Positions 1-64,000 of a stretch of DNA of 64,000 nucleotides are shown piece after piece; positions within the stretch are counted from its first letter, which is position 1; each line of letters begins with the position of its first letter. A model generated the notes under the pieces. It was not told where the DNA came from. It saw only the letters and a list, made by a program, of their open reading frames with translations, and made no database searches. This DNA is from Macrostomum hystrix (lineage: Eukaryota; Animalia; Platyhelminthes), in NCBI GenBank assembly GCA_950097015.1, contig CATNEN010000019.1, forward strand, positions 153,929 to 217,928, written 5' to 3'. Position numbers and translations under genes: made by a program.

Positions 1-259
1 CAGCTGCTGATCCCGATAGAACAGATGCAGATCCAAGAAACATATTAAGGTAATCGATGACCTTGCACTCTCTATTATAGCGCTTCAGTTTCTTGGTATT
101 ATGATCAATTTGCCGTTCAATATCAGCTCGCATCTTTTGAATCTCCACCAATCTGAATTGCTGCGAGTTACAAGTGAAAGTTGGGTAAAGGGGTTGTTGT
201 GGGCTTGGGTTGTTTGGAGGCGCACTAGGTTCATATAGAGAGTTAATTTTTTCAGACAT
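1..259 (-). CDS. Maverick-type conserved protein with a predicted hydrophobic/membrane segment (partial, runs off the window)
   Basis: Manual translation: MSEKINSLYEPSAPP...QPLYPTF...QFRLVEIQKMRADIERQIDHNTKKLKRYNRECKVIDYLNMFLGSASVLSGSAA. The LYP...FRLxEI...KKxKRY pattern followed by a hydrophobic stretch resembles a common Polinton/adintovirus ORF family (recognised from memory). Confidence 0.65.
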   Translation of the reverse strand, partial: MSEKINSLYEPSAPPNNPSPQQPLYPTFTCNSQQFRLVEIQKMRADIERQIDHNTKKLKRYNRECKVIDYLNMFLGSASVLSGSAA

Positions 260-290
260 TTATTGAACGAAAAAAAATTATATAAATTTT

Positions 291-1019
291 TTATGACCTT
301 TCTCGCAAATCTGTTGCACGCCTTGCCGCCTCCCTTGATGCCTCTTCTGATGGTCCATCAGATACTCTTGCTTCTTCAATGTCAATGTCTGGCAGATTGT
401 GCAGTCTCTCTAGTCGGCCGAGTCTTCTTTTCGTTTTCCCCCAGTCGTTGTATATCCTATTCAAATACTCAGTGTGTCTTGTTACGTTTAGCCCCATGGT
501 TCTTAGTGTTTCCTTTGTTTCATTTGCTAGTCTCTGAAGAGTTGTTATATCTGACTCTGCTGCTGTGAGTCGCGAACTCAATCTATCATGCACAGTGCTT
601 GATCTTAGCATAAAGGCTTCTAAATTTCGAACTTTATTTGAATTTTCTGTTACTCTTTCTTCCACCAAGTTTGCTCGATTATTAATGGCAGTTCTCAGAG
701 TGGCGATGTCTGATCTCAGAGTGGCGATGTCTGATCTCAGAGTGGGTATCGCTGCAACAAGAGTATCCCGATCATGAACAAACTGTACATATAGTATGTC
801 AATCTCTTCCTTCCGTTTTGCTACGCTCAACCGCAGGTCTTCCATGTTTATTTGTCGTTGGTGTGTTGCCCGCTCTAGGGCTTTCAAGCGATCTTTAATG
901 AGTTTGATTTCTGGAACTTTTTCGTCAACATTTATATAACGCCTGTCAAGGTAAGAAACTTGAGCACTAGTGAGTGTGCTTCCGCGATCCAACGATTCAC
1001 CTGCAAAATTAATAGACAT
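291..1019 (-). CDS. Long coiled-coil protein (possible fibre/spike-like virion protein), 242 aa
   Basis: Intact ORF with heptad periodicity and an exact 21-nt (SDIATLR) heptad duplication; located among the virion genes. Function inferred only. Confidence 0.6.
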   Translation of the reverse strand: MSINFAGESLDRGSTLTSAQVSYLDRRYINVDEKVPEIKLIKDRLKALERATHQRQINMEDLRLSVAKRKEEIDILYVQFVHDRDTLVAAIPTLRSDIATLRSDIATLRTAINNRANLVEERVTENSNKVRNLEAFMLRSSTVHDRLSSRLTAAESDITTLQRLANETKETLRTMGLNVTRHTEYLNRIYNDWGKTKRRLGRLERLHNLPDIDIEEARVSDGPSEEASREAARRATDLRERS

Positions 1020-1044
1020 TTTTTAATAGAAATTTTAAATTAAT

Positions 1045-1845
1045 TTAAATTACAGTTCTTTTTTCTTTGTTGATCATCACAAACTGGTAAGGTTGATTCC
1101 ACTTTTCATAGCAAAGATTAACGAATTCCTCCTGTGAAATCTTTCTGTTGGAGTTTTTTGTTGGATTTACAAAATAGGCAGGCGCAATGACCTCATTGTA
1201 AAATCTTTTTAGCCTGTCCTGTGGAATTGTTGGAAACAGGAGGATCAGATTGCAGTTCCCACGAATTGTTTTGTTCGGGAGCTCGAACCAGTTCTGGGCA
1301 ATGTAAATTACGTTACAATTGTTGTGCCGTCCTCTTGTAAAATAGTTTTCTATCTGCTTCTGTGGGCCTGTCATACAATCATCAAAGACAATCAAATGTT
1401 TTCTCCCCTTTTCTAGCTCATCTGGTTGGGGTAGAAGTTTGGTCTTAGGATCAACCTGCGGATCTCCATAGGTGAACACTTTAATGTTCTGCCATTTTTC
1501 ATTGTCTTTGAGGTGCTTTGCAAATTCGGCAGCTACAATTTCTGGGTTACTGGGAAGGCTCTTTTGGTTATTAAAACATTGAATAATGTGTTCTTTGTGC
1601 AGTCTGTTTTGAAGTCCAGAGATCAACATTTTATACTCATCTTGATACAGGGTGGGAGAGTAGATGTGCAGAGTGTCATAGTCGATAAAGCCAGGTCTAA
1701 GAAGCATGTTAAAGACTCTGAATGTTTTGCCTGAACCTGATGAACCAACAACAATGCATCTGAAGTGACCCGGGATTGACTCATGATGAGAAAACTTAAT
1801 CTGATTACGTGTCCAGTGAGGATTGAAGTCGTTTGAAAAGTCCAT
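1045..1845 (-). CDS. A32/FtsK-HerA family DNA packaging ATPase
   Basis: Walker A VVGSSGSGKT, Walker B HLIVFDDCM, arginine motif FTRGRHNNCNVIYIAQ. ATG at 1845 in AAAAAATG context. Confidence 0.92.
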   Translation of the reverse strand: MDFSNDFNPHWTRNQIKFSHHESIPGHFRCIVVGSSGSGKTFRVFNMLLRPGFIDYDTLHIYSPTLYQDEYKMLISGLQNRLHKEHIIQCFNNQKSLPSNPEIVAAEFAKHLKDNEKWQNIKVFTYGDPQVDPKTKLLPQPDELEKGRKHLIVFDDCMTGPQKQIENYFTRGRHNNCNVIYIAQNWFELPNKTIRGNCNLILLFPTIPQDRLKRFYNEVIAPAYFVNPTKNSNRKISQEEFVNLCYEKWNQPYQFVMINKEKRTVI

Positions 1846-1900
1846 TTTTTCTATGATGAAAAATAAATAATAAAAAAAGTAAATCATTTATAAGATGTGT

Positions 1901-2062
1901 CTTTTTGGGACTTAGACGTGTCTATTTGGGACTTAGATGTGTCTATTTGGGACTTAGATGTGTCTATTTGGGACTTAGATGTGTCTATTTGGGACTTAGA
2001 TGTGTCTATTTGGGACTTAGATGTGTCTATTTGGGACTTAGATGTGTCTTTTTAGGACTAGT
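1901..2062. repeat. 21-bp tandem repeat (TTAGATGTGTCTATTTGGGAC), about 7.5 copies
   Basis: Directly visible; intergenic, just upstream of the ATPase start. Confidence 0.95.
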
Positions 2063-2139
2063 CTTGTACCCTTACATGTCTTGTACCCTCGAAAAGCACC
2101 CTTTTTTCATTTTTTCGGCATTTTTTATTAGGGAAGAAA

Positions 2140-3327
2140 TTATTTTTTGTTAAAACGTGAAAGCAGAAGCTCTCTTGCCCGTTTGTCGATATACTTCTTT
2201 TCCATCATTTTGTCCAGGATGTTTACAAATTCTTTTCTATTTTCGTCTTTCATGCCAGTCTTTGCAGCTCCAAGAAGAACGGCCACTCGCTTATAGATGT
2301 CAGAAATTCCTTTTCCAGTGGGGTTTTCAAGAAATGATTGGTCGGTAGAGGACCGGTCAGTGGAGGACTGGTCGGTGGAGGACTGGTCTGAAGGTGAACT
2401 CACTACTGGTCTTTGTTGTGGTGTGAACACTCTTGCTTTGATTTTATCCATTCGATCTGGGGAGAAATTTTCTAGTTGTTGCCAGGCATCCGGGTACTTA
2501 CTCTTATAATTAGCTACTTGAGTCGGACCTGCCTTTTCAAGTTCACTGAGTACGTCTTCGGGTTTCATTGTTTGTTGCTGCTGTGGCGGTTGCTGCTGTG
2601 GCGGTTGCTGCTGTGGCGGTTGCTGTTCTAGATATTTTATGGCATCTTCTTGATCTGGCAAACCAAACCATTGTTTAAAATGCTTGTACTTTTTGAATCT
2701 AGTCAGGATGACACCGTTGTCATGCATTATTTTCAGAACTTGTGGGACCTTTAGTATTTCTATATCTCTAGCAAGAGCAAAACTCACTAGATCTCTATAG
2801 TTCTTTAGCTGCTTGTCCGAAATTTTCTCTTGGTTCTTAGTCATAAAATTCAGTAAGGTTTCTGTGTAAATTATTCTCTTAGTTTCTGAGCCTTTGACAA
2901 CAGAGATATGGTTCTTATTTATGTCGATATAATATTCCACTGGTTCATTAAAAATGTTTTTTCTCCACATGCTTATTCCAAATACATATTTCCCATCATG
3001 TTCTACACGTTCTACTGGTCCAAAAATGTTATCTGTCACTTTTAGTGATTGTGATTGATGCGATTCTGCAGATTGTTGTATCTGCGGTGCTTCTGGAATT
3101 TTGTCCAAAGCCTTTTGCACCTGGGTTTCCTGTATGTCGTCAATAGTTTCTTTGACTTGATCTATATTTTTCTTAGCTTCTCCATACCCGGGTTTATGAA
3201 ACTCTGTGGCTGCTTGGACAAACTCATTGTAGGATTGTTGCTCCTTATTGATTAGCCCGGTAACTCTCTTTTCTGCTTGTGCTAGCTTCTCCAATTCAGA
3301 TATTTGGTGCGCATTTTTTCGCTTCAT
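2140..3327 (-). CDS. Conserved Maverick hypothetical protein, 395 aa
   Basis: Intact ORF. The C-terminal TGKGISDIYKRVAVLLGAAKTG...EFVNILDKMMEKKYI matches the GxG...RLxLLxGxxxAG...ExxxIxDxL pattern typical of a Polinton ORF family. Internal PPQQQ and SSTDQ repeats. Confidence 0.7.
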   Translation of the reverse strand: MKRKNAHQISELEKLAQAEKRVTGLINKEQQSYNEFVQAATEFHKPGYGEAKKNIDQVKETIDDIQETQVQKALDKIPEAPQIQQSAESHQSQSLKVTDNIFGPVERVEHDGKYVFGISMWRKNIFNEPVEYYIDINKNHISVVKGSETKRIIYTETLLNFMTKNQEKISDKQLKNYRDLVSFALARDIEILKVPQVLKIMHDNGVILTRFKKYKHFKQWFGLPDQEDAIKYLEQQPPQQQPPQQQPPQQQQTMKPEDVLSELEKAGPTQVANYKSKYPDAWQQLENFSPDRMDKIKARVFTPQQRPVVSSPSDQSSTDQSSTDRSSTDQSFLENPTGKGISDIYKRVAVLLGAAKTGMKDENRKEFVNILDKMMEKKYIDKRARELLLSRFNKK

Positions 3328-3358
3328 TTTTTATTTTATTTTTTTTAGTTTAAAAAAA

Positions 3359-4645
3359 ATGAACGACCCACTGACACCAGTTTTCTACAAAATTAACAAG
3401 CCTATTTTGAGTGATGATAGCACAATCAAAGCGACTCAAGTAAGAGTTCCCAGTCAGGAAAATCAGAATGAAACTAATCTTGGTCCTGGTCAAACACTGA
3501 CATTCACCTACAATGGATGTTCGTCTCTGGTTAGTGTGCACAGTCTTAAGAGCGGCTTCCATATGACATTTCAATTCAAGACAAAGGGAGGTGCGGATGC
3601 AGCTCATGCTAACGCTGACAAGCATGATGCAGATGTGGCTCTGATTAGTAACTTTTGGGCGTACATGTTCAAGGAGTTTAGCGTATCGAGTGGGAGCACA
3701 GAGTTGGAGCGAATCGCCAACTTTGGAATTGTCTATGACGCTCATTGTTTGATCGAGAATCCAGATTTTATTCAGTTGGGGAGTGGTGCAGGTTTCATTG
3801 TAGATGAAAAAGAAGGAGATATCAATGACAGTGGCTATAAAAAGAGGAAGAAGATATACAACTATGCATTGCAAGGTGCTGATGATGCTGCTAAGAACCC
3901 GCTGTATCGGTCTGTTGATGTATTCGTACCACTGAGATTCATGAGCGGATTCTGTAACACATTTAATCGCCTGACTAGTAATTTCAGCTACACCTTTAAG
4001 ATGACTAGAGATGATCGCAGTAGAGTGTTGTGGACTGGGGCGGACCACACTAGGATGGAAGTGAAGCTAACCGGAATCGAGCTGTATTTGGAAGTCATTG
4101 AGCCAAAGACCGCACTAAAAGCAGATTATCTCAAGGCCATAGAGAAGGACATTGATGTCGCCTACACGGCCTACATGTGTCGAGATGAGCGAAACGAAAC
4201 CAGAACAAACATCTGCATTAAAGAGGGATCATGCAGCAATCCAAGGTATATTATTATTAACATGAGAAACCCAAATAACATTATACGCTACATGCATGGA
4301 GACGTGCGGTCCATTCAGCATGAAATCAGTGATAATCTTTACCCTGCACTGCCACAAAATGGAAATTTCAGTCAGAACAAGATTAGCAAATTTTACAGCG
4401 AGTTGGTCGACTTGGCTGTGAAAGAGAACAATGGAATTGCTATCACTGCTCTTCAATATGGAACTCTTTATCCGATGTTTGGCGCTGATGTGTCTGCCAG
4501 ACAAATGCCTACTGATAACAGCCCTGTGAATATCGTGACTAACATTGAGAGGACTGCCGCAACTGCTGTTGACCTGTACATTATCTATGCGTTCGAGAGG
4601 AAGGTGAAGCTTAACATGATCAACAATTCATCCAGTAAAGTTTAA
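3359..4645 (+). CDS. Major capsid protein (double jelly-roll, Polinton/adintovirus hexon-like), 428 aa
   Basis: Size, beta-rich composition, N-terminal D.STI...RV P...N.TNL...TLTF pattern and C-terminal LYPMFGADVS motif; adjacent to the penton-like ORF and ATPase. ATG at 3359 in AAAAAAATG context. Confidence 0.8.
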   Translation: MNDPLTPVFYKINKPILSDDSTIKATQVRVPSQENQNETNLGPGQTLTFTYNGCSSLVSVHSLKSGFHMTFQFKTKGGADAAHANADKHDADVALISNFWAYMFKEFSVSSGSTELERIANFGIVYDAHCLIENPDFIQLGSGAGFIVDEKEGDINDSGYKKRKKIYNYALQGADDAAKNPLYRSVDVFVPLRFMSGFCNTFNRLTSNFSYTFKMTRDDRSRVLWTGADHTRMEVKLTGIELYLEVIEPKTALKADYLKAIEKDIDVAYTAYMCRDERNETRTNICIKEGSCSNPRYIIINMRNPNNIIRYMHGDVRSIQHEISDNLYPALPQNGNFSQNKISKFYSELVDLAVKENNGIAITALQYGTLYPMFGADVSARQMPTDNSPVNIVTNIERTAATAVDLYIIYAFERKVKLNMINNSSSKV

Positions 4646-4668
4646 ATATTTTTTTTCGGGGCTGAAAA

Positions 4669-5466
4669 ATGGAAGCGATTGCTGAAAGACTAAATAATAT
4701 TATTTCTCACTCTAAGGAGAGCATTCCTGTTACAATAGCTGGGCGAATTAATGACCCAAACGGGATATTTGTTGAAAAATTAGAGCAGGCGATTCGCCTG
4801 GATCCAAGTGCTAATTACCATGTATATCTTAACGACTTCACTGGTTGGTCAAACGTTCCCAATGTGACAGCAGCAAATAATAAGTTTCATTACAAATGGA
4901 GAGGTGCAGCAGCAGAAGCTGTGGTATTCCCTGTGAGCACGCAAAGTGTGGATACCTACAATTACTTTCTAGAAAATATTTTTACTAAAAGAGGTCATTT
5001 TGAAACACCCAATGAGAGCAAGCCAGAGAAGAAACTGTTCCCTGTCAAACTATCCTATGATCTCACTGTAATGAGAGTGGTCATGCAAGTTCACAAAGAT
5101 GCTGAGGTTGAATTTAAAGATGACACATGGTATAGGGAATTGGGATTCGAGAAGAAAGTTTATAAAAACGGTCTGTTCTTAGCACCCAGTATCGCAGATA
5201 TTGTAAAGGGTTTGAATATTCTAATCAGAAGTAATCTCAGTCGTGATTGGGTATTTAAGGGAAAGCGAACGAATATTTTGTACAACATCTCAAACTCTGT
5301 TCCTGGAGGACAGATGCTGGTAGAGAAACCAAATCCAGTGAAAAGAGTTGTGCTAAGTAATAAGGAGATTCACGAGATTGAGCTGCAGTTTGAGACTGAA
5401 GATGGTGTTGGCGTTGATTTCAACGGTGAAGAGTTTGTATTGACGTTGATCATTGAGCGAATGTAA
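4669..5466 (+). CDS. Minor capsid protein (penton-like), 265 aa
   Basis: C-terminal IRSNLSRD...TNILYNI...PG...EKP...IHEIELQFETEDGVGVDFNGEEFVLTLII is characteristic of Polinton pentons; directly downstream of the MCP. Confidence 0.82.
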   Translation: MEAIAERLNNIISHSKESIPVTIAGRINDPNGIFVEKLEQAIRLDPSANYHVYLNDFTGWSNVPNVTAANNKFHYKWRGAAAEAVVFPVSTQSVDTYNYFLENIFTKRGHFETPNESKPEKKLFPVKLSYDLTVMRVVMQVHKDAEVEFKDDTWYRELGFEKKVYKNGLFLAPSIADIVKGLNILIRSNLSRDWVFKGKRTNILYNISNSVPGGQMLVEKPNPVKRVVLSNKEIHEIELQFETEDGVGVDFNGEEFVLTLIIERM

Positions 5467-5698
5467 GCTGCTTAATGATTTCTGCAAAGTTATAGTAGCT
5501 GTCATAGTCCTTTATGGTTACTCCATACTTATGAAACCAGTGTCTTTGGAGAGCTTGATTAATATTAGGGACATTGATATCGACGTTGGGCCAATATTTT
5601 CTCATGTACTCGCTGCATTCTTGTTTGCATCGGTATTTACTCTTGTAATTAGGCTCATGACTTTTGTAATAAGATCCTGGAGAGACGGTTGGGAGCAT
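5450..5698 (-). CDS. Small hypothetical Polinton protein (82 aa)
   Basis: ATG at 5698 has the same AAAAATG context as the other element genes; converges on and overlaps the penton stop. No family recognised. Confidence 0.45.
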   Translation of the reverse strand: MLPTVSPGSYYKSHEPNYKSKYRCKQECSEYMRKYWPNVDINVPNINQALQRHWFHKYGVTIKDYDSYYNFAEIIKQLTFAQ

Positions 5699-5835
5699 TT
5701 TTAATGAGAATAAATTTTTTTTTCGGAGGATGAGCACCCTAGGTTTGGGGTCTTGAGTTTGGGGATTGGGATTTTAGTGCTAATTTGATTGTCTTGGCAC
5801 GCTTTTTGCAGCTTCGCTATTTTGTGCATGATCTC

Positions 5836-6159
5836 TTAGGGAGTGGCTGCGATAATTTTTTTTGTCCAAGTTCACAAACTGTAGAGACAGATTTTTTTGC
5901 GGGGGCTCTTCCTTCGGGAAGAATAAAGGTAATGGTTTGTGCATTAAGGAGGCTGCGATAATTTTTGTCCTAGATATTCAACTCACAAACTGATGTGGAA
6001 TATTAAAAGTAGAGAATTTAGAATATGGAGACGGAGTTTTTTAGAGAGAGGCGGGGACCCTTTTTTTCCTGATCTCTTCGGGAATAATAAAAGTAATGGT
6101 TTGTGGATAATGGAGGCTGCGATTATTTTTGTCCTAGAAGCCCCCTCTTGCATACTACT
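5836..6159. repeat. Putative terminal inverted repeat region of the Polinton with internal subrepeats
   Basis: GGCTGCGATAATTTTT(T)GTCC occurs three times (~5845, ~5951, ~6114); a longer TTCGGGAA..TAAA.GTAATGGTTTGTG block occurs twice. Ends in ACTACT. The partner TIR is outside the window. Confidence 0.6.
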
Positions 6160-6545
6160 CCTCTCCTCTGGCAATGTATATGTACGAGGAGCTCCAATGT
6201 ATATAGTGGAGCGCCATCGTCTAGCCGACCGGCAACCAGGGCTGTCTTCGGTGCGTTGCCGTTTGAGTCACTCACCCACTTGTATCCCTTGCCGTAGCAA
6301 CCAATCTCGGAGCAAGCAAGCACCTCATATTCTGGGATGGTGTGCTCCTGCCCGCCATAGGGAACGTAGGCACCCGGATGGCCCTGTGCTATTTTAGCTG
6401 GCACCCAGTTGCCTTCGAACTTGGCGCGGCCTACGTAGATGCCCGGTGCAGCTTCAACGGCGTTCGGTGGGATTTGTCCGCCTCTAGCTGGTTGCCAGCT
6501 TACGCAGATTTCAACACCCTTGTGAGCATGGTTCACTTTGCTCAT
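6160..6545 (-). pseudogene. DM9-repeat protein gene disrupted by a 25-nt insertion and by the Polinton
   Basis: DM9 motifs SWQPARGGQIPPNAVEA..IYVGRA...WVPAK...AYVPYGGQEH...YEVL and KWV...G..P..A.VAG...DGAPLY. The second repeat is cut at Y-I-A-R-G-E by the AGTAGT terminus. Confidence 0.85.
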
Positions 6546-6974
6546 TGTTTATGCTACAGCTTTCCTAATGCGCGAGACAACTGACTGAGCTTGTACTCGT
6601 AATTTGAGGAGAGGTGACCAAGCAGCAAGCGGCGTCTTCGCTTTGCCTTTTATGCCTGAATTTACACTGGGGTGAGTTTTGGTCGCTAACCAGTTGAGTC
6701 CAGAAATATTGCGAACTCGTCTATATTTAGACTGCCCGTGCTGCTTTTGTTAGAGTATGTTGTCCCAAAGGAATGAAAATTTTGAATGTTTCTTTACTCT
6801 TACTTATATTTTACTAAGTACTACTTCAAAATGTATTTGCATATGACAGTTGTACTTCTAGTTGTATACGAGTATCTTATGGTGTTAGTTGTAGACTGCC
6901 TCACATTTTTTTTTAAAAATCACAATACTCAGAAATCGCACAGGGAAGTTAATTTTACTTGAACATATTCTTCT

Positions 6975-7160
6975 GAGCATAATTGGACTGGTGAATTACT
7001 TTGGAAAGTTTATTCCGAATCTGGCCAATCTGATGCACGCAATTTACTTGCTACTTCGCAAAGTAAAGGATTTTGAATGGCCAGCTGGGTGCGAATCTAT
7101 ATTCAAGCAATTCAAAGGTCAACATACCTCAAGCAAGGTGCTGACTCCCTTTGGCGTCAC
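6975..7160 (+). mobile_element. Ty3/Gypsy RT-thumb/connection fragment (relic)
   Basis: IGLVNYFGKFIPNLANLMHAIYLLLRKVKDFEWPAGCESIFKQFK matches the Gypsy pol GLxNYYxKFIPNxxxxxxPLxxLLRKxxxWxW motif; isolated and decayed. Confidence 0.75.
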
Positions 7161-8245
7161 CTATCGTCCTTGGCGCGTAGTGTGACAACTTCATCGAAGT
7201 CTCATTTCAGAAAGCTGCACTATTCTTTCTGGCATTTTGCAATTCAGTGCCCAAAGGTATCGCCCACATTATACTAGTACAAACGGGCTGCATCCCAAGC
7301 AGCTAATCAATCATTTATCCCATCAGGAAAACAAGCGCTAAATGCCAACACAGCTCACGATTGTGAGCACGCCACAGCCAAGTTAGCGCGGTCAATTCTT
7401 ATAAAACGAAGACGGTGAATCGCCGATGAAAAGAACTTCAAATGTCCTAATTAAAAAGATGCACTGGTGGCAGGAAGTCGTTTACAGCTATTCGCGTTTC
7501 TAGGCACTCGTTCGTATGAAATCAAGTTCAGGTCAACAGTCCGTCATTACAATGCATTTGGTCTGTCAAGGCTGCCAGGGAATGCAGGAGCAGTTTGGTG
7601 CAGATCCGGGATATACTAATGCAGCCTTTAAACTTTCTGTTGCGTACAAAACCGCACAGCATATCGGGCAAGACGCCAGTCGAACCTAATACAAAGTTAA
7701 CCAAGGCTGGAGGGACCATTAGCTGACCCGGCGGTCAAAGCAAAGTAAAAACGGGGCCCCTAGCGCAACCCCAGGGTAAAAGAGAAGGGGCTCAGAATTC
7801 AACGCATGGTTTAGGTGCAACGGGCGCCGGTGCATGACAATAGTTTCATTCTAAACTCTGTAATAACATCATGTATCGTAACGTACACTTTTGTAATGAA
7901 ATTTTTTCTATTGCACAACTGCCTCTAATAGAGATATGATCACTCAACGGATTTGACCGTTCGGGCTAGCTTTGCCACTGCATGTGCGTTGACAAACGCA
8001 GCTAAATATGTTGGCTACAAAAACATCCCTGTTGCACATTTCACGTACATGTACATAAATAGCTGCGCAAGGGATAAATGGGAAGGCCCCCTTCGCCAGG
8101 CAAAAAATTGCCAATCAACGTTGCCCAGCGACTGTTGCTCGATGACGCGGTGGTGTTTGCGCAGCTTGCAGTTTTTTATACAAGTATTTGACAAGGATCC
8201 TAGATAGAAAAAAAATATTTAAGCTTCTACTTTTCTTATCTTCGA

Positions 8246-11200
8246 CTAGCACAGAAAGTCTTCTCTAGTGTCGAAATGAGGCTCGAAACCATCCATCGTA
8301 TCGTAAGCTTCGGCCTTTTTGCACCAAGTATCGTGGATCACGCCTGTAGTGATCCTTATATATCACGATTCGTGCTGTTCGTATATATTAACCATTATAA
8401 ATCACTATGCACAAGACAATGTTAAAGACAGTGTTTTAAAACCCTAGTATAGGGCAGATAGGCTCTCATGAAACGTACCTTAATTTCGTATTTGTCTCAA
8501 GGACCTTCGTCATGTCATATACAACGAGTAGAGGTACAGGACACGTACCGTTTCTGAGAATTATAATAATTTGAAAATGTTCGCTTTAAAAGTTCCACTT
8601 CCTCTAATGATTTTTAAGTCCTGTGCCACTCATGCTCAGCAAGGGATACTCAAGTAGTTTATTCAAAATCCAGTTTTTGTCTATACGAATGAAAGTCACA
8701 CATCAATTGCCTAGCGACTCGCCACATATAAAGTTGAGGGCGCCACTGGTTTTAATTAAGGTATCGATTAAAATCACACAATGTGAGCAATTTTGTGAAA
8801 ACATTTTTCATTTTTTGTGTTTTTCAATAATTTTTTATGCATGCAGTAATTGTCTCGTGATTCGTCAGGCGTTCGTTAGGCGCCCACACTCATTGCTTTT
8901 CTGGTACTAAATCATTTTAGTCGCCGTGTGTTTATGAATAAGCGAAAAGCAAATAGATCTTGCCACAAATAGAACCAAATAGAAAGTGCCACATGGATCT
9001 AGTGACAAAGAACATGTATACTAATGGTTCATTCATTATGGGACGATTGAGTAACTGAATTCGCGCTTACTTCACATGCATTCATGAGGCATGAAAACTA
9101 AATATCGCTATTTAAAAACGCCATCGCTATTTATAGTTAACACATGGCAACTACAGCTTTCACAATGATGTTGGGCGGCAATCAGCGGCCAGTTGCGACT
9201 TCTAACATTAATGATGATGATAAAAAACTGCGAAGTGAATTAGAATTAATGTCTCAATTAGCACAGTTAAAGTTATTGGCTAAAAGTACGCATTTACGCT
9301 CGTACATGTTTAATCGAATGAGTTCCAAGACAGAGTCCACAAAGATGTTATAGTCATCTGTCTCTTTCGGCAGCAATTCAACATGCACATCGTCCAGCTC
9401 AGTCCACTGAAAATGGCAAAGGACGCATTATTTTCCCATAAAAGAAGTAATTAAGAAGTAAAGAAGAAATAAAATAAGTGGCACATGCAGTACTAATGAG
9501 TACTCACTGACGCGAAGATCGATTTCATAGGACAGCTCGCGCTTGCAGTTATTGACAGCCTCACAGTTGTAGATTCCAGCCATGTCCTTGGTCAGTCTCG
9601 TGAAGTCAAGCGTGCCAAGCACAGTGTAGCTGCCGACAGAATTGCGTTTGGTGACCCGGTTGCTTTCTTCCACGCCGACTTGGGGTAGGGCGGCCCAGTT
9701 GCGGCGCCAATTAATTGTGGGTCGGTCCATTCCCTCCGCAATGCAGGTCATGGTGACTGACTCGCCGACTCGTTTTTCCACCACTGCCCGAGCAGTTGGC
9801 ATAAGAAGACGTAGACCTGTAAAAATGCAATTAGGATTCACGGATGAGGGTCAATCAGCAAAAAAGGTAAAAAAGGAAACAACTGAGACACAAAGAACAC
9901 AGAAAATTATAAATTCACACGATCACTAACGCGGCCATTAAGAACTCTCACTCACACTGGCTCGGGTCGCAGACAAGCTCCTCGGTGCCACCGTCGCAGT
10001 CACTCTCTTTATCGCACTCGTAGTTGCGCTGGATGCACTTGTCTGAGCTTCGGGGGCAGCAAGTCTCTTCTGGCCGGCACCGGGTGCAAGAGTTCTCTTT
10101 GACTGAGCGGTGTGAAAATTCGCAGTGTGGCATTCAACAGTCAGCAAAAGCGTATCATCAAGTTTAAGCAAAGATACGGGCGTAGGAAAGTTTTTATCGA
10201 TTGGGAAATGGGCCGGAATTTTTCCCCTCCCCGCAACGAGCATTTCCCGCAGCAGTTTCCCTCGGCAAGCTTTCCCATCGAGATTTCCCGTCCCGGACAG
10301 TACAGTCTTTGCCCAACTTCTGGTATCTTGGCGTCGGCTAGAAATTTTCCTTGATCGATTAATTTCTAGACAGTTACGAGATGGTTCAGACTTTCGTGAG
10401 CAATGCTGCATTTAGGGAGTATGAATAGAAAACGACGAGGGTATTTGGTAGTAATGTTAGGTTTTTTAAATTACTTCGTAGTAGTACGAGTTGCCCAGAA
10501 AAGGCACAAAAACCTCTCGAATTTGTTACGTTAATGTTATTAATGTTACATTACTTAATGTTATGCATTGTTAAGTCTGTGACGTATCGGGGCTTGGCCC
10601 AAAGTAACGAATGCGAGGCTGAGTAGCGGTAGCACTTTTCTTTGACACAGTAGAACGATGGCGGTACAACACCGGCGATGATAGCTTCTAGTTTATTATT
10701 GATATGACTGAACTGATAGGGGTTCCGTTCGTTATCAGTCGGACCGCAATGGCAGTATTGGGAGTGCACTAGACGGCTATGCAACAAAATAGGTAACTAA
10801 ATTTAGCAATATGATGAAGTGGCGAGGATATCGATGTAGTGAAGGCTGCCCGAGCTAGGCGAGAATCCAAATGGCGATGATACCGAACAATAAACCGAGG
10901 CGAGAGAAAGGGTGACGATACTACCGTGGCGATGAAGCGGACTGTGGCGGTGGCGTGATCGAGCAGTGGCTATACTTCTGGCTGATGAGATACGAGACGA
11001 GAATTGGCGGAATGGAGAAGGCAGAGTGGCTCGCTACGACTCCAGAAACCTGGACAAACCCCGGGGGCAGCCAAACCAGCCTAGACTGATAACGAGCGGG
11101 CTGGGGTGGGTGCACGCGAGAAGCTTAATTTTGGCCACGCATAAAATATGCACAGCCCTCTCATTGGCTGGCACGGAAAAACACATTGGCATTACAGCCA

Positions 11201-14200
11201 GGCTCAAAATTATTGATTAAATTGTACGCAGGGTCCGGTCGCGTTAAGCAAATTTAGATGAATTCGTACTCTAACGTTTACTTAATACGCTCGTAGTACC
11301 GCGTAATTGAAAGAGAAAATAATGGGTTAAATTAAACAAACGTGTTATTGTTAAAGCGGCCTCCCTCGGGGTCACCAACACCTGACAACGTCACAAGTCG
11401 CTAGTTCTTTAGACTATTGAGATATTCACTGTCCGAAGGTCGGAATTTTCCCTTAAGTGCTAGTGTATTTCACACACCCCTATACACGAATTTGCACTGC
11501 GCCTCAGTGCGGCCTTGCCAGGCCTTCAAACTTTATCAGCTCGTCACCCGAATGTGCCTGCATCATCTCTGTCTTCGGTGGTCACCGACCTTTATCAAGA
11601 TGGACTACTAGACCTTAAAGGGCTAAAAACTGTGGAAATAGGCCAATATGGACACCCTGACGCGAATTTCTCCAATTCACTGCTGAAGTCTAAATATTAG
11701 GCGCAGGCGAACCATACCACACCATCACCTAGCCTGTCAACCATTGAGTCACCATCCAACGCTGTTAGCATTCAGGCTCTGCCAAAAAATTTCAGGGGGG
11801 AATTCTCCCCTTTGTATATAAAACGGGCGGAAAAATGGCTTTGTAGTTCTACTATTAAGAGGAAACTAAACGAAATACTAATACATTTGAAATGAGACAA
11901 AGCTTACTTACAACAGAACTTAAAGTGCAGAGACAGGTTCTCGTCATAGCCGTTTCCGCAGTCGTCTTGGCCATCACACAGCCAATGCTTGAGGACGCAG
12001 CGCTTGCTGGGGTTTTGACCATTGTGCATCTCGCACTTCACTTCGTTTGGCTCACACTCTGCGTCGGTTCGATAATAGATATTCACATGAACTTGTGTGC
12101 AAAGCAATCATATGTAGGCAAGGTACAGCTTGATCCCCCCTATAGATCATACCTGTATCACACCTTAGTCCTGCACTCAGCTCAGTCATGCACTTAGCTA
12201 GGTCACGGTACTTATTTCTCAGTTCAGCCTGTATTCAGCTCATTCCCGTACTTAGTCCTGTCACTCAGTCTGGGTTGTTAAGTTTCCCACGCTTCTAATT
12301 TCAGCCCAATCGAGTCCACAAGTGCAGTCAGTGTACTCACTGTCGCAGTACTCAGGCCTCTCATCAGCACCGTCGAAACAGTCAGCATTTTTGTCACACT
12401 TCAGGCTGGAATTCTTGCAAGTCTGATCACAGACGAATTGTGCACTCGTGCAGAACTGTAGGTTGCTGACGTTTGAACTATTGAAGTTGAGTTAGGATTT
12501 GGATCGAGAAAAATGCATAATTGAATGTATACACTACAATAAATGAATGAATGAAAGGCATTCATTTTTTACTGTAGCAAAAGGAGCACCATTACAAAAA
12601 AAATAAACATAAGTCAACGCAATATCGGACCTGAAATTGCTTCTGATTGGGCTAGTAGATCGGTAGAAACCCGCGAAGTTATAATTACAGCTATAGTTTC
12701 CACTGTCGCTAGGCCCAGCGTTTCGAAGAATGAAACGGAAAACCGTCGGGCTGACCATCTCCTGGCGCAGCTGAAGTCGTACATTATCCTTGAATAAGGA
12801 CACTCCGACTGGCTGGACAGCCCAGTTAAAGGGCACTCCGTTGAACTGGCACTCCAGGGTCACGTCGCGGCCTCCAAGGAACACCAGGCGAGGAGGATTT
12901 CTCTCACCCTCCACAATCAGGTCTAATGACACTAATATATAGAGAATTTGGAGATAAAAGGAACAGTGTTTACTCTTTCACGCGGATAAAAATGCACTAA
13001 GAGACTGGCAAAAGGTAATTTAAATCGATAAAAGACCCAGTCCTACCCATTCTAATGCTGGAATCAGTCTGTTAAGCTGAAGCAGTGAGGAAGTAAGTGT
13101 CTCGCACTATTTGACACCAAAATGTTTCTCCTGGACATGTATTTTAACCTCAGACCTGCTGGCAATGAGTCCAAAGCTAATAGCACTAGGCTGACATGCG
13201 GTGTGTGATATGGAAAGTGAGATATTACATGTACTTCATGTAGATGGTAGAGACGTACTAGTATATGCTGATTTATATATAAGCATATACTCGCGCCTTC
13301 TCCACCGCGCTGGGCAACTCCCAAACTGCCCAGTTGCAGATGCCCAAATGCCGACATCTGCGCCGCCATTCACTCCGCAGCGGAAAGCACGCTGCCACTC
13401 GTGCGACTCCCACAGCGCTCGCAACCAGTGTGGATGAGCGACCCAGCAATCAGAGAGGCCAAAGAGCGATTGCAACGACTTAGGAGGAGCAGGCGCGCAA
13501 CAGACGAGGCAGAAAATGCTCTTGCCACTGTCTACAAAGAGCAGCAGCTGGCTGCGGTGGGCGAGGCCATCCGTGCTGTCACATCCGCCGCCCCGGACAG
13601 GAAGAGCGGCACCGTCTGGACTGCCACTAACACCCTCACGCGGGCAGGAAACAGCGCTCGGCACTTAACCTGGCTGGGGACACACCAGAGGAGCGCAAGA
13701 ACAGCCTGCGGGACTTCTTCTCCAGCATAGTGAACGCGCCGCCTCCTGCACTCCCCGATGCACTCGCACTACCACCAGGCACATCGCTGCCGCCTCCACA
13801 CAAATTCTGCACCGGACATGTGACTGCAACCGACGTCTCTCAGCTCGCCAAGAACACACCAGGCGGCAAGGCTACGGGCCCCGACGAAATCCCAATCGAG
13901 GCGCTCAGAATGCCCAAGGTTGCCCAAGAGATAGCTCGGGTGATCAATGGTGTCCTCGACACAGGCATCGCACCTCCTGAGTGGACCCGAGCCCACATCG
14001 TCGGCATCGCATCCCCAAGAAGCCGGGCACAAACAAGATCGAAGAACACCGAGGCATCTCCTTAATGTCCTGCGCCGCCAAGCTGTATAACAAGTTGCTA
14101 CTGATGCGCTTGCAGCCTGTGCTGGACCCGTACCTGCGGCATGAGCAGAATAGGTTCCGGCCACGACGCGGCACTGTCACACAAATTCTGGCGCTCCGGA

Positions 14201-17200
14201 GAATCATCGAGGAATCGCGCATTCGCCAATCGGACCTTTTCTGTCTGTTTGTTGACTTCCTGAAGGCTTTCGATTTAGTGGCTCGAGGCGCGATACCACT
14301 GGTTCGCCGAGCCTACAATGTACCAGAAAAGCTGATCGCAGCAGTGATGGCGCTCTATCAAGACACGCTCGCCGTTGTGGTCACACCTGATGGCCTGTCT
14401 GACCCATTCACAACATCATCCGGAGTCCTGCAGGGAGACACCCTCGCTCCTTTCCTGTTCATCCTCATCCTGGACTGGGTGCTGCGGACAGGTCTACCGG
14501 ACAACTCAGACGGCTACATCCTATGCAGGCGAACAAGCAGCCGGCACCCAGAGAAGCGACTGGCAGTCCTAGGCTACGCCGACGACCTGGCCCTGTTAGC
14601 CTCCACCGCTGAAGGTGCCCAACGCCTGCTTGACGGCCTCGCTGCTGCCGCTGCAAGGGTTGGCCTCAAAATCAACGCCAAGAAGACGGAGGTCCTCACT
14701 GTGCCTGCCGACCTGCCAGCTGACATCCGTCTTCCCAGCATAGACAGCTCGACGGCAACATCCCTACCCCGGTGTGAGCAGTTCCGGTATCTTGGCGGTC
14801 TTGTGCCCAGTGTCCAAGAGGATTTGCAACGTCGCAGATGGCTCGCCTGGGAGGCTTTCCGCTCAGTTCGAGTCGTGCTTCAAAGCGACGCCCTGCCAGA
14901 TCTGCTGAGGACCCGACTGTTCCAGGCGGTTGTGGAAACCGTGCTTTTCTACAATGCCGAAACCTGGACCATGACGGAGGTGCTGCAACGTCAGCTGGAC
15001 GCAGCTCACTCCAGCCTGCTGCGCGCTGCCTTCAGCATCCACCGCCACACCGATCATGTCACAAACCAGGCCCTCTATCAACGGGCAAAGCTGAGCCCTC
15101 CAAGCGTGATCCTGCGACAACGGCGCCTGAAGCTGACGGGTCACGCTCTCCGCGCTGAGTCCTACTGCCCGGAGCCGCTGCAGGAGGTTTTGCTGCACAC
15201 GCAGCAGGGCCCATACCGGCGAGGTCAGGCGCGAACCCGGAGGTTCATCGACTGTCTGTTAGAAGACGCCAGGGCGCCCGATCAGGCAAATGGCGCTGCC
15301 TTCATCAGAGACTGCGGCAAGACGTGTTTTTTGACAATGCCCCCCTTTTCAGGCCACTTGTGGTCGGTGGACATTGTACTTATTGTATTGTATTGTATTG
15401 ATTTATATGCAGATTTTCAAGCTAGATGAATACGTTACCATATAAAATATTTTTTTATGTCAAGTCGAACCGACATTTACGAGCGATTGTTGGCGATTGT
15501 AGAGGTTTAAAGACATCCCAGAAATATTGTTTTTTGTATTCCTTCTATAAGCATTATTTTTCTTGTTAGCGTGATTGTACGAACGTACTTACCGTCAGGC
15601 GTTCCAACAGTGAGAATGTTGGATCGCAATTCCTGTCCCTCAAATGTGGCAACGCATAAGTACTGGACGAACATTCTGATCTTGTCAGTCCAGGTGTGAT
15701 AAAAGCGGTAGGCGTTTGTGGATATAGAGCCCACTGAATTCACTTGCCACCGAAGGGAGCCATTTTCGCTCAACACGTAGACCTTTATATCACTGTTAAA
15801 GGGCCGATCTCTCTCACATGATAGAATGTTGAACGAAGCACCAGTATTTACTACTGTCAAGGCTGAAATGGAACGATAAGGCACATAAGAGCAGTGATTC
15901 TTGACGATAGGTGCGACATGTGGAAACTGAAAACAAAAGAGATAAGTTCTGGTGCATAGAATCGCATGTTTAAAAAGTGACAAAATAAGAAGAAAAAGCG
16001 CAAAATGGATGGATGGGAGCAAGAGAAGCAATACAGTGAACATCAGCATTAAGTTTACTTGACTGGTCACGCAGTCTCTAGAAAAAGGAAGTGTAAATTT
16101 TGCTTAGTGTAAGTAACACGTGAACACCTTCAGCATTGACTCACTTAGTTTAGGTAGGACTGTCTTGATATTGGTGTAGTCGCTGCTCCCATAGAAGTTG
16201 CACACAAGCCTGGCGTTCTCCATGTCGTTCCGCTTGCTAAAGCGCAGAGCAAGGTTGCCAACGGAATCAAAGATTGTGGTGAACCCATCATCGGTGTAGC
16301 CGCCAAAGATTTTCAGTGGAGGTCGGCCGTCTCTATGAAGGATGAAGAAGGCCTGCTCTTTCATCGTCTTCTCCGGCAGCTGGCACACGATGTAGTTGCT
16401 TTGAGACATTGGATACAAGCCTTTGCTGTAGTCCTTAATGATAACCTCTGTTAATTTTGGTAAGGCTCCTTATTTCCGAGTGCAAATTATTTGTGTAAAA
16501 GCATACTGTAAAGCTATTGCACCAGTTTTATACTAAGGTAGTTGACAAAGAAATCGAACATTTAGACTGATTATTTCAAATGAGTCAGAGCACTGATTTA
16601 CCTCCATAGTTGACGCTGATCTTTACTGTGTGGTTGATATTGTCCTTGTCGCACTTGTAGTAGCCGGAATATTTAGGCATCATGCGCGGAATATTAAGCG
16701 TAGACAAAGTTGCCAGGTACTTGATCTCCAGTTCCGGTGGCGCGTCAACTACCGGGCTGTATGAGTCTGAACCGTCGGCCTTAAACATCCAGTTGGGCTG
16801 TTTGATGACTGTTGTGGATCCGTTACCGTGGCACTCTAGTGTGATTGGCGCTAGGTAGCGAACATTATACGGTAGGGGCGTATTCTCGTAGTTCGATGCC
16901 CGCACGGGACCTTTAAAAGCATTGAAAAGGATGGATCAAAGATGGTGTCCGTGATCAAAACAGTTAGGACACATTTTAGAAAGTCCGTGATTAAGTTTTA
17001 ATTAAGAAATCGTCTGATAAAATATTTACTCACGAATTTGCAGATTCTCTGAGTACATGGCCCAACTGTACTGTATATTCTCCGGGTTGCGCCGACTGTA
17101 ACACCGGTAGATAGTGAATCCCTTACCGTGCTCGCGGGACAGGGCAGTGTAGGTCATGCGCACTATGCGGCCCTCAGATGAGTATTCAAAGAGACCAGAG

Positions 17201-18687
17201 TTGTCGCGGTAGCTGCTCAATGAGATGGGAGTGCAGGGAGTGCAGTGTGTGTGATTTGCCATTTTAGCATATTCAGAGAAGTGATACAATCTGGGAGACT
17301 TAAAGTGCCAAAGCAGCAGAGAAGATTGATTCGATAGAAAGGATTTTCAGATCAGATAAGAGAGGAAAAAAGTTTTTAACTAAAATACTATACAATGAAT
17401 GTGTAGACAGAGCCAGAGATTAAAAAACGTATAGAAGAACAACATAGCTCGTACTCGTATATTAAAGGAAAGCTTTTCGGCATCGAAATTCGGACTTCTG
17501 TGCAAGACTCACGATTCCCAGACGAGATCATTGCTTTCAGGAACTCGGCAATAGGATTCGAACACGTCCTCGCCATGGGCAGTTCCGACGCGCTTGATGT
17601 CACTGTTGGGAATCTGATCCTGGCTTGGCTCTAGGAATGGGCAATGTACAGAATGACACGGCGGCTGAAAATTCCGTACATTATAAAGCATTCAGAACAA
17701 ACAATATAATCAGCTTTACGCTTGGCTGAGTCATTGACAGCCGAAATGAGTAATCACAGTGCTTAAAACTTGAGGAGCTCCTGCGAAAATCTCGGTGGAC
17801 CATAGAATTAAACTATATCGATCCACATAGCGCTGATGCCATGAAAGCTACACCTGAGCGTCAACTGAGCTCGGAGCGTACAGACACTCGTACTTTCTAC
17901 TCGTTAACCTTGACCATTCCATGCGAATTTCAGTCCCCAAAAGCGTTTGAACGTGTGCCCACCAGCAATATGGGCAGGCAGGCAGGCAAAATATTAAATG
18001 GACATTTCAGTAAGGCGTCAGCCCATGAATTCGTCTTGCTGTTGACCTGGTTGCAGCGATTCACTTCCTCCAAACTAAACATTCCCCCCCACCATGGGAT
18101 TTAACTTACCCTAAATAAATCCCTAAACAAGCAACTAATCTCCTATGGATCTCCAAAAACATTCCGCCCAAAAATCGGGTAACTAAAAGTTAGTATTCTT
18201 GCGCGACTGGGAAGCGAGTTTTTCTACAGAAACTTCGTGAGTTACCATGCAGCATATGAGCACTACAAAATGTTTGTAACAGACCAAACAGCAGTTCAGC
18301 AGTCTGTGGGCTCTATTGAAATACTTGCAACTCACTTTCCGTCAAAACGATAGAATATGCGTTTACATTGCCACTCTCCAGATAAAGGCAATGATAGGCG
18401 CCTAGCCGCTGTCGGCGCATTCTTTGAAGATCGTTGAAGTCGCCCCTGGTGTAACTGAGATCCACAGTGAATGATGGGCTACTACTAACGAAGTTTTTGC
18501 CCTCACGGTCAGAAACGCCAATGAATCCGTTGCGGTTGGAACAGTTAAATGACTTGGAGCTGTCAGTGCTGATGTTGACTTGCACTAGGGTGTCTCCAAT
18601 ATAGCGCGTTATAGTTGGAAGCGTCTGAGCTGTCGCAGTCGTAATCAGGGCTACGAGCAGCAAAAACAGCGGCGCCAGTTTTAGCAT
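8246..18687 (-). CDS. Secreted multi-Ig / 3x LDL-receptor class A protein (perlecan/UNC-52 N-terminus-like), about 920 aa, 13 exons
   Basis: Signal peptide MLKLAPLFLLLVALITTATA. Phase-compatible GT-AG exons: 18687-18336, 17630-17514, 17212-17034, 16910-16612, 16447-16145, 15862-15593, 12922-~12630, 12477-12341, 12058-11912, 10102-9956, 9816-9512, 9406-9298, 8343-8246. LDLa motifs CDKNADCFDGADE, CDGQDDCGNGYDE, CDKESDCDGGTEE; Ig motifs VTLEC...DSGNYSC and VTMTC..W...MAGIYNC. No transmembrane segment seen. The donor of exon 7 is uncertain. Confidence 0.75.
13279..15398 (+). mobile_element. 5'-truncated RTE/RTEX-like non-LTR retrotransposon in an intron, antisense to the host gene
   Basis: RT motifs GVLQGDTLAPFLF and LGYADDLALL. 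Upstream linker split by a stop (~13730) and a frameshift (~14030). (ATTGT)n 3' tail. Candidate TSD TGATTTATAT at 13269-13278 and 15399-15408. Confidence 0.88.
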
Positions 18688-20763
18688 GTTTTCAGCTGGA
18701 TTCTACAATGCTTCATGATATCATAATCAACTGATGTAGCATTAGCTTCGCACTTTCAACTGATAATTCGAGAAACCATCGAATATAAGACCGCAATCAC
18801 TAATTGATTGCGGTGTAAAAATTTGCGTATAATTAATATACGGCTCGTACAGTCTATAGAAAAAATCGTATAAAAGGGGTAAAGGCGATTACGTTTATAT
18901 TTAAATCAAGGTATCATTCAGACCGACGACAACGCTAAAACAATGACTTAAATTACCCACCGAAGCTTGGGCTCGTTCTCAATGGCGGTATGCTCTCGTA
19001 GTGCTCTATATACTTACTTTAAAAAATTTCGCACACAGGCTTGAATAAACGTCTTTTTAAGTACCGTAAAAATATTAGCTATATTTCTTTTCTGTTGTCT
19101 AACAGTTACAGCTAATTACGAATAAGCGAAAATGGACCGAAGCCGAGTGATCGTGTAACTCACCAGCAAATAATTTGCTTGATTCTCCCGTGCAAGAGAA
19201 TTAAGACTAAAACTGACTGGGCACACGTTTTTGGTTTTATATACATTTGGGCTCAAAAGAGTTAGTTATCTTTCCACTTCCGAGGCAAGTCTAGGTCAGG
19301 TGCAGCCAGAGTGTCGCACGCCTCAAGCAAAGATTAGGTCAAAGGAGCCGCTCTAAGTTAGCGTTTGCTGGTACAGGCAACCGAACTAACTGATTGTTTC
19401 AGCAAAACAGAATGCACAGTGCAATACAATGGCCATTCCAAGATAACGAATTAATATATCCAAGTGACAAGACAGCATAAAGTAATCCAGCTATGAATGA
19501 TCTTGCAAACACAACCAGTCCCGCAACTCATTTATTTCAGACACCAGAGATTATGGCTCCCAAGGTTCGTTATCGCAGCAGGTGCGTCTTGCATGATCGT
19601 TCAGCCTTTGCTGGGTAAAAAATAAACACAAGACAGTTCTATATTCGGCTGGATATCATTGTGGTTATTCAAGGTTATCCAAGCTCAAAGCATAAGAGCG
19701 TAATGACATATTGCATGATATCAGCTATCAGTAGCTTTTCATTTCGTGATGTTTCACTCTCTAATCAAATCTAAATTAACTTCCCTGTTTTTTTTACAAG
19801 CCTCCAATGTCGCTGTAAAGAAAAACAGCATATTCTCAAATCATCAGTGAAAATAAACAAACAAATCCATGGTTATGAAGTTCACTTCGATTTTTGTAAA
19901 CTCAAAGTACCCAGAAGTTACACAAATACGAGAAGCAGTAAAAGTGTAAGAGCTAAAACTCATAGATGAGCTCAATAAAAGTGTTAACGCAAGATCTAGT
20001 TTTATTTTTTTCGAACCTATACGAACATTATAAAACTTATTGCAACGACTAAATACGAGAGGTTGCAAAAACCAACACAAAAAATATTAGAACTACGAAT
20101 ACTTTGTAGGGGAAAAGTGATAATGACATACAGTTGGACAATCTTAAAAGCCGGAAAATATTTTGATCGACCAAATTATCCCAGATGTTTAGCTCATTTC
20201 AGATACAAATTTACGATTTAATCTACGTAAGTCGGCCTGAGGGTCTCCCTAAGTAAGGAGCCTACTGGGACATCGTAAAATTGAATTACTTGAAACAGCG
20301 AAGCATGACAAAATTATTAAGAGGAAACTAAACGAAAGAAAAACATGAATACATTTCAAATGAGACAAAAGCAAAGGCTAATTGAAACTTAAATATAGCA
20401 GACAGGCATTTACCAACTATATCAGAAGTCTATATCTGGGTAATCAAAAGTGTTAAAATAGTATAGATCTAAGAAACAGAGATTATATGCAGCATATCTA
20501 CAGCACGACTTAGGTACAATGTAACATTAATTCCTCTCAGAGGTATAAAATAAAAAGCTATTTTAAAGCTATTTGAGTAATAACAGCCTCCGGAACAGTA
20601 AAAGTTGCGCTTACTAAAACAAAAGCATACATATTTACAGATGAAAAAGGTATTCGTACTCACAGTATTGAAAATGTTTAAAAGAAAAAACTTATAAGGC
20701 ATAACAAGCAATACTATACGCTTAATGCATCCTGTCTTCAGATAGGGCCTCATGCAGAAACTG

Positions 20764-23700
20764 TCAGATCGGGCTGTCGATAACAGCCACTCCAGCATAG
20801 CTGCGGCCAGTCATCATGCTGTTGGGTAGCAGAACCCATGAATCAGTTCGAGGATCATAGCGCTCCACGGAGCCCAGATTCGAAGAGCCGTCATCGCCAC
20901 CCACCACAAACAGGTAGCCATTGTAGGCGACAACTCCAGCATTGCGTCGGCACAGGTGCATGTTGGCCACAACGGACCAGGCACCGGAAACGGGACTGAA
21001 TCGCTCTACACTGTTCCTTACCAACGGCCCGTCGTGCCCACCAACGGCGTACAGGTGGCCATCGAGGGTACCGACGCCGGTGCCGCTGCGGCGACATGTC
21101 ATGTCGGCCACTGGGTGCCAGTTGTCCTGCGCCGGATCGTAGCGTTCAACGCTGGCTAGACACTGGCGGCTCTGGCCATCATAGCCACCTACTGCGTACA
21201 GACAGCCGGAAAGAACGCCGACTCCTACCGAGCTGCGGCGTGTAGCCATCGAGGCAATAGGGCTCCACTTGTTGCCGGCCGGATTGTACACTTCAGCAGT
21301 ATTAAGCCCGCTAGAACCGTCAAAGCCGCCGACCGCGTAGACGAGACCATCAAGAGAGGCCACGCCCAAAGTGGAGCGGCGCGCCTCCATGTTGGCCACA
21401 GTGGCCCACTCGTCCCTAGTTGGGTCGTATACCTCGCAGGTGCGCACGCGCAAGGAGCCGTTGAAGCCACCGACGGCGTAGACTAGGCCGCCAACAAGGG
21501 CCACACCGCAGCGGCAGCGACGCGAGGGCATCTCCGAGACTGGGTACCAGCGCTCCTCTTTGAAGCTGAAGCACTCAACAGTGCGAATAGCCTTGGGCGC
21601 CTGACCGCCAATTACTATCAGTATCTTGGGTAGACCCACCGGGTTTCGCGGTCTCGTACGCTCGCTGCGATACTTAGCTTTCTGGTCAGGCTTAAGCAAG
21701 TGATAACGCAGCGCCTCAATCAGGTAGTCCTTGCAGCACAGGCTGCCCTTCAGCAGGGCCTCTTCCTCAACAATTCGCAACAGGTAATCTTGTGGTAAAT
21801 GGGCGAATCTAACATGCGACAGAAGCGAATCGGCGTGCTGCTGCCGGTTTGCGAGGTCTTGTTTTAGCCATTTGAAGACAGCCTCGATGACCTCGACCTG
21901 TAAGGTAGAGGTAGAAACCAATGCGATTTACCTTTTTTTCAAAGCAAATGCTAGCTTAGCTGCCCAGCGTTTTTCAAGAATTAAAACTAGATTTAAGGAC
22001 AGCAGAGTATTACCTTAGTGCGTCCAAAAAGTTCTTAGACACCCCTAATATCTCTGCATGTGTTCGACCGATTTTGATGAAAAAATACACAATCATAAAT
22101 TAATATGTAATAAATTCAGCGCTAAAGTTTTAAATTAGTCGGGTGGACAGAAAAAAAGTTATCGATCATTTACTAAAGAACCAACGAAATTAGCAATACG
22201 ATTTTTTAAGAGCATCGAATCGGGATACCAAGTGGGATGTCGCATCTGGTCTTTAGAATGGGTCAGCAAAATATCGAGTGGTTAATTTTAAAGCTTTCGC
22301 TAGGTATAAATCATTAATAGCAAGCTTATAGTCATTTATTCATAGATTATAAAGAGCGAAAATGAAAAAGCAGTAGGCAGCACAAGTCTGAGTGCGCAGA
22401 AACAACGTCAGACGTTTGAGACAAAGAGTATTGAGATCACTTTGATTTGAGAATGGCTAGCGCATAGGGCAATAAAATTTCTCAGCGCCGGATCGTTTAT
22501 GCCTTTGCTGACGAAGGCATGTCCGTGAGCAATATCCACCAGAGATTGCTCAGTCGCTTTGGAGACGATGTCTGCTGTCGAGCAACCATCGCGAACTGGG
22601 TCCGGAAGAGAAAGGACGGCGAAACGAGCGTGCTGAGGGGCTGATTAGAGCGATTCCTAGGGGCATGTGGTCGGCGTGGATCGAGGAGCTGCCAACGCGG
22701 TATGATAAGTGCATTCGACGGAATGGAGACTTTTTTTGAAGATTTTCACGATTGGTAACCTGAAATTTTGAAGTTCCAGAACTTGCCAGCTGAACTGTTT
22801 GCTCGTTAACTTAAACTTGTTTTGCGCTAAAATCGTATTGCCAATTTCGTTGGTTCTCTAGTAAATGATTGACAACTTTTTTTCTGTCCACCCGACTTAT
22901 TTAAAACTTTAGCGCTGAATTTATTACATATTAATTTATGATTGTGTATTTTTTCATCAAAATCGGTCGAACACATGCAGAGATATTAGGGGTGTCTAAG
23001 AACTTTTTGGACGCACTAAGGTAGTTAATTTCTCGCATTTTTTAAAAAAGCATCTGATTAAACAGCAAACGCAGGGCAAAACAACAAGCGAACCTCAGCG
23101 GAGCATGTGAGCCGATCAGAGCAGACCAATTGCCGCAATTGATCGTAGGTAAGCTGAAGAAATTCTTCCTCGTGCTGCATGACCTTTGTAAAGTACTCCT
23201 CTGCATACTGCCTGGCCGCATTGTATAGCTCTGTGCAGGAGTGCATGTCGGCAAAGCGCAGAATTCCCAGACAGTTGGAAGGGTGCAGCTGGCTCTGCAG
23301 AAAGTCACAACAGGCCTCGCGCACCTCGGCCAGTTGTAGCAGGTTAGCGGCCGGCAACAGGGCTTGAACATTGTCCTCAGTTACATGAATCTCAGTTGTG
23401 TAGATAAAATCTACCAGAGCGGCCAGAACCCGGCCATCGATTTGAAGCATGCGCACCCGGGATTGTCGCGACTCACACAGTTCGCTAGTGAACATTGCGC
23501 GAAAGTAGGCTGAGCAGGAGGCCAGAACAACTCTGGTGAAAGGGACGTCGAGGCTAGACTGCATTAGGATGTCGAGACGCATACCATTTCTATATATGGG
23601 GTGCTAGACAGTAACGCTATGCGTACTTTGAGAAAGACCACTAATCCATAATCTTTAAAAAATAGAACCCAGAAAAGAACACGACACAGAATGGTCGGGT

Positions 23701-24022
23701 CACTGGTCCATTCCCAGTCTGACCTGTGAGCGGGAATCTCCTCGTTGTCAGCCTCCAGCAAGACGTCGCACAATAGCCGACCATCTAGCCGCATTTGATT
23801 GATGTTGCGGAACGCTTTTTGTGTGTGATTCTGAACCGACCGAAACGGCGCGCTGCAAAGTAAAAAGTCCTGCTCAGCCTCAGGTTCCATCAGATTTGAT
23901 TCGCGACAGAAAGTTAGGCTGACTGCGCCGGTGTCTGCCTCCGCCTCCGTACCGGCTCCTCCGACAGCCGCAACTGCTCCTTCTGCCAGCGCAGCAGCAG
24001 CTGCTTCACTTGCCTCCTCAAT
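20764..24022 (-). CDS. KLHL2: Kelch-like BTB-BACK-6xKelch protein (KLHL2/KLHL3/Drosophila kelch type)
   Basis: Exons 24022-23724, 23532-23094, 21897-20764 join in phase (IPAHR|VVLASCSAYF; SAE|VEVIEAVFKW). Kelch repeats with RRCRCGVA and YAVGGFNGS as in KLHL2/3. The 5' end is uncertain: no ATG at the acceptor, internal ATG near 23890. Confidence 0.88.
22013..23021 (+). mobile_element. Internally deleted mariner element in a kelch-gene intron
   Basis: About 150-bp near-perfect TIRs (CCTTAGTGCGTCCAAAAAG...), TA duplications at 22011-22012 and 23022-23023. Transposase N-terminal HTH (IHQRLLSRFGDDVCCRATIANWVRK) is fused to the C-terminus (ELPTRYDKCIRRNGDFFE). Confidence 0.92.
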
Positions 24023-25023
24023 CTGCAAGATTGGCCATTGAATCTGAGCGGATGGAGCGGATAGATGCTAAAACAAACATTCAGCTTAAAACCAAACATG
24101 TCTTCACCTAGCGAGCACCTCAGTTTAGAGGCGATTAATATTATCTAACTCAGCAGCAACAGTAGCAGCAGCAGCAGCTATTGGTAAAATTTTTATCGTA
24201 GTGGAATTAGTTACGAGCGTATAAGCCTTAACTTATTCCAATCTTTAAGATTGGGCTCAATTATTACTTTTTGTTTATTACTTGCCTATTTTTTGAAAGG
24301 GCGTACAAAATATTTTAAATGCCTTACTAAGTTAACTTTTTAACGAAATAAACTTCTGTACACATAAAATAGTACAAATTTGAAGACATCACTGTCACTG
24401 AAAGCTTAACTAAAGTTTCCATGGTGCCACGACCGCATTTTTTGTTTTGCTTCTACGGGTTTAGTACGTGATGTAACACTAGACCTTTCGCAACAATTCA
24501 GAAACCAGAATTAAAACTAAACTAAACTAAACTACATGTAGTTCGAACGAAATTCGATACTGATAAGTAGGTCAATAATATAGTCAATAATTGACTGTAT
24601 TATTTTTATAAAACTTAGACGCAAACTCCAAATGACCTAAAAACTAGCGTTCGTACTTTCCCATTTAACAGTCAACAAATCAACAAAACCCTGAATTTAA
24701 AGTGCTTGTAAAGTACTCCTCATACTCGTAGTAGGCATCTAGTGGATATAAAAACAATTCTAGACAAAGTAAGTAAGGAAAAAATGAACGTGAACTGTCG
24801 AAATGCACAAGTCAATCAGATACAACCGTGTGCGAATTTCCTACTTAAGTCTTTAGTTAATCTTTTGTTAATTAATTCACAGAATACAGCAAGTGCAACA
24901 TAAGGGACTTTAACGCAAACATTGGGCATCGATGAATTCGGAGCAGATCGAGGCGAAATGCGCTATCAATATCGAGGCGGTTTAGCAACGATACGCTCGT
25001 ACTTGAAGGTAGCTCAAATTAAA

Positions 25024-26669
25024 TCAACTACATGGCCTATCGCCAGTGTCATTGCCTGATGCAGCCCTGGCTTTGTCCAGCCGCAATCGTTCGACATAAC
25101 GTCGAAAAGACTCCAGCTCCATTCGATCGTCGGGTTCTTCCGCTCTTGCTGCTGCTACGTTGCTTGTTCCGGAGCCGTCATCATCGCTGCTCTCAGAATC
25201 CCACGCCGGTCCGCCTCCAATGAACATGTCAGATTTAAGACGCGTCGATGCCAAATCACTGGCAGTGGCGGCAGCCGTCGAGGCACCGGGAGCAGCGGAA
25301 GCTGCAGCAGCTTCTACTCGCAGCTTCTCATACATGGGAGCATAGTCTGTGTAGTACTCTCCAACAGCGTCCCGCACCCGGCTAAGGAAGAGCGGCAGGC
25401 CGTCGCCAGTAGCAGCGCTGACGCCAGCGCAACGAAGGCCGGCATAAAAGCTGTCAAGGATCAGGCTCATCGAGCGGGTCAGATTGCTCAAGTAGCTGCG
25501 TTCCTGGCGAAGAGCCTCCTACAACCCGGGATAAGCGGAGGAGCAAAGGATTTTAATTTGGGTGTAGCGGCTTTTAGCGCGATACGATGGCTTGCCAAAT
25601 GAAAGTGCGCTTGTATTTTGAGTGCGACACAATACGCTAGTATACAAATACGGCGAGATGCGATAGACATAATCGATGGAGTTTTCCTTTTTTTGCGGCC
25701 ATAGACAACATATTGCGGGGTTTCTGTGGCCGCCAATGTTGTGAAACTTTAGTCAATGGCTTTATGAATAGCTACCCGAATCCCCGTCTGACTACCATGA
25801 ACAGATTGAATCAGAGCATGGCGAGAATATTTTTTATAGCCATTGGGGTCAAAGATGATAAATAGTTGAAGTTGAAGTAGAATGCATGCACTTAAATCTT
25901 TATGTAGACATTCTGAAATGAACAGAAAATTACAAAAAAACGCACCTGAAAAGACTCGAAATCCTGCATCCACTCAATGGCAAAGTCGGCAGACATGATG
26001 TCCGTTTTGTTGAGAGCCACAACAAATGGCAGCCGAGTTTTGTAAAGAATGCTGCAAGCGTAGAGCATGTTGGACATAAAAGTGACTGGTGAGTGGCTCC
26101 GCGGCGTGTCCATTACATAAACTAGAACGGTTGGCAATTGAGCAGCCAGGGCCTCGGTGATAATTGAGCCGGAAGCAGACCAGGTGAACGCCTCAATTTG
26201 GCCAGGCGTGTCAACTAGCACGAAGTCTATGCTGGATCGGCGCGAATTAATAAGACCAAGCACCTGGTCGAACTTGGTAGCAAACAGGTTCAGGCAGGTT
26301 AGGATAGCTCCATTCGGGCCAAGACGATACTGAGACATCACTTCCTTGTAGTTCACCGTGTCCCGAATGTCAATACTAGCCTGCGTGACAAAATATTTAT
26401 GCTTCACCGCGACAGGACACCAAAACACAGTTTAGCAGAACGAAAAATTAAATACGACCTACCTGATAAGGCACTTGCAACACAGCAGGATCCATATTTA
26501 TTGGATAGGTAGGAGAGTTCTGGAACAACAGTTGAGCGTTAAGGCGCTGCACAAAAGTTGTCTTGCCGCTACCGGCCATACCCAGAATTAGCAGGCACAC
26601 AGGGCTATGTGCTGCAGGCTCTACCGTAGCTGGTTCGATCAATGATGCAGCTGGCATTGCTTCAGCCAT
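25024..26669 (-). CDS. GPN1: GPN-loop GTPase 1 (XAB1/Npa3)
   Basis: Exons 26669-26463, 26380-25946, 25518-25024 in phase. Motifs [61 protein letters not shown]. Confidence 0.95.
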
Positions 26670-27425
26670 TGTTTTACCAAGTTGGGCTTATTCAGCTGAA
26701 ACTGAAAGCGTAATAGAATAGCAAAGCAGCTAGAAATTCATTTAAATCTGTTCACTAACTAAACTGTCTACAAACCAACTGTCAGTCGAGCGGAAGGGAT
26801 CGTGTTGGGATTCGATGCTTTCCAAAACATATCTATCTGAGTTGAGGCCGAAGAAGAAAACACTCAGGGCAATTATAATGCTAGAATTGCCAAGTTGAAG
26901 TTTACGTTTTATTTTTAAATAAGTCGGGTCGTGACAGACAAGCTATATATGATATAGCAGATATATAGGTATAAGCAGAGAAAGGGAGATAGAAATTTCG
27001 GAATCGGACACCTTACAATGCAATTACTCAGTAAATTGCAGACGATATTTAGATTTCAAAGTGTAGTGGTGAGAAGTAAAAGTGCAACATAAAAATTTCA
27101 CAGGACGTTAGATTGAAACCGCAAGTTAACCAGATACTACTAGAACTAGACTTTTTAAGGCTTTAGATAAAAACTGATGTTAATGTAATGTAATCTAATA
27201 CCGAGACTGATTTTCATAGCTTTATGTTCTATCAGGGGAACTTTTAAGTTAAAAAAATGAGTAAGGCTGTGCGTATAGGCAACAGATATAAGATAGTCGA
27301 GCTAGGGGTCATTCTGGATAAATGGTAACATTTCGATCTTTAAGGGTCGATAGAGAACGTTAGAGAGAACGTTACTGAATATGCAAACAAGATGTAGTAG
27401 TTTTAGCGGTACAAGATGTAGTCGA

Positions 27426-28733
27426 TTATATGTAAAGACCCTCAGGTGTGCCCTCGTTCTTCCTATACAGAACGTTGTCCTTGGCCTTCTTAAAGTCATC
27501 GTTAGTGACTTTCATACGACGCTCGCGCAGAGCCAGCAGGCCAGCTTCGGTGCAGATAGCCTTGATGTCAGCACCTGATAGCTCCTCCTTGGACATGATG
27601 TATTCCTCCAGATTGACATCATCAGCCAAAGTCATTTTTGAGGTGTGAATGTTAACGATTCGGCGCTTGGTCTTTTCATCAGGCAGGGGAAACTCGATCT
27701 TGCGATCGATTCGACCTGGTCGGATGAGGGCCGGGTCCAAACTGTCGATACGATTCGTGGCCATGATCACCTTGACGTCGCCACGCGAGTCAAAGCCGTC
27801 CAGCTGGTTGAGCAGCTCAAGCATGGTGCGCTGGATTTCGCGCTCGCCGCCAGAGTTGGACTCATAGCGCTTGGTGCCGACAGCGTCAATCTCGTCGATG
27901 AACACAATGGATGGCGCGTGCTCTTCGGCTACACGGAAGATTTCGCGTACCAGCTTCGGCCCGTCTCCAAGGTATTTCTGGATAAGCTCGGAGCCGACAA
28001 CTCGTAGGAAGGTGGCCGAAGTGGCCGAGGCCACCGCCTTAGCAAGCAGGGTCTTTCCTGTGCCGGGAGCGCCATACAGGATTACTCCCTTCGGTGGCTT
28101 GATGCCCATCTCCTCGTAAAGCTCCGGGTGTGTAAGCGGTAGTTCCACAGACTCTTTGATCTCCTGTATCTGGGTGTCTAAACCGCCAATGTCCGCGTAG
28201 GTCTCTTTTGGTGCTTTATCTAACTTCATCATGGACACCATCGGATCAGCATCGTCAGCCAGCACGCCAACAACGGAGTGCATTTTATGGTTCAGCAGAA
28301 CTGAGCAGCCAGGCTCAAGAAGATCTTTGTCAACAAAGCTCAAGACGCTCACGTAGTGCTCAGACCCAACAGACGTGCTCACAATGGCGTGGTTATCGTC
28401 AATGATCTCTTCAAGTGAACCCACTGACATCGGTGATCCACGAAGATCATCTATCTTGGATCGCTCTTCTTCATTTTTTTCCTCGTCTGTCTTTAGGCGC
28501 TCCTGGTTCTTAATGAATTCCTCCTCCATCAGCAGGTAGTCTTTGATGCGCTCGAGTTTCAGCAGGCGCAGCTTGCATCGTGTATGCGGCGTTACAGTCG
28601 GCAATCGATCAGCCGAATCTGGGCCACGAGATTTTTTTTTCTTGCCAATGCGAGTTGGCACGGGTGGCTCATACTTCCGCTTCTTCTCCTTGTCCTTATC
28701 GCCACTCTGGCCTTGCTGTGACTGTCGCTGCCC
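27426..28733 (-). CDS. PSMC1: 26S proteasome AAA-ATPase subunit Rpt2 (S4); initiator ATG not adjacent
   Basis: Highly conserved Rpt2 sequence ([33 protein letters not shown]-terminal PEGLYI). The frame extends to acceptor TTGTCTTCCAG|GGG CAG at 28733, giving 435 aa without Met. Confidence 0.97.
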
Positions 28734-29918
28734 CTGGAAGACAACAGGTGACTTTTATTTTTCAATTGTCGAAAATTTTTACAAACTTAAGTATAAAGAA
28801 AGTTAATTTTTACATATATAAATTGTTTAGGGTTATGAGATTTTGAAAGTTAATTGACTTTTTCACCACAAGCCGTAGGTGTAGAGGCTGGATGCTACAT
28901 TCCACTGTATAATATAGTATATATATTATACTACTAAATACTAAATATTTTCAGTACACTAAATTTCAATCAATGAATTAAGTCAAACAGTCCAGTGCTA
29001 GGAAGCATTTAGGGGTTAAATTGATTCAGCTACACTGAATCTGAATCGACCCTTTAACTATTAGGAACAATGATTTAACAAAACAAGAGTTAATAAATCA
29101 TTTTATAAAGGTTACAACAATCGAAATGTTGACTAGAATACATATTAAATCAAACTGATGAAGACTTAGTTTACAAAAGCATTACTAAATCTGGGTATTC
29201 TAGAATTTAACTTTCAAATCATGAATACACGTAAGTACTAAATGACAAAATTCAATGCTAAACCTAGAATTTATGAGACTAAAAAAATGTTTAGACACTA
29301 ACTTTACTTTGTTATAGGATGCATCATCCCAGGTGGACCATTGATTCCATAAGCCCCTGGCAGGAAAACGCACACTATCTCTTTCTTTCTATTAATATGT
29401 TAACAATAATGTATCAATATTAGTTATTATAAAATAGTAAAAATAATAAGAACAATATTTATAATCATGTATCTATATCATAAACTATCGACAAAAAGGA
29501 TACACATGTGACCAAACATTTTAAAGAAATAGGCAAAGTTCTTTAAAGCCAAACCAGAATTTTAATAGTAAAAGAAAAGTGTAACTTAAATGCAACAAAC
29601 AAATCCTGCATTGAAGCAAATAGTTTGTTAATTTATTTGTAAGTTTTTATAATAATTTATTAAATTTTATTAAATTTATTAAATTTATAATAATTTATTA
29701 GTAATAATTTATATTATTAAAATTAGTTGAATGACACTAATTTTCACTTGTATTTTTTCCTTAAAAACTAGGAGCAAATCTACTAATCTAGTTCAGAGCA
29801 AGCCAGCTCACTGGCCTTATAAGTATGCTGAGTTAGTTAATAGTAAATCAGCTGAATGACTCAACCAAAAAAATACTGCCAAGTAGCTAAATCCCCATTC
29901 AGAATCAGTGAGTTGTTA

Positions 29919-32030
29919 TCTATATATATAAAAGTGAAAACTCTGTCTGTCTGTGTGTGTGCAACCTTTTGTCTTTATAGACGCTGAAACCGCTCAACCA
30001 AATCGCACCAAACTTTGCACATACCTAAAACCACCTACGCTGAGTGCAATAGGCTACTCAAATTCCCGAAAAATCATTTCCTTCCTGCTCAAAAGTGCAA
30101 AAAACTGCTCAAAAATTGTCAAAAAATCACTCAATTCGACATATCGTCGCCCCACTTTGTCAGATTTTCTCCAAATTTGATTCACTTACACTTTACATGT
30201 TTTCCAACAATGCTGTCAATTTTGAACATCTCTACTCAATCCAGAGCAAAGCTGCATCATCTCAAAGTGAGTCACTTTTTGTTTTCCGAGGACAGCCACC
30301 CCAACTCCCCTCCACCACTCTGCGGGCCAAATTTTATTACAGCCACCCCCTCCCTTCCCCAGGCGCCGAAGCCCCAGACTGTACATTGTATTTCAAGCCG
30401 TGAATGTACACAGCCCAAACCCCTAGACTGTCTACTGGCCCCCAAGCAGCACTGAGACTGAGTGCGGTGAGTGCGGTGGCGTCCCAGTGCGCAGGGCTCT
30501 CCGGTCGATATTTCTCTCCAGCCAGCCTGGGATAGAAGAAAGAGAGGCTGGCGTACAGTGCTTTGCTAAAATATACAGAGGCTTAGCCTCTCCCACTGAA
30601 GAGCAGAGAAAGATTTTTCAACACAGGTCCCCTGTCATTCGGACTACTTCTAACTTTCAGATGCCACCTAAGAAAAGTTTTTTAAGTCGCTTGACTAAAG
30701 CAGCTCGACGAGCAACAGCAAGGCCAAACAATGCAGTAGAAGACGGCGCAACAACAGCAGCACCTAGACCAAGCACCTCAGCACAGCCACAAGCAGCTTC
30801 AAGTGAAAATGAAGCTGAGCCAGTCCAGCCTTATAACCTTCGACCTCAGACAAGAGCACAGACATCAGGCACCAGTGGAAGCAGTGCTGGAGCTGCAATA
30901 AGTTCTACAGCCATTCACGGCAGAGACGTAGATAGGCGACGAGAGCTTAACAGAGAGCGAACTGCCGAGGCCCATTGCAATGAGACTGCAGTCCAGACAC
31001 AGCAGCGCCAAGAACAGAACAGAGACCGGACTGCCGAGGCCCGTCGCAATGAGACTGCAGTCCAGACACAGCAGCGCCAAGAACAGAACAGAGACCGGAC
31101 TGCCGAGGCCTGTCGCAATGAGACTGCAGTCCAGACACAGCAGCGCCAAGAACTGGACAGAGACCGGACTGCCGAGGCCCGTTGCAATGAAACAGCCAAC
31201 CAGGCTGAAGTGCGTTGGCAGGATGATCGAGAGCGGCATAGGGAACGCGCTGAGACCTTCCAATTTGTTGGACCACCCCCGGCCCCAACAAACCCCAACG
31301 TTGACGAACCTGATCAGCCAGCTGGCCCACATCCTTGGGCACTGAATGCGGCTCTGAGTTATGATCCCACTGTTGTCTATGGTGTCCATCCTAAACTTGC
31401 GATGGCGAGAATGTCGGTCAAATGCGCACGCTGCAATGCATTAAGATGGGCCAACGAAACTCCAGGCATGTGCTGTTCCAACGGAAAGGTCAGACTTGAA
31501 CCTTTGAACGAGAACCTGCCACCATGCCTTCGGCATCTGTTGCTGGGTGAGACAGAAGAATCTGAGCACTTTCTGTCTAATATCCTGTGCTACAACAGCT
31601 GCTTTCAAATGACTTCTTTTGGAGCTAAAAGTATTGTCTGTGAGCCAGGGTTCATGCCTGCATTCAAAGTCCAAGGTCAGGTGTACCATGACATAGGATC
31701 ATTGCTACCACTGCCTGGAGAGGAGCCAAAGTTCCTGCAGATCTACTTCATGGGAGATCATCAAGAGCAGGTTGAGCGCCGATGTAGAATCACTCCAGGA
31801 GTGTGTGCCAACATTGTATTTGAGTTACAGGAAGTCCTGCACGAGAAAAGTCCTGCTCGAAGGCTCAGGGACAGTCGCTGAAGGTGGCTGGCATCAACCT
31901 GGAGACTCCTTGCTTCTCGCATGGGCAGCTTTATGTCGCCTGCTCCCGTGTTGGAACTCCAGCTGGCCTATTCATTTTCGCACCAAGGGGAAGAACGAAG
32001 AATGTGGTGTATCCCCAGGCCTTGAGGTGA
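29919..32030 (+). mobile_element. Internally deleted Helitron (5' end, RepHel N-terminus fused to the helicase C-terminus)
   Basis: A|TCTATATATATAAAA 5' terminus at 29919. ORF from ATG 30661 with 72-bp (24-aa) repeats and the C..C.ALRW..E..GMCC.NGKV, YNSCFQMTSFGA and QGQVYHDIGSLLP motifs. From ~31857, in another frame: KAQGQSLKVAGINL..CFSHGQLYVACSRV...TKNVVYPQAL*. The 3' end is uncertain (CTAG|T at 32578-32582 with a weak hairpin). Confidence 0.88.
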
Positions 32031-32182
32031 CTGGCAAGCAATTAATAGAAAAGTAGTCACGAATTGACCTTGACCTGTCTAACTCTGAACTCTGAAACAG
32101 TTTAATTTTGTTTCTTTGACATTGTTATTGTTATGCCATGGCTATTTTCCTTATGTATACAGGTGTACATGCATACTGTATA

Positions 32183-32344
32183 CAGAGGCAGATTTAGGGG
32201 GGGGGCAAGGGGGCAGTCGCCCCCCTAAATTTTAATCATGGGAATAAGATGCCCCCACCAGGGGCGCCAGTCGCAGCACTGGCGCCCCTTTTCGGCCGCT
32301 GGCGCCCCTTTTTCAGCCGCTGGCTCCCATTTTTCCTGCCACTG
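32183..32344. mobile_element. hAT-type MITE, 162 bp
   Basis: TIRs CAGAGGCAG / CTGCCACTG; perfect 8-bp TSD ACTGTATA at 32175-32182 and 32345-32352. Confidence 0.85.
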
Positions 32345-32989
32345 ACTGTATAGAGGAGTGGCTAAGAGACATGTTTCTAAAGAAGTAATCAAGAGGGGGC
32401 TGTTTGGACAAACTTTTCACTTATTTTTTACTTAAAACACCCTTAAACAAACTCTTCACTTTTCATTAATGCAGTAAATAAATAAATAGTGACCTTCACT
32501 ATAAAGTTAATACAGAGACGTGAATTGCTGACTGCTTTGCTTTAAATTTCTGCCCCAAAAACAACAGGCAAAAAAAGCTAGTGAGATTATATTTCAAAGC
32601 AGCCAAGACTGATATTAGATAAAGACTGCTGAGCTGCATTTGCTAATATTTTCAGTTTTCAGATTATCAGTTAACAGCATAACTATTTTCACAAATTTGC
32701 TTTGAAATTAGGGTTATACTGCTTTTAAGGTATGGCTAAGCTGCTTTGAGATTCTCACAAAGGGCAATAATTTCATGGATAAACAACTTTAGGAATTTTT
32801 TAATGCAGAAAGATGATCATACAAATCTGCTACATATGAGTAGGCTACTGTTATTACTTCTTTTCTCTTTCCATATGTGTAGGTTTTGCTTAACTGGTTA
32901 AGTTTTTAAGTTCTTATGATTTTAATGCTTGTAGGGTTTGCAATACTCAGATCATAGAGCCAAATCCTGCAATCATTGGGCCATATTCA

Positions 32990-34054
32990 AGGATTTGAAT
33001 CCAAATCCAGAGTTTGAATCATGGCAAAACCAGAGTTTGAATCATGGCAAAACCAGAGTGTGAATCATGGCTAAAACAGAATTTGAATCAATTTTTCTTT
33101 TGACATTGATTTGAATTCTCTACATTTTGATTTTGTTATCCTATAACGTCATAATGATATATATTTATATATCATAATAATTTTGCTTAATATATTTATT
33201 TGTTGTTCTTCTCAATTTTCTACAAAAGCAGCTCGGGAACATTGTCAACTGGGGAACATTGTCAACAGGGGATCATTGTCAACTAGGTGATCATCATCAA
33301 CTGGGTGATCATCAACTGGGGGATAATTGTCAACTGGGGGATCATTATCAACAGGGGATCATTGTCAACTAGGTGATCATCATCAACTGGGTGATCATTG
33401 TCAACTGGGGGTTTATTGTCAACTGGGGGATCATCATCAAATGTATCATTGTCAACTGGGTGATCATCATCAACTGGGGGATCATCATTAATGGGGAGTC
33501 ATCATCAAATGGGGTATCATCATCAGTGGGGAGTCATCATCAAATGGGGGATCATTGTCAACTGGGGGATCATTGTCAACTGGTCTTGCGATGATGACTT
33601 ATTCATCACCCAATGATCAAATTGGGTGATCATTGTCAACTTGGTGATCATCATCAACTGGGTGATTATTGTCAACTGGGTCATATATGCGCAACCTCCC
33701 AAATCTTAGCCGGCCGTGCGACTTAGTTTTTGCTCTAGTTATGACTTAGTTTGTTTCATTGCTCTATTTGCGACTTAGTTTGCTCTCATTTGCTATCTTT
33801 TTCTCTCCCTTCTTTCCTTTTCTTCACGCCTTCCTTTTTTGTCCCTTGGTCCCCCCTTTGATTTTTTTGCGCTTGGTTGATTGGTTTTTGCGACTTACCT
33901 TGCTTGGCCCTCGCTTCACCCGGCCGGGTTGGCCGGGTTGGCCGGGTGTTGCGCATGTATGAACTGGGTGATCATTGTAGCTTTAAAAAGCTGAAAATAC
34001 AGCTGGTAAAAAGTATATACTAGACGAATTAAAATTATTTCTGCTCCCTGAAGG
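32990..34054 (+). mobile_element. Non-autonomous Helitron, 3' half, with minisatellite arrays
   Basis: ~23-bp CCAGAGTTTGAATCATGGC repeats, then ~20-bp AACTGGGGATCATTGTC repeats, then the same 3'-terminal ~80 bp as the copies ending at 60170 and 62071 (opposite strand); truncated inside the terminal hairpin. Confidence 0.72.
33682..33961 (+). mobile_element. hAT-type MITE (CATACATGCGCAAC TIR family), copy 1
   Basis: 14-bp TIRs; perfect 8-bp TSD AACTGGGT (33674-33681 and 33962-33969); inserted into the Helitron minisatellite. Confidence 0.9.
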
Positions 34055-34445
34055 TCTGCTTATATACTAAAAATGAAATGGTTGCTTGGTTGCTTAGTTG
34101 GTTGGTTGCTTGGTTGCTTAGTTGGTTGGTTGTAATTGATTTTTTCCCAAACGGCTCAACCAATTTTCACCATTTCTTCACCAAAAGATGCCAAATATAG
34201 GGACAATTATACACATATTTTTATTAAGCTTAACTTTATTGCTAAGGGGATTAAATATTTGAAAAACTGTTTTAGATAGGATGTTTGATGCATTACATCA
34301 GAGCCAGTTTTGTCAATGTGCATAACACTGCCAATTTTAATGATTGCATCAGGGCCAGTTTTGTTAGAAGTGGGGGATAAGAATTGATAAGAATTGCACT
34401 GTGTCAAATGTACATAGCTGTGTCAACCCCACTGGCGAGACAAGT
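34055..34445 (+). mobile_element. Non-autonomous Helitron, 5' part
   Basis: Starts TCTGCTTATATACTAAAA followed by (GGTTGCTT)n and CGGCTCAACCAATTTT. The internal CATAGCTGTGTCAACCCCACTGGCGAG block matches 60879-60903 on the opposite strand. Confidence 0.65.
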
Positions 34446-35036
34446 CAGTGCAAATTTATAAATAGATTACATCACAGCTTTTCTCACCTGCATGTGTGTG
34501 TTTGTTTGGAATAGGTAAAATGTGCATAGCAGATTTCAATTCAACGATATATTGCTCAATACTAGCGAGACATCTACTCTTTTCTTACTACAACAATAAT
34601 AAATCATCAAACCTTGTCTTAATAAAAATTTAATCCAATTTATTTGCAATGCCATTCTTCTACAAATAAAACACCCTACCAATTTTTTCTTCTGAGATTC
34701 TTAAAGATTTATTTAAGATTCTTTACTTAATTCTTTATGTACCACAAAGTGGGGTCATCCTGTGATAGATAGGGGGCCTAGTGATAGGGAAGTTATTCCA
34801 TAAAGTGGTTGTAGTTGGAACAAAAAACTTTCCTGTTTTGAACTCAGCACCCCTAAAAACATTTGTAGAAAACTGAATTTATTTACCTACTTTAACTGGA
34901 ATAATTTTTATAGGATTAAAGTTCAAAAAGCCCTAAAGTAACTCATAGACATTTGGAGTCTTAGCCTCCAAGAGTTGTCTAGTTTTCCCACAGCATGCCA
35001 GTGGTCTTTTCTATATGCTTCTGGATAACTTTCACC

Positions 35037-35521
35037 AGCCATCATGAACTTTCGCGCATTTAATTATTTTTTATCTTGTTTGTAAATTTCCAGCTTTGAA
35101 GACATTGAAGACATGGCCGGAAGACCTGCCACACCAACAACTATAGTCGAGCCAGCCGATGTTCTTCCTGCCATTGAGCTGACCGAGTTGGACCTCAACC
35201 ACCGTGAGCTGGCCCTGCTGATGGATGACACAGCAGTCCAGTGGCTGGCACGGCACGGACATCTGCGGAACAGCATCGACTGCCCGAACTGTGCCACCGC
35301 AATGTCCTTACAAACATGCCGACACCATCGTTCTATACGGCAGGACAGTTTTTTTGAGGGCAGCCATCTTAGCCTGGTTCAGCTCTTTATTAACTAATAA
35401 TCGTGGTACCTAGTGTTTTTTATGCCCCTAAACTTTAATAATACTAATTTTCATCACCCCGCACTTAAAGGTTACGAAAAAGATAAAAAAATAATTAAAC
35501 ACGGGAAAGTTCATGATCGCC
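35037..35521 (+). mobile_element. Deleted Merlin/ISXO2-like element carrying the transposase N-terminus (ORF 35113-35397)
   Basis: WLARHGHLRNSIDCPNCATAMSL...SIRQDSFFEGSHLSL is the Merlin N-terminal Zn region; flanked by ~45-bp imperfect inverted repeats (ATCATGAACTTTC...TTTAATTATTTTT). No TSD found. Confidence 0.7.
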
Positions 35522-38501
35522 TACCTACTCCTTTAAAATGGTATCTAGGCTTATAAGGCCCAATTATTAAAGCCAAAGGACGCCTGTTAGGCCGAAGCAA
35601 AAGATTATAATGTTTTAGTAAGAATGACATGCTTACAACAGAATGATTAATAAAATATACAATTTCAGTTTCATTTTCAGTACAAAATGGACCTACACAT
35701 AATAGCAGTTATGGACGACACAGAATCTTTGTCGCTTTTCGAGAAAACTGGTTTTAGGACTGTGAAAACGCAATTAATTGTTTAAATGTTTTAACAACTT
35801 TTTAGCGCGACAAGATTGTGAGTAATTGAATGTGATTCAAAAGGAAGTTACCATAATCATATTTCATGTAGGCCTATATTAGAGGTTGAAGAGAAAGAAG
35901 CAAGCGACTCTTAGGCCCCTTTTTAAAGGTAAGGTAGGTAGGTTGGCTCAGGCAGCCTGTTTTGCCAATGTTATTCATTTTATGTTTATTTGGATCTCAA
36001 GTTTGGAAAAGTTTTCGAAAGGTATAGGCTATATAAGGCGTGTATCACTGGAATGACAAGACGAAATTTAAAACAGCGCGAAAAATATGTACGTTGCAAA
36101 CGTCAACATTGCATTATTAAACTTGCGGCGGAATAATATCTTTAAAAGAAGTCAAGCCTAAGCCTAGTCTTAGTTTCTCGCTCGTTATCAGTCCCGACTA
36201 TTTAGTTGTACCTGATCTAAGAATGAGCGTGAGTTAAAAACAGCTTTAATGTGTGGAAGTGTGGCATCGCATGCTTCCGTCCATATCAGCATATATCTCT
36301 AGCCACACTAGCAAATTAGAGCAGCAAAGAATAGCTCTTTCCCGAAAAGCTTCTTACAAAGAAGTTTAGAGGACAATTGAATTCGTGAAAAATTAGTAAC
36401 TTTCGAAAAAATTGCTGGCTGTTATGATTTTAACATCCATGTAATTATGCTAAAACTCGTGAGCTGTGACCTCACAAGTCTACCACCTAGCGGGCCCTTA
36501 CCAACCTATAGATACCTATGATACGAACTTCGATCTAAATGCAGAATTGTAACATACACCAGAAAATTATATCTAGCAGATTCGCCTAGACATAATACGA
36601 GCTACTAGAAGTTAACTCGAAAAAAATCGAGCTAGGCTTTCCCACTGGGCTGCTCTAAACACGGATCAATTTGTGAAATTTTGAAACTCGTGTTGAAAAG
36701 TTAGAAACTCGCTTCACTACAGACGGGGGTGGGTGAACCACACGAAGCTATTATCTCCCTCAAACTCTGGTCAGTAATCTGCACTGTTTAGTCTTTAGTC
36801 AACACACATTATTCATGATTTATATTATTTTCTTGCTAGTCGACAACAATTTATAGTGAGATTCGAAAATCTTAAGTGACCTTAATTTGAGTCTACATCT
36901 CCTTTTGTTTATTGACTTCTTTGCGTCGTAATAAAGCTGTTGCTTTAGAAAAAACAGTTTTAAGTCACAATATCAACTATCAATAATAATATTAAAGCAT
37001 ATATTTTAAAGGATAAGCGAAACTAAAAAAGAAACACAGGAACGGATCACCCATTCCAAAAAAATGTTAGATATGTAACGCAAAGATTTTATTCAAACAT
37101 ATTAAGCACGTTTATATTACTCCGTGCGCATAAACTAGTTTTAGAATGCAGCTCTTCAAAACATGCTGCTGCTGTGTCGCGAAATTGACTTGTTATACGT
37201 CAGAATAAGCAAATTAATATCGCCTGAAGGTCAATAAGCGTATTTCGCATGAATTTAAGACAACAAAAAATAAAAACACTTGGATAAGAAATGTATACAT
37301 AGTTTTAAACGCAATTGAACTAGTCTTATTTCAAAATGACAAGTGCTGGAATGAGCATTTAGCTGATTCCGTCGGAACTAAAGCACTAATATAGCGACAA
37401 CTTGTGCTTTAGGAACAAAATAGAATACATTTAATGGTAATTCATTTTATGTATGATAAGCAGAGTGCATTCATAGACCTGAATTTCATATTCCCAAATG
37501 AAATTTGACTTCACCTTCCTCAAATTTCATAACCCATCGAATTGTAAGAATCTCTTTTTGGCAAGAACCGCCAGAAACACGAAACTTTACATTCCCAAGT
37601 CAGCATTTCCTTAAATGCTTGTCAATGAATTTTACATCCACTAAGTTTCCCAACCCCCCAAATTTAACATCCGTAACCATGGCAACAGCAGTGCAGTTTA
37701 CTCTGAATATCGGGTGGTGTAAAAGCTCTTTCCAAAGCTGGGTAATAGGAAGTATTTTGGTATGTGAAATTTGGGGTAGTGAAAGCGCTTGCAAAAACTG
37801 AATATAGGGATTATTAAACTTATGCTAATGATTGAGGAATGTAAAAGTCAGGGGGATATGAAATTAGCGGGCTGTTTAAATTTTAGCGAATATAAAGTTT
37901 AGGGACCATGAGATTTGGGGAGAGTGAAATCAGATAGTTAGAAAATGTTAAATTTTGGGGAAGTGAACCAGTGCAATTTCTTTTATTTGACAGGAGGGGC
38001 GAGTTTAGAAGCTGGTAAAAGGTACAGGTGATTTAAAATGGCATACATCACATAAAACCATGAGAAAATACATTAAACATACTATGGATTTGTAACATTA
38101 TTGCAATAACAGGCGGCGTGCATACAAACAGAATAAGAAATAATGACGTTTTCCAGGAACAAAGCTAATTAAAAAAGCGACGTTTTTTCTTGATTTGATT
38201 TTTATTTTTGTCTGAGAAATATACTGTGGTATGGGACACTAATTTTTTTATAAAGAGAGCAAAGTAACGAATAAAAGTAAGATAACACGATAAGTTATAT
38301 ACGATACATTGTTGCAAAAGCAATACAATGCTGCGTCGTTGCCCGCAGTAAAAGTCTGCAAACCATCGTCTGTTATTATTAATTAAACCACCGCACACTT
38401 ACAGAGGTTAGGAAACTTTGGGTGGTAATGAGAACCTCCCCAGCACTGCAAGCAGATATAGTCACGCCTGCGTATTGTATTAAATTTACTGACAGAATTT
38501 T

Positions 38502-39500
38502 TCACTGAGAGGCTGTTGAAGTCGCCACAACCGGTGATTGGGGCGGCGGCTGCGCTGGTGAAGCTGCAGCCGAGTCAGACTGTACCCCAGACTGCTGTGG
38601 TGTCGAGTCCGAAGCCGATGTCACTGGAGCTATAGGGGGCTGCGACTGCTGCTGTTGTTGTATTTGAGACTGCGACTGAATCTGTTGATGCATCTGCGAA
38701 GCTGAAGTCTGGGGCGGTAGCATCTGATAAGAAATATTCGACTGTGGCGGCTGCTGCTGAGAATACACGGTGGGTGCGAATTGCGGGCGCATTATAGCTG
38801 CCGGCTGCTGCTGGAAATAGGCCGCGTTAGTTGGCTGCTGCTGCTGCCTAGCCGCAGCTGCAGCCGCAGCGGCAGCTGCTGCAGCGGCAGACGACCCGCT
38901 AGGCCCGACAGGGCCACCAGAGGTTGTGACACTACGAGGAGCTGGCGGTTGCTGCTGCATCATAGGTTGTTGTGGACGTTGCATCATTGCTGATTGCGGC
39001 TGCTGCATCATGGCCGGCTGCGGCTGCTGCATCATGGCCGGCTGAGGCTGCTGCAGCATGGCTTGCTGTGATTGTATCATAGATGGTTGCTGCATCATTG
39101 ATTGCTGAATCATGGCCGGCTGTGGTTGCTGCAGCAAGGCCTGTGTAGGCGGCTGCTGTTGCTGGATCATCACAGCCTGCTGTGGCTGCGGCGGCATTAT
39201 CATTTGTTGTGGTCCTGGGGTTCTCAACACTGCGCCAGGGCCTTGGGGCGGCGGCTGCATCGGTGCTTGTGCTGTTGGCTGAGATACACTATTGCTATGC
39301 GAATCAGCAATCGTCGCCAAGTATACAAGATTTCTGTGCAGTGTTTGCTGCAGTGTGGCCATCTCGTGAGTACGGCCGCGCTGCTCATACTCTAGCATTG
39401 CATTTATAAGTTGGGCATTCTCATCTAAAAGTCTTTGGATTGTTGCTGTATTAGGTGGTGCGGCTTTGCGAGCAGAAGCAGGTGAAAACGCCAGTGACAT
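38502..39500 (-). CDS. SS18: SS18/SSXT-family BAF complex subunit, intronless, 332 aa
   Basis: SNH domain IQRLLDENAQLINAMLEYEQRGRTHEMATLQQTLHRNLVYLATIADS followed by a Q/P/M-rich low-complexity region. Confidence 0.92.
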   Translation of the reverse strand: MSLAFSPASARKAAPPNTATIQRLLDENAQLINAMLEYEQRGRTHEMATLQQTLHRNLVYLATIADSHSNSVSQPTAQAPMQPPPQGPGAVLRTPGPQQMIMPPQPQQAVMIQQQQPPTQALLQQPQPAMIQQSMMQQPSMIQSQQAMLQQPQPAMMQQPQPAMMQQPQSAMMQRPQQPMMQQQPPAPRSVTTSGGPVGPSGSSAAAAAAAAAAAAARQQQQPTNAAYFQQQPAAIMRPQFAPTVYSQQQPPQSNISYQMLPPQTSASQMHQQIQSQSQIQQQQQSQPPIAPVTSASDSTPQQSGVQSDSAAASPAQPPPQSPVVATSTASQ

Positions 39501-40623
39501 TTCAGCTGGAAATATGAGTCAGAAAATGCACTTATTAAAAATCAGTATTTCTTATAATACTGATACTTTCAGTATACTTTCAAGCTTTCAAGCTTTCAAG
39601 CTCAATACTTTCAAGCTTGTGAAAGCACCCCATTTAAAATACAGTAAACACTTTGCCACTAAGTGCTTACTAGTGTATGTCTGACTCTGATATGCTTGTC
39701 TGGTGTCAAACTGAGCTGATGATATTGCTTTGCAAAAGGTTTACTACTGTAGAAATTTTAAGTGTGCTTTTACAGGCTTTTTAATGCTTCTTTTAAAAGC
39801 ATTTTCAACCTCTAAATTCAGCAGGATCAAGTATTTCACCAGATATTGTTACAAGTGCATGACACATGTCCTAGCTGCAGCTCCGAGATACTTTAGACAT
39901 AAATCAGTATAGTTATGTTAAAGATATTAAAAATCAAAGTGTGGCTAATTTGCTTCTTTGCTGCTTTTGTCACATAAAATGAAAAATCTTGGGTGCTATG
40001 GCCTTATGCTTGATCTATCTAAGTAACTGAAGTTGCACAGCTAGAAACATATATATAAGTGTTGATAATAAAGTCTATATTTTGCACTTGGCCACCTGCT
40101 TCCACAGTGGCTGAATAAATTTAGAAAATGAAAAATGTCGTACTCTAATGTTTGAAGTTCTAAAATTTGTCAATACATTATAGATACTTAAAACTTTATG
40201 CTTATGCTTGTTTGTGCTTGCATATGATAAATGCCTAAATTAAAGCTGACAACAACAATAGACTAATTTAATACTTTTAAGGAAGTATCACAAGTGATCC
40301 ATGCAGAATGCTGATAGAAATAAAGAGAGTGTAGCACACACAAGCTTCCCAGAAAATAGAGCTGCAGTTTGACAGTTTGCTACAGATGTACATTCAAAGC
40401 ATGCAATTGCTGAATAAAAGATAAGAGCTAAAAAGAGCAGAGCTGAAAATGGTTTAGGCACATTATGGGGGCACTAACTTTTTAATATACTCATAGTTAA
40501 ATTTGTTGTTTTTGAAAATCGCATTTCCCAGAAAACTTTTGGTAAAATGATTTTTTTAATGTCTTGTTAAAATGAATAAATATTTGTTATACCAAAAAAT
40601 TAAACTTTGTTTAGATATGTTCA

Positions 40624-40895
40624 CATACATGCGCAACCTCCCAAATCTTTGCCAGCCGTGCGACTTAGTTTTTGCTCTCATTTGCAATTTAGTTTGTTTC
40701 ATTGCTCTATTTACGACTTTGTTTGCTCTCATTTGCTCTCTTTTTCTCTCCCCTTTTTCCTTTTCTTCACACCTTCCTTTTTTGTCGCTTGGTCCCCCCT
40801 TTGATTTTTTTGTGCTTGGTCGATTGGTTTTTGCGACTTACCTTGCTTGGCCCTCATTTCACCTGGCCGGTTCGACCGGGTGTTGCGCATGTATG
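40624..40895 (+). mobile_element. hAT-type MITE, copy 2
   Basis: Same TIRs and interior as copy 1; TSD TATGTTCA/TGTGTTCA (7 of 8). Confidence 0.88.
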
Positions 40896-42216
40896 TGTGT
40901 TCACCATTTTAATACAAAATAATATAAATACAGCTGAGTCCAGCTAGAGAAACTCAACCTTGTTTGATACAAAGTTTGCTGACAAAACTCAGAAGTGTTT
41001 CTGAATTCTTTATAGAACATACAAAGACAAACTCTAAGATAGTTCAAGAGAGAGGAAATGGAAAGTATAGCTGTACACTTGAGATCATTGGTTAAAATTC
41101 TTTAGAAAGCCTATTCTCAGAAATACATACAGGTGATAAAGTAAATTGGCTAGAATAACTAAATATGCTACCTAGAAAAAGTGAATACACTACTAGAATA
41201 ACTAAGTATTGTAGAGTACAGAATTATGATACTATTTATTTTAACCAATCATGCGCTAACTACTCTACTCATCCGCTTAGTAGTATTTTTAGAAAATACA
41301 AACCAGAAAACATACAAGTACAGCATGTGATTCATTTTACAAAAAAGGAGAATCGAATCAATCAAAAATCATGTGACTACTATTAATAGTATCCAATCAA
41401 TTTTTATGTCATAAGCAACCAGCAATCCCACCAATCATGTTACCCAAAATCAATCAAAAGGTCAAGAATGTGATAATCCATCTTTTTGTGCTTCTACTAG
41501 TTTAGTTGTAAAAAAGTCTAACCTCTCAAGTTGTCAAGTATTGACCCAGACTTTTTGACACCATTTTGACACCTGTACTTTAAATGCACTCATCAAACCC
41601 GAGAGGGCCCGATTCTCTATAAATACAAGAGCTCCGAGGCAAGCCCAGATTCAGAGTCTCGCCGAGATGAGCAGAGTCTCACAGAAAAGAGAAAACAGAG
41701 AGTGGATTGGACTCCAGGTCCAAGACTTGTGGTAAGAGTTCCTTGAGTTTTCCTAATTAATTATTTATTTATTAGTAAGGCTTTTCTTGAGCTAAGTTAA
41801 ACCTCTCCGAGTAATTGTTAAACCAACGATTAAAGCATAATCACAGACATGTGATAACATTGATTATATTACAAAGGGTGAGCGCCAGACTCGTGGTAAA
41901 ACCTACCAGGGCTGGTAAGAAGGAACACACTCCACAAATGACTATTGGTTAACTGACATCAACAACAAATCAGAATCAAGAAGATACTACACCCGATTAC
42001 TATTGGCCCAGTGTAACTGCAACCCGAGACAAGGAGAATAAATTAAATTCTCTTGCATTCAAACAATCCAGGTACCTAAAGGGCAACCAGAAGCCAAGTG
42101 CATCAAGCACCCGAAGCCTGCAGCAACCAAAGAGAGAGTGAGAGACAAGAGAACCACTAAACCAAAGAAGGTAAGATCTACAACTTCTGCTAATTAAGTA
42201 TTAATTACTTGGGCAC

Positions 42217-42461
42217 CATACATGTGCAACACCTGGCCGACCCGGCTGAACTGGCCGGGTGAAACGAGGGCCAAGCAAGGTAAGTTGCAAAAACCAATTG
42301 ACCAAGTGCAAAAAATCAAAGGGGGGACCAAGGGACAAAAAGGAAGGCGTGAAGAAAAGGAAAAAGGGGAGAGAAAAAGAGAGCAAATGAGAGCAAACTA
42401 AGTTGTAAATAGAGCAAAAACTAAGTCGGCTGGCAAAGATTTGGGAAGTTGCGCATGTATG
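42217..42461 (-). mobile_element. hAT-type MITE, copy 3 (inverted)
   Basis: Reverse-complement copy; TSD TTGGGCAC/TGGGGCAC (7 of 8). Confidence 0.88.
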
Positions 42462-42993
42462 TGGGGCACCCAGCAGTTGCTGAAAGTGATAAATTCCTAG
42501 AAGAGAAACAGGAACTTATCAATATGATACCAGAAAAAGTAAATATGCTACCCAGAAATTATTATTTAAATAAAAAATACTAAAGTGTGAATTTATTTGC
42601 TATTAATTAATTTCAATAAATTTTCTTGATTAATCAATTTCTAAATTATTTTATACTAATGTTTTTGTTAAGTTCTATTAATTTGCACTCTGGTGTAAAT
42701 ATGCCACAACCTCTAGGCAATGCTGGTCACCAGGCCGGTGCTTGTCAGGTAAGGACAATGAGCCATGCACTGCTGTTGCCTGTGCTGCAGCTGCTAATTG
42801 CCGCAGGATGGGAAGTTGGCGAGGACAGCAAAGCCCCCAGCAGCGCATGGAGCATCGTCGGGAATGCAATTGGTGTGGATGACTGAAAGGCCATCTGTTG
42901 AGCTGCTGGCAATGCAGAACTGCTGGCCTCTGTCCCTGCTGCTCTGCCAGGTGGCGACAGGGACCGTGAGACTTACCAACATTGTGTGCTAAA

Positions 42994-44067
42994 GGGAGCA
43001 CGAGACTTGCCCGCAGGCGAACTGCCCGCCGAGATTTGCCCGCAGGAGATTTGCCCGTCGAGATTTGCCCGCCGAGGTTTGCCCGCAGAGATGTGCCCGC
43101 AGTGCATTCTGCCCGCAGGAGATTTGCCCGTCGAGATTTGCCCGCAGAGATTTTCCCGTCGAGATTTTCCCGTCGAGATTTGCCCGCAGAGATTTGCCCG
43201 CAGAGATTTGCCCGCAGAGATTTTCCCGCAATGTCGTGGGGTCCCCGACATGCACCATATAGGACTCCATGGCTTATTTACTGGATTTGTCGTTTGGTGG
43301 TTGAGCAGATCGAGGTGATAAAATCCAGGCGGCTGACATGTGAATTTGAAACAGACAGCGCTCCACCAGCTAGAGATTCCAATACCGGGACCGGGATTTG
43401 AGAGCAAACACCTGGAATTCCAATCTCAGGACTTAAAATTGCCCACCATTCAGCGGGATTTCAATTTTTCGGGATTTGCTGGGACTGAAAATGCTGGGGA
43501 TTTTATGGGAGTTGGACAGGAATATCCCGAACCCGACAATCCTGGGATTGGAAACTAGCCGGGATTTTACCATCCCTACCACCAGGCACCAGCAAAAAAT
43601 TGCTGCTACAAAAGATTATAGAACAGGCTACAGTAATTTAGCAGAAAGGAAATTTGAGGTGTCTGCAAAATGCCAAAGAAATATCTTATGCATTTGCGGC
43701 AGTAAGAGTTTCAGATTCACACGGTTGAAATCTGGCAGGTAAATAATTTTGATAAGTATAAGTCGATTTTTGCAAGATTAAAACTGTATTGCGGGAAAAT
43801 CTCTGCGGGCAAATCTCTGCGGGCAAATCTCGACGGGAAAATCTCGACGGGAAAATCTCTGCGGGAAAATCTCAACAGGCAAATCTCGACGGGCAAATCT
43901 CGACGGGCAAATCTCGACGGGCAAATCTCGACGGGCAAATCTCCTGCAGGCAGAATGCACTGCGGGCAAATCTCTGCGGGCAAACCTTGGCGGGCAAATC
44001 TCGACGGGCAAATCTCCTGCGGGCAAATCTCGGCGGGCAGTTCGCCTGCGGGCAAGTCTCATGGACC
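42994..44067. mobile_element. 1.07-kb non-autonomous DNA transposon with long TIRs made of subrepeats (Merlin-like)
   Basis: About 240-280-bp inverted arms made of GAGATTTGCCCG(C/T) subrepeats, starting with GGG; perfect 8-bp TSD GTGCTAAA (42986-42993 and 44068-44075). The superfamily is inferred from GG termini plus the 8-bp TSD. Confidence 0.85.
43371..43578. mobile_element. Small nested hAT-like MITE
   Basis: Ends TAGAGATT / CATCCCTA, GGGATT subrepeats, TSD CCACCAGC/CCACCAGG (7 of 8). Confidence 0.55.
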
Positions 44068-45283
44068 CGTGCTAAAGCTAGCTACGTTCAACTGCCATAC
44101 TTTTAAATCAACCTTCCGACCTACTGAGACAGCGGCACCTGCGGCTGGCTGGGCAAGTGATCAGGGCTGAAGTCTACTGCCCTAAGCCACTGCAGGATGT
44201 GCTTCTATGGACTCTGCAGGGACCTTGCAAGTGTGGACAGGGACAATCAGCCCATTTATATTGACCTGCTCTTCTCCGACACATGCGCCCTCAGCCAGAC
44301 TTACGGAGTGAAGCATGTCTGCAAACTAGCCTTTAAGCACGCATTTTGATGCTTCCCCCTTTTCTTAGGCCACTGTGTGGCCAGCAGGTTGACTTTTTTT
44401 ACTATCTCAGAAACAAATTCTAAGAAAGCCATACAAAAAATTTGGTAGCATTGAATATTGAATATTGAAATTATTGAGATTCAGATATATTTGGATGCAC
44501 ACAAAAAGGCCATAGGTAGTAAGACCCACTCTATAATAAAAAGTATAAAACTTGATAAATGGTAAGAAGGGCAACAGGCTTGATATGCACAACTCATGCA
44601 CACATATCATCCGAATCCTAATGTACATTTTGCACCAAACCCTCCCTATCTAGAGCCATCCTTAGGCAATACCAGAGCCATCCATACCAATCTGAATCTT
44701 AGGCTTGCAGACTAGAACATTTTTTTCTTTTTGAATGTTGGCTTAGACGTTAGAGACTAGAAACCTGAAAAACCTAGAAACCAAGAAACATAAACCTTAA
44801 ATTAAGCACTTAGGGCCTATACCAATGTCTAAAGGCTAAAAATACTCTGACATATATAATAAGTATCCAACAAACTCATAGAGCACACCTTTAGACAAGC
44901 TAGGGCCTATAATTAGCAAATCCTTGGCAAAAAAATTTTAAAACTGAGTTTGAATCTGACACAGATACTTTTGCCTCAAGAATTGATTTTTTTGTTTTCT
45001 TAAGTGAAAGTTAAAATTTATAATGAAAAATATGCTTGAACCATTGTCATTATGTAATTAAAACATAAAATATTTGATAGAACAAAATGGCAGCAGTAAA
45101 AAAGTAACAAAATATGCATCGGAAGGAAATGCCTGCAGACCCCAACAGTCGGAAGATTTTGCTCGCAGACCCCTACCCAATTTTAGGATTTCCGTATGAA
45201 CAATTGGGAATTCCGCTACTCATGGCCCTCAAGGCCACACTCCAGACCCAACCGTCTATGGCTCTAGCATATTAACTGCATTG

Positions 45284-45438
45284 GCAAAATCTTCCGGAAG
45301 GAATTGCTTCTATGTAAATCAATAGGACGCAAAATCTTCCGGAAGGAATTGCTTCTATGTAAATCAATAGGACGCAAAATCTTCCGGAAGGGATTGCCTC
45401 AATGTAAATCCATAGGAAGCAACATCTTCCGGAAGGAA
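45284..45438. repeat. 45-bp tandem repeat, about 3.5 copies, with a CTTCCGGAAG palindrome
   Basis: GCAAAATCTTCCGGAAGGAATTGCTTCTATGTAAATCAATAGGAC repeated. Confidence 0.92.
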
Positions 45439-45466
45439 GTGCATGCATACGTATCGCAAAAAGGCT

Positions 45467-45602
45467 GAATGACCTTTTTTTTGATCTCCCTAGTGTATTT
45501 CTAAAAATAGAACACCGTAGGTGGTCATTTCGCGAAAATACGGACGCATATACCAAATGACCTTTTTTTTGATCTCCGTAGTGTATTTCTATAATTAGAA
45601 CA
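45467..45602 (+). repeat. Left direct-repeat pair (~48 bp x2)
   Basis: AATGACCTTTTTTTTGATCTCC(C/G)TAGTGTATTTCT...AGAACA at 45467-45514 and 45556-45602; recurs in the same orientation at 58246-58273 (partial) and 58301-58348. Confidence 0.88.
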
Positions 45603-45884
45603 GCTAAGCCTATGTCTTTTCGCAATCGAGCACTGCGGAGCATGTAGTCGTGTTTGCGAAAGTGCTAATATATATCACTGTGTCCTTCATGCACCATATT
45701 TCATTGTACTTTCGCGAAAATACCTTGCCCTGTATTAACATTGCTACTTCACTTTAAGCATTTTGCGAAAACATCATCTAATGTAACTAAAGTACTTAAA
45801 GTGCTTTTGCAAAAAAATACTGTTCTACCTTCGTTTGAATACGTATCCGTATTTCGCGAAAATACAAACAATAATAGTAATCAG

Positions 45885-46143
45885 CAGTACTATCTCTATT
45901 CCCTCAATAAATCTTATTGTTCTGTTAGACTGAATTATGAAATACGTATCCGTATTTTCGTTACAGTTTTTTTCGCCAAAAGTGACTCATCAATATAAAT
46001 AACCATATAACACACCAATCATTTGCAAGTGATCTGGCATGCAGGTCTAAAGCATTCATTTTTAGTAGCAGTGGCTCGGGTTCGAATCCCAGTCGGCACT
46101 ACGCATTTTTCTCAATTTAAAAAATCTGCTAATAATTTACTAC
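45885..46143 (+). repeat. Left arm of a diverged ~260-280-bp inverted repeat (partner 56200-56478)
   Basis: By-eye alignment of CTAACAGA..ATAA.ATTTATT.AG.GAAT, AATATAAATA.CCA.ATAACA, the tRNA-like cassette and AAAAA.C.GCTAA.A.TTTACTA blocks to the reverse complement of 56200-56478. Confidence 0.75.
46028..46100 (+). ncRNA. tRNA-like Pol III cassette (degenerate cloverleaf, not a canonical tRNA)
   Basis: Box A TGGCATGCAGG, perfect box B GGTTCGAATCC (46079-46089), T5 terminator at 46106-46110; acceptor and anticodon stems pair poorly. Confidence 0.6.
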
Positions 46144-46484
46144 TAATTACTACCTCTGGAATAATCAACAATAATTTAAGTGCCTTTTCAACATATAGAT
46201 AGACATTCAGAAATCAATTAATTATTAGTGTTTATGTTAATATGCTGTTCGAAACTAACTACTCTACTATGAGTAGACAATATAGCAACGTTAAATTTAT
46301 TATGAGTTCAATATTGTGGTTTTTCGCCATAGACCAACCTTGAATGATAGTTTATGTGATTAAACTGTCGTACGGGTCACGATAGCAGCTTGAGTTAGAA
46401 GCCGAGCGCGCTCGCTTAAGTAATCTGTGTAAAATTTCTTCTGTTATAAGCAGTTTGCAACAGCATCAAATAATAACCAGCGAA

Positions 46485-46826
46485 ATGGATACGTGCCCAG
46501 TCTGCAAGGCTTCAATTCGGAAGACGAATGTTGTAAGGCATTTTATTACAAATCATTCAGACTTCGTTTCGAGTTTTGATTGGAGCACAATTCCGGAGGT
46601 TCGACGACCCGCAATGACGGCATCGTATGACATCAAGGCAAGGACTGTATGGAAGATCATCCGGTTACGTCGGGATGGATCCAATCCAGATTTGTCTTAT
46701 TGTCAATACTGTGGCAAATGTGTTCAGCAGCTCAGTAAACACATTACGAGGTCATGCAAGCGTAAACCGACAATTACAGAGGCAGCAAATGCAACCCGTT
46801 CGTCAAGTGACAGCGACGACCTTTAG
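46485..46826 (+). CDS. Small two-zinc-finger protein (C2H2 plus C2HC); may splice onto the acidic ORF ending at 47173
   Basis: CPVC-x12-H-x4-H and CQYC-x9-H-x4-C motifs. The frame 46838-47173 is open (Ser-rich, DEEGDDGE acidic run, YRTRSGR) and could join through a short phase-2 intron. AATAAA near 47385. Confidence 0.55.
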   Translation: MDTCPVCKASIRKTNVVRHFITNHSDFVSSFDWSTIPEVRRPAMTASYDIKARTVWKIIRLRRDGSNPDLSYCQYCGKCVQQLSKHITRSCKRKPTITEAANATRSSSDSDDL

Positions 46827-47579
46827 TCGTGTTCTAGTGTTCTAGTCGACCTTTAACGACGGTTAGTCCTAGATGTTCAACAACGGACAACACCGAGTCG
46901 ACAAAGCCGGCCATCGATTCAGCAACACCATCGCCTATTTCGTCTACATCGTCTAGACGAAGCAGTCTTAGTCAACCGCCGATGTTTGGAGCATCGGCTG
47001 GACAAGGCAACGTTCACGACGATATCGACGAAGAAGGTGATGATGGTGAACAACAGCACGTCAGCAATGACAATGAGACCAGCTCGGATTCTGAGCTACT
47101 CATGGTTCGTCGAACGGAATACAGGACGCGATCTGGGCGCCTGATCAGTTCGAGAACTAGACTGGACATCTGAATGCTCATATTGTCCCAGTCGTGTCAC
47201 CTGACTTAATATGTGCTGATTGTCTGATTTGCCAAACTTATCAATTATCAATTGTGTCAATTGTGATACCCCCACTAATACCCGTCCCTTTACAACCGAG
47301 AATCTAATATGTTCTGTTTGTTGCTCTCTTATATATTGTTAAGATGCTAATGATTGTCAACACTGTGATTATTTCGTAAGTAAATAAATAAATTAACAAA
47401 TGAAATCATTTGATTATCATCTGATTAAACTAAGATTAAACTATTCTCGTTTTCTTAAAAGCCGCAGATACACGAAAAAATCATTCGTGATTATTGACAA
47501 TTAGCAGAAATATACTAAATTTGTCGATGGTAAAAAAAGTACAAGTCACTTTGTCTGAGAATACGTACGAGCTATCTAC

Positions 47580-50500
47580 GTTCGCGAAAATACCACAATA
47601 TATGTAGCCATGCACACTACTTCAATAACTTTTGCAAAAATACCGCCAACTACCTTTGTTTAATAGCATATCAGTATTTTCGCGAAAATACCATAATATG
47701 TAGCCATGCACACTACTTTAAGAACTTTTGCAAAAATACCGCCAACTACCTTTGTTTAAAGCATAGCAGTATTTTCGCGAAAATACCATAAGATGTAGCC
47801 ATGCACACTACTTTAAGAACTTTTGCAAAAATACCGCCAACTACCTTTGTTTAATAGCATAGCAGTATTTTCGCGAAAATACCATAAGATGTAGCCATGC
47901 ACACTACTTTAAGAAATTTTGCAAAAATACCGCCAACTACCTTTGTTTAAAGCATATCAGTATTTTCGCGAAAATACCATAAGATGTAGTCATGCACACT
48001 ACTTTAAGAACTTTTGCAAAAATACCGCCAACTACCCTTGTTTAATAGCATAGCAGTATTTTCGCGAAAATACCATAATATGTAGCCATGCACACTACTT
48101 TAAGAACTTTTGCAAAAATACCGCCAACTACCTTTGTTTAATAGCATAGCAGTATTTTCGCGAAAATACCATAAGATGTAGCCATGCACACTACTTTAAG
48201 AAATTTTGCAAAAATACCGCCAACTACCTTTGTTTAAAGCATATCAGTATTTTCGCGAAAATACCATAAGATGTAGCCATGCACACTACTTTAAGAACTT
48301 TTGCAAAAATACCGCCAACTACCTTTGTTTAAAGCATAGCAGTATTTTCGCGAAAATACCATAAGATGTAGTCATGCACACTACTTTAATCACTTTTGCA
48401 AAAATACCGCCAACTACCTTTGTTTAATAGCATAGCAGTATTTTCGCGAAAATACCTTAACATATAGCCACGCATATAACCTACTTTAATAACTTTTGCA
48501 AAAATACCGCCAACTACCTTTGTTTAATAGCATAGCAGTATTTTCGCGAAAATACCTTAACATATAGCCACGCATATAACCTACTTTAATAACTTTTGCA
48601 AAAATACCGCCAACAACTACCTCTGTTTAATAGCATATCAGTCTTTTCGCGAAAATACCATAAGATGTAGTATAGCCATGTGCAGTACTTCAATAAAGTT
48701 TTGCAAAAATACCGCCAACAACTACCTTTGTTTAATAGCATAGCAGTATTTTCGCGAAAATACCTTAAGATATAGCCACGCACACAACTTCAAGAACTTT
48801 TGCAAAAATACCGCCAACTACCTTTGTTTAATAGCATAGCAGTATTTTCGCGAAAATACCTTAACATATAGCCACGCATATAACCTACTTTAATAACTTT
48901 TGCAAAAATACCGCCAACTACCTTTGTTTAATAGCATAGCAGTATTTTCGCGAAAATACCTTAACATATAGCCACGCATATAACCTACTTTAATAACTTT
49001 TGCAAAAATACCGCCAACTACCTTTGTTTAATAGCATAGCAGTATTTTCGCGAAAATACCTTAAGATGTAGCCATGCACACTACTTTAATAACTTTTGCA
49101 AAAATACCGCAAACTACCTTTACTACCTTTGTTTAATAGCATAGCAGTATTTTCGCGAAAATACCATAAGATGTAGCCACGCACACTACCTACTTTAATA
49201 ACTTTTGCAAAAATACCGCCAACTACCTTTGTTTAATAGCATAGCAGTATTTTCGCGAAAAATACCATAAGATGTAGCCACGCACACTACCTACTTTAAT
49301 AACTGTTGCAAAAATACCGCCAACTACCTTTGTTTAATAGCATAGCAGTATTTTCGCGAAAATACCATAAGATGTAGCCACGCGCACTACCTACTTTAAT
49401 AACTGTTGCAAAAATACCGCCAACTACCTTTGTTTAATAGCATAGCAGTATTTTCGCGAAAATACCATAAGATGTAGCCACGCGCACTACCTACTTTAAT
49501 AACTGTTGCAAAAATACCGCCAACTACCTTTGTTTAATAGCATAGCAGTATTTTCGCGAAAATACCTTAAGATATAGCCACGCATATAACCTAATTTAAT
49601 AACTTATGCAAAAATACCGCCAACTACCTTTGTTTAATAGCATAGCAGTATTTTCGCGAAAATACCTTAAGATGTAGCCATGCACACTACTTTAATAACT
49701 TTTGCAAAAATACCGCAAACTACCTTTACTACCTGCGTTTAATAGCATAGCAGTATTTTCGCGAAAATACCTTAACATATAGCCACGCATATAACCTACT
49801 TTAATAACTTTTGCAAAAATACCGCCAACTACCTTTGTTTAATAGCATAGCATGCAGTCTTTTCGCGAAAATACCATAAGATGTAGTCATGCACACTACT
49901 TTAAGAACTTTTGCAAAAATACCGCCAACTACCCTTGTTTAATAGCATAGCAGTATTTTCGCGAAAAATACCATAATATGTAGCCATGCACACTACTTTA
50001 AGAACTTTTGCAAAAATACCGCCAACTACCTTTGTTTAATAGCATAGCAGTATTTTCGCGAAAATACCATAAGATGTAGCCATGCACACTACTTTAAGAA
50101 ATTTTGCAAAAATACCGCCAACTACCTTTGTTTAAAGCATATCAGTATTTTCGCGAAAATACCATAAGATGTAGTCATGCACACTACTTTAAGAACTTTT
50201 GCAAAAATACCGCCAACTACCCTTGTTTAATAGCATAGCAGTATTTTCGCGAAAATACCATAATATGTAGCCATGCACACTACTTTAAGAACTTTTGCAA
50301 AAATACCGCCAACTACCTTTGTTTAATAGCATAGCAGTATTTTCGCGAAAATACCATAAGATGTAGCCATGCACACTACTTTAAGAAATTTTGCAAAAAT
50401 ACCGCCAACTACCTTTGTTTAAAGCATATCAGTATTTTCGCGAAAATACCATAAGATGTAGCCATGCACACTACTTTAAGAACTTTTGCAAAAATACCGC

Positions 50501-52503
50501 CAACTACCTTTGTTTAAAGCATAGCAGTATTTTCGCGAAAATACCATAAGATGTAGTCATGCACACTACTTTAATCACTTTGCAAAAATACCGCCAACTA
50601 CCTTTGTTTAATAGCATAGCAGTATTTTCGCGAAAATACCTTAACATATAGCCACGCATATAACCTACTTTAATAACTTTTGCAAAAATACCGCCAACTA
50701 CCTTTGTTTAATAGCATAGCAGTATTTTCGCGAAAATACCTTAAGATGTAGCCATGCACACTACTTTAATAACTTTTGCAAAAATACCGCAAACTACCTT
50801 TACTACCTTTGTTTAATAGCATAGCAGTATTTTCGCGAAAATACCATAAGATGTAGCCACGCACACTACCTACTTTAATAACTTTTGCAAAAATACCGCC
50901 AACTACCTTTGTTTAATAGCATAGCAGTATTTTCGCGAAAATACCATAAGATGTAGCCACGCACACTACCTACTTTAAGAACTTTTGCAAAAATACCGCC
51001 AACTACCTTTGTTTAAAGCATAGCAGTATTTTCGCGAAAATACCATAAGATGTAGTCATGCACACTACTTTAATCACTTTTGCAAAAATACCGCCAACTA
51101 CCTTTGTTTAATAGCATAGCAGTATTTTCGCGAAAATACCTTAACATATAGCCACGCATATAACCTACTTTAATAACTTTTGCAAAAATACCGCCAACTA
51201 CCTTTGTTTAATAGCATAGCAGTATTTTCGCGAAAATACCTTAAGATGTAGCCATGCACACTACTTTAATAACTTTTGCAAAAATACCGCAAACTACCTT
51301 TACTACCTTTGTTTAATAGCATAGCAGTATTTTCGCGAAAATACCATAAGATGTAGCCACGCACACTACCTACTTTAATAACTTTTGCAAAAATACCGCC
51401 AACTACCTTTGTTTAATAGCATAGCAGTATTTTCGCGAAAATACCATAAGATGTAGCCACGCACACTACCTACTTTAATAACTGTTGCAAAAATACCGCC
51501 AACTACCTTTGTTTAATAGCATAGCAGTATTTTCGCGAAAATACCATAAGATGTAGCCACGCGCACTACCTACTTTAATAACTGTTGCAAAAATACCGCC
51601 AACTACCTTTGTTTAATAGCATAGCAGTATTTTCGCGAAAATACCATAAGATGTAGCCACGCGCACTACCTACTTTAATAACTGTTGCAAAAATACCGCC
51701 AACTACCTTTGTTTAATAGCATAGCAGTATTTTCGCGAAAATACCTTAAGATATAGCCACGCATATAACCTAATTTAATAACTTATGCAAAAATACCGCC
51801 AACTACCTTTGTTTAATAGCATAGCAGTATTTTCGCGAAAATACCTTAAGATGTAGCCATGCACACTACTTTAATAACTTTTGCAAAAATACCGCAAACT
51901 ACCTTTGTTTAATAGCATAGCAGTCTTTTCGCGAAAATACCATAAGATATAGCCACGCATATAACCTACATTAATAACTTTTGCAAAAATACTGCCAACT
52001 ACCTTTGTTTAATAGCATAGCAGTATTTTCGCGAAAATACCTTAAGATATAACCACGCATATAACCTAATTTAATAACTTATGCAAAAATACCGCCAACT
52101 ACCTTTGTTTAATAGCATAGCAGTATTTTCGCGAAAATACCTTAAGATGTAGCCATGCACACTACTTTAATAACTTTTGCAAAAATACCGCAAACTACCT
52201 TTACTACCTGCGTTTAATAGCATAGCAGTATTTTCGCGAAAATACCTTAACATATAGCCACGCATATAACCTACTTTAATAACTTTTGCAAAAATACCGC
52301 CAACTACCTTTGTTTAATAGCATAGCAGTCTTTTCGCGAAAATACCTTAAGATGTAGCCATGCACACTACTTTAATAACTTTTCCAGGTCACAGCCGCAA
52401 ACTACCTTTACTACCTGCGTTTAATAGGATAGCAGTCTTTTCGCGAAAATACCTTAAGATGTAGCCATTCACACTACTTTAATAACTTTTGCAAAAATAC
52501 CGC
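47580..52503 (+). repeat. Tandem array of ~50 units of ~96-100 bp with higher-order block duplications
   Basis: Consensus TTTTCGCGAAAATACCATAAGATGTAGCCATGCACACTACTTTAAGAACTTTTGCAAAAATACCGCCAACTACCTTTGTTTAATAGCATAGCAGTA; variant units recur in the same order in blocks. Confidence 0.97.
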
Positions 52504-52886
52504 TATTTACTTTCGGATAAAAGTCGTTATTTTATTTTCGCGATAACACCTGTAAATGAATTTTATTAATTAATACTTTGACACTTTGCATATACCTTCG
52601 TTTGAATGCGTAATACTATATATAGTAATAAGAAATATGATTTTTTTGCAACAGAAGTAGCAATTACCTACTTCACAACAATAAAAGCTCAAAACTGAGC
52701 ATATAAATTGATTTTATTTGTATGACTAATTATAAAATTGCATACAAAAACAGTATGAAACAGTAAAAAATATAAAAAAAACAGCTGAAAGACTGACTGA
52801 AGGACCGAGTAAAAATATAGTCGATAAAATAGCAGCATGCAGGCAGTTTGGTGTAAAAAAACCTGCTAACAGCACCGTCTTGTCGC

Positions 52887-55534
52887 TCATACTCGCCGGT
52901 CCGGGTGATCGCCAAACACATTGCGTATTGGGTGGCATTGTCCATCGCATTGGTAGTCGGCACTGAGGGAATGACCAATGAAGATGGCAACTACCGGACG
53001 CTTGTGCCCATCAGGTGTCGGTTCTAATCGGCGCTGAAAGTCCATCGAATACGCACTGACCGGAGCATGCCCAGCAAGCACTAACAGTCCGATTGAGCCT
53101 AGAGACGTGTCGAATAGCCTTGTATTTAGCATTGACTTCAAAAGTGTCTCCATTGACCAACGAAGTAGTGTGCACATGACTTCAGATGTGTCATCAAACA
53201 GTTGCGGGCGTAGCTCGTCAATAAACATGGCAGTGTGTATAGTCTCGCAGAGCTTGTCAAACATAAACGTGTTAGACCGCTTCTGCACCTGGATATTCAG
53301 CACTTTCGTAGAACCGAGATGGCTTTGCACAGAGTGGGTCTTCCCAACGCCAGACGGGCCGTATAGATAGACGACACCAGTTGGCAATTGCAACGCGCTG
53401 CACACAGCCTTTACAGTTGGGCACACGTTGGTGGCGGCGGCGATCAGCCGGGGAACATGAGCGACGGCGGCATCAAATACTTGAACAGCAGTAGCAGCGG
53501 AAGCAGCAACATCAGCAGCAGCAGAGACCTGTTGGATGGTGTTGTGTTGTTAGGTATGTTCGCATACAATTAATTAATTAATTGTCCAAAAGTAATAATT
53601 ATTTGAATTAAAACAACAGCAAAAATTCAATGATCAATACTCGTACGTGTGCTAAAAAATGTCATGTATTATAATATTTTGCATACCTCCAGCTGAGTAG
53701 GCAAGGTCGTCCTCGCATAGTCGGCTGTTGCAGCATCATCAGCAGCGGCGGCGGCGGCAGCGGCAGTAGGGCGACAGTTTTGGCAACCAGCTAGCACCTC
53801 TGTTGCTATTACGCGTTTCATCTGAGTCACCTTAAAGTAATCGCTGAGCTCTTGTCTGACACGAAAGTGTTCGAACATGAAGCCACTATCTAGCAAAGGC
53901 TCAGTAGATGACGTCTCATGAGCAGCAACCCAGCAAAAGGCCTTGGTCAGCAAGCTGCACTCTTGAGTAGAAACGCGGAAAAGAGCTGGAAACTCGTCCG
54001 TACTGGTAACTAGCTTAATTGCACTTGACGCACTGCGTACACCAGACACTGTCATTCTACACATTGTAGGATGCAGGTAGGCCGAAGCTTCCGCAGATTC
54101 CATCAAAAGGGCATGCAGTCCGCAGTAAACAGTGTAACCATCTTCTGGTTGGCGCAGGTTCAGGAACATCAGCAAACCATTGGGATGATTCGGAGCTCCT
54201 AAACATTCACGGATTGACATGTTGTATTTCTGCTGACGACGCGCTCGGATTTCTTCGCTGGTCAGCATGTCAACCTGAATACATGATGTTGCACCGATGG
54301 CAACTGTGCACATGGAGCTACCAATTCATCTTCTAGAAACGCCTTGAATTTTTCCACATCGCTCGAGATGAATGCAATCTCTATAAGATGTAGCGTCCTT
54401 CTAGTCATAAGAACCGACCTGCCCTCTGCTGTTAAAGAGGCGTAGTCGGTAATTGGAGCTCGAGGACATAGCCGTAGAAGTGGTGATGTCGAACGACACA
54501 ACGCATATTCATCGGCTATCGGAGCAAATGCCACGCCACCAACTTGCTGCTGCTGCTGTTGCCGCTGCTGCGGTTGTTGATCTCGCTGATGATGCTGCTG
54601 CTGCGATTGCTGCCGTCGTCCCGACTGTTGCGCTGTTGATTCAAAAGCGTCGACATACGCTGGAGAAAATACTGCGAGAGCTGGTTCATCATCATCGGAT
54701 ATTGTCCCATTCTCGATGACAGACATTGCCGGTGTAGAGCGAGGCGCATAATCTGGCGAAGTCGGACAGGCACCAAGTGCGGCACTATTTTTAGGAATAG
54801 TAGACTCGCCATTTACGCGCAATAATTCTGCCACCTCTGTTTTGTACTTATCATCAACTAGCTGCGATGACAAGGCTGAACTATTAGAAGCCGTCAAAAC
54901 AGGGGCAGTGTTCGACTCTACATTGTCTGTATTGCTCGTCCACTCGTCCACAATCTCCAGCTGTACGTCGTCTGCTAGCAAGTCCGTCCGCTGAGTCATC
55001 TTCAGATGATAGCACTTTAGGCGTGGACTCTATGCGATTAGCATGGTCGCCGGCGCCACAATTGATTGTGCGGCAATAACCAGAGGCTGTCGCATGGCTA
55101 CCAAAGATCCAACGCCAGTGTCTTCAGCATCAGACGACGATGTAGTGCTAGACGAAGCATCCAAGTCGACAACTACACGCGTCCGCTTGCGTAGAGTCGA
55201 TCGGACACGTCGACGCTTCTGAACTGCGGTTGTAATAACAGTTCGCTGCTGCTGCTGCTGCTGCTGCTGCGGTTGCTGTTGCTGCTGTACTACTGCTGCA
55301 CGGCGGGGAACGTAGAAGGCAGCCGACGCCCTGCCAGCCGTTCCTGCCCAGTGCTGCAAAAGATGCCGATGCTGCTTGCCCACACGGTCTAATTAAGTCG
55401 CCAGTAGGACGATTGGTTGACTGCTCAGATCTAAAGTAGTCCACGATCCTAGTCTGGCGTAGACCATTAGCATCCGGTGTAGCAATGCTGGCATCCACAC
55501 GAGCCTTCTTTCCACGGCCACGAAATGCTGACAT
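52887..55534 (-). CDS. Spliced ~790-aa putative replication protein: PIP box, basic NLS-like stretch, Q/A tracts, unknown central domain, C-terminal SF3-type (AAA+) helicase
   Basis: Phase-0 GT-AG introns at 55101-55030, 54321-54275 and 53686-53529 join four open frames. Walker A YGPSGVGKT (53360-53337), Walker B AMFIDE, Arg-finger-like DFQRRL. QTRIVDYF at 55456-55433. The link between the first ORF (55534) and the next frame needs a 3n+1 intron or a frameshift and is unresolved. Confidence 0.65.
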
Positions 55535-56199
55535 TTCAAACTTGAAGTCGAGGCGTAGAAATTAACTCGTAAATGTGGTTGATCGCTCGGCTCGGTCAGT
55601 CAGTCAGTCAGTCGGTCACAAAGTATCTGTTAACCGCGCTCCGTCTTAGATAGCTCACTTTTGCGACTGTACTGGACTGTAGTTCTAGGTCTGGCTATAG
55701 ACCAAACTTTTTCGCGAAAAATCATGTATGAATATTATTCAGCAAAAAAAATTTTGCCACTGCGCAGATACTAATCGATGAAATGTCTATGTCTAATTTC
55801 GCGAAAATACCATCTAAACTATCACAAGTATATAGACTAGCCATGTTAATTCAATTACTTTCGCAGTATACTTTACTACTTCAGGTGCAAGCAGCACTAC
55901 TTCAAGTACTATTGCGCAACTATACATTTAATATTGTTTGAAGACACATTTGTACTTTCGCGAATATATACCGGCTGCTGTAGCCACACAATCTCAGATT
56001 TATTTGCATAAGTACGGCAGTAAAAAGACAAGACACTTCGTCTGAAAAATTTTCGCTAAAAGACATGTGTCCCAAATGAAAGTAAAGGCATTATCAAAAG
56101 AAAGTAACTGCCCTATTTGAGCAAAAGTACGTAATAATAATGGGGATCCACAAAAAGTGGGGATTCGAATATAAAAAATAAAAATTTTAATTTTCATTG

Positions 56200-56478
56200 A
56201 TAGTAAAATGTTAGCTGCTTTTTTAATTAAAATTAAAACGTAGGGCTGACTGGGATTCGAACCCGGGCCCCTGGTATTAGAGAGAAATGCCTTAGACCTG
56301 CACGCCAGATCACTAACAATCAAATTAGTTGTTATCTGGCTATTTATATTTATTTTCTTTCGCATGTTCGAGTTTTAATGACGTTTGTCTGCAAATGGTG
56401 AAATCTTGATCACTAATACAATTTTTTTTTCTAACAGACTGATAATATTTATTCAGCGAATATAGAGAGTAGTAGTTC
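56200..56478 (-). repeat. Right arm of the diverged inverted repeat
   Basis: Reverse-complement similarity to 45885-46143; lies upstream of the helicase gene. Confidence 0.75.
56242..56314 (-). ncRNA. Second tRNA-like Pol III cassette, facing inward
   Basis: Minus strand AGTGATCTGGCGTGCAGGTCTAAGGC...CCGGGTTCGAATCCCAGTCAGCCCT followed by TTTT; perfect box B. Confidence 0.6.
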
Positions 56479-56794
56479 AGGAACGTTTTGCAAAAATACT
56501 ACCCTTACCTTTGTTTTGGAAACATATCAGTATTTTTGCGAAAATACTTTAATTCCTGAATATGCATAGACAATAAATACACTTTTCGCGAAAATACCAG
56601 CATTTGAGTCTATTCACAGCCAAGTCAGTTTACGAATCGACCTCCATCGCATATAGCCCTCTGACATCCGTAATTCCATATAAACTAGAGTTTACGGACT
56701 TAGAGAATTTTATCATGTCAGTGATAAAATTTTCGACCGTCCCCAGAGCTTAGTTGGTGTGGCTGGTGGAGTAAATGCAGGTATTATATATATA

Positions 56795-57171
56795 CTCTAA
56801 AGAAAGGTGCGCGAGCTGTTTTTTCGCAACTTGACTTCGTCGTCGTCGTCGGCATATGGGGGCTAGTATATAGCCGGGCTGGCTAAACCCCGGGCGATTC
56901 ATCGATTCTATTTTTAGCCTACGGCGCACCTTTCTTAAGAGTATATATATACAAGCTGACTCGTGTGTATTTAAATGGCAGCCTATTGAAGTCTATGGGG
57001 CACGCAAGCCAGTATATACTCTTAAGAAAGGTGCGCCTTAGGCTAAAAATAGAAACACCATGCATTTTCGGTCATCTATTATAGTAACTAGTCGTCATCA
57101 AGCCCGATCTAGATATAATCTCCGTCATATTGCCTCCAGCGAAAATATACAGCGCGCACCTTTCTTTAGAG
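56795..57171. mobile_element. Mirror-image pair of ~150-bp TA-flanked MITEs (56795-56941 and 57019-57171)
   Basis: Each has TIRs CTCT(A/T)AAGAAAGGTGCGC and sits in a TATA context; the shared TCTATTTTTAGCCTA end shows the two are inverted relative to each other. Confidence 0.75.
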
Positions 57172-57300
57172 TATATACTAACTGGCTCGTTCTATCCCGC
57201 CCCAATCTCACCACACTATTTAAGCCTTGGGACGGTCGAGAATTTACAGATTGTAAATTCTCTAAGTCCATAAACTCTTATAATTGGAGTGCTGCAGCTA

Positions 57301-57425
57301 GGGTGTGGTGTGGTGTGGTGTGTGGTGTGGTGTGGTGTGTGGTGTGGTGTGGTGTGTGGTGTTGGGTGGGTGGTGTGTGGTGTGGTGTGGTGTGTGGTGT
57401 GGTGTGGTGTGTGGTGTTGGGTGGG
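57301..57425. repeat. (GTGTG/GTG)n GT-rich microsatellite
   Basis: Directly visible. Confidence 0.95.
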
Positions 57426-58060
57426 TGGATGCAGAGTGCAGGTGCAGGTTGGGTAGGTGGTGCATGGTGTCTCACTCTCATATCCTCCCTTCACTCTGTC
57501 CTAGCTTCCTCCCCTATACCTTCGCTTTCCTGATCCCCTTCCTTTAATCTGATGATCCTCTCTTCACTCTCCCTCGCTTTCACTTTCCTCCTGTACTATC
57601 CTCCAAATATGTTTTCTCGAAAGTAAGACATCGATCAGTACAATGAATTAATAATTACAATGAACCAGTCGTACGAATTTGGGTGGGTGGATGCAGAGTG
57701 CAGGTGGTTGGGTAGGTGGTGGTGTCTGACTCTCTGCATATCCTCCCTTCACTCTGTCCTAGCTTCCTCCCCTATACCTTCGCTTTCCTGATCCCCTTCC
57801 TTTAATCTGATGATTCTGGATTCAGGATTCTGGATTCTGATTCAGGATCTGATGATCCTGATCCTCTCTTCACTCTCCCTCGCTTTCACTTTCCTCCTGT
57901 ATACTATCCTCCAAATAATTTTTCGCGAAAGTAACACATCAGTACAAATCTACAATCTGTGCAGTCAACCTACTTTTGCTTTCCTCCCCTTCCTTCGATC
58001 TGATCCTCTCTTCACTCTCCCTCGCTTTCACTATCCGCCAACTATGTTTTCGCGAAAGTT
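57419..58060 (+). repeat. ~260-290-bp tandem duplication (two full copies and one partial) of a pyrimidine-rich unit
   Basis: GGGTGGATGCAGAGTGCAGG...CCTCCCTTCACTCTGTCCTAGCTTCC...CTTCACTCTCCCTCGCTTTCAC repeated at ~57419, ~57682 and partially at ~57985. Confidence 0.85.
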
Positions 58061-58245
58061 ACACGTCAATAAATGGTACCAGAGTGCTTTTCAGTTGAGA
58101 TCAGTTCGAAGAAACTGAAGCATCCAAAGCCAAAAACCAAAGCCGAAATCCAAATTTGCAGCTTCTTCTAGCTGCAACTCACTGACTAGCCAGTTTCTGC
58201 ACTGCTATAGCTACTACTTACAGCAGGCGCATGCGTAGCTGAAAA

Positions 58246-58348
58246 GACATTTTTTATCTCCTTAGTGTATTTCTTGCACACGTCTATGGCTGTAAAAGCC
58301 GAATGACCTTTTTTTTGATCTCCGTAGTGTATTTCTAAATATAGAACA
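58246..58348 (+). repeat. Right direct-repeat pair
   Basis: GAATGACCTTTTTTTTGATCTCCGTAGTGTATTTCTAAATATAGAACA (58301-58348) matches the left repeats; CGTCTATGGCT is also shared (45254 vs 58281). Confidence 0.88.
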
Positions 58349-58989
58349 TTTTATAAAGGCTATCCCAATTAGGGTCGTCGTCTCTGGGGAAAACTCGCAC
58401 CGATTTAGAATACACGTACAACAGAGGTCCGTTTTGGTCTTGCTGGGGCCTTGGCTGGGGCTTGGCTGGACCAGACACCCCTTTGCCTTGACCAGACCCC
58501 CCCTTTCAACATTTTAGGAACAAAATGTATTAAAAATTTATAAATATAGGCCTATTATACAGAAATATAATTTATGTTCCTAGGGTTCATATAAACACTA
58601 AAACAGGACTATAATGGACTACAGTGGGACCAACCCAAGGTAGTCATTTTTTAATTTCTTTTTTTTAATCACATTGGGAGCTTTAGGGCTACTGATAGGC
58701 CTATTAAGTTACAATTCATTTTAATTAAGGCCCTAACTTATTTTAGAAAGCCTAAACACTCAGAAAAAATGAAAATTAGTTCCACACAAAAAGCAGCTAG
58801 GCAAACAGCTTAGAAACTTTGTCCGACTCGGAATATTCCGACACTTATTCCGACATCGTAGGTTAATGTACGAGCGCTACATTACCTGTCAGAATATTCC
58901 GACAAATAGGCCTATTCCGACTCGAAATTGCATGCATACATCTAATGAGCTCTCAGACAGTTATTCCGATTCGAAATTAACTGTGGGAA

Positions 58990-59910
58990 TATGACAATCA
59001 GACAATGATTCCGACAGGTAGCGCAATGAAAATGACGCCTGCGCACAACACTGCCGACGGCCTCGTTTTTCGGTGCAAACCAACAATACGTCTCCGTTTG
59101 GTGCCCATGAAAAACGCGTATCCATCCGGAAATTCTCATTCTTCGAAGGATCAAAGTTGAATCCGATGGACATCGTAGGCTTCATCACACATTATCTGCT
59201 CGGTGTGTCGCAAAAGTGAGTAAAGTCGGTTTACGATCATTTAAATGGCAGAAATACATTTAAATGATCGTGAACCAAAGGGAGGGGGTTTTGGTGTAAG
59301 TAGTAGCAGAAAACCGAAATTGATCACTATCGGGATACACACTACCAATTCGGTTTACGATCATTTACATACAGATTCTCCATTCATATGATCGTAAACC
59401 GAAGCTGAGGGGGGTAGTGGAGATGTAATAGTATACTAATTCATTTGTTTTCATCCACAGATCTCTGCAGACGATGTACGGAGTCGAGTCGGAAAAATAA
59501 GCTGCCGTACAGTGGTCGAACTATTGTCGTGACATTATGTGCGAATGGTTTAAAAGTCAACGAGACAGCATCATGATTGGTGGCGTCGGTCACACCGTCG
59601 AAATCGACGAAAGTCTCTTCGGACCCAAAATATGAAGTACAACAAAGGTGCCCGAAAAGGCTGTCAGATATGGGTCTTCGGAATGGTTGACCACGATGAC
59701 GGACGCTGCATCATTTGGCCTGTAGTTGACAGATCGGCCGAAACACTTCTACCGCTCATTCAAGAGTTTGTGCAGCCCGGAACGGCGATTTACAGTGACA
59801 GATAGGCAGCTTACTTGAAAGTGGAAGAGATGGGTTACACCCATATTGGACCGTGTCACACAAGGACACTTTGTGACGATAATTCGTAATTCTGAGAAGC
59901 GTGAGGTGCA
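58990..59910 (+). pseudogene. Decayed Merlin (ISXO2/IS1016-like) DDE transposase with one intron
   Basis: Exon 1: DGLVFRC...VSIRKFSFFEGSKL. Donor near 59215, acceptor at 59460. Exon 2: [14 protein letters not shown]...KYNKG...WVFGMVD...VVDRSAETLLPLIQEFVQPGTAIYSD. Contains stops and frameshifts. Confidence 0.88.
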
Positions 59911-60169
59911 CATCGAACCCCATACCCCTGGCTTCCCCCTGGACCCCTGGCTTCCCCTTAGACCCCTGGCTTCCCTCTGGACCCCTGTTTTTCCTATTGA
60001 CATCTTGGCTACCCTCTTTCCTAAAGAACTTGTGTATGAATCACTCAAATAATCTTTCAACCTTCGCCTAGTCGACTAAAAAACTTGGTTATATTAATTT
60101 GATAACTTGATAAAATAATATTACTCCTGGAAGTAGAATATGTATATAAAGTATACATAGTATATAGTA

Positions 60170-62070
60170 CTAGCAAGTTTTGCCACCCTTCGGGGAGCAG
60201 AAATATTTTTAATTCGTACAGTATATACTTTTTAGCAGCTGCACGCTCGTATTTTCAGCTTTTTTAGAAGCAACAATGATACCCCAGTTGACAATGATCC
60301 CCCAGTTGACAATGATCCCCCAGTTGACAATGATCCCCCAGTTGACAATGATCCCCCAGTTTACCATGATCCCCCAGTTGACGATTATCCCCCCGTTTAC
60401 CATGATCCCCTATTTGATGATGACTCCCCAGCTGACAATGTTCCCCAGTTGAATTTTTATATTAGCTGCTTTTGTAGAAAATTGATAAGAACAACATAGC
60501 TCAGGTTTAGCCATGATTCAAACTCTGGTTTAGCCATGATTCAGACTCTGGTTTAGCCATGATTTAAGCTCTGGTTGAGCCATGATTCAAGCTCTGGTTG
60601 AGCCATGATTCAAGCTCTGGTTGAGCCATGATTCAAGCTCTGGTTGAGCCATGATTCAAACGCTGGGTTAGCCATAATTCAATTTCAAACTCTGGTTTAG
60701 CCATGATTGAAACTCTCGTTTAGCAATGATTCAGACTCTGGTTTAGCCATGATTCAAACTCTGGTTTAGCCATGATTTAAGCTCTGGTTTAGCCATGATT
60801 CAAACGCTGGGTTAGCCATGATTCAGACTATTGTTTTGCTAGGCAAAAGTGAATTATAAGTAATCATAGTAATTATCTCGCCAGTGGGGTTGACACAGCT
60901 ATGCACATTTGGGTGAGAAATTTCTTATCAGTACGCTCACCTAACAAAACTGGCTCTGATGCAATCATTCAAATTGGCACTGGAGCCTCACTGTGCACAA
61001 GTTGAATAAATGAATCCATTGGAAAAGCCTATGTAAACCAGTTAATCCCCTTGGCAATGGAATTAAGCTTAATAAAAATACGTGTACTGATTCAGGACCA
61101 TTTGACATATTTTGGTGAAGGAATTTTGAAAATCGGTCGAGCCGTTCGGAAGATTGTTTGATTGCAAACATACAAACAAAGATACATACATAAATAAAAT
61201 ATTTTTTGTTGCAGTTCTGAATCTGATAACGCCTGCAGCTATGCTGAAAAATTCTTTCCTTAGTTTTAGTATTGAATAAAACTTGCTGCTTCACTCGAAA
61301 ATACTTATATTCTTTTCTGAGAGCGAGTACAGTAATAATAAAGCTAACAAACATCTGCTTCGAGAGTACCTAACCAAAAGCGCTTATTATTTATACTCGA
61401 ACCAAAAAAATTGCCAATAAAAATACTAATAAACAGTAACTTACGTTTTTAACTGTTGATGATAGAAGATTTGAAGAAAAAGAAGCAGTAACAAAGCTGA
61501 TGCTGAATTTGGATCTGCATTCTGCAAAATCGAAGTCGAGACAAGGTTTGACAATAGAAAGGCTGCAGTTTTATGGATAGAAAGGAGGAGGAGAGGTCTC
61601 GCTAGCATTGAGCATCATAAAAGCCCAATCATGAAATCTGCTATGTACTCGTACGTCTGAAATCACTCAATCAGCCAAGAGACAAATTTATAAACGCACG
61701 TACGGGTCGAAAAGCATTGACGCAATCGCATTCAATTGAGAGTATCGGGCCCTGTTCTGTGCTATACCAATGCACGCGCGGGCGAGAAAAAGCACCGATG
61801 CAATCTAATAAAACTTACAGTGCCCGGACCTATTCCAATTTAACCTTGTTTGGCCTCCAATTGAAAGCAATAGGAAAACTCGTTTTTCGAATATTTAATA
61901 TTGTTAGCATTGAAGCAGACTAACGAAATTTTCAAGGTCTCATGCCAGTAAAATTTGGCATGTTTAGCAAAAAACGCGATCAAATTTGGTTGAGGCATTT
62001 AGCCTGTGTATCGAAATTCCACAGACAGACAGACAGACAGACAGACTTTAGAGATTTATATATAGTTGGA
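60170..62070 (-). mobile_element. Non-autonomous Helitron with minisatellite arrays
   Basis: 5' end TCCAACTATATATAAAT..(GTCT)n at 62070; 3' hairpin CTCCCCGAAGGGTGGC then AAAACTTGCTAG|T ending at 60170; same 20- and 23-bp arrays as 32990-34054. May be two fused copies (a second 5'-like block near 61200). Confidence 0.72.
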
Positions 62071-64000
62071 CTAGCAAGTTTTGCCCCCCTCCGGGGAGCA
62101 CAAATATTTTTAATTCGTCCAGTGTATACTTTTTAGCAGCTGTATTTTTTTAAGCTACAATGATGGATGGAGGATGGAATGGAGGATAGCAATTTAGCCC
62201 CCCGTTCGGGGGCACATTTTACAACATGGTGTAAATAGCAATTCAGTGATTTGAGCGAGCAGTATACAATTCGGACTCAATTGTGTTAAAGTACGAAAGC
62301 TAGGCCTTTTGACATTGATAGCTTTCAGCAAAATTTTATTCAATTCCCTCTCGTCGTGACTCAGAAGCGGACAGTCGCATGGCTGCTTTAGGTAAAAACC
62401 GATTGACATTGACAACATTGACAAAGCATCAACATTGACAAATGATTAAAAAAATCGATGCAAGTGGATTGCAACTTAATTGTTTATAATGAGGTACGGT
62501 TCTAGTCATCTTTTGTTACAAAATACAAACTGTCTGCTTCCGTTTTGCATTGGCGTCTATCCATCAGGGATTTTTGTTAACCGAGAGGGAGGCCCTTCCC
62601 TGATGCAGCAGCAAGCAAATCATAAATCAGGAACCTTAAAAATTCATTTGCGAATTGCGTCCTTGAGATTTGAATAGAAAAATGCTTGCTGCTTAGAGAC
62701 CAAGGCAGTCACCAAGTAGAAAAATGGGCAGATAACATTAAAATAGTATAGAAACAATAGCAAAGTTTACTGAATTGGACTTCGACGAAAAAACAGCACT
62801 TTACGAAAAACTGTCCCTTGAAGACGGAAGTCTAAACATTGAAAGCAATTGGAAGCATGTGGGCCAATGAATTCGCTGTCATCGTCGATTGACGGCATGT
62901 CTGTGCGGACAGGTGTAAAAAAATGTCCGTTAAAGACAAGTTTATAAACATTGGAAGCATGTGGGCCAATGAATTCGCTGTCATCGTCGATTGACGATTA
63001 AAACGGGATATTTTTAACGGGCACATTTTAGCTTTGGATTAGGCTTACATTCCATTCCTAAACCACGTGGAATTGTTTATGAGTAGCGTTTATGAGCTCC
63101 GTTTCCAATTGTACATGATTGCTTCCCAAAAATTCAGCTCTCTGTACGAGAATGAGCTATCCCACTGACATTTACCGCTGATGAAATCAAGGGCACTCCA
63201 ACGATAAGTTTCAGAAACTGTTGGTCAGCCTAATCTTCAGAAAGCACCTCTGGGTACACAATGTTTCTCGTCTTGTTACCGGAAATCCGGATGCGAACAT
63301 TGGCTGCATCTTTGGCCCGAGACAGAGCGGTGTACAGCTGGCCGTGGCGAAGCAGCCTTCCGCCAAGTCGATGCCCACGGTCTCCAGAGACTGGCCCTGA
63401 GCTTTGTGAACCGTCAGGCAGAAGCTGGCCCGGACGGGAAAACTGCAGCCTCTTGAAGCACACTGGCAGGTCCGCATTGTTCGGCTGTAGCGGAATCCGG
63501 GGCAGCAGAATCTCGTCACCAGAGAATTGGCCTGCCGCAACTTTGCACCGCAGCACATTGTCCCCCCAGTGCCAGGACAATCAGTCGCGTTCCGTTGCAC
63601 AGCCGTGGCGGGTTGATGTTTCGCAGAAGCACCACCGGCATGCCCACTTTGAACTTAAGCAGGTGCTTCGGCAAGTTCGGTGCCTCCAATCGGTTGAGCA
63701 GCTCAGGAGGGAAGTGCGTGGCAGAATCCTCATCAGCCACGCTGTCGATCGACTTGATCTCCCGCATGCTGCCCGGGAACATGGCCAGGCACTCATCGTT
63801 GATCGCATCAACGGCCTCGTTATACGGAGCCAAAATTACTCTGCTGGCAAAGTAGGCGTCTCTAGCGTCAGTTGCTTCGAACGAAGGGTAAACGAACTCG
63901 ATCAGGTCCTTCAGGGAGGCACCTGCCGGCATCAGGATCTCAGGCGGAAGCGAAACGTTGCCATCAGAGTCCTCCTCAATAGAACCTGAGCCGATCTGTG
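62071..64000 (-). mobile_element. Helitron 3' portion with a frameshifted PIF1-like helicase C-terminus
   Basis: ILAPYNEAVDAIN, LKFKVGMPVVLLRNINPPRLCNGTRL, FCLTVHKAQGQSLETVGIDL, HGQLYTALSR, TRNIVYPEVL* (stop at 63230), spread over three frames. 3' hairpin CTCCCCGGAGGGGG plus CTAG at 62074-62071. Confidence 0.92.

Follow-up and report, generated by a model that had tools for sequence, protein, structure and literature searches.

A ~13.4-kb segment of the 64-kb stretch of Macrostomum hystrix DNA analysed here (the window) appears to be a single multi-copy, capsid-less unit that encodes an SF3 DNA helicase of the virus Rep type, and to be a self-copying replicon that moves between chromosomal sites via extrachromosomal copies; we give these two propositions jointly a probability of about 0.55. 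The DNA surrounding the segment is likely flatworm chromosome, and we read the element most readily as a Rep-derived replicon that resides in chromosomes and has no capsid.

The unit encodes a Rep-type SF3 helicase and no recognizable capsid

The preliminary description proposed two convergent genes with poly(A) signals, and both signals are in place (AATAAA at 47383/47387 on the plus strand and at 52718 on the minus strand). On the plus strand, a 113-amino acid ORF with two zinc-finger-like motifs (46485–46826), which matched only sub-threshold zinc-finger families, is followed on its 3' side by a low-complexity ORF (46838–47173). The helicase gene occupies 55534–52887 on the minus strand, and its reading frame is broken in several places in the window copy. 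Its exon at 52887–53528 contains Walker A (53360), Walker B (53231), motif B (53142, in a neighbouring frame between two breaks), a motif C region lacking Asn (53081), an arginine finger (53039) and a C-terminal His/Cys motif. A GT-AG intron (53529–53686, minus strand) separates this exon from an upstream coding region (53687–55534, minus strand; frame broken in the window copy), in which a PIP-box-like motif is present at 55456, followed by basic and poly-Gln/acidic tracts, a putative folded domain (~54550–53960) and a helical linker with a CxxC (53785). Among public contig sets, X5 lacks cover at 53555–53761 and X3 contigs stop at 53530 and 53685, supporting the intron, and two relatives of the helicase, P0002 and P0005, align across its position.

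Sequence motifs, feature matches and the predicted fold of a relative all uphold the assignment to SF3. The first Atlas matches were CRESS Rep helicase clusters (PF00910; score 0.92, 183 of 256 features). With the P0002 model (pLDDT 54), the top 11 PDB entries included AAV Rep40, papillomavirus E1 and the PCV2 Rep ATPase; the best E value was 1.8e-3, so that Foldseek gave no PDB match at E<=0.001. Against viral structures, the same model yielded 49 matches at E<=0.001 (best E 1.5e-5), whose named entries were, with one exception, Rep or NS1. These feature and model comparisons place the helicase closest to CRESS Rep/parvovirus NS1.

The five relatives (30–44% identity) comprise three metagenomic sequences and two named Macrostomum lignano proteins (42–44%), and no relative was found among the scanned viral contigs, which is weak evidence. 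Walker A occurs in the window and four of the five relatives (one is a fragment), the Walker B pattern in the window and all five, and the motif B lysine and arginine finger in all five relatives. The sensor-1 position is Gly-His in the window and in four of five relatives, with Asn in P0003 only. According to PMC8406172, this Asn is required for PCV2 Rep ATPase and is listed among SF3 hallmarks; given its absence here, helicase activity is not assured.

As the preliminary description had stated, the unit shows no recognizable transposase, integrase, RT, PIF1 or capsid gene: no such family matched at E<=1 in seven scanned ORF stretches, and the unit has no further long unique ORF. A cut-and-paste DNA transposon is not supported, as neither terminal inverted repeats nor, in these ORF stretches, a DDE transposase family was found. 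In the coding frames of 54560–53690, which contain frame breaks in the window copy, no HUH/HUQ or YxxK motif was found, and the upstream domain matched no Pfam family at E<=10. Its model (pLDDT 34) shows a helix-strand-strand-strand order at the expected place, and fold searches with it were uninformative.

These results bear on an unlikely alternative, a rolling-circle or rolling-hairpin transposon, in which an active, unrecognizable HUH domain would nick the hairpin or termini described below and paste the element at AACAAAAT-like targets, as in Replitrons and Helitrons but with an SF3 helicase. The nearest helicases, CRESS Rep and NS1, do carry HUH domains, the low-confidence model places the strand order where such a domain would lie, and a second right junction in X2 (one contig) shares an 8-mer of the GAACAAAATG region at the unit edge and then diverges, as for site-specific insertion. 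Moreover, Replitrons and Helitrons are described in PMC10288648 as eukaryotic elements derived from Rep replicons, and the short terminal direct repeats or hairpins they bear typify HUH transposons. However, Replitrons combine a Y1 HUH domain with no helicase and Helitrons a Y2 HUH domain with an SF1B (PIF1) helicase, whereas the present element has an SF3 helicase and no detected HUH domain. The missing motifs and Pfam match argue against this alternative, although the frame breaks keep them from being final.

A 50-unit array, a branched palindrome and mirrored promoter-like cassettes

The ~50-unit array reported before extends over 47581–52503 (plus strand; 49.7 copies), in units of 95–107 bp that each contain the palindromes TTTCGCGAAA and TTTTGCAAAA. 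It holds 50 cores; 28 sequences are distinct among 49 units, mean identity is 90%, and a higher-order repeat of 2.18 kb runs within it. The core is also scattered over the flanks, as had been claimed: all 57 TTTCGCGAAA matches in the window fall at 45528–58057, with 0.10 expected by chance. Degenerate array-like units occur on the plus strand at 45600–45880 (mostly in array orientation; scores 77 and 68) and 56470–56600 (array orientation; score 83), versus a control maximum of 36, and 57302–58071 (plus strand) consists of a GTGTG-type simple repeat followed by a duplicated segment of 260 bp that includes two TTTCGCGAAA cores. TTTCGCGAAA resembles an E2F-type site.

Absent from the first description is a 614-nt nested palindrome (56675–57288), a candidate origin in which a 24-bp core occurs four times in alternating orientation. 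It is predicted to fold into a branched hairpin of -142 kcal/mol (z -20; 0 of 20 shuffles as stable). The CRESS nonanucleotide pattern is absent from this hairpin.

The diverged inverted repeat is recovered, with arms at 45989–46142 and 56201–56353 (78% over 155 nt, E 3e-26) that can be aligned outward to about 45885 and 56470. The arms had been called tRNA-bearing, which is overstated: ARAGORN returned 0, no Rfam tRNA matched at E<=1, and a cloverleaf (acceptor stem, anticodon arm) is lacking. Each arm (45885–46147, plus strand; 56196–56470, minus strand) instead carries a Pol III promoter-like cassette of TATA-like block, box A, box B (46080 in the left arm) and T-run. The promoter-like 15-nt blocks are the best conserved between the arms (13, 14 and 15 of 15 positions, versus 9–11 of 15 in the other six blocks).

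The unit extends beyond its terminal repeats

A ~48-bp repeat had been described as doubled at each end. Three 55-nt direct copies bear this out, while the fourth is a 25-nt core only: the left pair lies at 45460–45602 (45460–45514 and 45548–45602, the second copy at 85%), and the right pair at 58250–58348 (core at 58250–58274, 55-nt copy at 58294–58348, 93%), all on the plus strand. The four terminal-repeat cores in the 64-kb window all sit within the unit ends. Positions 45460 and 58350 are not supported as the true ends, however; public contigs show a sharp right junction at ~58519–58526, and the unit is larger than first described. The 10-mer GAACAAAATG covering this junction (58518–58527, plus strand) recurs at 45080–45089 (plus strand), which window sequence marks as the candidate left boundary; a 10-nt match was reached at 11 of 1460 and 61 of 8900 control positions (~0.7%). 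The left outer segment (45090–45459), a candidate member of the unit, contains 45-bp units with the palindrome CTTCCGGAAG (45284–45442, 3.5 copies) and a CAGACCCC..ATTTTAGGA motif (45166–45188) that is present at the right end too, a pattern picked after inspection. Read depth of the right outer segment (58349–58517) is above that of the interior, with X1 depth at 3234 in 58316–58522 versus 113 in 58523–58700. Since the last 170 bp are ~4x as deep as the interior in X1, the outer end is common to a more abundant repeat, and the earlier caveat that the end repeats might belong to another dispersed repeat is partly justified.

The deeper outer segment and the 10-bp direct repeat, with its low frequency in controls, would also fit a Rep-derived block carried passively inside a non-autonomous DNA transposon (45090–45459 and 58349–58517), mobilized by a host transposase in trans and with the 10-mer as target-site duplication. 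We consider this quite unlikely, as no terminal inverted repeat links the two outer ends (the top local score is 23), the X2 copy retains the 8-mer, unlike a random duplication (one contig), and an origin-like hairpin and expressed helicase would be left unexplained.

The right half is multi-copy and the helicase gene appears expressed

Contig depth supports for the right half the earlier view of one multi-copy unit rather than independent, co-located repeats. In X1, 26 of 28 element bins (two CAG-tract bins were left out) have depths of 447–1726 (median 886), compared with 113 for a bin in the flank and, for 14 unrelated CAG-bearing contigs, a median of 82; in X2, depth is 15 in the element versus 0.24. 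The right half is evenly covered at roughly ten times host depth, a measure of contig depth, not copy number. A core at 52902–54453 forms a single unbranched contig in X1 and likewise in X2, 55300–55507 splits into two types (depths 376 and 465), and one form, at depth 94, carries a 552-nt deletion. X5, whose run type is presumed RNA, covers the exon bins, with 0 in the intron bin and past 55625, and cover ends at 55610–55617 in both X3 and X5, which come from two studies. The even cover of the right half and the exon cover in RNA-like runs therefore suggest that the parts travel together and hint weakly that the helicase gene is expressed. Linkage of the left half to the unit, and the left junction, are predicted from the window.

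A mainly free, PEVE-like episome, with the chromosomal copy a rare integrant or an assembly join via a shared end repeat, would account for a coding core that is near-identical across pooled copies, and PEVE was not found integrated in the work described in PMC3198968. The window's own right junction is unbridged among the listed contigs, and one X3 contig continues from the right flank into about 1340 letters of other sequence. However, related M. lignano helicases lie in chromosomal contexts (one on a 220-kb contig; one gene model fused to GPCR-like sequence), and a mis-join would not be expected to leave the 10-mer at both edges, which makes such an episome improbable. Of the joints and loose ends listed (15 of 24 and 24 of 287, respectively), none was a circle junction or strand-flip joint. 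Very improbable is a satellite or segment of a virus with its capsid encoded elsewhere, such as a resident Polinton-like virus: Rep-only satellites and helicase-plus-zinc-finger transpovirons exist and a Polinton-like capsid/ATPase block lies at 291–5466 of the window, but this block and the element share no sequence in self-comparison, and the scanned viral contigs hold no relative (weak evidence).

Discussion

The likeness to planarian elements suggested in the preliminary description is borne out by PMC3198968, in which PEVE (Girardia tigrina) and PIVE (Schmidtea mediterranea, Repbase) have SF3-type Rep-like ORFs and inverted repeats, PIVE being integrated and repeated. The present element, compared with PEVE by description only, shares the flatworm host, SF3-type Rep-like coding and inverted repeats, although the latter are internal and only 78% alike. 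In contrast, the PEVE/PIVE domains given there, Parvo_NS1 and PPV_E1_C, found no match here (E<=1 / 0.5), and the element further differs in its single spliced helicase gene, zinc-finger gene, 5-kb array and box A/B arms. For its part, PEVE is laid out with two unique regions.

CRESS Rep and pCRESS plasmids are the nearest helicase clusters and share the order of linker and SF3 domain; pCRESS plasmids are capsid-less and mostly integrated (PMC6668415). Unlike CRESS replicons, the element shows no intact HUH motifs, lacks a recognizable capsid, the hairpin nonanucleotide and the sensor-1 Asn, spans 13 kb and encodes a long disordered N-terminus. Papillomavirus E1, among the top fold matches of the P0002 model, and polyomavirus large T also place SF3 behind a domain without HUH signatures and rely on host replication, as PMC6668415 describes, but the element has no capsid genes, is chromosomal and multi-copy, and its helicase is nearer to CRESS Rep by features. 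The EBV oriP/EBER region combines an array, a palindromic origin and box A/B Pol III units, and the yeast 2-micron plasmid has inverted repeats around unique regions; these are analogies of layout only, with no homology expected.

Our best reading is that the element works like PEVE/PIVE with a different helicase and layout. The spliced gene would yield an initiator-helicase whose N-terminal PIP-box-like motif could recruit PCNA and host polymerases, and which would load at the 614-nt branched palindrome as the likely origin. Because no intact HUH motif is seen, E1/large-T-like unwinding would be more likely than nick-primed rolling circle; papilloma- and polyomaviruses, with SF3 and an inactivated HUH domain, offer a precedent (PMC6668415). 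The TTTCGCGAAA array may be a protein-binding platform for retention or S-phase expression, to which the zinc-finger protein of the element or an E2F-type factor of the host would bind. The mirrored cassettes may bind TFIIIC, serving either as insulators between the two genes or as sources of short Pol III transcripts. Free copies could arise by recombination across the direct repeats at the termini and insert again at short AACAAAAT-like sites via host repair or a trans-supplied nuclease, an insertion step left without an enzyme, as no nuclease, integrase or recombinase was found in the unit.

More tentatively, and with considerable doubt, the element might represent a novel class of selfish DNA in animals, descended from a CRESS Rep after loss of the capsid and of nicking. 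It would have turned into a double-stranded replicon coupled to PCNA, separately from the papilloma- and polyomaviruses, and would have built up an oriP-like kit of its own: a hairpin as origin, an array of 50 sites for retention, a zinc-finger protein as tether and a pair of Pol III cassettes. In its flatworm host, which is rich in stem cells, it would move back and forth between episomal and chromosomal states.

Natural nuclear plasmids are not known in animals, and transposons are not usually known to be driven by SF3 helicases. We found no description of such an element in the literature, Repbase/Dfam libraries and subscription journals lying outside the search. It likely copies itself via the host replication machinery, and would then be a kind of selfish element not described before. 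An SF3 element that is transcribed, was recently amplified, has no capsid and shares a single flatworm genome with several related helicase lineages would make the virus-to-plasmid/transposon transition hinted at by PEVE/PIVE tractable. It may also mark a separate route from Rep to an E1/large-T-like replicon, and it illustrates how a 5-kb satellite with higher-order repeats can originate.

A repeat-bounded unit with a central array and a branched hairpin

All five structural points of the preliminary description are present in the sequence of the element, a unit of about 13.4 kb (about 45080-58527). The terminal repeat, said to be doubled at each end, is 55 bp long and occurs in three full copies, while the fourth consists of only a 25-nt core. 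The inverted arms show 78% identity over 155 nt and are alignable to about 45885 and 56470. Between them, the array (47581-52503) comprises 50 cores with a mean identity of 90%, 28 of 49 units being distinct, and contains a block recurring at 2.18 kb. The motif TTTCGCGAAA has 57 matches in the 64-kb window, all within 45528-58057, with 0.10 expected by chance, and degenerate array units, mainly in the orientation of the array, lie directly outside both inverted arms. A search of metagenome sequences with the array motif gave five loci, and neither an array nor a helicase was present at any of them; a 38-nt match was regarded as chance.

The region 56675-57288 folds as a single branched hairpin (-142 kcal/mol, z -20) that none of 20 shuffles equaled. 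It contains four copies of a 24-bp core in alternating orientation, so that one long stem or two shorter stems can form. The 12-mer CTAAAAATAGAA is found in the first of the terminal repeats as well as in each inner arm of the hairpin (45501-45517, 57043-57059), and these sites account for all three of its copies in the window; it is possibly a common binding site.

The arms had been called tRNA-bearing, a label we withdraw, as their box A/box B cassettes lack a cloverleaf and are not tRNA genes. The blocks best kept from one arm to the other are a TATA-like block (13/15), box A (14/15) and box B (15/15), other blocks retaining 9-11 of 15 positions, and a T-run follows each cassette. A SINE reading was ruled out, given that the inverted arm takes in the upstream TATA-like sequence and that depth over the cassette in X1, a public sequencing run, is 761-947, not above the interior, where a SINE head would stand out.

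The minus-strand gene encodes an SF3 helicase

The assignment of an SF3 helicase was borne out: Atlas, a protein-feature cluster resource, grouped the helicase exon with CRESS Rep helicases (0.92), and Walker A, Walker B, motif B and an Arg finger are present. The window exon alone returned only P-loop families, below threshold. Five relatives, with mutual identities of 29-76%, were found, four in a search of 1.84 billion representatives and the fifth by profile; two are named Macrostomum lignano proteins and three are metagenomic, which makes a Macrostomum-type flatworm the likely host. In the PDB, the model of one relative, P0002, matched AAV Rep40, E1 and PCV2 Rep, without any of them reaching E ≤ 0.001; in a viral library it gave 49 matches at E ≤ 0.001, all of the named ones but one being Rep or NS1 proteins. 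The sensor-1 Asn, required by PCV2 Rep according to a passage in PMC8406172, is substituted in the window and in four of the five relatives.

PDB sequence searches gave generic P-loops only, PHROGs gave nothing useful, and in word-index searches of proteins neither the helicase exon (longer proteins) nor the domain upstream of it gave a match. No relative was found in scans of viral contigs, in a protein-based search of metagenome contigs or in prokaryote genomes; plasmids and phages yielded none or chance matches only, the sole match at E 0.6 (L006) being bacterial DNA.

P0002 and P0005, another relative, cross a 158-nt intron into an upstream exon that adds a helical linker with CxxC. Farther upstream lie a folded domain (about 54550-53960), low-complexity tracts and a PIP-box-like motif. 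An HUH/HUQ or YxxK motif is absent from the coding frames of this domain; by eye, a stretch near 54150-54000 seems spaced like motifs II and III of Rep, with the catalytic residues missing. That the element is a cryptic HUH transposon is improbable, albeit the best placed of the alternatives. A single-sequence fold of the domain reached a pLDDT of 34, and fold searches (best Z 4.0, best E 0.03) are uninformative because model confidence is low; its best Atlas score was 0.77.

The helicase frame of the window is broken near 55400, 55030, 54300, 53160 and 53090. The last three breaks are probably assembly errors, because all four runs compared differ from the window there, and a 47-nt intron near 54300 was discarded on the same grounds. 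P0001, an M. lignano database 'GPCR' gene model, contains a relative of the helicase fused to a 7TM fragment and is probably mis-joined over another copy.

The right half is multicopy and its parts are probably linked

The right half is present in nine public runs from three studies, with at least half of its words in two runs; four runs (X1, X2, X3 and X5; assembled contigs, types guessed) were compared in detail. X1 and X2 cover 30 of 30 bins. Median X1 depth over 26 element bins, two CAG bins having been dropped, is 886, a ratio of 7.8 to the flank bin and of about ten to unrelated contigs, the latter being rough, since contig depth is no copy number. Depth is at one level over the helicase gene, the right arm, the hairpin and the terminal repeat, which speaks against their being repeats dispersed separately, but the outer right 170 bp are about 4-fold deeper than the interior and therefore common to more numerous elements. 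With these ends in mind, the element might be cargo of a non-autonomous transposon, a reading to which we give slightly less credence than to the HUH transposon.

The coding core is near-uniform across copies, with two types at the 5' end. One X1 form (depth 94) is missing 552 nt (55095-55648), including the helicase start, and is likely a non-autonomous derivative. X3 and X5 cover the exons, with cover ending at 55610-55617 and 52641, and X5 shows no cover in the intron or upstream of 55625. Both runs behave like RNA, a weak hint that the helicase gene is expressed.

Read contigs place the right edge near 58519-58526, rather than at 58350 as proposed: depth in X1 drops from 3234 to 113, one contig of X2 departs from the window after 58526, and in one contig of X3 the flank from 58519 onward is continuous with about 1340 unrelated letters. 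An X1 loose end ahead of 58294 was excluded, being similar to left-end copies. A 10-mer spanning the right junction is found again at 45080, a match that controls equal at 11 of 1460 and 61 of 8900 positions. One X2 contig retains eight letters of it at the junction, making a terminal or target motif likelier than a random duplication. The left edge would lie at 45090 or 45460.

Neither a circle junction nor an inversion joint occurs among the joints (15 of 24) and loose ends (24 of 287) listed. A single X1 contig joins 56545 to 52531 (side 34), which may reflect either a sub-circle of 4 kb or a variant end of the array. A mainly free episome ranks below the cargo reading and is quite unlikely.

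Other features of the window

A Polinton/adintovirus-like block with neighboring ORFs (291-5466) includes an A32-type packaging ATPase (1045-1887, E 5e-6) and a double-jelly-roll capsid-like ORF (3233-4645, E 4e-5). The window also holds a non-LTR retrotransposon RT (13631-15429; RVT_1, E 2e-28), a MITE-like element (42999-44063) with 230-bp inverted ends, 93% alike and each of 14-bp tandem units, and, by eye, a Helitron-like N-terminal ORF with 23-aa repeats (30427-31881; no Pfam match), a PIF1-like C-terminal fragment (63211-63654) and host genes (kelch, GPN-type GTPase, proteasome ATPase, SS18-like; 20764-28754, 38502-39518). Related 18-bp tandem arrays (33235-33583 and 60273-60452) and 23-bp tandem arrays (33002-33090 and 60500-60836), each pair in opposite orientation, suggest another dispersed element.

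A proposed replication cycle and its relation to known elements

We propose an initiator-helicase that brings in PCNA, is loaded onto the palindrome and sets off replication by host polymerases, more likely in an E1/large-T-like than in a nick-primed mode (roughly 0.55 for the proposal as a whole). The array would act as a binding platform that serves either retention or S-phase control, and the cassettes may be TFIIIC sites. Release could proceed through recombination between the direct repeats, and the element could re-enter at short AT-rich sites via host repair or an in-trans enzyme; insertion is the weakest link, because no enzyme is in sight.

PEVE and PIVE are Rep-like elements of flatworms that carry inverted repeats, and PIVE is integrated; the suggested likeness to PEVE extends to how the element would work, but the domains of PEVE/PIVE were not found in it and the layout differs, going by their description in PMC3198968. 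Two such elements are given, in the part of 10.1101/551184 concerned, as the sole planarian DNA ones to 2019. Judged by a section of PMC10288648, the element is neither a Helitron nor a Replitron, and only inferred logic is shared with papilloma- and polyomaviruses as outlined in PMC6668415. As regards a capsid it is not a CRESS virus, and a satellite of a virus with a capsid is the least credible reading. NS1-like endogenous sequences occur in parasitic flatworms, Macrostomum not being named in the relevant portion of PMC5013282, and a term search of PMC11071296 found no mention of flatworms. Literature searches turned up no description of the element, which Repbase or Dfam may contain.

The element is real and coherent and seems to be undescribed. 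That it represents a new class is less likely than not, and we place it with the flatworm virus-like elements that have an SF3 helicase and no capsid, as one that differs from those known.

What the first reader, a model, noticed from the sequence alone, without database searches (positions are those of the whole stretch)
52887..55534. Four-exon SF3-helicase protein hidden across separate ORFs, laid out like papillomavirus E1 / polyomavirus large T
Seen: three phase-0 GT-AG introns (72, 47 and 158 nt) fuse four frames into ~740 aa, plus a ~50-aa N-terminal ORF. The order is disordered N-terminus with KRRRVR..RKRTR, a ~200-aa globular region, CQNC, then Walker A GPSGVGKT, a B'-like SNTFMFDKL stretch, Walker B AMFIDE and DFQRRL. 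Established: E1, LT and parvoviral NS1 combine an HUH-derived origin-binding domain with an SF3 helicase. Inference: the central region (RECLGAPNHPNGLLMF...ASAYLH) may be a degenerate HUH fold (compare the circoviral E.G..TPHLQG motif II and YxxK motif III); this resemblance is weak.
Basis: partly seen in the sequence, partly recalled or inferred. Interest (0 to 1): 0.85.

Follow-up and report, generated by a model that had tools for sequence, protein, structure and literature searches.

The report
Orphan lid-less AAA+ ATPase gene, degraded
The region holds a real but damaged copy of a very rare animal (flatworm-type) gene. Its end encodes a ring-ATPase-type motor domain that may or may not be of the viral "SF3 helicase" kind, and nothing supports the proposed virus-like DNA-cutting (HUH) domain.

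Summary
The last ORF block (P-loop domain) is truly coding. It has five relatives among billions of proteins: two from the flatworm Macrostomum lignano and three metagenome fragments, at 30-43% identity. No virus carries a relative.

Curated libraries (Pfam, PHROGs, NCBIfam, PDB sequences) match only the P-loop. Two relatives give sub-threshold but near full-length matches to SF3 families (DUF5906, RNA_helicase).

Profile-profile comparison shows an AAA+ core. It scores 91% against a D5/P4-type SF3 profile, almost without gaps. It scores 97% against a classical AAA profile, but only with two large indels. SF3 versus other AAA+ is therefore unresolved. The family lacks a lid domain and has conserved Cys/His clusters.

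The HUH idea fails: the quoted residues are not conserved. Only the third proposed intron looks like an intron. The first hides one in-frame stop in exon-like sequence. The N-terminal ORF is in another frame. Inside the ATPase exon, a conserved 24-residue motif lies out of frame (two compensating frame changes).

A zinc-finger gene is the convergent neighbour in both genomes. In the window an inverted repeat brackets the pair.

The parts
52887..55534 (-). The whole gene-like unit, given as one part because it is broken. Depending on how two doubtful introns are read, it carries up to one in-frame stop and up to four frame changes, two of them compensating inside the ATPase exon.
   Evidence: ORF list, sequence, composition and frames, frame comparison with relatives.
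52887..53460 (-). AAA+ type ATPase core with a short C-terminal His/Cys tail and no lid domain. Walker A is at 53337-53360, Walker B at 53214-53231, the sensor-1-like strand at 53067-53087, the RR motif at 53025-53042 and H-x7-C-x3-C at 52935-52973.
   Evidence: Relatives at E 1e-23 to 1e-27. Invariant columns in the alignment. hhalign 96.6% to a classical AAA profile and 91.4% to a D5/P4-type SF3 profile.
53529..53686 (-). AT-rich 158-nt stretch bounded by GT and AG. It is the only one of the three proposed introns that looks like an intron. M. lignano has no counterpart: its ORF is continuous here.
   Evidence: GC 0.272 with 3-4 stops in every frame, against exon GC 0.50-0.58. Sequence. L001 sequence.
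53831..54166 (-). The part of the middle region that aligns with the M. lignano locus (29% identity over 59 and 41 residues). Its fold is unknown and there is no HUH signature.
   Evidence: No Pfam or PDB match. No D5_N likeness.
53774..53785 (-). CxxC, conserved in the three family members that reach this far (window, P0001, P0005). Together with the conserved C-P-x5-C just before Walker A it is a candidate four-Cys metal site.
   Evidence: Alignment, sequences.
55177..55218 (-). Basic cluster (K-R-R-R-V-R ... R-K-R-T-R) resembling a nuclear localisation signal, inside a poly-Q/Ser-rich low-complexity region.
   Evidence: ORF translation. The function is inferred.
55433..55456 (-). PIP-box-like motif (Q-x-x-I-x-x-Y-F) at residues 27-34 of the N-terminal ATG ORF, which is in another frame than the following ORF.
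   Evidence: The background is 13 such matches per 128,000 codons in the six-frame translation of the window. It was not found upstream in L001.
46455..46826 (+). Neighbouring ORF with two CxxC...H zinc-finger-like motifs, convergent with the ATPase gene. A homologue sits in the same relative position and orientation next to the M. lignano gene.
   Evidence: Pairwise BLASTP E 5e-11, 29% over 117 residues. These are the only shared ORFs besides the ATPase gene.
45888..46142 (.). Left arm of an inverted repeat, lying 5' of the zinc-finger ORF.
   Evidence: 155 nt at 78% plus 42 nt at 81% identity to the right arm.
56201..56471 (.). Right arm of the inverted repeat, lying 5' of the ATPase gene.
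   Evidence: No such repeat exists at the M. lignano locus.
47553..52551 (.). 5-kb satellite array of 96-100-bp units lying between the two convergent genes.
   Evidence: About 50 copies. GC skew about -0.3.

Best explanation
This is a copy of a lineage-restricted nuclear gene family, known only from the flatworm Macrostomum lignano and a few metagenome fragments. The product has a long disordered, basic and poly-Q N-terminal half, a middle domain of unknown fold, a Cys cluster, and a compact AAA+ ATPase core at the very C-terminus that lacks the usual lid domain.

Shown: the AAA+ core, its motif order, the missing lid, the conserved Cys/His positions, the restricted distribution, and the conserved pairing with a zinc-finger gene.

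Inferred: by its geometry the core most likely assembles into a ring and uses ATP to move along DNA, in the manner of SF3-type helicases. That geometry is a short Walker A-B spacing, a hairpin-like insert before the sensor-1 strand, an RR motif, and helical and metal-binding parts in front of the core rather than a lid behind it. The basic cluster and the PIP-like motif would take it to the nucleus and perhaps to PCNA.

The window copy is not a clean four-exon gene. It carries one convincing intron, two doubtful ones (one of which merely hides an in-frame stop), an unlinked N-terminal ORF, and two compensating frame changes that put the family's hairpin motif out of frame. It is therefore probably a decaying copy, or at best one with altered function. 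Its membership in SF3 and a viral origin are not established.
For: - Family and distribution. There were 4 hits in 1.84e9 representatives and one more in the 90% clusters, and none in IMG/VR or JGI contig scans.
- AAA+ core: hhalign 96.6% (P 7e-10) to a classical AAA profile and 91.4% (P 9e-7) to a D5/P4-type SF3 profile. The SF3 alignment puts Walker A, Walker B, the hairpin, the sensor-1 strand and RR in register.
- The post-Walker-B part alone scores 24-26 against a shuffled-profile null of 11.3 +/- 1.9, maximum 15.8.
- SF3-like geometry: the alignment with the SF3 profile is almost gapless, while the AAA profile needs a 14-residue deletion and an 11-residue insertion. Extended sub-threshold Pfam matches are to DUF5906 and RNA_helicase only. 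DUF5906 is the AAA+ core of D5/NrS-1 helicases (PMC9611036).
- No lid: the complete members with a natural C-terminus end about 30-50 residues after the RR motif.
- Same architecture at the M. lignano locus, with host genes COG7 and EME1 upstream.
- Degradation. Conserved host genes in the same window have intact ORFs of 330-410 codons, so assembly error is an unlikely cause.
Against: - No curated model or solved structure is matched above threshold beyond the P-loop.
- Both AlphaFold models are of low confidence (pLDDT 42 and 54), and their Foldseek hits are noise. The ring/translocase mechanism therefore rests on motif geometry alone.
- The classical AAA profile scores higher than the SF3 profile.
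- The position aligned with the motif-C Asn of the P4-type profile is His in the family.
- The compensating pair of frame changes keeps the conserved downstream part in frame, which could mean the copy is still under selection rather than decaying.
- The two doubtful introns could be real: GT-AG ends are present, and M. lignano has a canonical intron about ten codons away from the second one.
- No expression data were available.
Confidence: 0.5

Rival explanations
1. One reading: an intact four-exon gene for a papillomavirus E1 / polyomavirus large-T-like replication initiator. It would have a degenerate HUH-derived origin-binding domain followed by a zinc motif and an SF3 helicase, acquired from a DNA virus.
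For: - The domain order resembles E1/large T: disordered N-terminus with a basic cluster, a globular middle, CxxC, then a lid-less ATPase.
- The 91% hhalign match to a D5/P4-type SF3 profile has the hairpin motif in register.
- There are sub-threshold SF3 Pfam matches.
- GT-AG ends exist for all three gaps.
Against: - No E1, large-T, NS1 or Rep model or structure was returned by any search.
- The middle region has no HUH or origin-binding match, and the quoted residues are not conserved.
- No viral contig encodes a relative.
- A classical AAA profile scores higher.
- The first 'intron' is exon-like and hides a stop. The hairpin motif is out of frame in this copy.
Confidence: 0.1
2. A purely cellular, fast-evolving offshoot of the classical AAA clade (FtsH/proteasomal/Cdc48 type). 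It would have lost its lid and gained a small insert, with no viral or mobile-element ancestry. On this reading the SF3 likeness is convergence or shared AAA+ ancestry.
For: - The highest profile-profile score is to the classical AAA profile (96.6%, score 70.7 against 48.5).
- The sensor-1 to RR stretch aligns with the second region of homology of AAA proteins.
- The genes carry introns, sit among host genes in M. lignano and have poly-Q tracts typical of host proteins.
Against: - It needs a 14-residue deletion and an 11-residue insertion relative to AAA, whereas the SF3 alignment is nearly gapless.
- There is no lid.
- Pfam AAA (PF00004) matches only the first 16-24 profile positions.
- The post-Walker-B part does not favour AAA over SF3 (25.8 against 24.3).
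Confidence: 0.25
3. The ATPase gene and the zinc-finger gene together are the remains of one inverted-repeat-bounded, ambisense DNA element (a virus-like element or large transposon) that entered macrostomid genomes. The window copy would be an old, decayed insertion later invaded by a satellite array.
For: - The two genes are convergent neighbours in both genomes, while no other flanking ORF is shared.
- In the window an inverted repeat of about 260 nt (78-81% identity) brackets exactly this pair, with one arm 5' of each gene.
- The same window holds a Polinton-like fragment, a reverse transcriptase and a Pif1/Helitron-like fragment, so mobile DNA is abundant here.
Against: - There is no inverted repeat at the M. 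lignano locus.
- The window holds only a single copy, and there are no hits in viral or metagenome contig scans.
- No capsid, integrase, transposase or polymerase gene lies inside the unit.
- The repeat arms could be two copies of a short dispersed repeat, or a shared promoter.
- Conserved microsynteny of two host genes would explain the pairing equally well.
Confidence: 0.15

Closest known systems
D5 / phage P4 alpha / NrS-1-type SF3 helicase core (Pfam DUF5906, PF19263)
   Same: - Walker A, Walker B, a Gly-Asp...Lys hairpin-type motif, the sensor-1 strand and an RR motif align in register over 110 columns with almost no gaps (91%, P 9e-7).
- One relative matches 106 of 114 profile positions of PF19263.
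- There is no lid, and the helical part lies in front of the core.
   Different: - The Pfam score is below the cut-off (19.2 against 27.6 bits).
- His stands where the aligned profile has Asn.
- Walker B is D-E as in cellular AAA+.
- There is no D5_N-like collar and no primase or Pox_D5 domain.
- It sits in an intron-bearing animal gene, and no viral relative was found.
Classical AAA clade (Pfam PF00004; FtsH, proteasomal Rpt, Cdc48)
   Same: - It gives the best profile-profile score (96.6%, P 7e-10, 123 columns).
- Walker A and B are very similar.
- The sensor-1 to RR stretch resembles the second region of homology.
   Different: - There is a 14-residue deletion between Walker A and B and an 11-residue insertion before the sensor-1 strand.
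- There is no lid domain.
- PF00004 itself matches only the P-loop.
- There are Cys/His clusters before and after the core.
Papillomavirus E1 and polyomavirus large T antigen
   Same: The order of parts resembles them: a disordered N-terminus with a basic cluster, a globular middle region, a CxxC motif, then a lid-less ATPase at the C-terminal end.
   Different: - No match to their Pfam models or to their solved structures came back from any search with the window's pieces or the family profile.
- Direct fetching of these animal-virus proteins was barred and was not done, so the likeness is one of layout only.
HUH-endonuclease plus SF3 Rep proteins (CRESS-DNA virus Rep, parvovirus NS1)
   Same: One relative (P0001) aligns with 88 of 105 positions of Pfam RNA_helicase (PF00910), the SF3 model that also covers such Reps (E 0.006, below cut-off).
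   Different: There is no HUH motif or catalytic Tyr motif conserved between the window and M. lignano. Viral_Rep, Gemini_AL1 and Parvo_NS1 gave no hit.

Membership tests
AAA+ superfamily (ASCE P-loop ATPases) | Walker A, Walker B with catalytic Glu, a polar sensor-1 residue at the end of the next core strand, and an arginine finger, in that order | tested here: met
   Alignment of six members. hhalign 96.6% to a classical AAA profile and 91.4% to an SF3 profile, with these motifs in register. Controls with an A32-like ATPase and a GPN GTPase gave nothing beyond the P-loop.
AAA+ superfamily (ASCE P-loop ATPases) | C-terminal alpha-helical lid domain after the core | tested here: not met
   The complete members with a natural C-terminus end about 30-50 residues after the RR motif, and the AAA profile alignment stops before the lid. 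SF3 helicases also lack this lid (established knowledge).
SF3 helicases | Significant match to a curated SF3 model (DUF5906, RNA_helicase, Parvo_NS1, PPV_E1_C, Polyoma large-T C-terminal) or to a solved SF3 structure | tested here: not met
   Only sub-threshold matches: PF19263 19.2 bits (cut-off 27.6) and PF00910 17.5 bits (cut-off 21.5). No SF3 chain appeared among the best PDB profile hits shown.
SF3 helicases | B' motif / beta-hairpin between Walker B and motif C | tested here: inconclusive
   In relatives a conserved Gly-Asp...Lys stretch aligns in register with the corresponding motif of the P4-type profile. The low-confidence model shows two short strands there. In the window copy this motif is not in the reading frame.
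SF3 helicases | Motif C with a conserved Asn as sensor 1 | tested here: not met
   His (Val in one member) stands at the position aligned with Asn of the P4-type profile.
SF3 helicases | Compact spacing of motifs A, B and C (about 40-50 residues each) | tested here: met
   43 residues from the Walker A Lys to the Walker B Asp, and 49 from there to the sensor-1-like His in the window ORF. The alignment with the SF3 profile is nearly gapless.
E1 / large-T / Rep-type initiators | Origin-binding or HUH endonuclease domain N-terminal to the helicase (HUH motif and catalytic Tyr for Rep/NS1) | tested here: not met
No family or PDB match for the middle region.
Classical AAA clade (PF00004) | Full-length match to the AAA model, including the second region of homology | tested here: inconclusive
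   PF00004 matches only profile positions 1-16 or 1-24. A home-made eight-sequence AAA profile aligns 123 columns at 96.6%, but with two large indels.
Endogenous viral element | Relatives in virus genomes or viral contigs | tested here: not met
   The IMG/VR scan found none. The phage collection gave only chance-level hits. All five relatives are cellular (M. lignano) or unassigned metagenome fragments.

The most novel reading that the evidence does not exclude
The ATPase gene and its zinc-finger partner are the remains of a so far undescribed ambisense DNA element of macrostomid flatworms, bounded by inverted repeats. Its replication protein would combine an unknown DNA-binding domain, a Cys4 metal site and a highly divergent SF3-type helicase. 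One copy would have been kept by M. lignano as an intron-bearing host gene.
Probability: 0.12. Interest if true: 0.7.

Novelty: new variant of a known kind. Interest (0 to 1): 0.38.

Why it matters
If the core is a true SF3 helicase, this would be a captured replication protein from an unknown DNA element in flatworms. It would then be a lead to a virus or transposon lineage that has left no other trace in the databases. If it is instead a cellular AAA offshoot, it is an unusual lid-less AAA+ design with metal-binding ends. That would interest AAA+ specialists but would not be surprising.

Either way the family is tiny, with five relatives among billions of proteins, and it is uncharacterised. 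The copy in this window is probably not functional, which limits its immediate value.

Tried and rejected
- Single-sequence and profile searches of Pfam, PHROGs, NCBIfam and PDB sequences gave only P-loop-level matches.
- Two AlphaFold jobs, on the window exon and on relative P0005, each with the shallow family alignment, gave pLDDT 42 and 54. Foldseek against PDB and BFVD returned noise.
- Scans of IMG/VR, of JGI metagenome contigs twice and of the phage collection found no relative.
- The middle exon found nothing among proteins of 0.55-1.75 times its length.
- A D5_N-like collar in front of the core was rejected (score 17.2, shuffled-profile maximum 19.7).
- Synteny with M. lignano beyond the two genes is absent.
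- The source contig could not be identified by exact-protein look-up.
- An E. coli satellite primase fetched as an SF3 comparator proved to be DUF927, not DUF5906, and was dropped. No accession for phage NrS-1 was found in papers.
- The PIP-like motif was not found at the M. lignano locus, so it is not a family feature as far as can be seen.
Full report
**Scope and rules followed**

The spliced model was examined exon by exon, always by reference. The joined four-exon protein was not built, searched or folded, and that step was left out on purpose. Because of this, and because the search for homologous proteins only sees proteins of 0.55-1.75 times the query length, full-length kin of the middle and N-terminal pieces may have been missed. 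Only the ATPase exon was searched without a length limit. Breaks are counted but their places are not listed.

**Observation**

On the minus strand of 52887-55534 lie an ATG ORF of 128 codons and four further ORFs of 117, 245, 214 and 179 codons. All quoted motifs are present.

The window is an animal-type genome. It holds a BTB-BACK-Kelch gene split by an intron of about 1.1 kb, a proteasomal AAA ATPase, a GPN-loop GTPase gene with a clear 83-nt GTAGGT...CAG intron, an SSXT gene, a reverse transcriptase, a Pif1-type fragment and a Polinton-like fragment.

**Relatives**

The ATPase exon (window:52890-53528, minus strand) has four relatives at E <= 0.001 among 1.84 billion representatives.
- P0002 (E 1.8e-27, 43% identity) and P0001 (E 1.9e-23, 42%) are both from the flatworm Macrostomum lignano.
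- P0003 and P0004 are metagenome fragments.
- A profile search added P0005.
- No relative was found in IMG/VR, in two JGI contig scans or in the phage collection.
- The window itself has one copy.

The M. lignano locus (L001) has the same build. A long disordered poly-Q ORF is followed by a canonical GTGAGT intron, a middle-region ORF, and then the P0001 ORF after one frame change. COG7 and EME1 lie upstream. The middle region is only 29% identical over 59 and 41 residues. The N-terminal half is not alignable.

**What the ATPase is**

Pfam, PHROGs, NCBIfam and PDB sequence searches, with single sequences and with family profiles, return only P-loop-length matches to many unrelated NTPases. There are two exceptions, both below cut-off:
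- P0005 aligns with positions 1-106 of 114 of DUF5906 (E 0.002, 19.2 bits).
- P0001 aligns with positions 1-88 of 105 of RNA_helicase (E 0.006, 17.5 bits).

Both are SF3 families. DUF5906 is the AAA+ core of the poxvirus D5 and phage NrS-1 helicases (PMC9611036) and is treated as an SF3 helicase in mavirus-like elements (PMC13215967).

Two AlphaFold jobs gave unusable models, and Foldseek on the better one (P0005) returned noise.

I therefore built two comparator profiles from sequences fetched by the tools:
- Phage P4 alpha, which Pfam confirms to carry D5_N, DUF5906 and Pox_D5, plus nine phage primase-helicases.
- The window's own proteasomal ATPase plus seven plasmid-borne FtsH/AAA genes.

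hhalign results for the family without the window row:

| Comparator profile | Probability | P-value | Score | Columns | Gaps |
|---|---|---|---|---|---|
| D5/P4-type SF3 | 91.4% | 9e-7 | 48.5 | 110 | almost none |
| Classical AAA | 96.6% | 7e-10 | 70.7 | 123 | 14-residue deletion between Walker A and B; 11-residue insertion before the sensor-1 strand |

- In the SF3 alignment, Walker A, Walker B, a Gly-Asp...Lys hairpin-type motif, the sensor-1 strand and an RR motif are all in register.
- In the AAA alignment, the 11-residue insertion is exactly the hairpin-type motif.
- The part after Walker B alone scores 24.3 (SF3) and 25.8 (AAA), against a shuffled-profile null of 11.3 +/- 1.9, maximum 15.8.
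- The window's A32-like ATPase and GPN GTPase serve as negative controls.

The core is therefore certainly AAA+. Similarity favours the classical clade. Geometry favours SF3: the spacings, the hairpin insert, and the absence of a lid (members with a natural C-terminus end about 30-50 residues after the RR motif). The position aligned with the SF3 motif-C Asn is His. I do not file the family as SF3.

Conserved Cys/His positions suggest metal sites on both sides of the core: CxxC, then C-P-x5-C before Walker A, and H-x(5-8)-C-x3-C at the end.

**Middle region and the HUH idea**

The middle region has no family or PDB match and no likeness to the D5_N collar. The idea is not supported, and the fold remains unknown.

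**Gene integrity**

- The third proposed intron is AT-rich (GC 0.27), has stops in every frame and is convincing. M. lignano has no intron there.
- The first has exon-like GC (0.56), a length divisible by three and the same frame on both sides. It hides a single in-frame stop, so it may be a nonsense mutation rather than an intron.
- The second (GC 0.49) changes frame. M. lignano has a canonical intron about ten codons away, in another phase, so this one may be real.
- The N-terminal ATG ORF is in a different frame from the next ORF, and I did not look for a bridging intron.
- Inside the ATPase exon, the 24-residue hairpin-type motif conserved in all relatives is 0/24 identical in the ORF frame but 50-54% identical in another frame (E about 1e-5). 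That means two compensating frame changes.

In total there is up to one stop and four frame changes. Host genes in the same window have intact ORFs of 330-410 codons, so assembly error is unlikely. The compensated pair keeps the conserved sensor-1, RR and Cys/His parts in frame. That pattern fits either past selection or a copy with an altered hairpin.

**Context**

The ORF at 46455-46826 (+), with two zinc-finger-like motifs, is homologous to an ORF next to the M. lignano gene (E 5e-11). In both genomes it is convergent with the ATPase gene. No other flanking ORF is shared.

In the window an inverted repeat brackets exactly this pair, with one arm 5' of each gene: 45888-46142 against 56201-56471, at 78-81% identity. 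A 5-kb satellite of 96-100-bp units lies between the genes. M. lignano has no such repeat.

This could be conserved microsynteny, a shared promoter element, or the ends of an old two-gene element. The data cannot tell these apart.

**Mechanism**

Shown: an AAA+ core with catalytic Walker B Glu, a sensor-1-like residue and an RR motif.

Inferred: ring assembly and ATP-driven movement along DNA in relatives with an intact hairpin motif; nuclear targeting by the basic cluster; and possible PCNA contact through the PIP-like motif of the window's N-terminal ORF. That motif has a background rate of about 1e-4 per codon and is not seen in M. lignano. In the window copy the hairpin is replaced by unrelated residues, so DNA translocation is probably lost.

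**Novelty**

This is an uncharacterised, extremely narrow family: an unusual lid-less AAA+ design, possibly a captured SF3 helicase. It is a new variant of a known kind. Interest is moderate because the key claim (SF3 type, viral origin) remains open and this copy looks degraded.

- None was put into a tool call, a note or this report. All comparisons reported rest on sequences that tools supplied.
- In my reasoning I also worked out where the frame changes lie in the window and at the M. lignano locus. One alternative-frame ORF from the tool's ORF list was sent by reference to Pfam and used in a script that printed no coordinates. The places are not listed in the notes or here.

Noticed in passing
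window 1-5500: Polinton/Maverick-like fragment. ORF 3248-4642 (+) weakly matches the double jelly-roll capsid-like domain PF21738 (E 5e-5). ORF 1048-1887 (-) weakly matches the A32-type packaging ATPase PF04665 (E 6e-6). Both matches are near or below cut-off. Neighbouring ORFs of 242-395 codons have no match.
   Followed up: partly
window 46455-46826 (+) and L001 16710-17651 (-): A zinc-finger-like gene is the convergent neighbour of the ATPase gene in both the window and M. lignano (29% identity over 117 residues, E 5e-11). In M. lignano a 537-codon ORF with no known domain follows it; the window has no counterpart of that ORF.
   Followed up: partly
window 45888-46142 and 56201-56471: An inverted repeat (78-81% identity) brackets the zinc-finger gene, the satellite array and the ATPase gene. 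Single satellite-like monomers lie just outside or inside the arms, at 45757-45865 and 56473-56547, both in direct orientation.
   Followed up: partly
window 47553-52551: A 5-kb tandem satellite of about 50 units of 96-100 bp with higher-order structure and strong negative GC skew (about -0.3).
   Followed up: no
window 42994-44068: Two arrays of a 14-bp minisatellite in inverted orientation form 235-nt arms that are 93% complementary around a 605-nt spacer.
   Followed up: no
window 63516-63932 (-): ORF with a Pif1 2B domain (PF21530, E 1e-16) at the right edge of the window. It is probably part of a Helitron-type or Pif1-like helicase gene.
   Followed up: no
window 13981-15426 (+): Reverse transcriptase ORF (RVT_1, E 2e-28), so a retroelement lies in the window.
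   Followed up: no
L001 11201-11922: Just downstream of the M. lignano ATPase gene lies a small element with perfect 48-nt terminal inverted repeats. It encloses an ORF with transposase-type helix-turn-helix domains (HTH_29, HTH_23, Sleeping Beauty-type HTH).
   Followed up: partly
protein P0002 (M. lignano, UniRef A0A1I8FT91): The public gene model fuses a second paralogue of the ATPase family to a rhodopsin-type receptor-like C-terminus. It also lacks about 18 residues between Walker A and B. It is probably a chimeric or mis-spliced model.
   Followed up: no
window 20767-23582 (-), 25400-26700 (-), 27429-28661 (-), 38505-39500 (-): Ordinary host genes with intact long ORFs: BTB-BACK-Kelch (two exons, about 1.1-kb intron), a GPN-loop GTPase (83-nt canonical intron), a proteasomal AAA ATPase and an SSXT-domain protein. 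They served as internal controls for assembly quality and intron style.
   Followed up: partly
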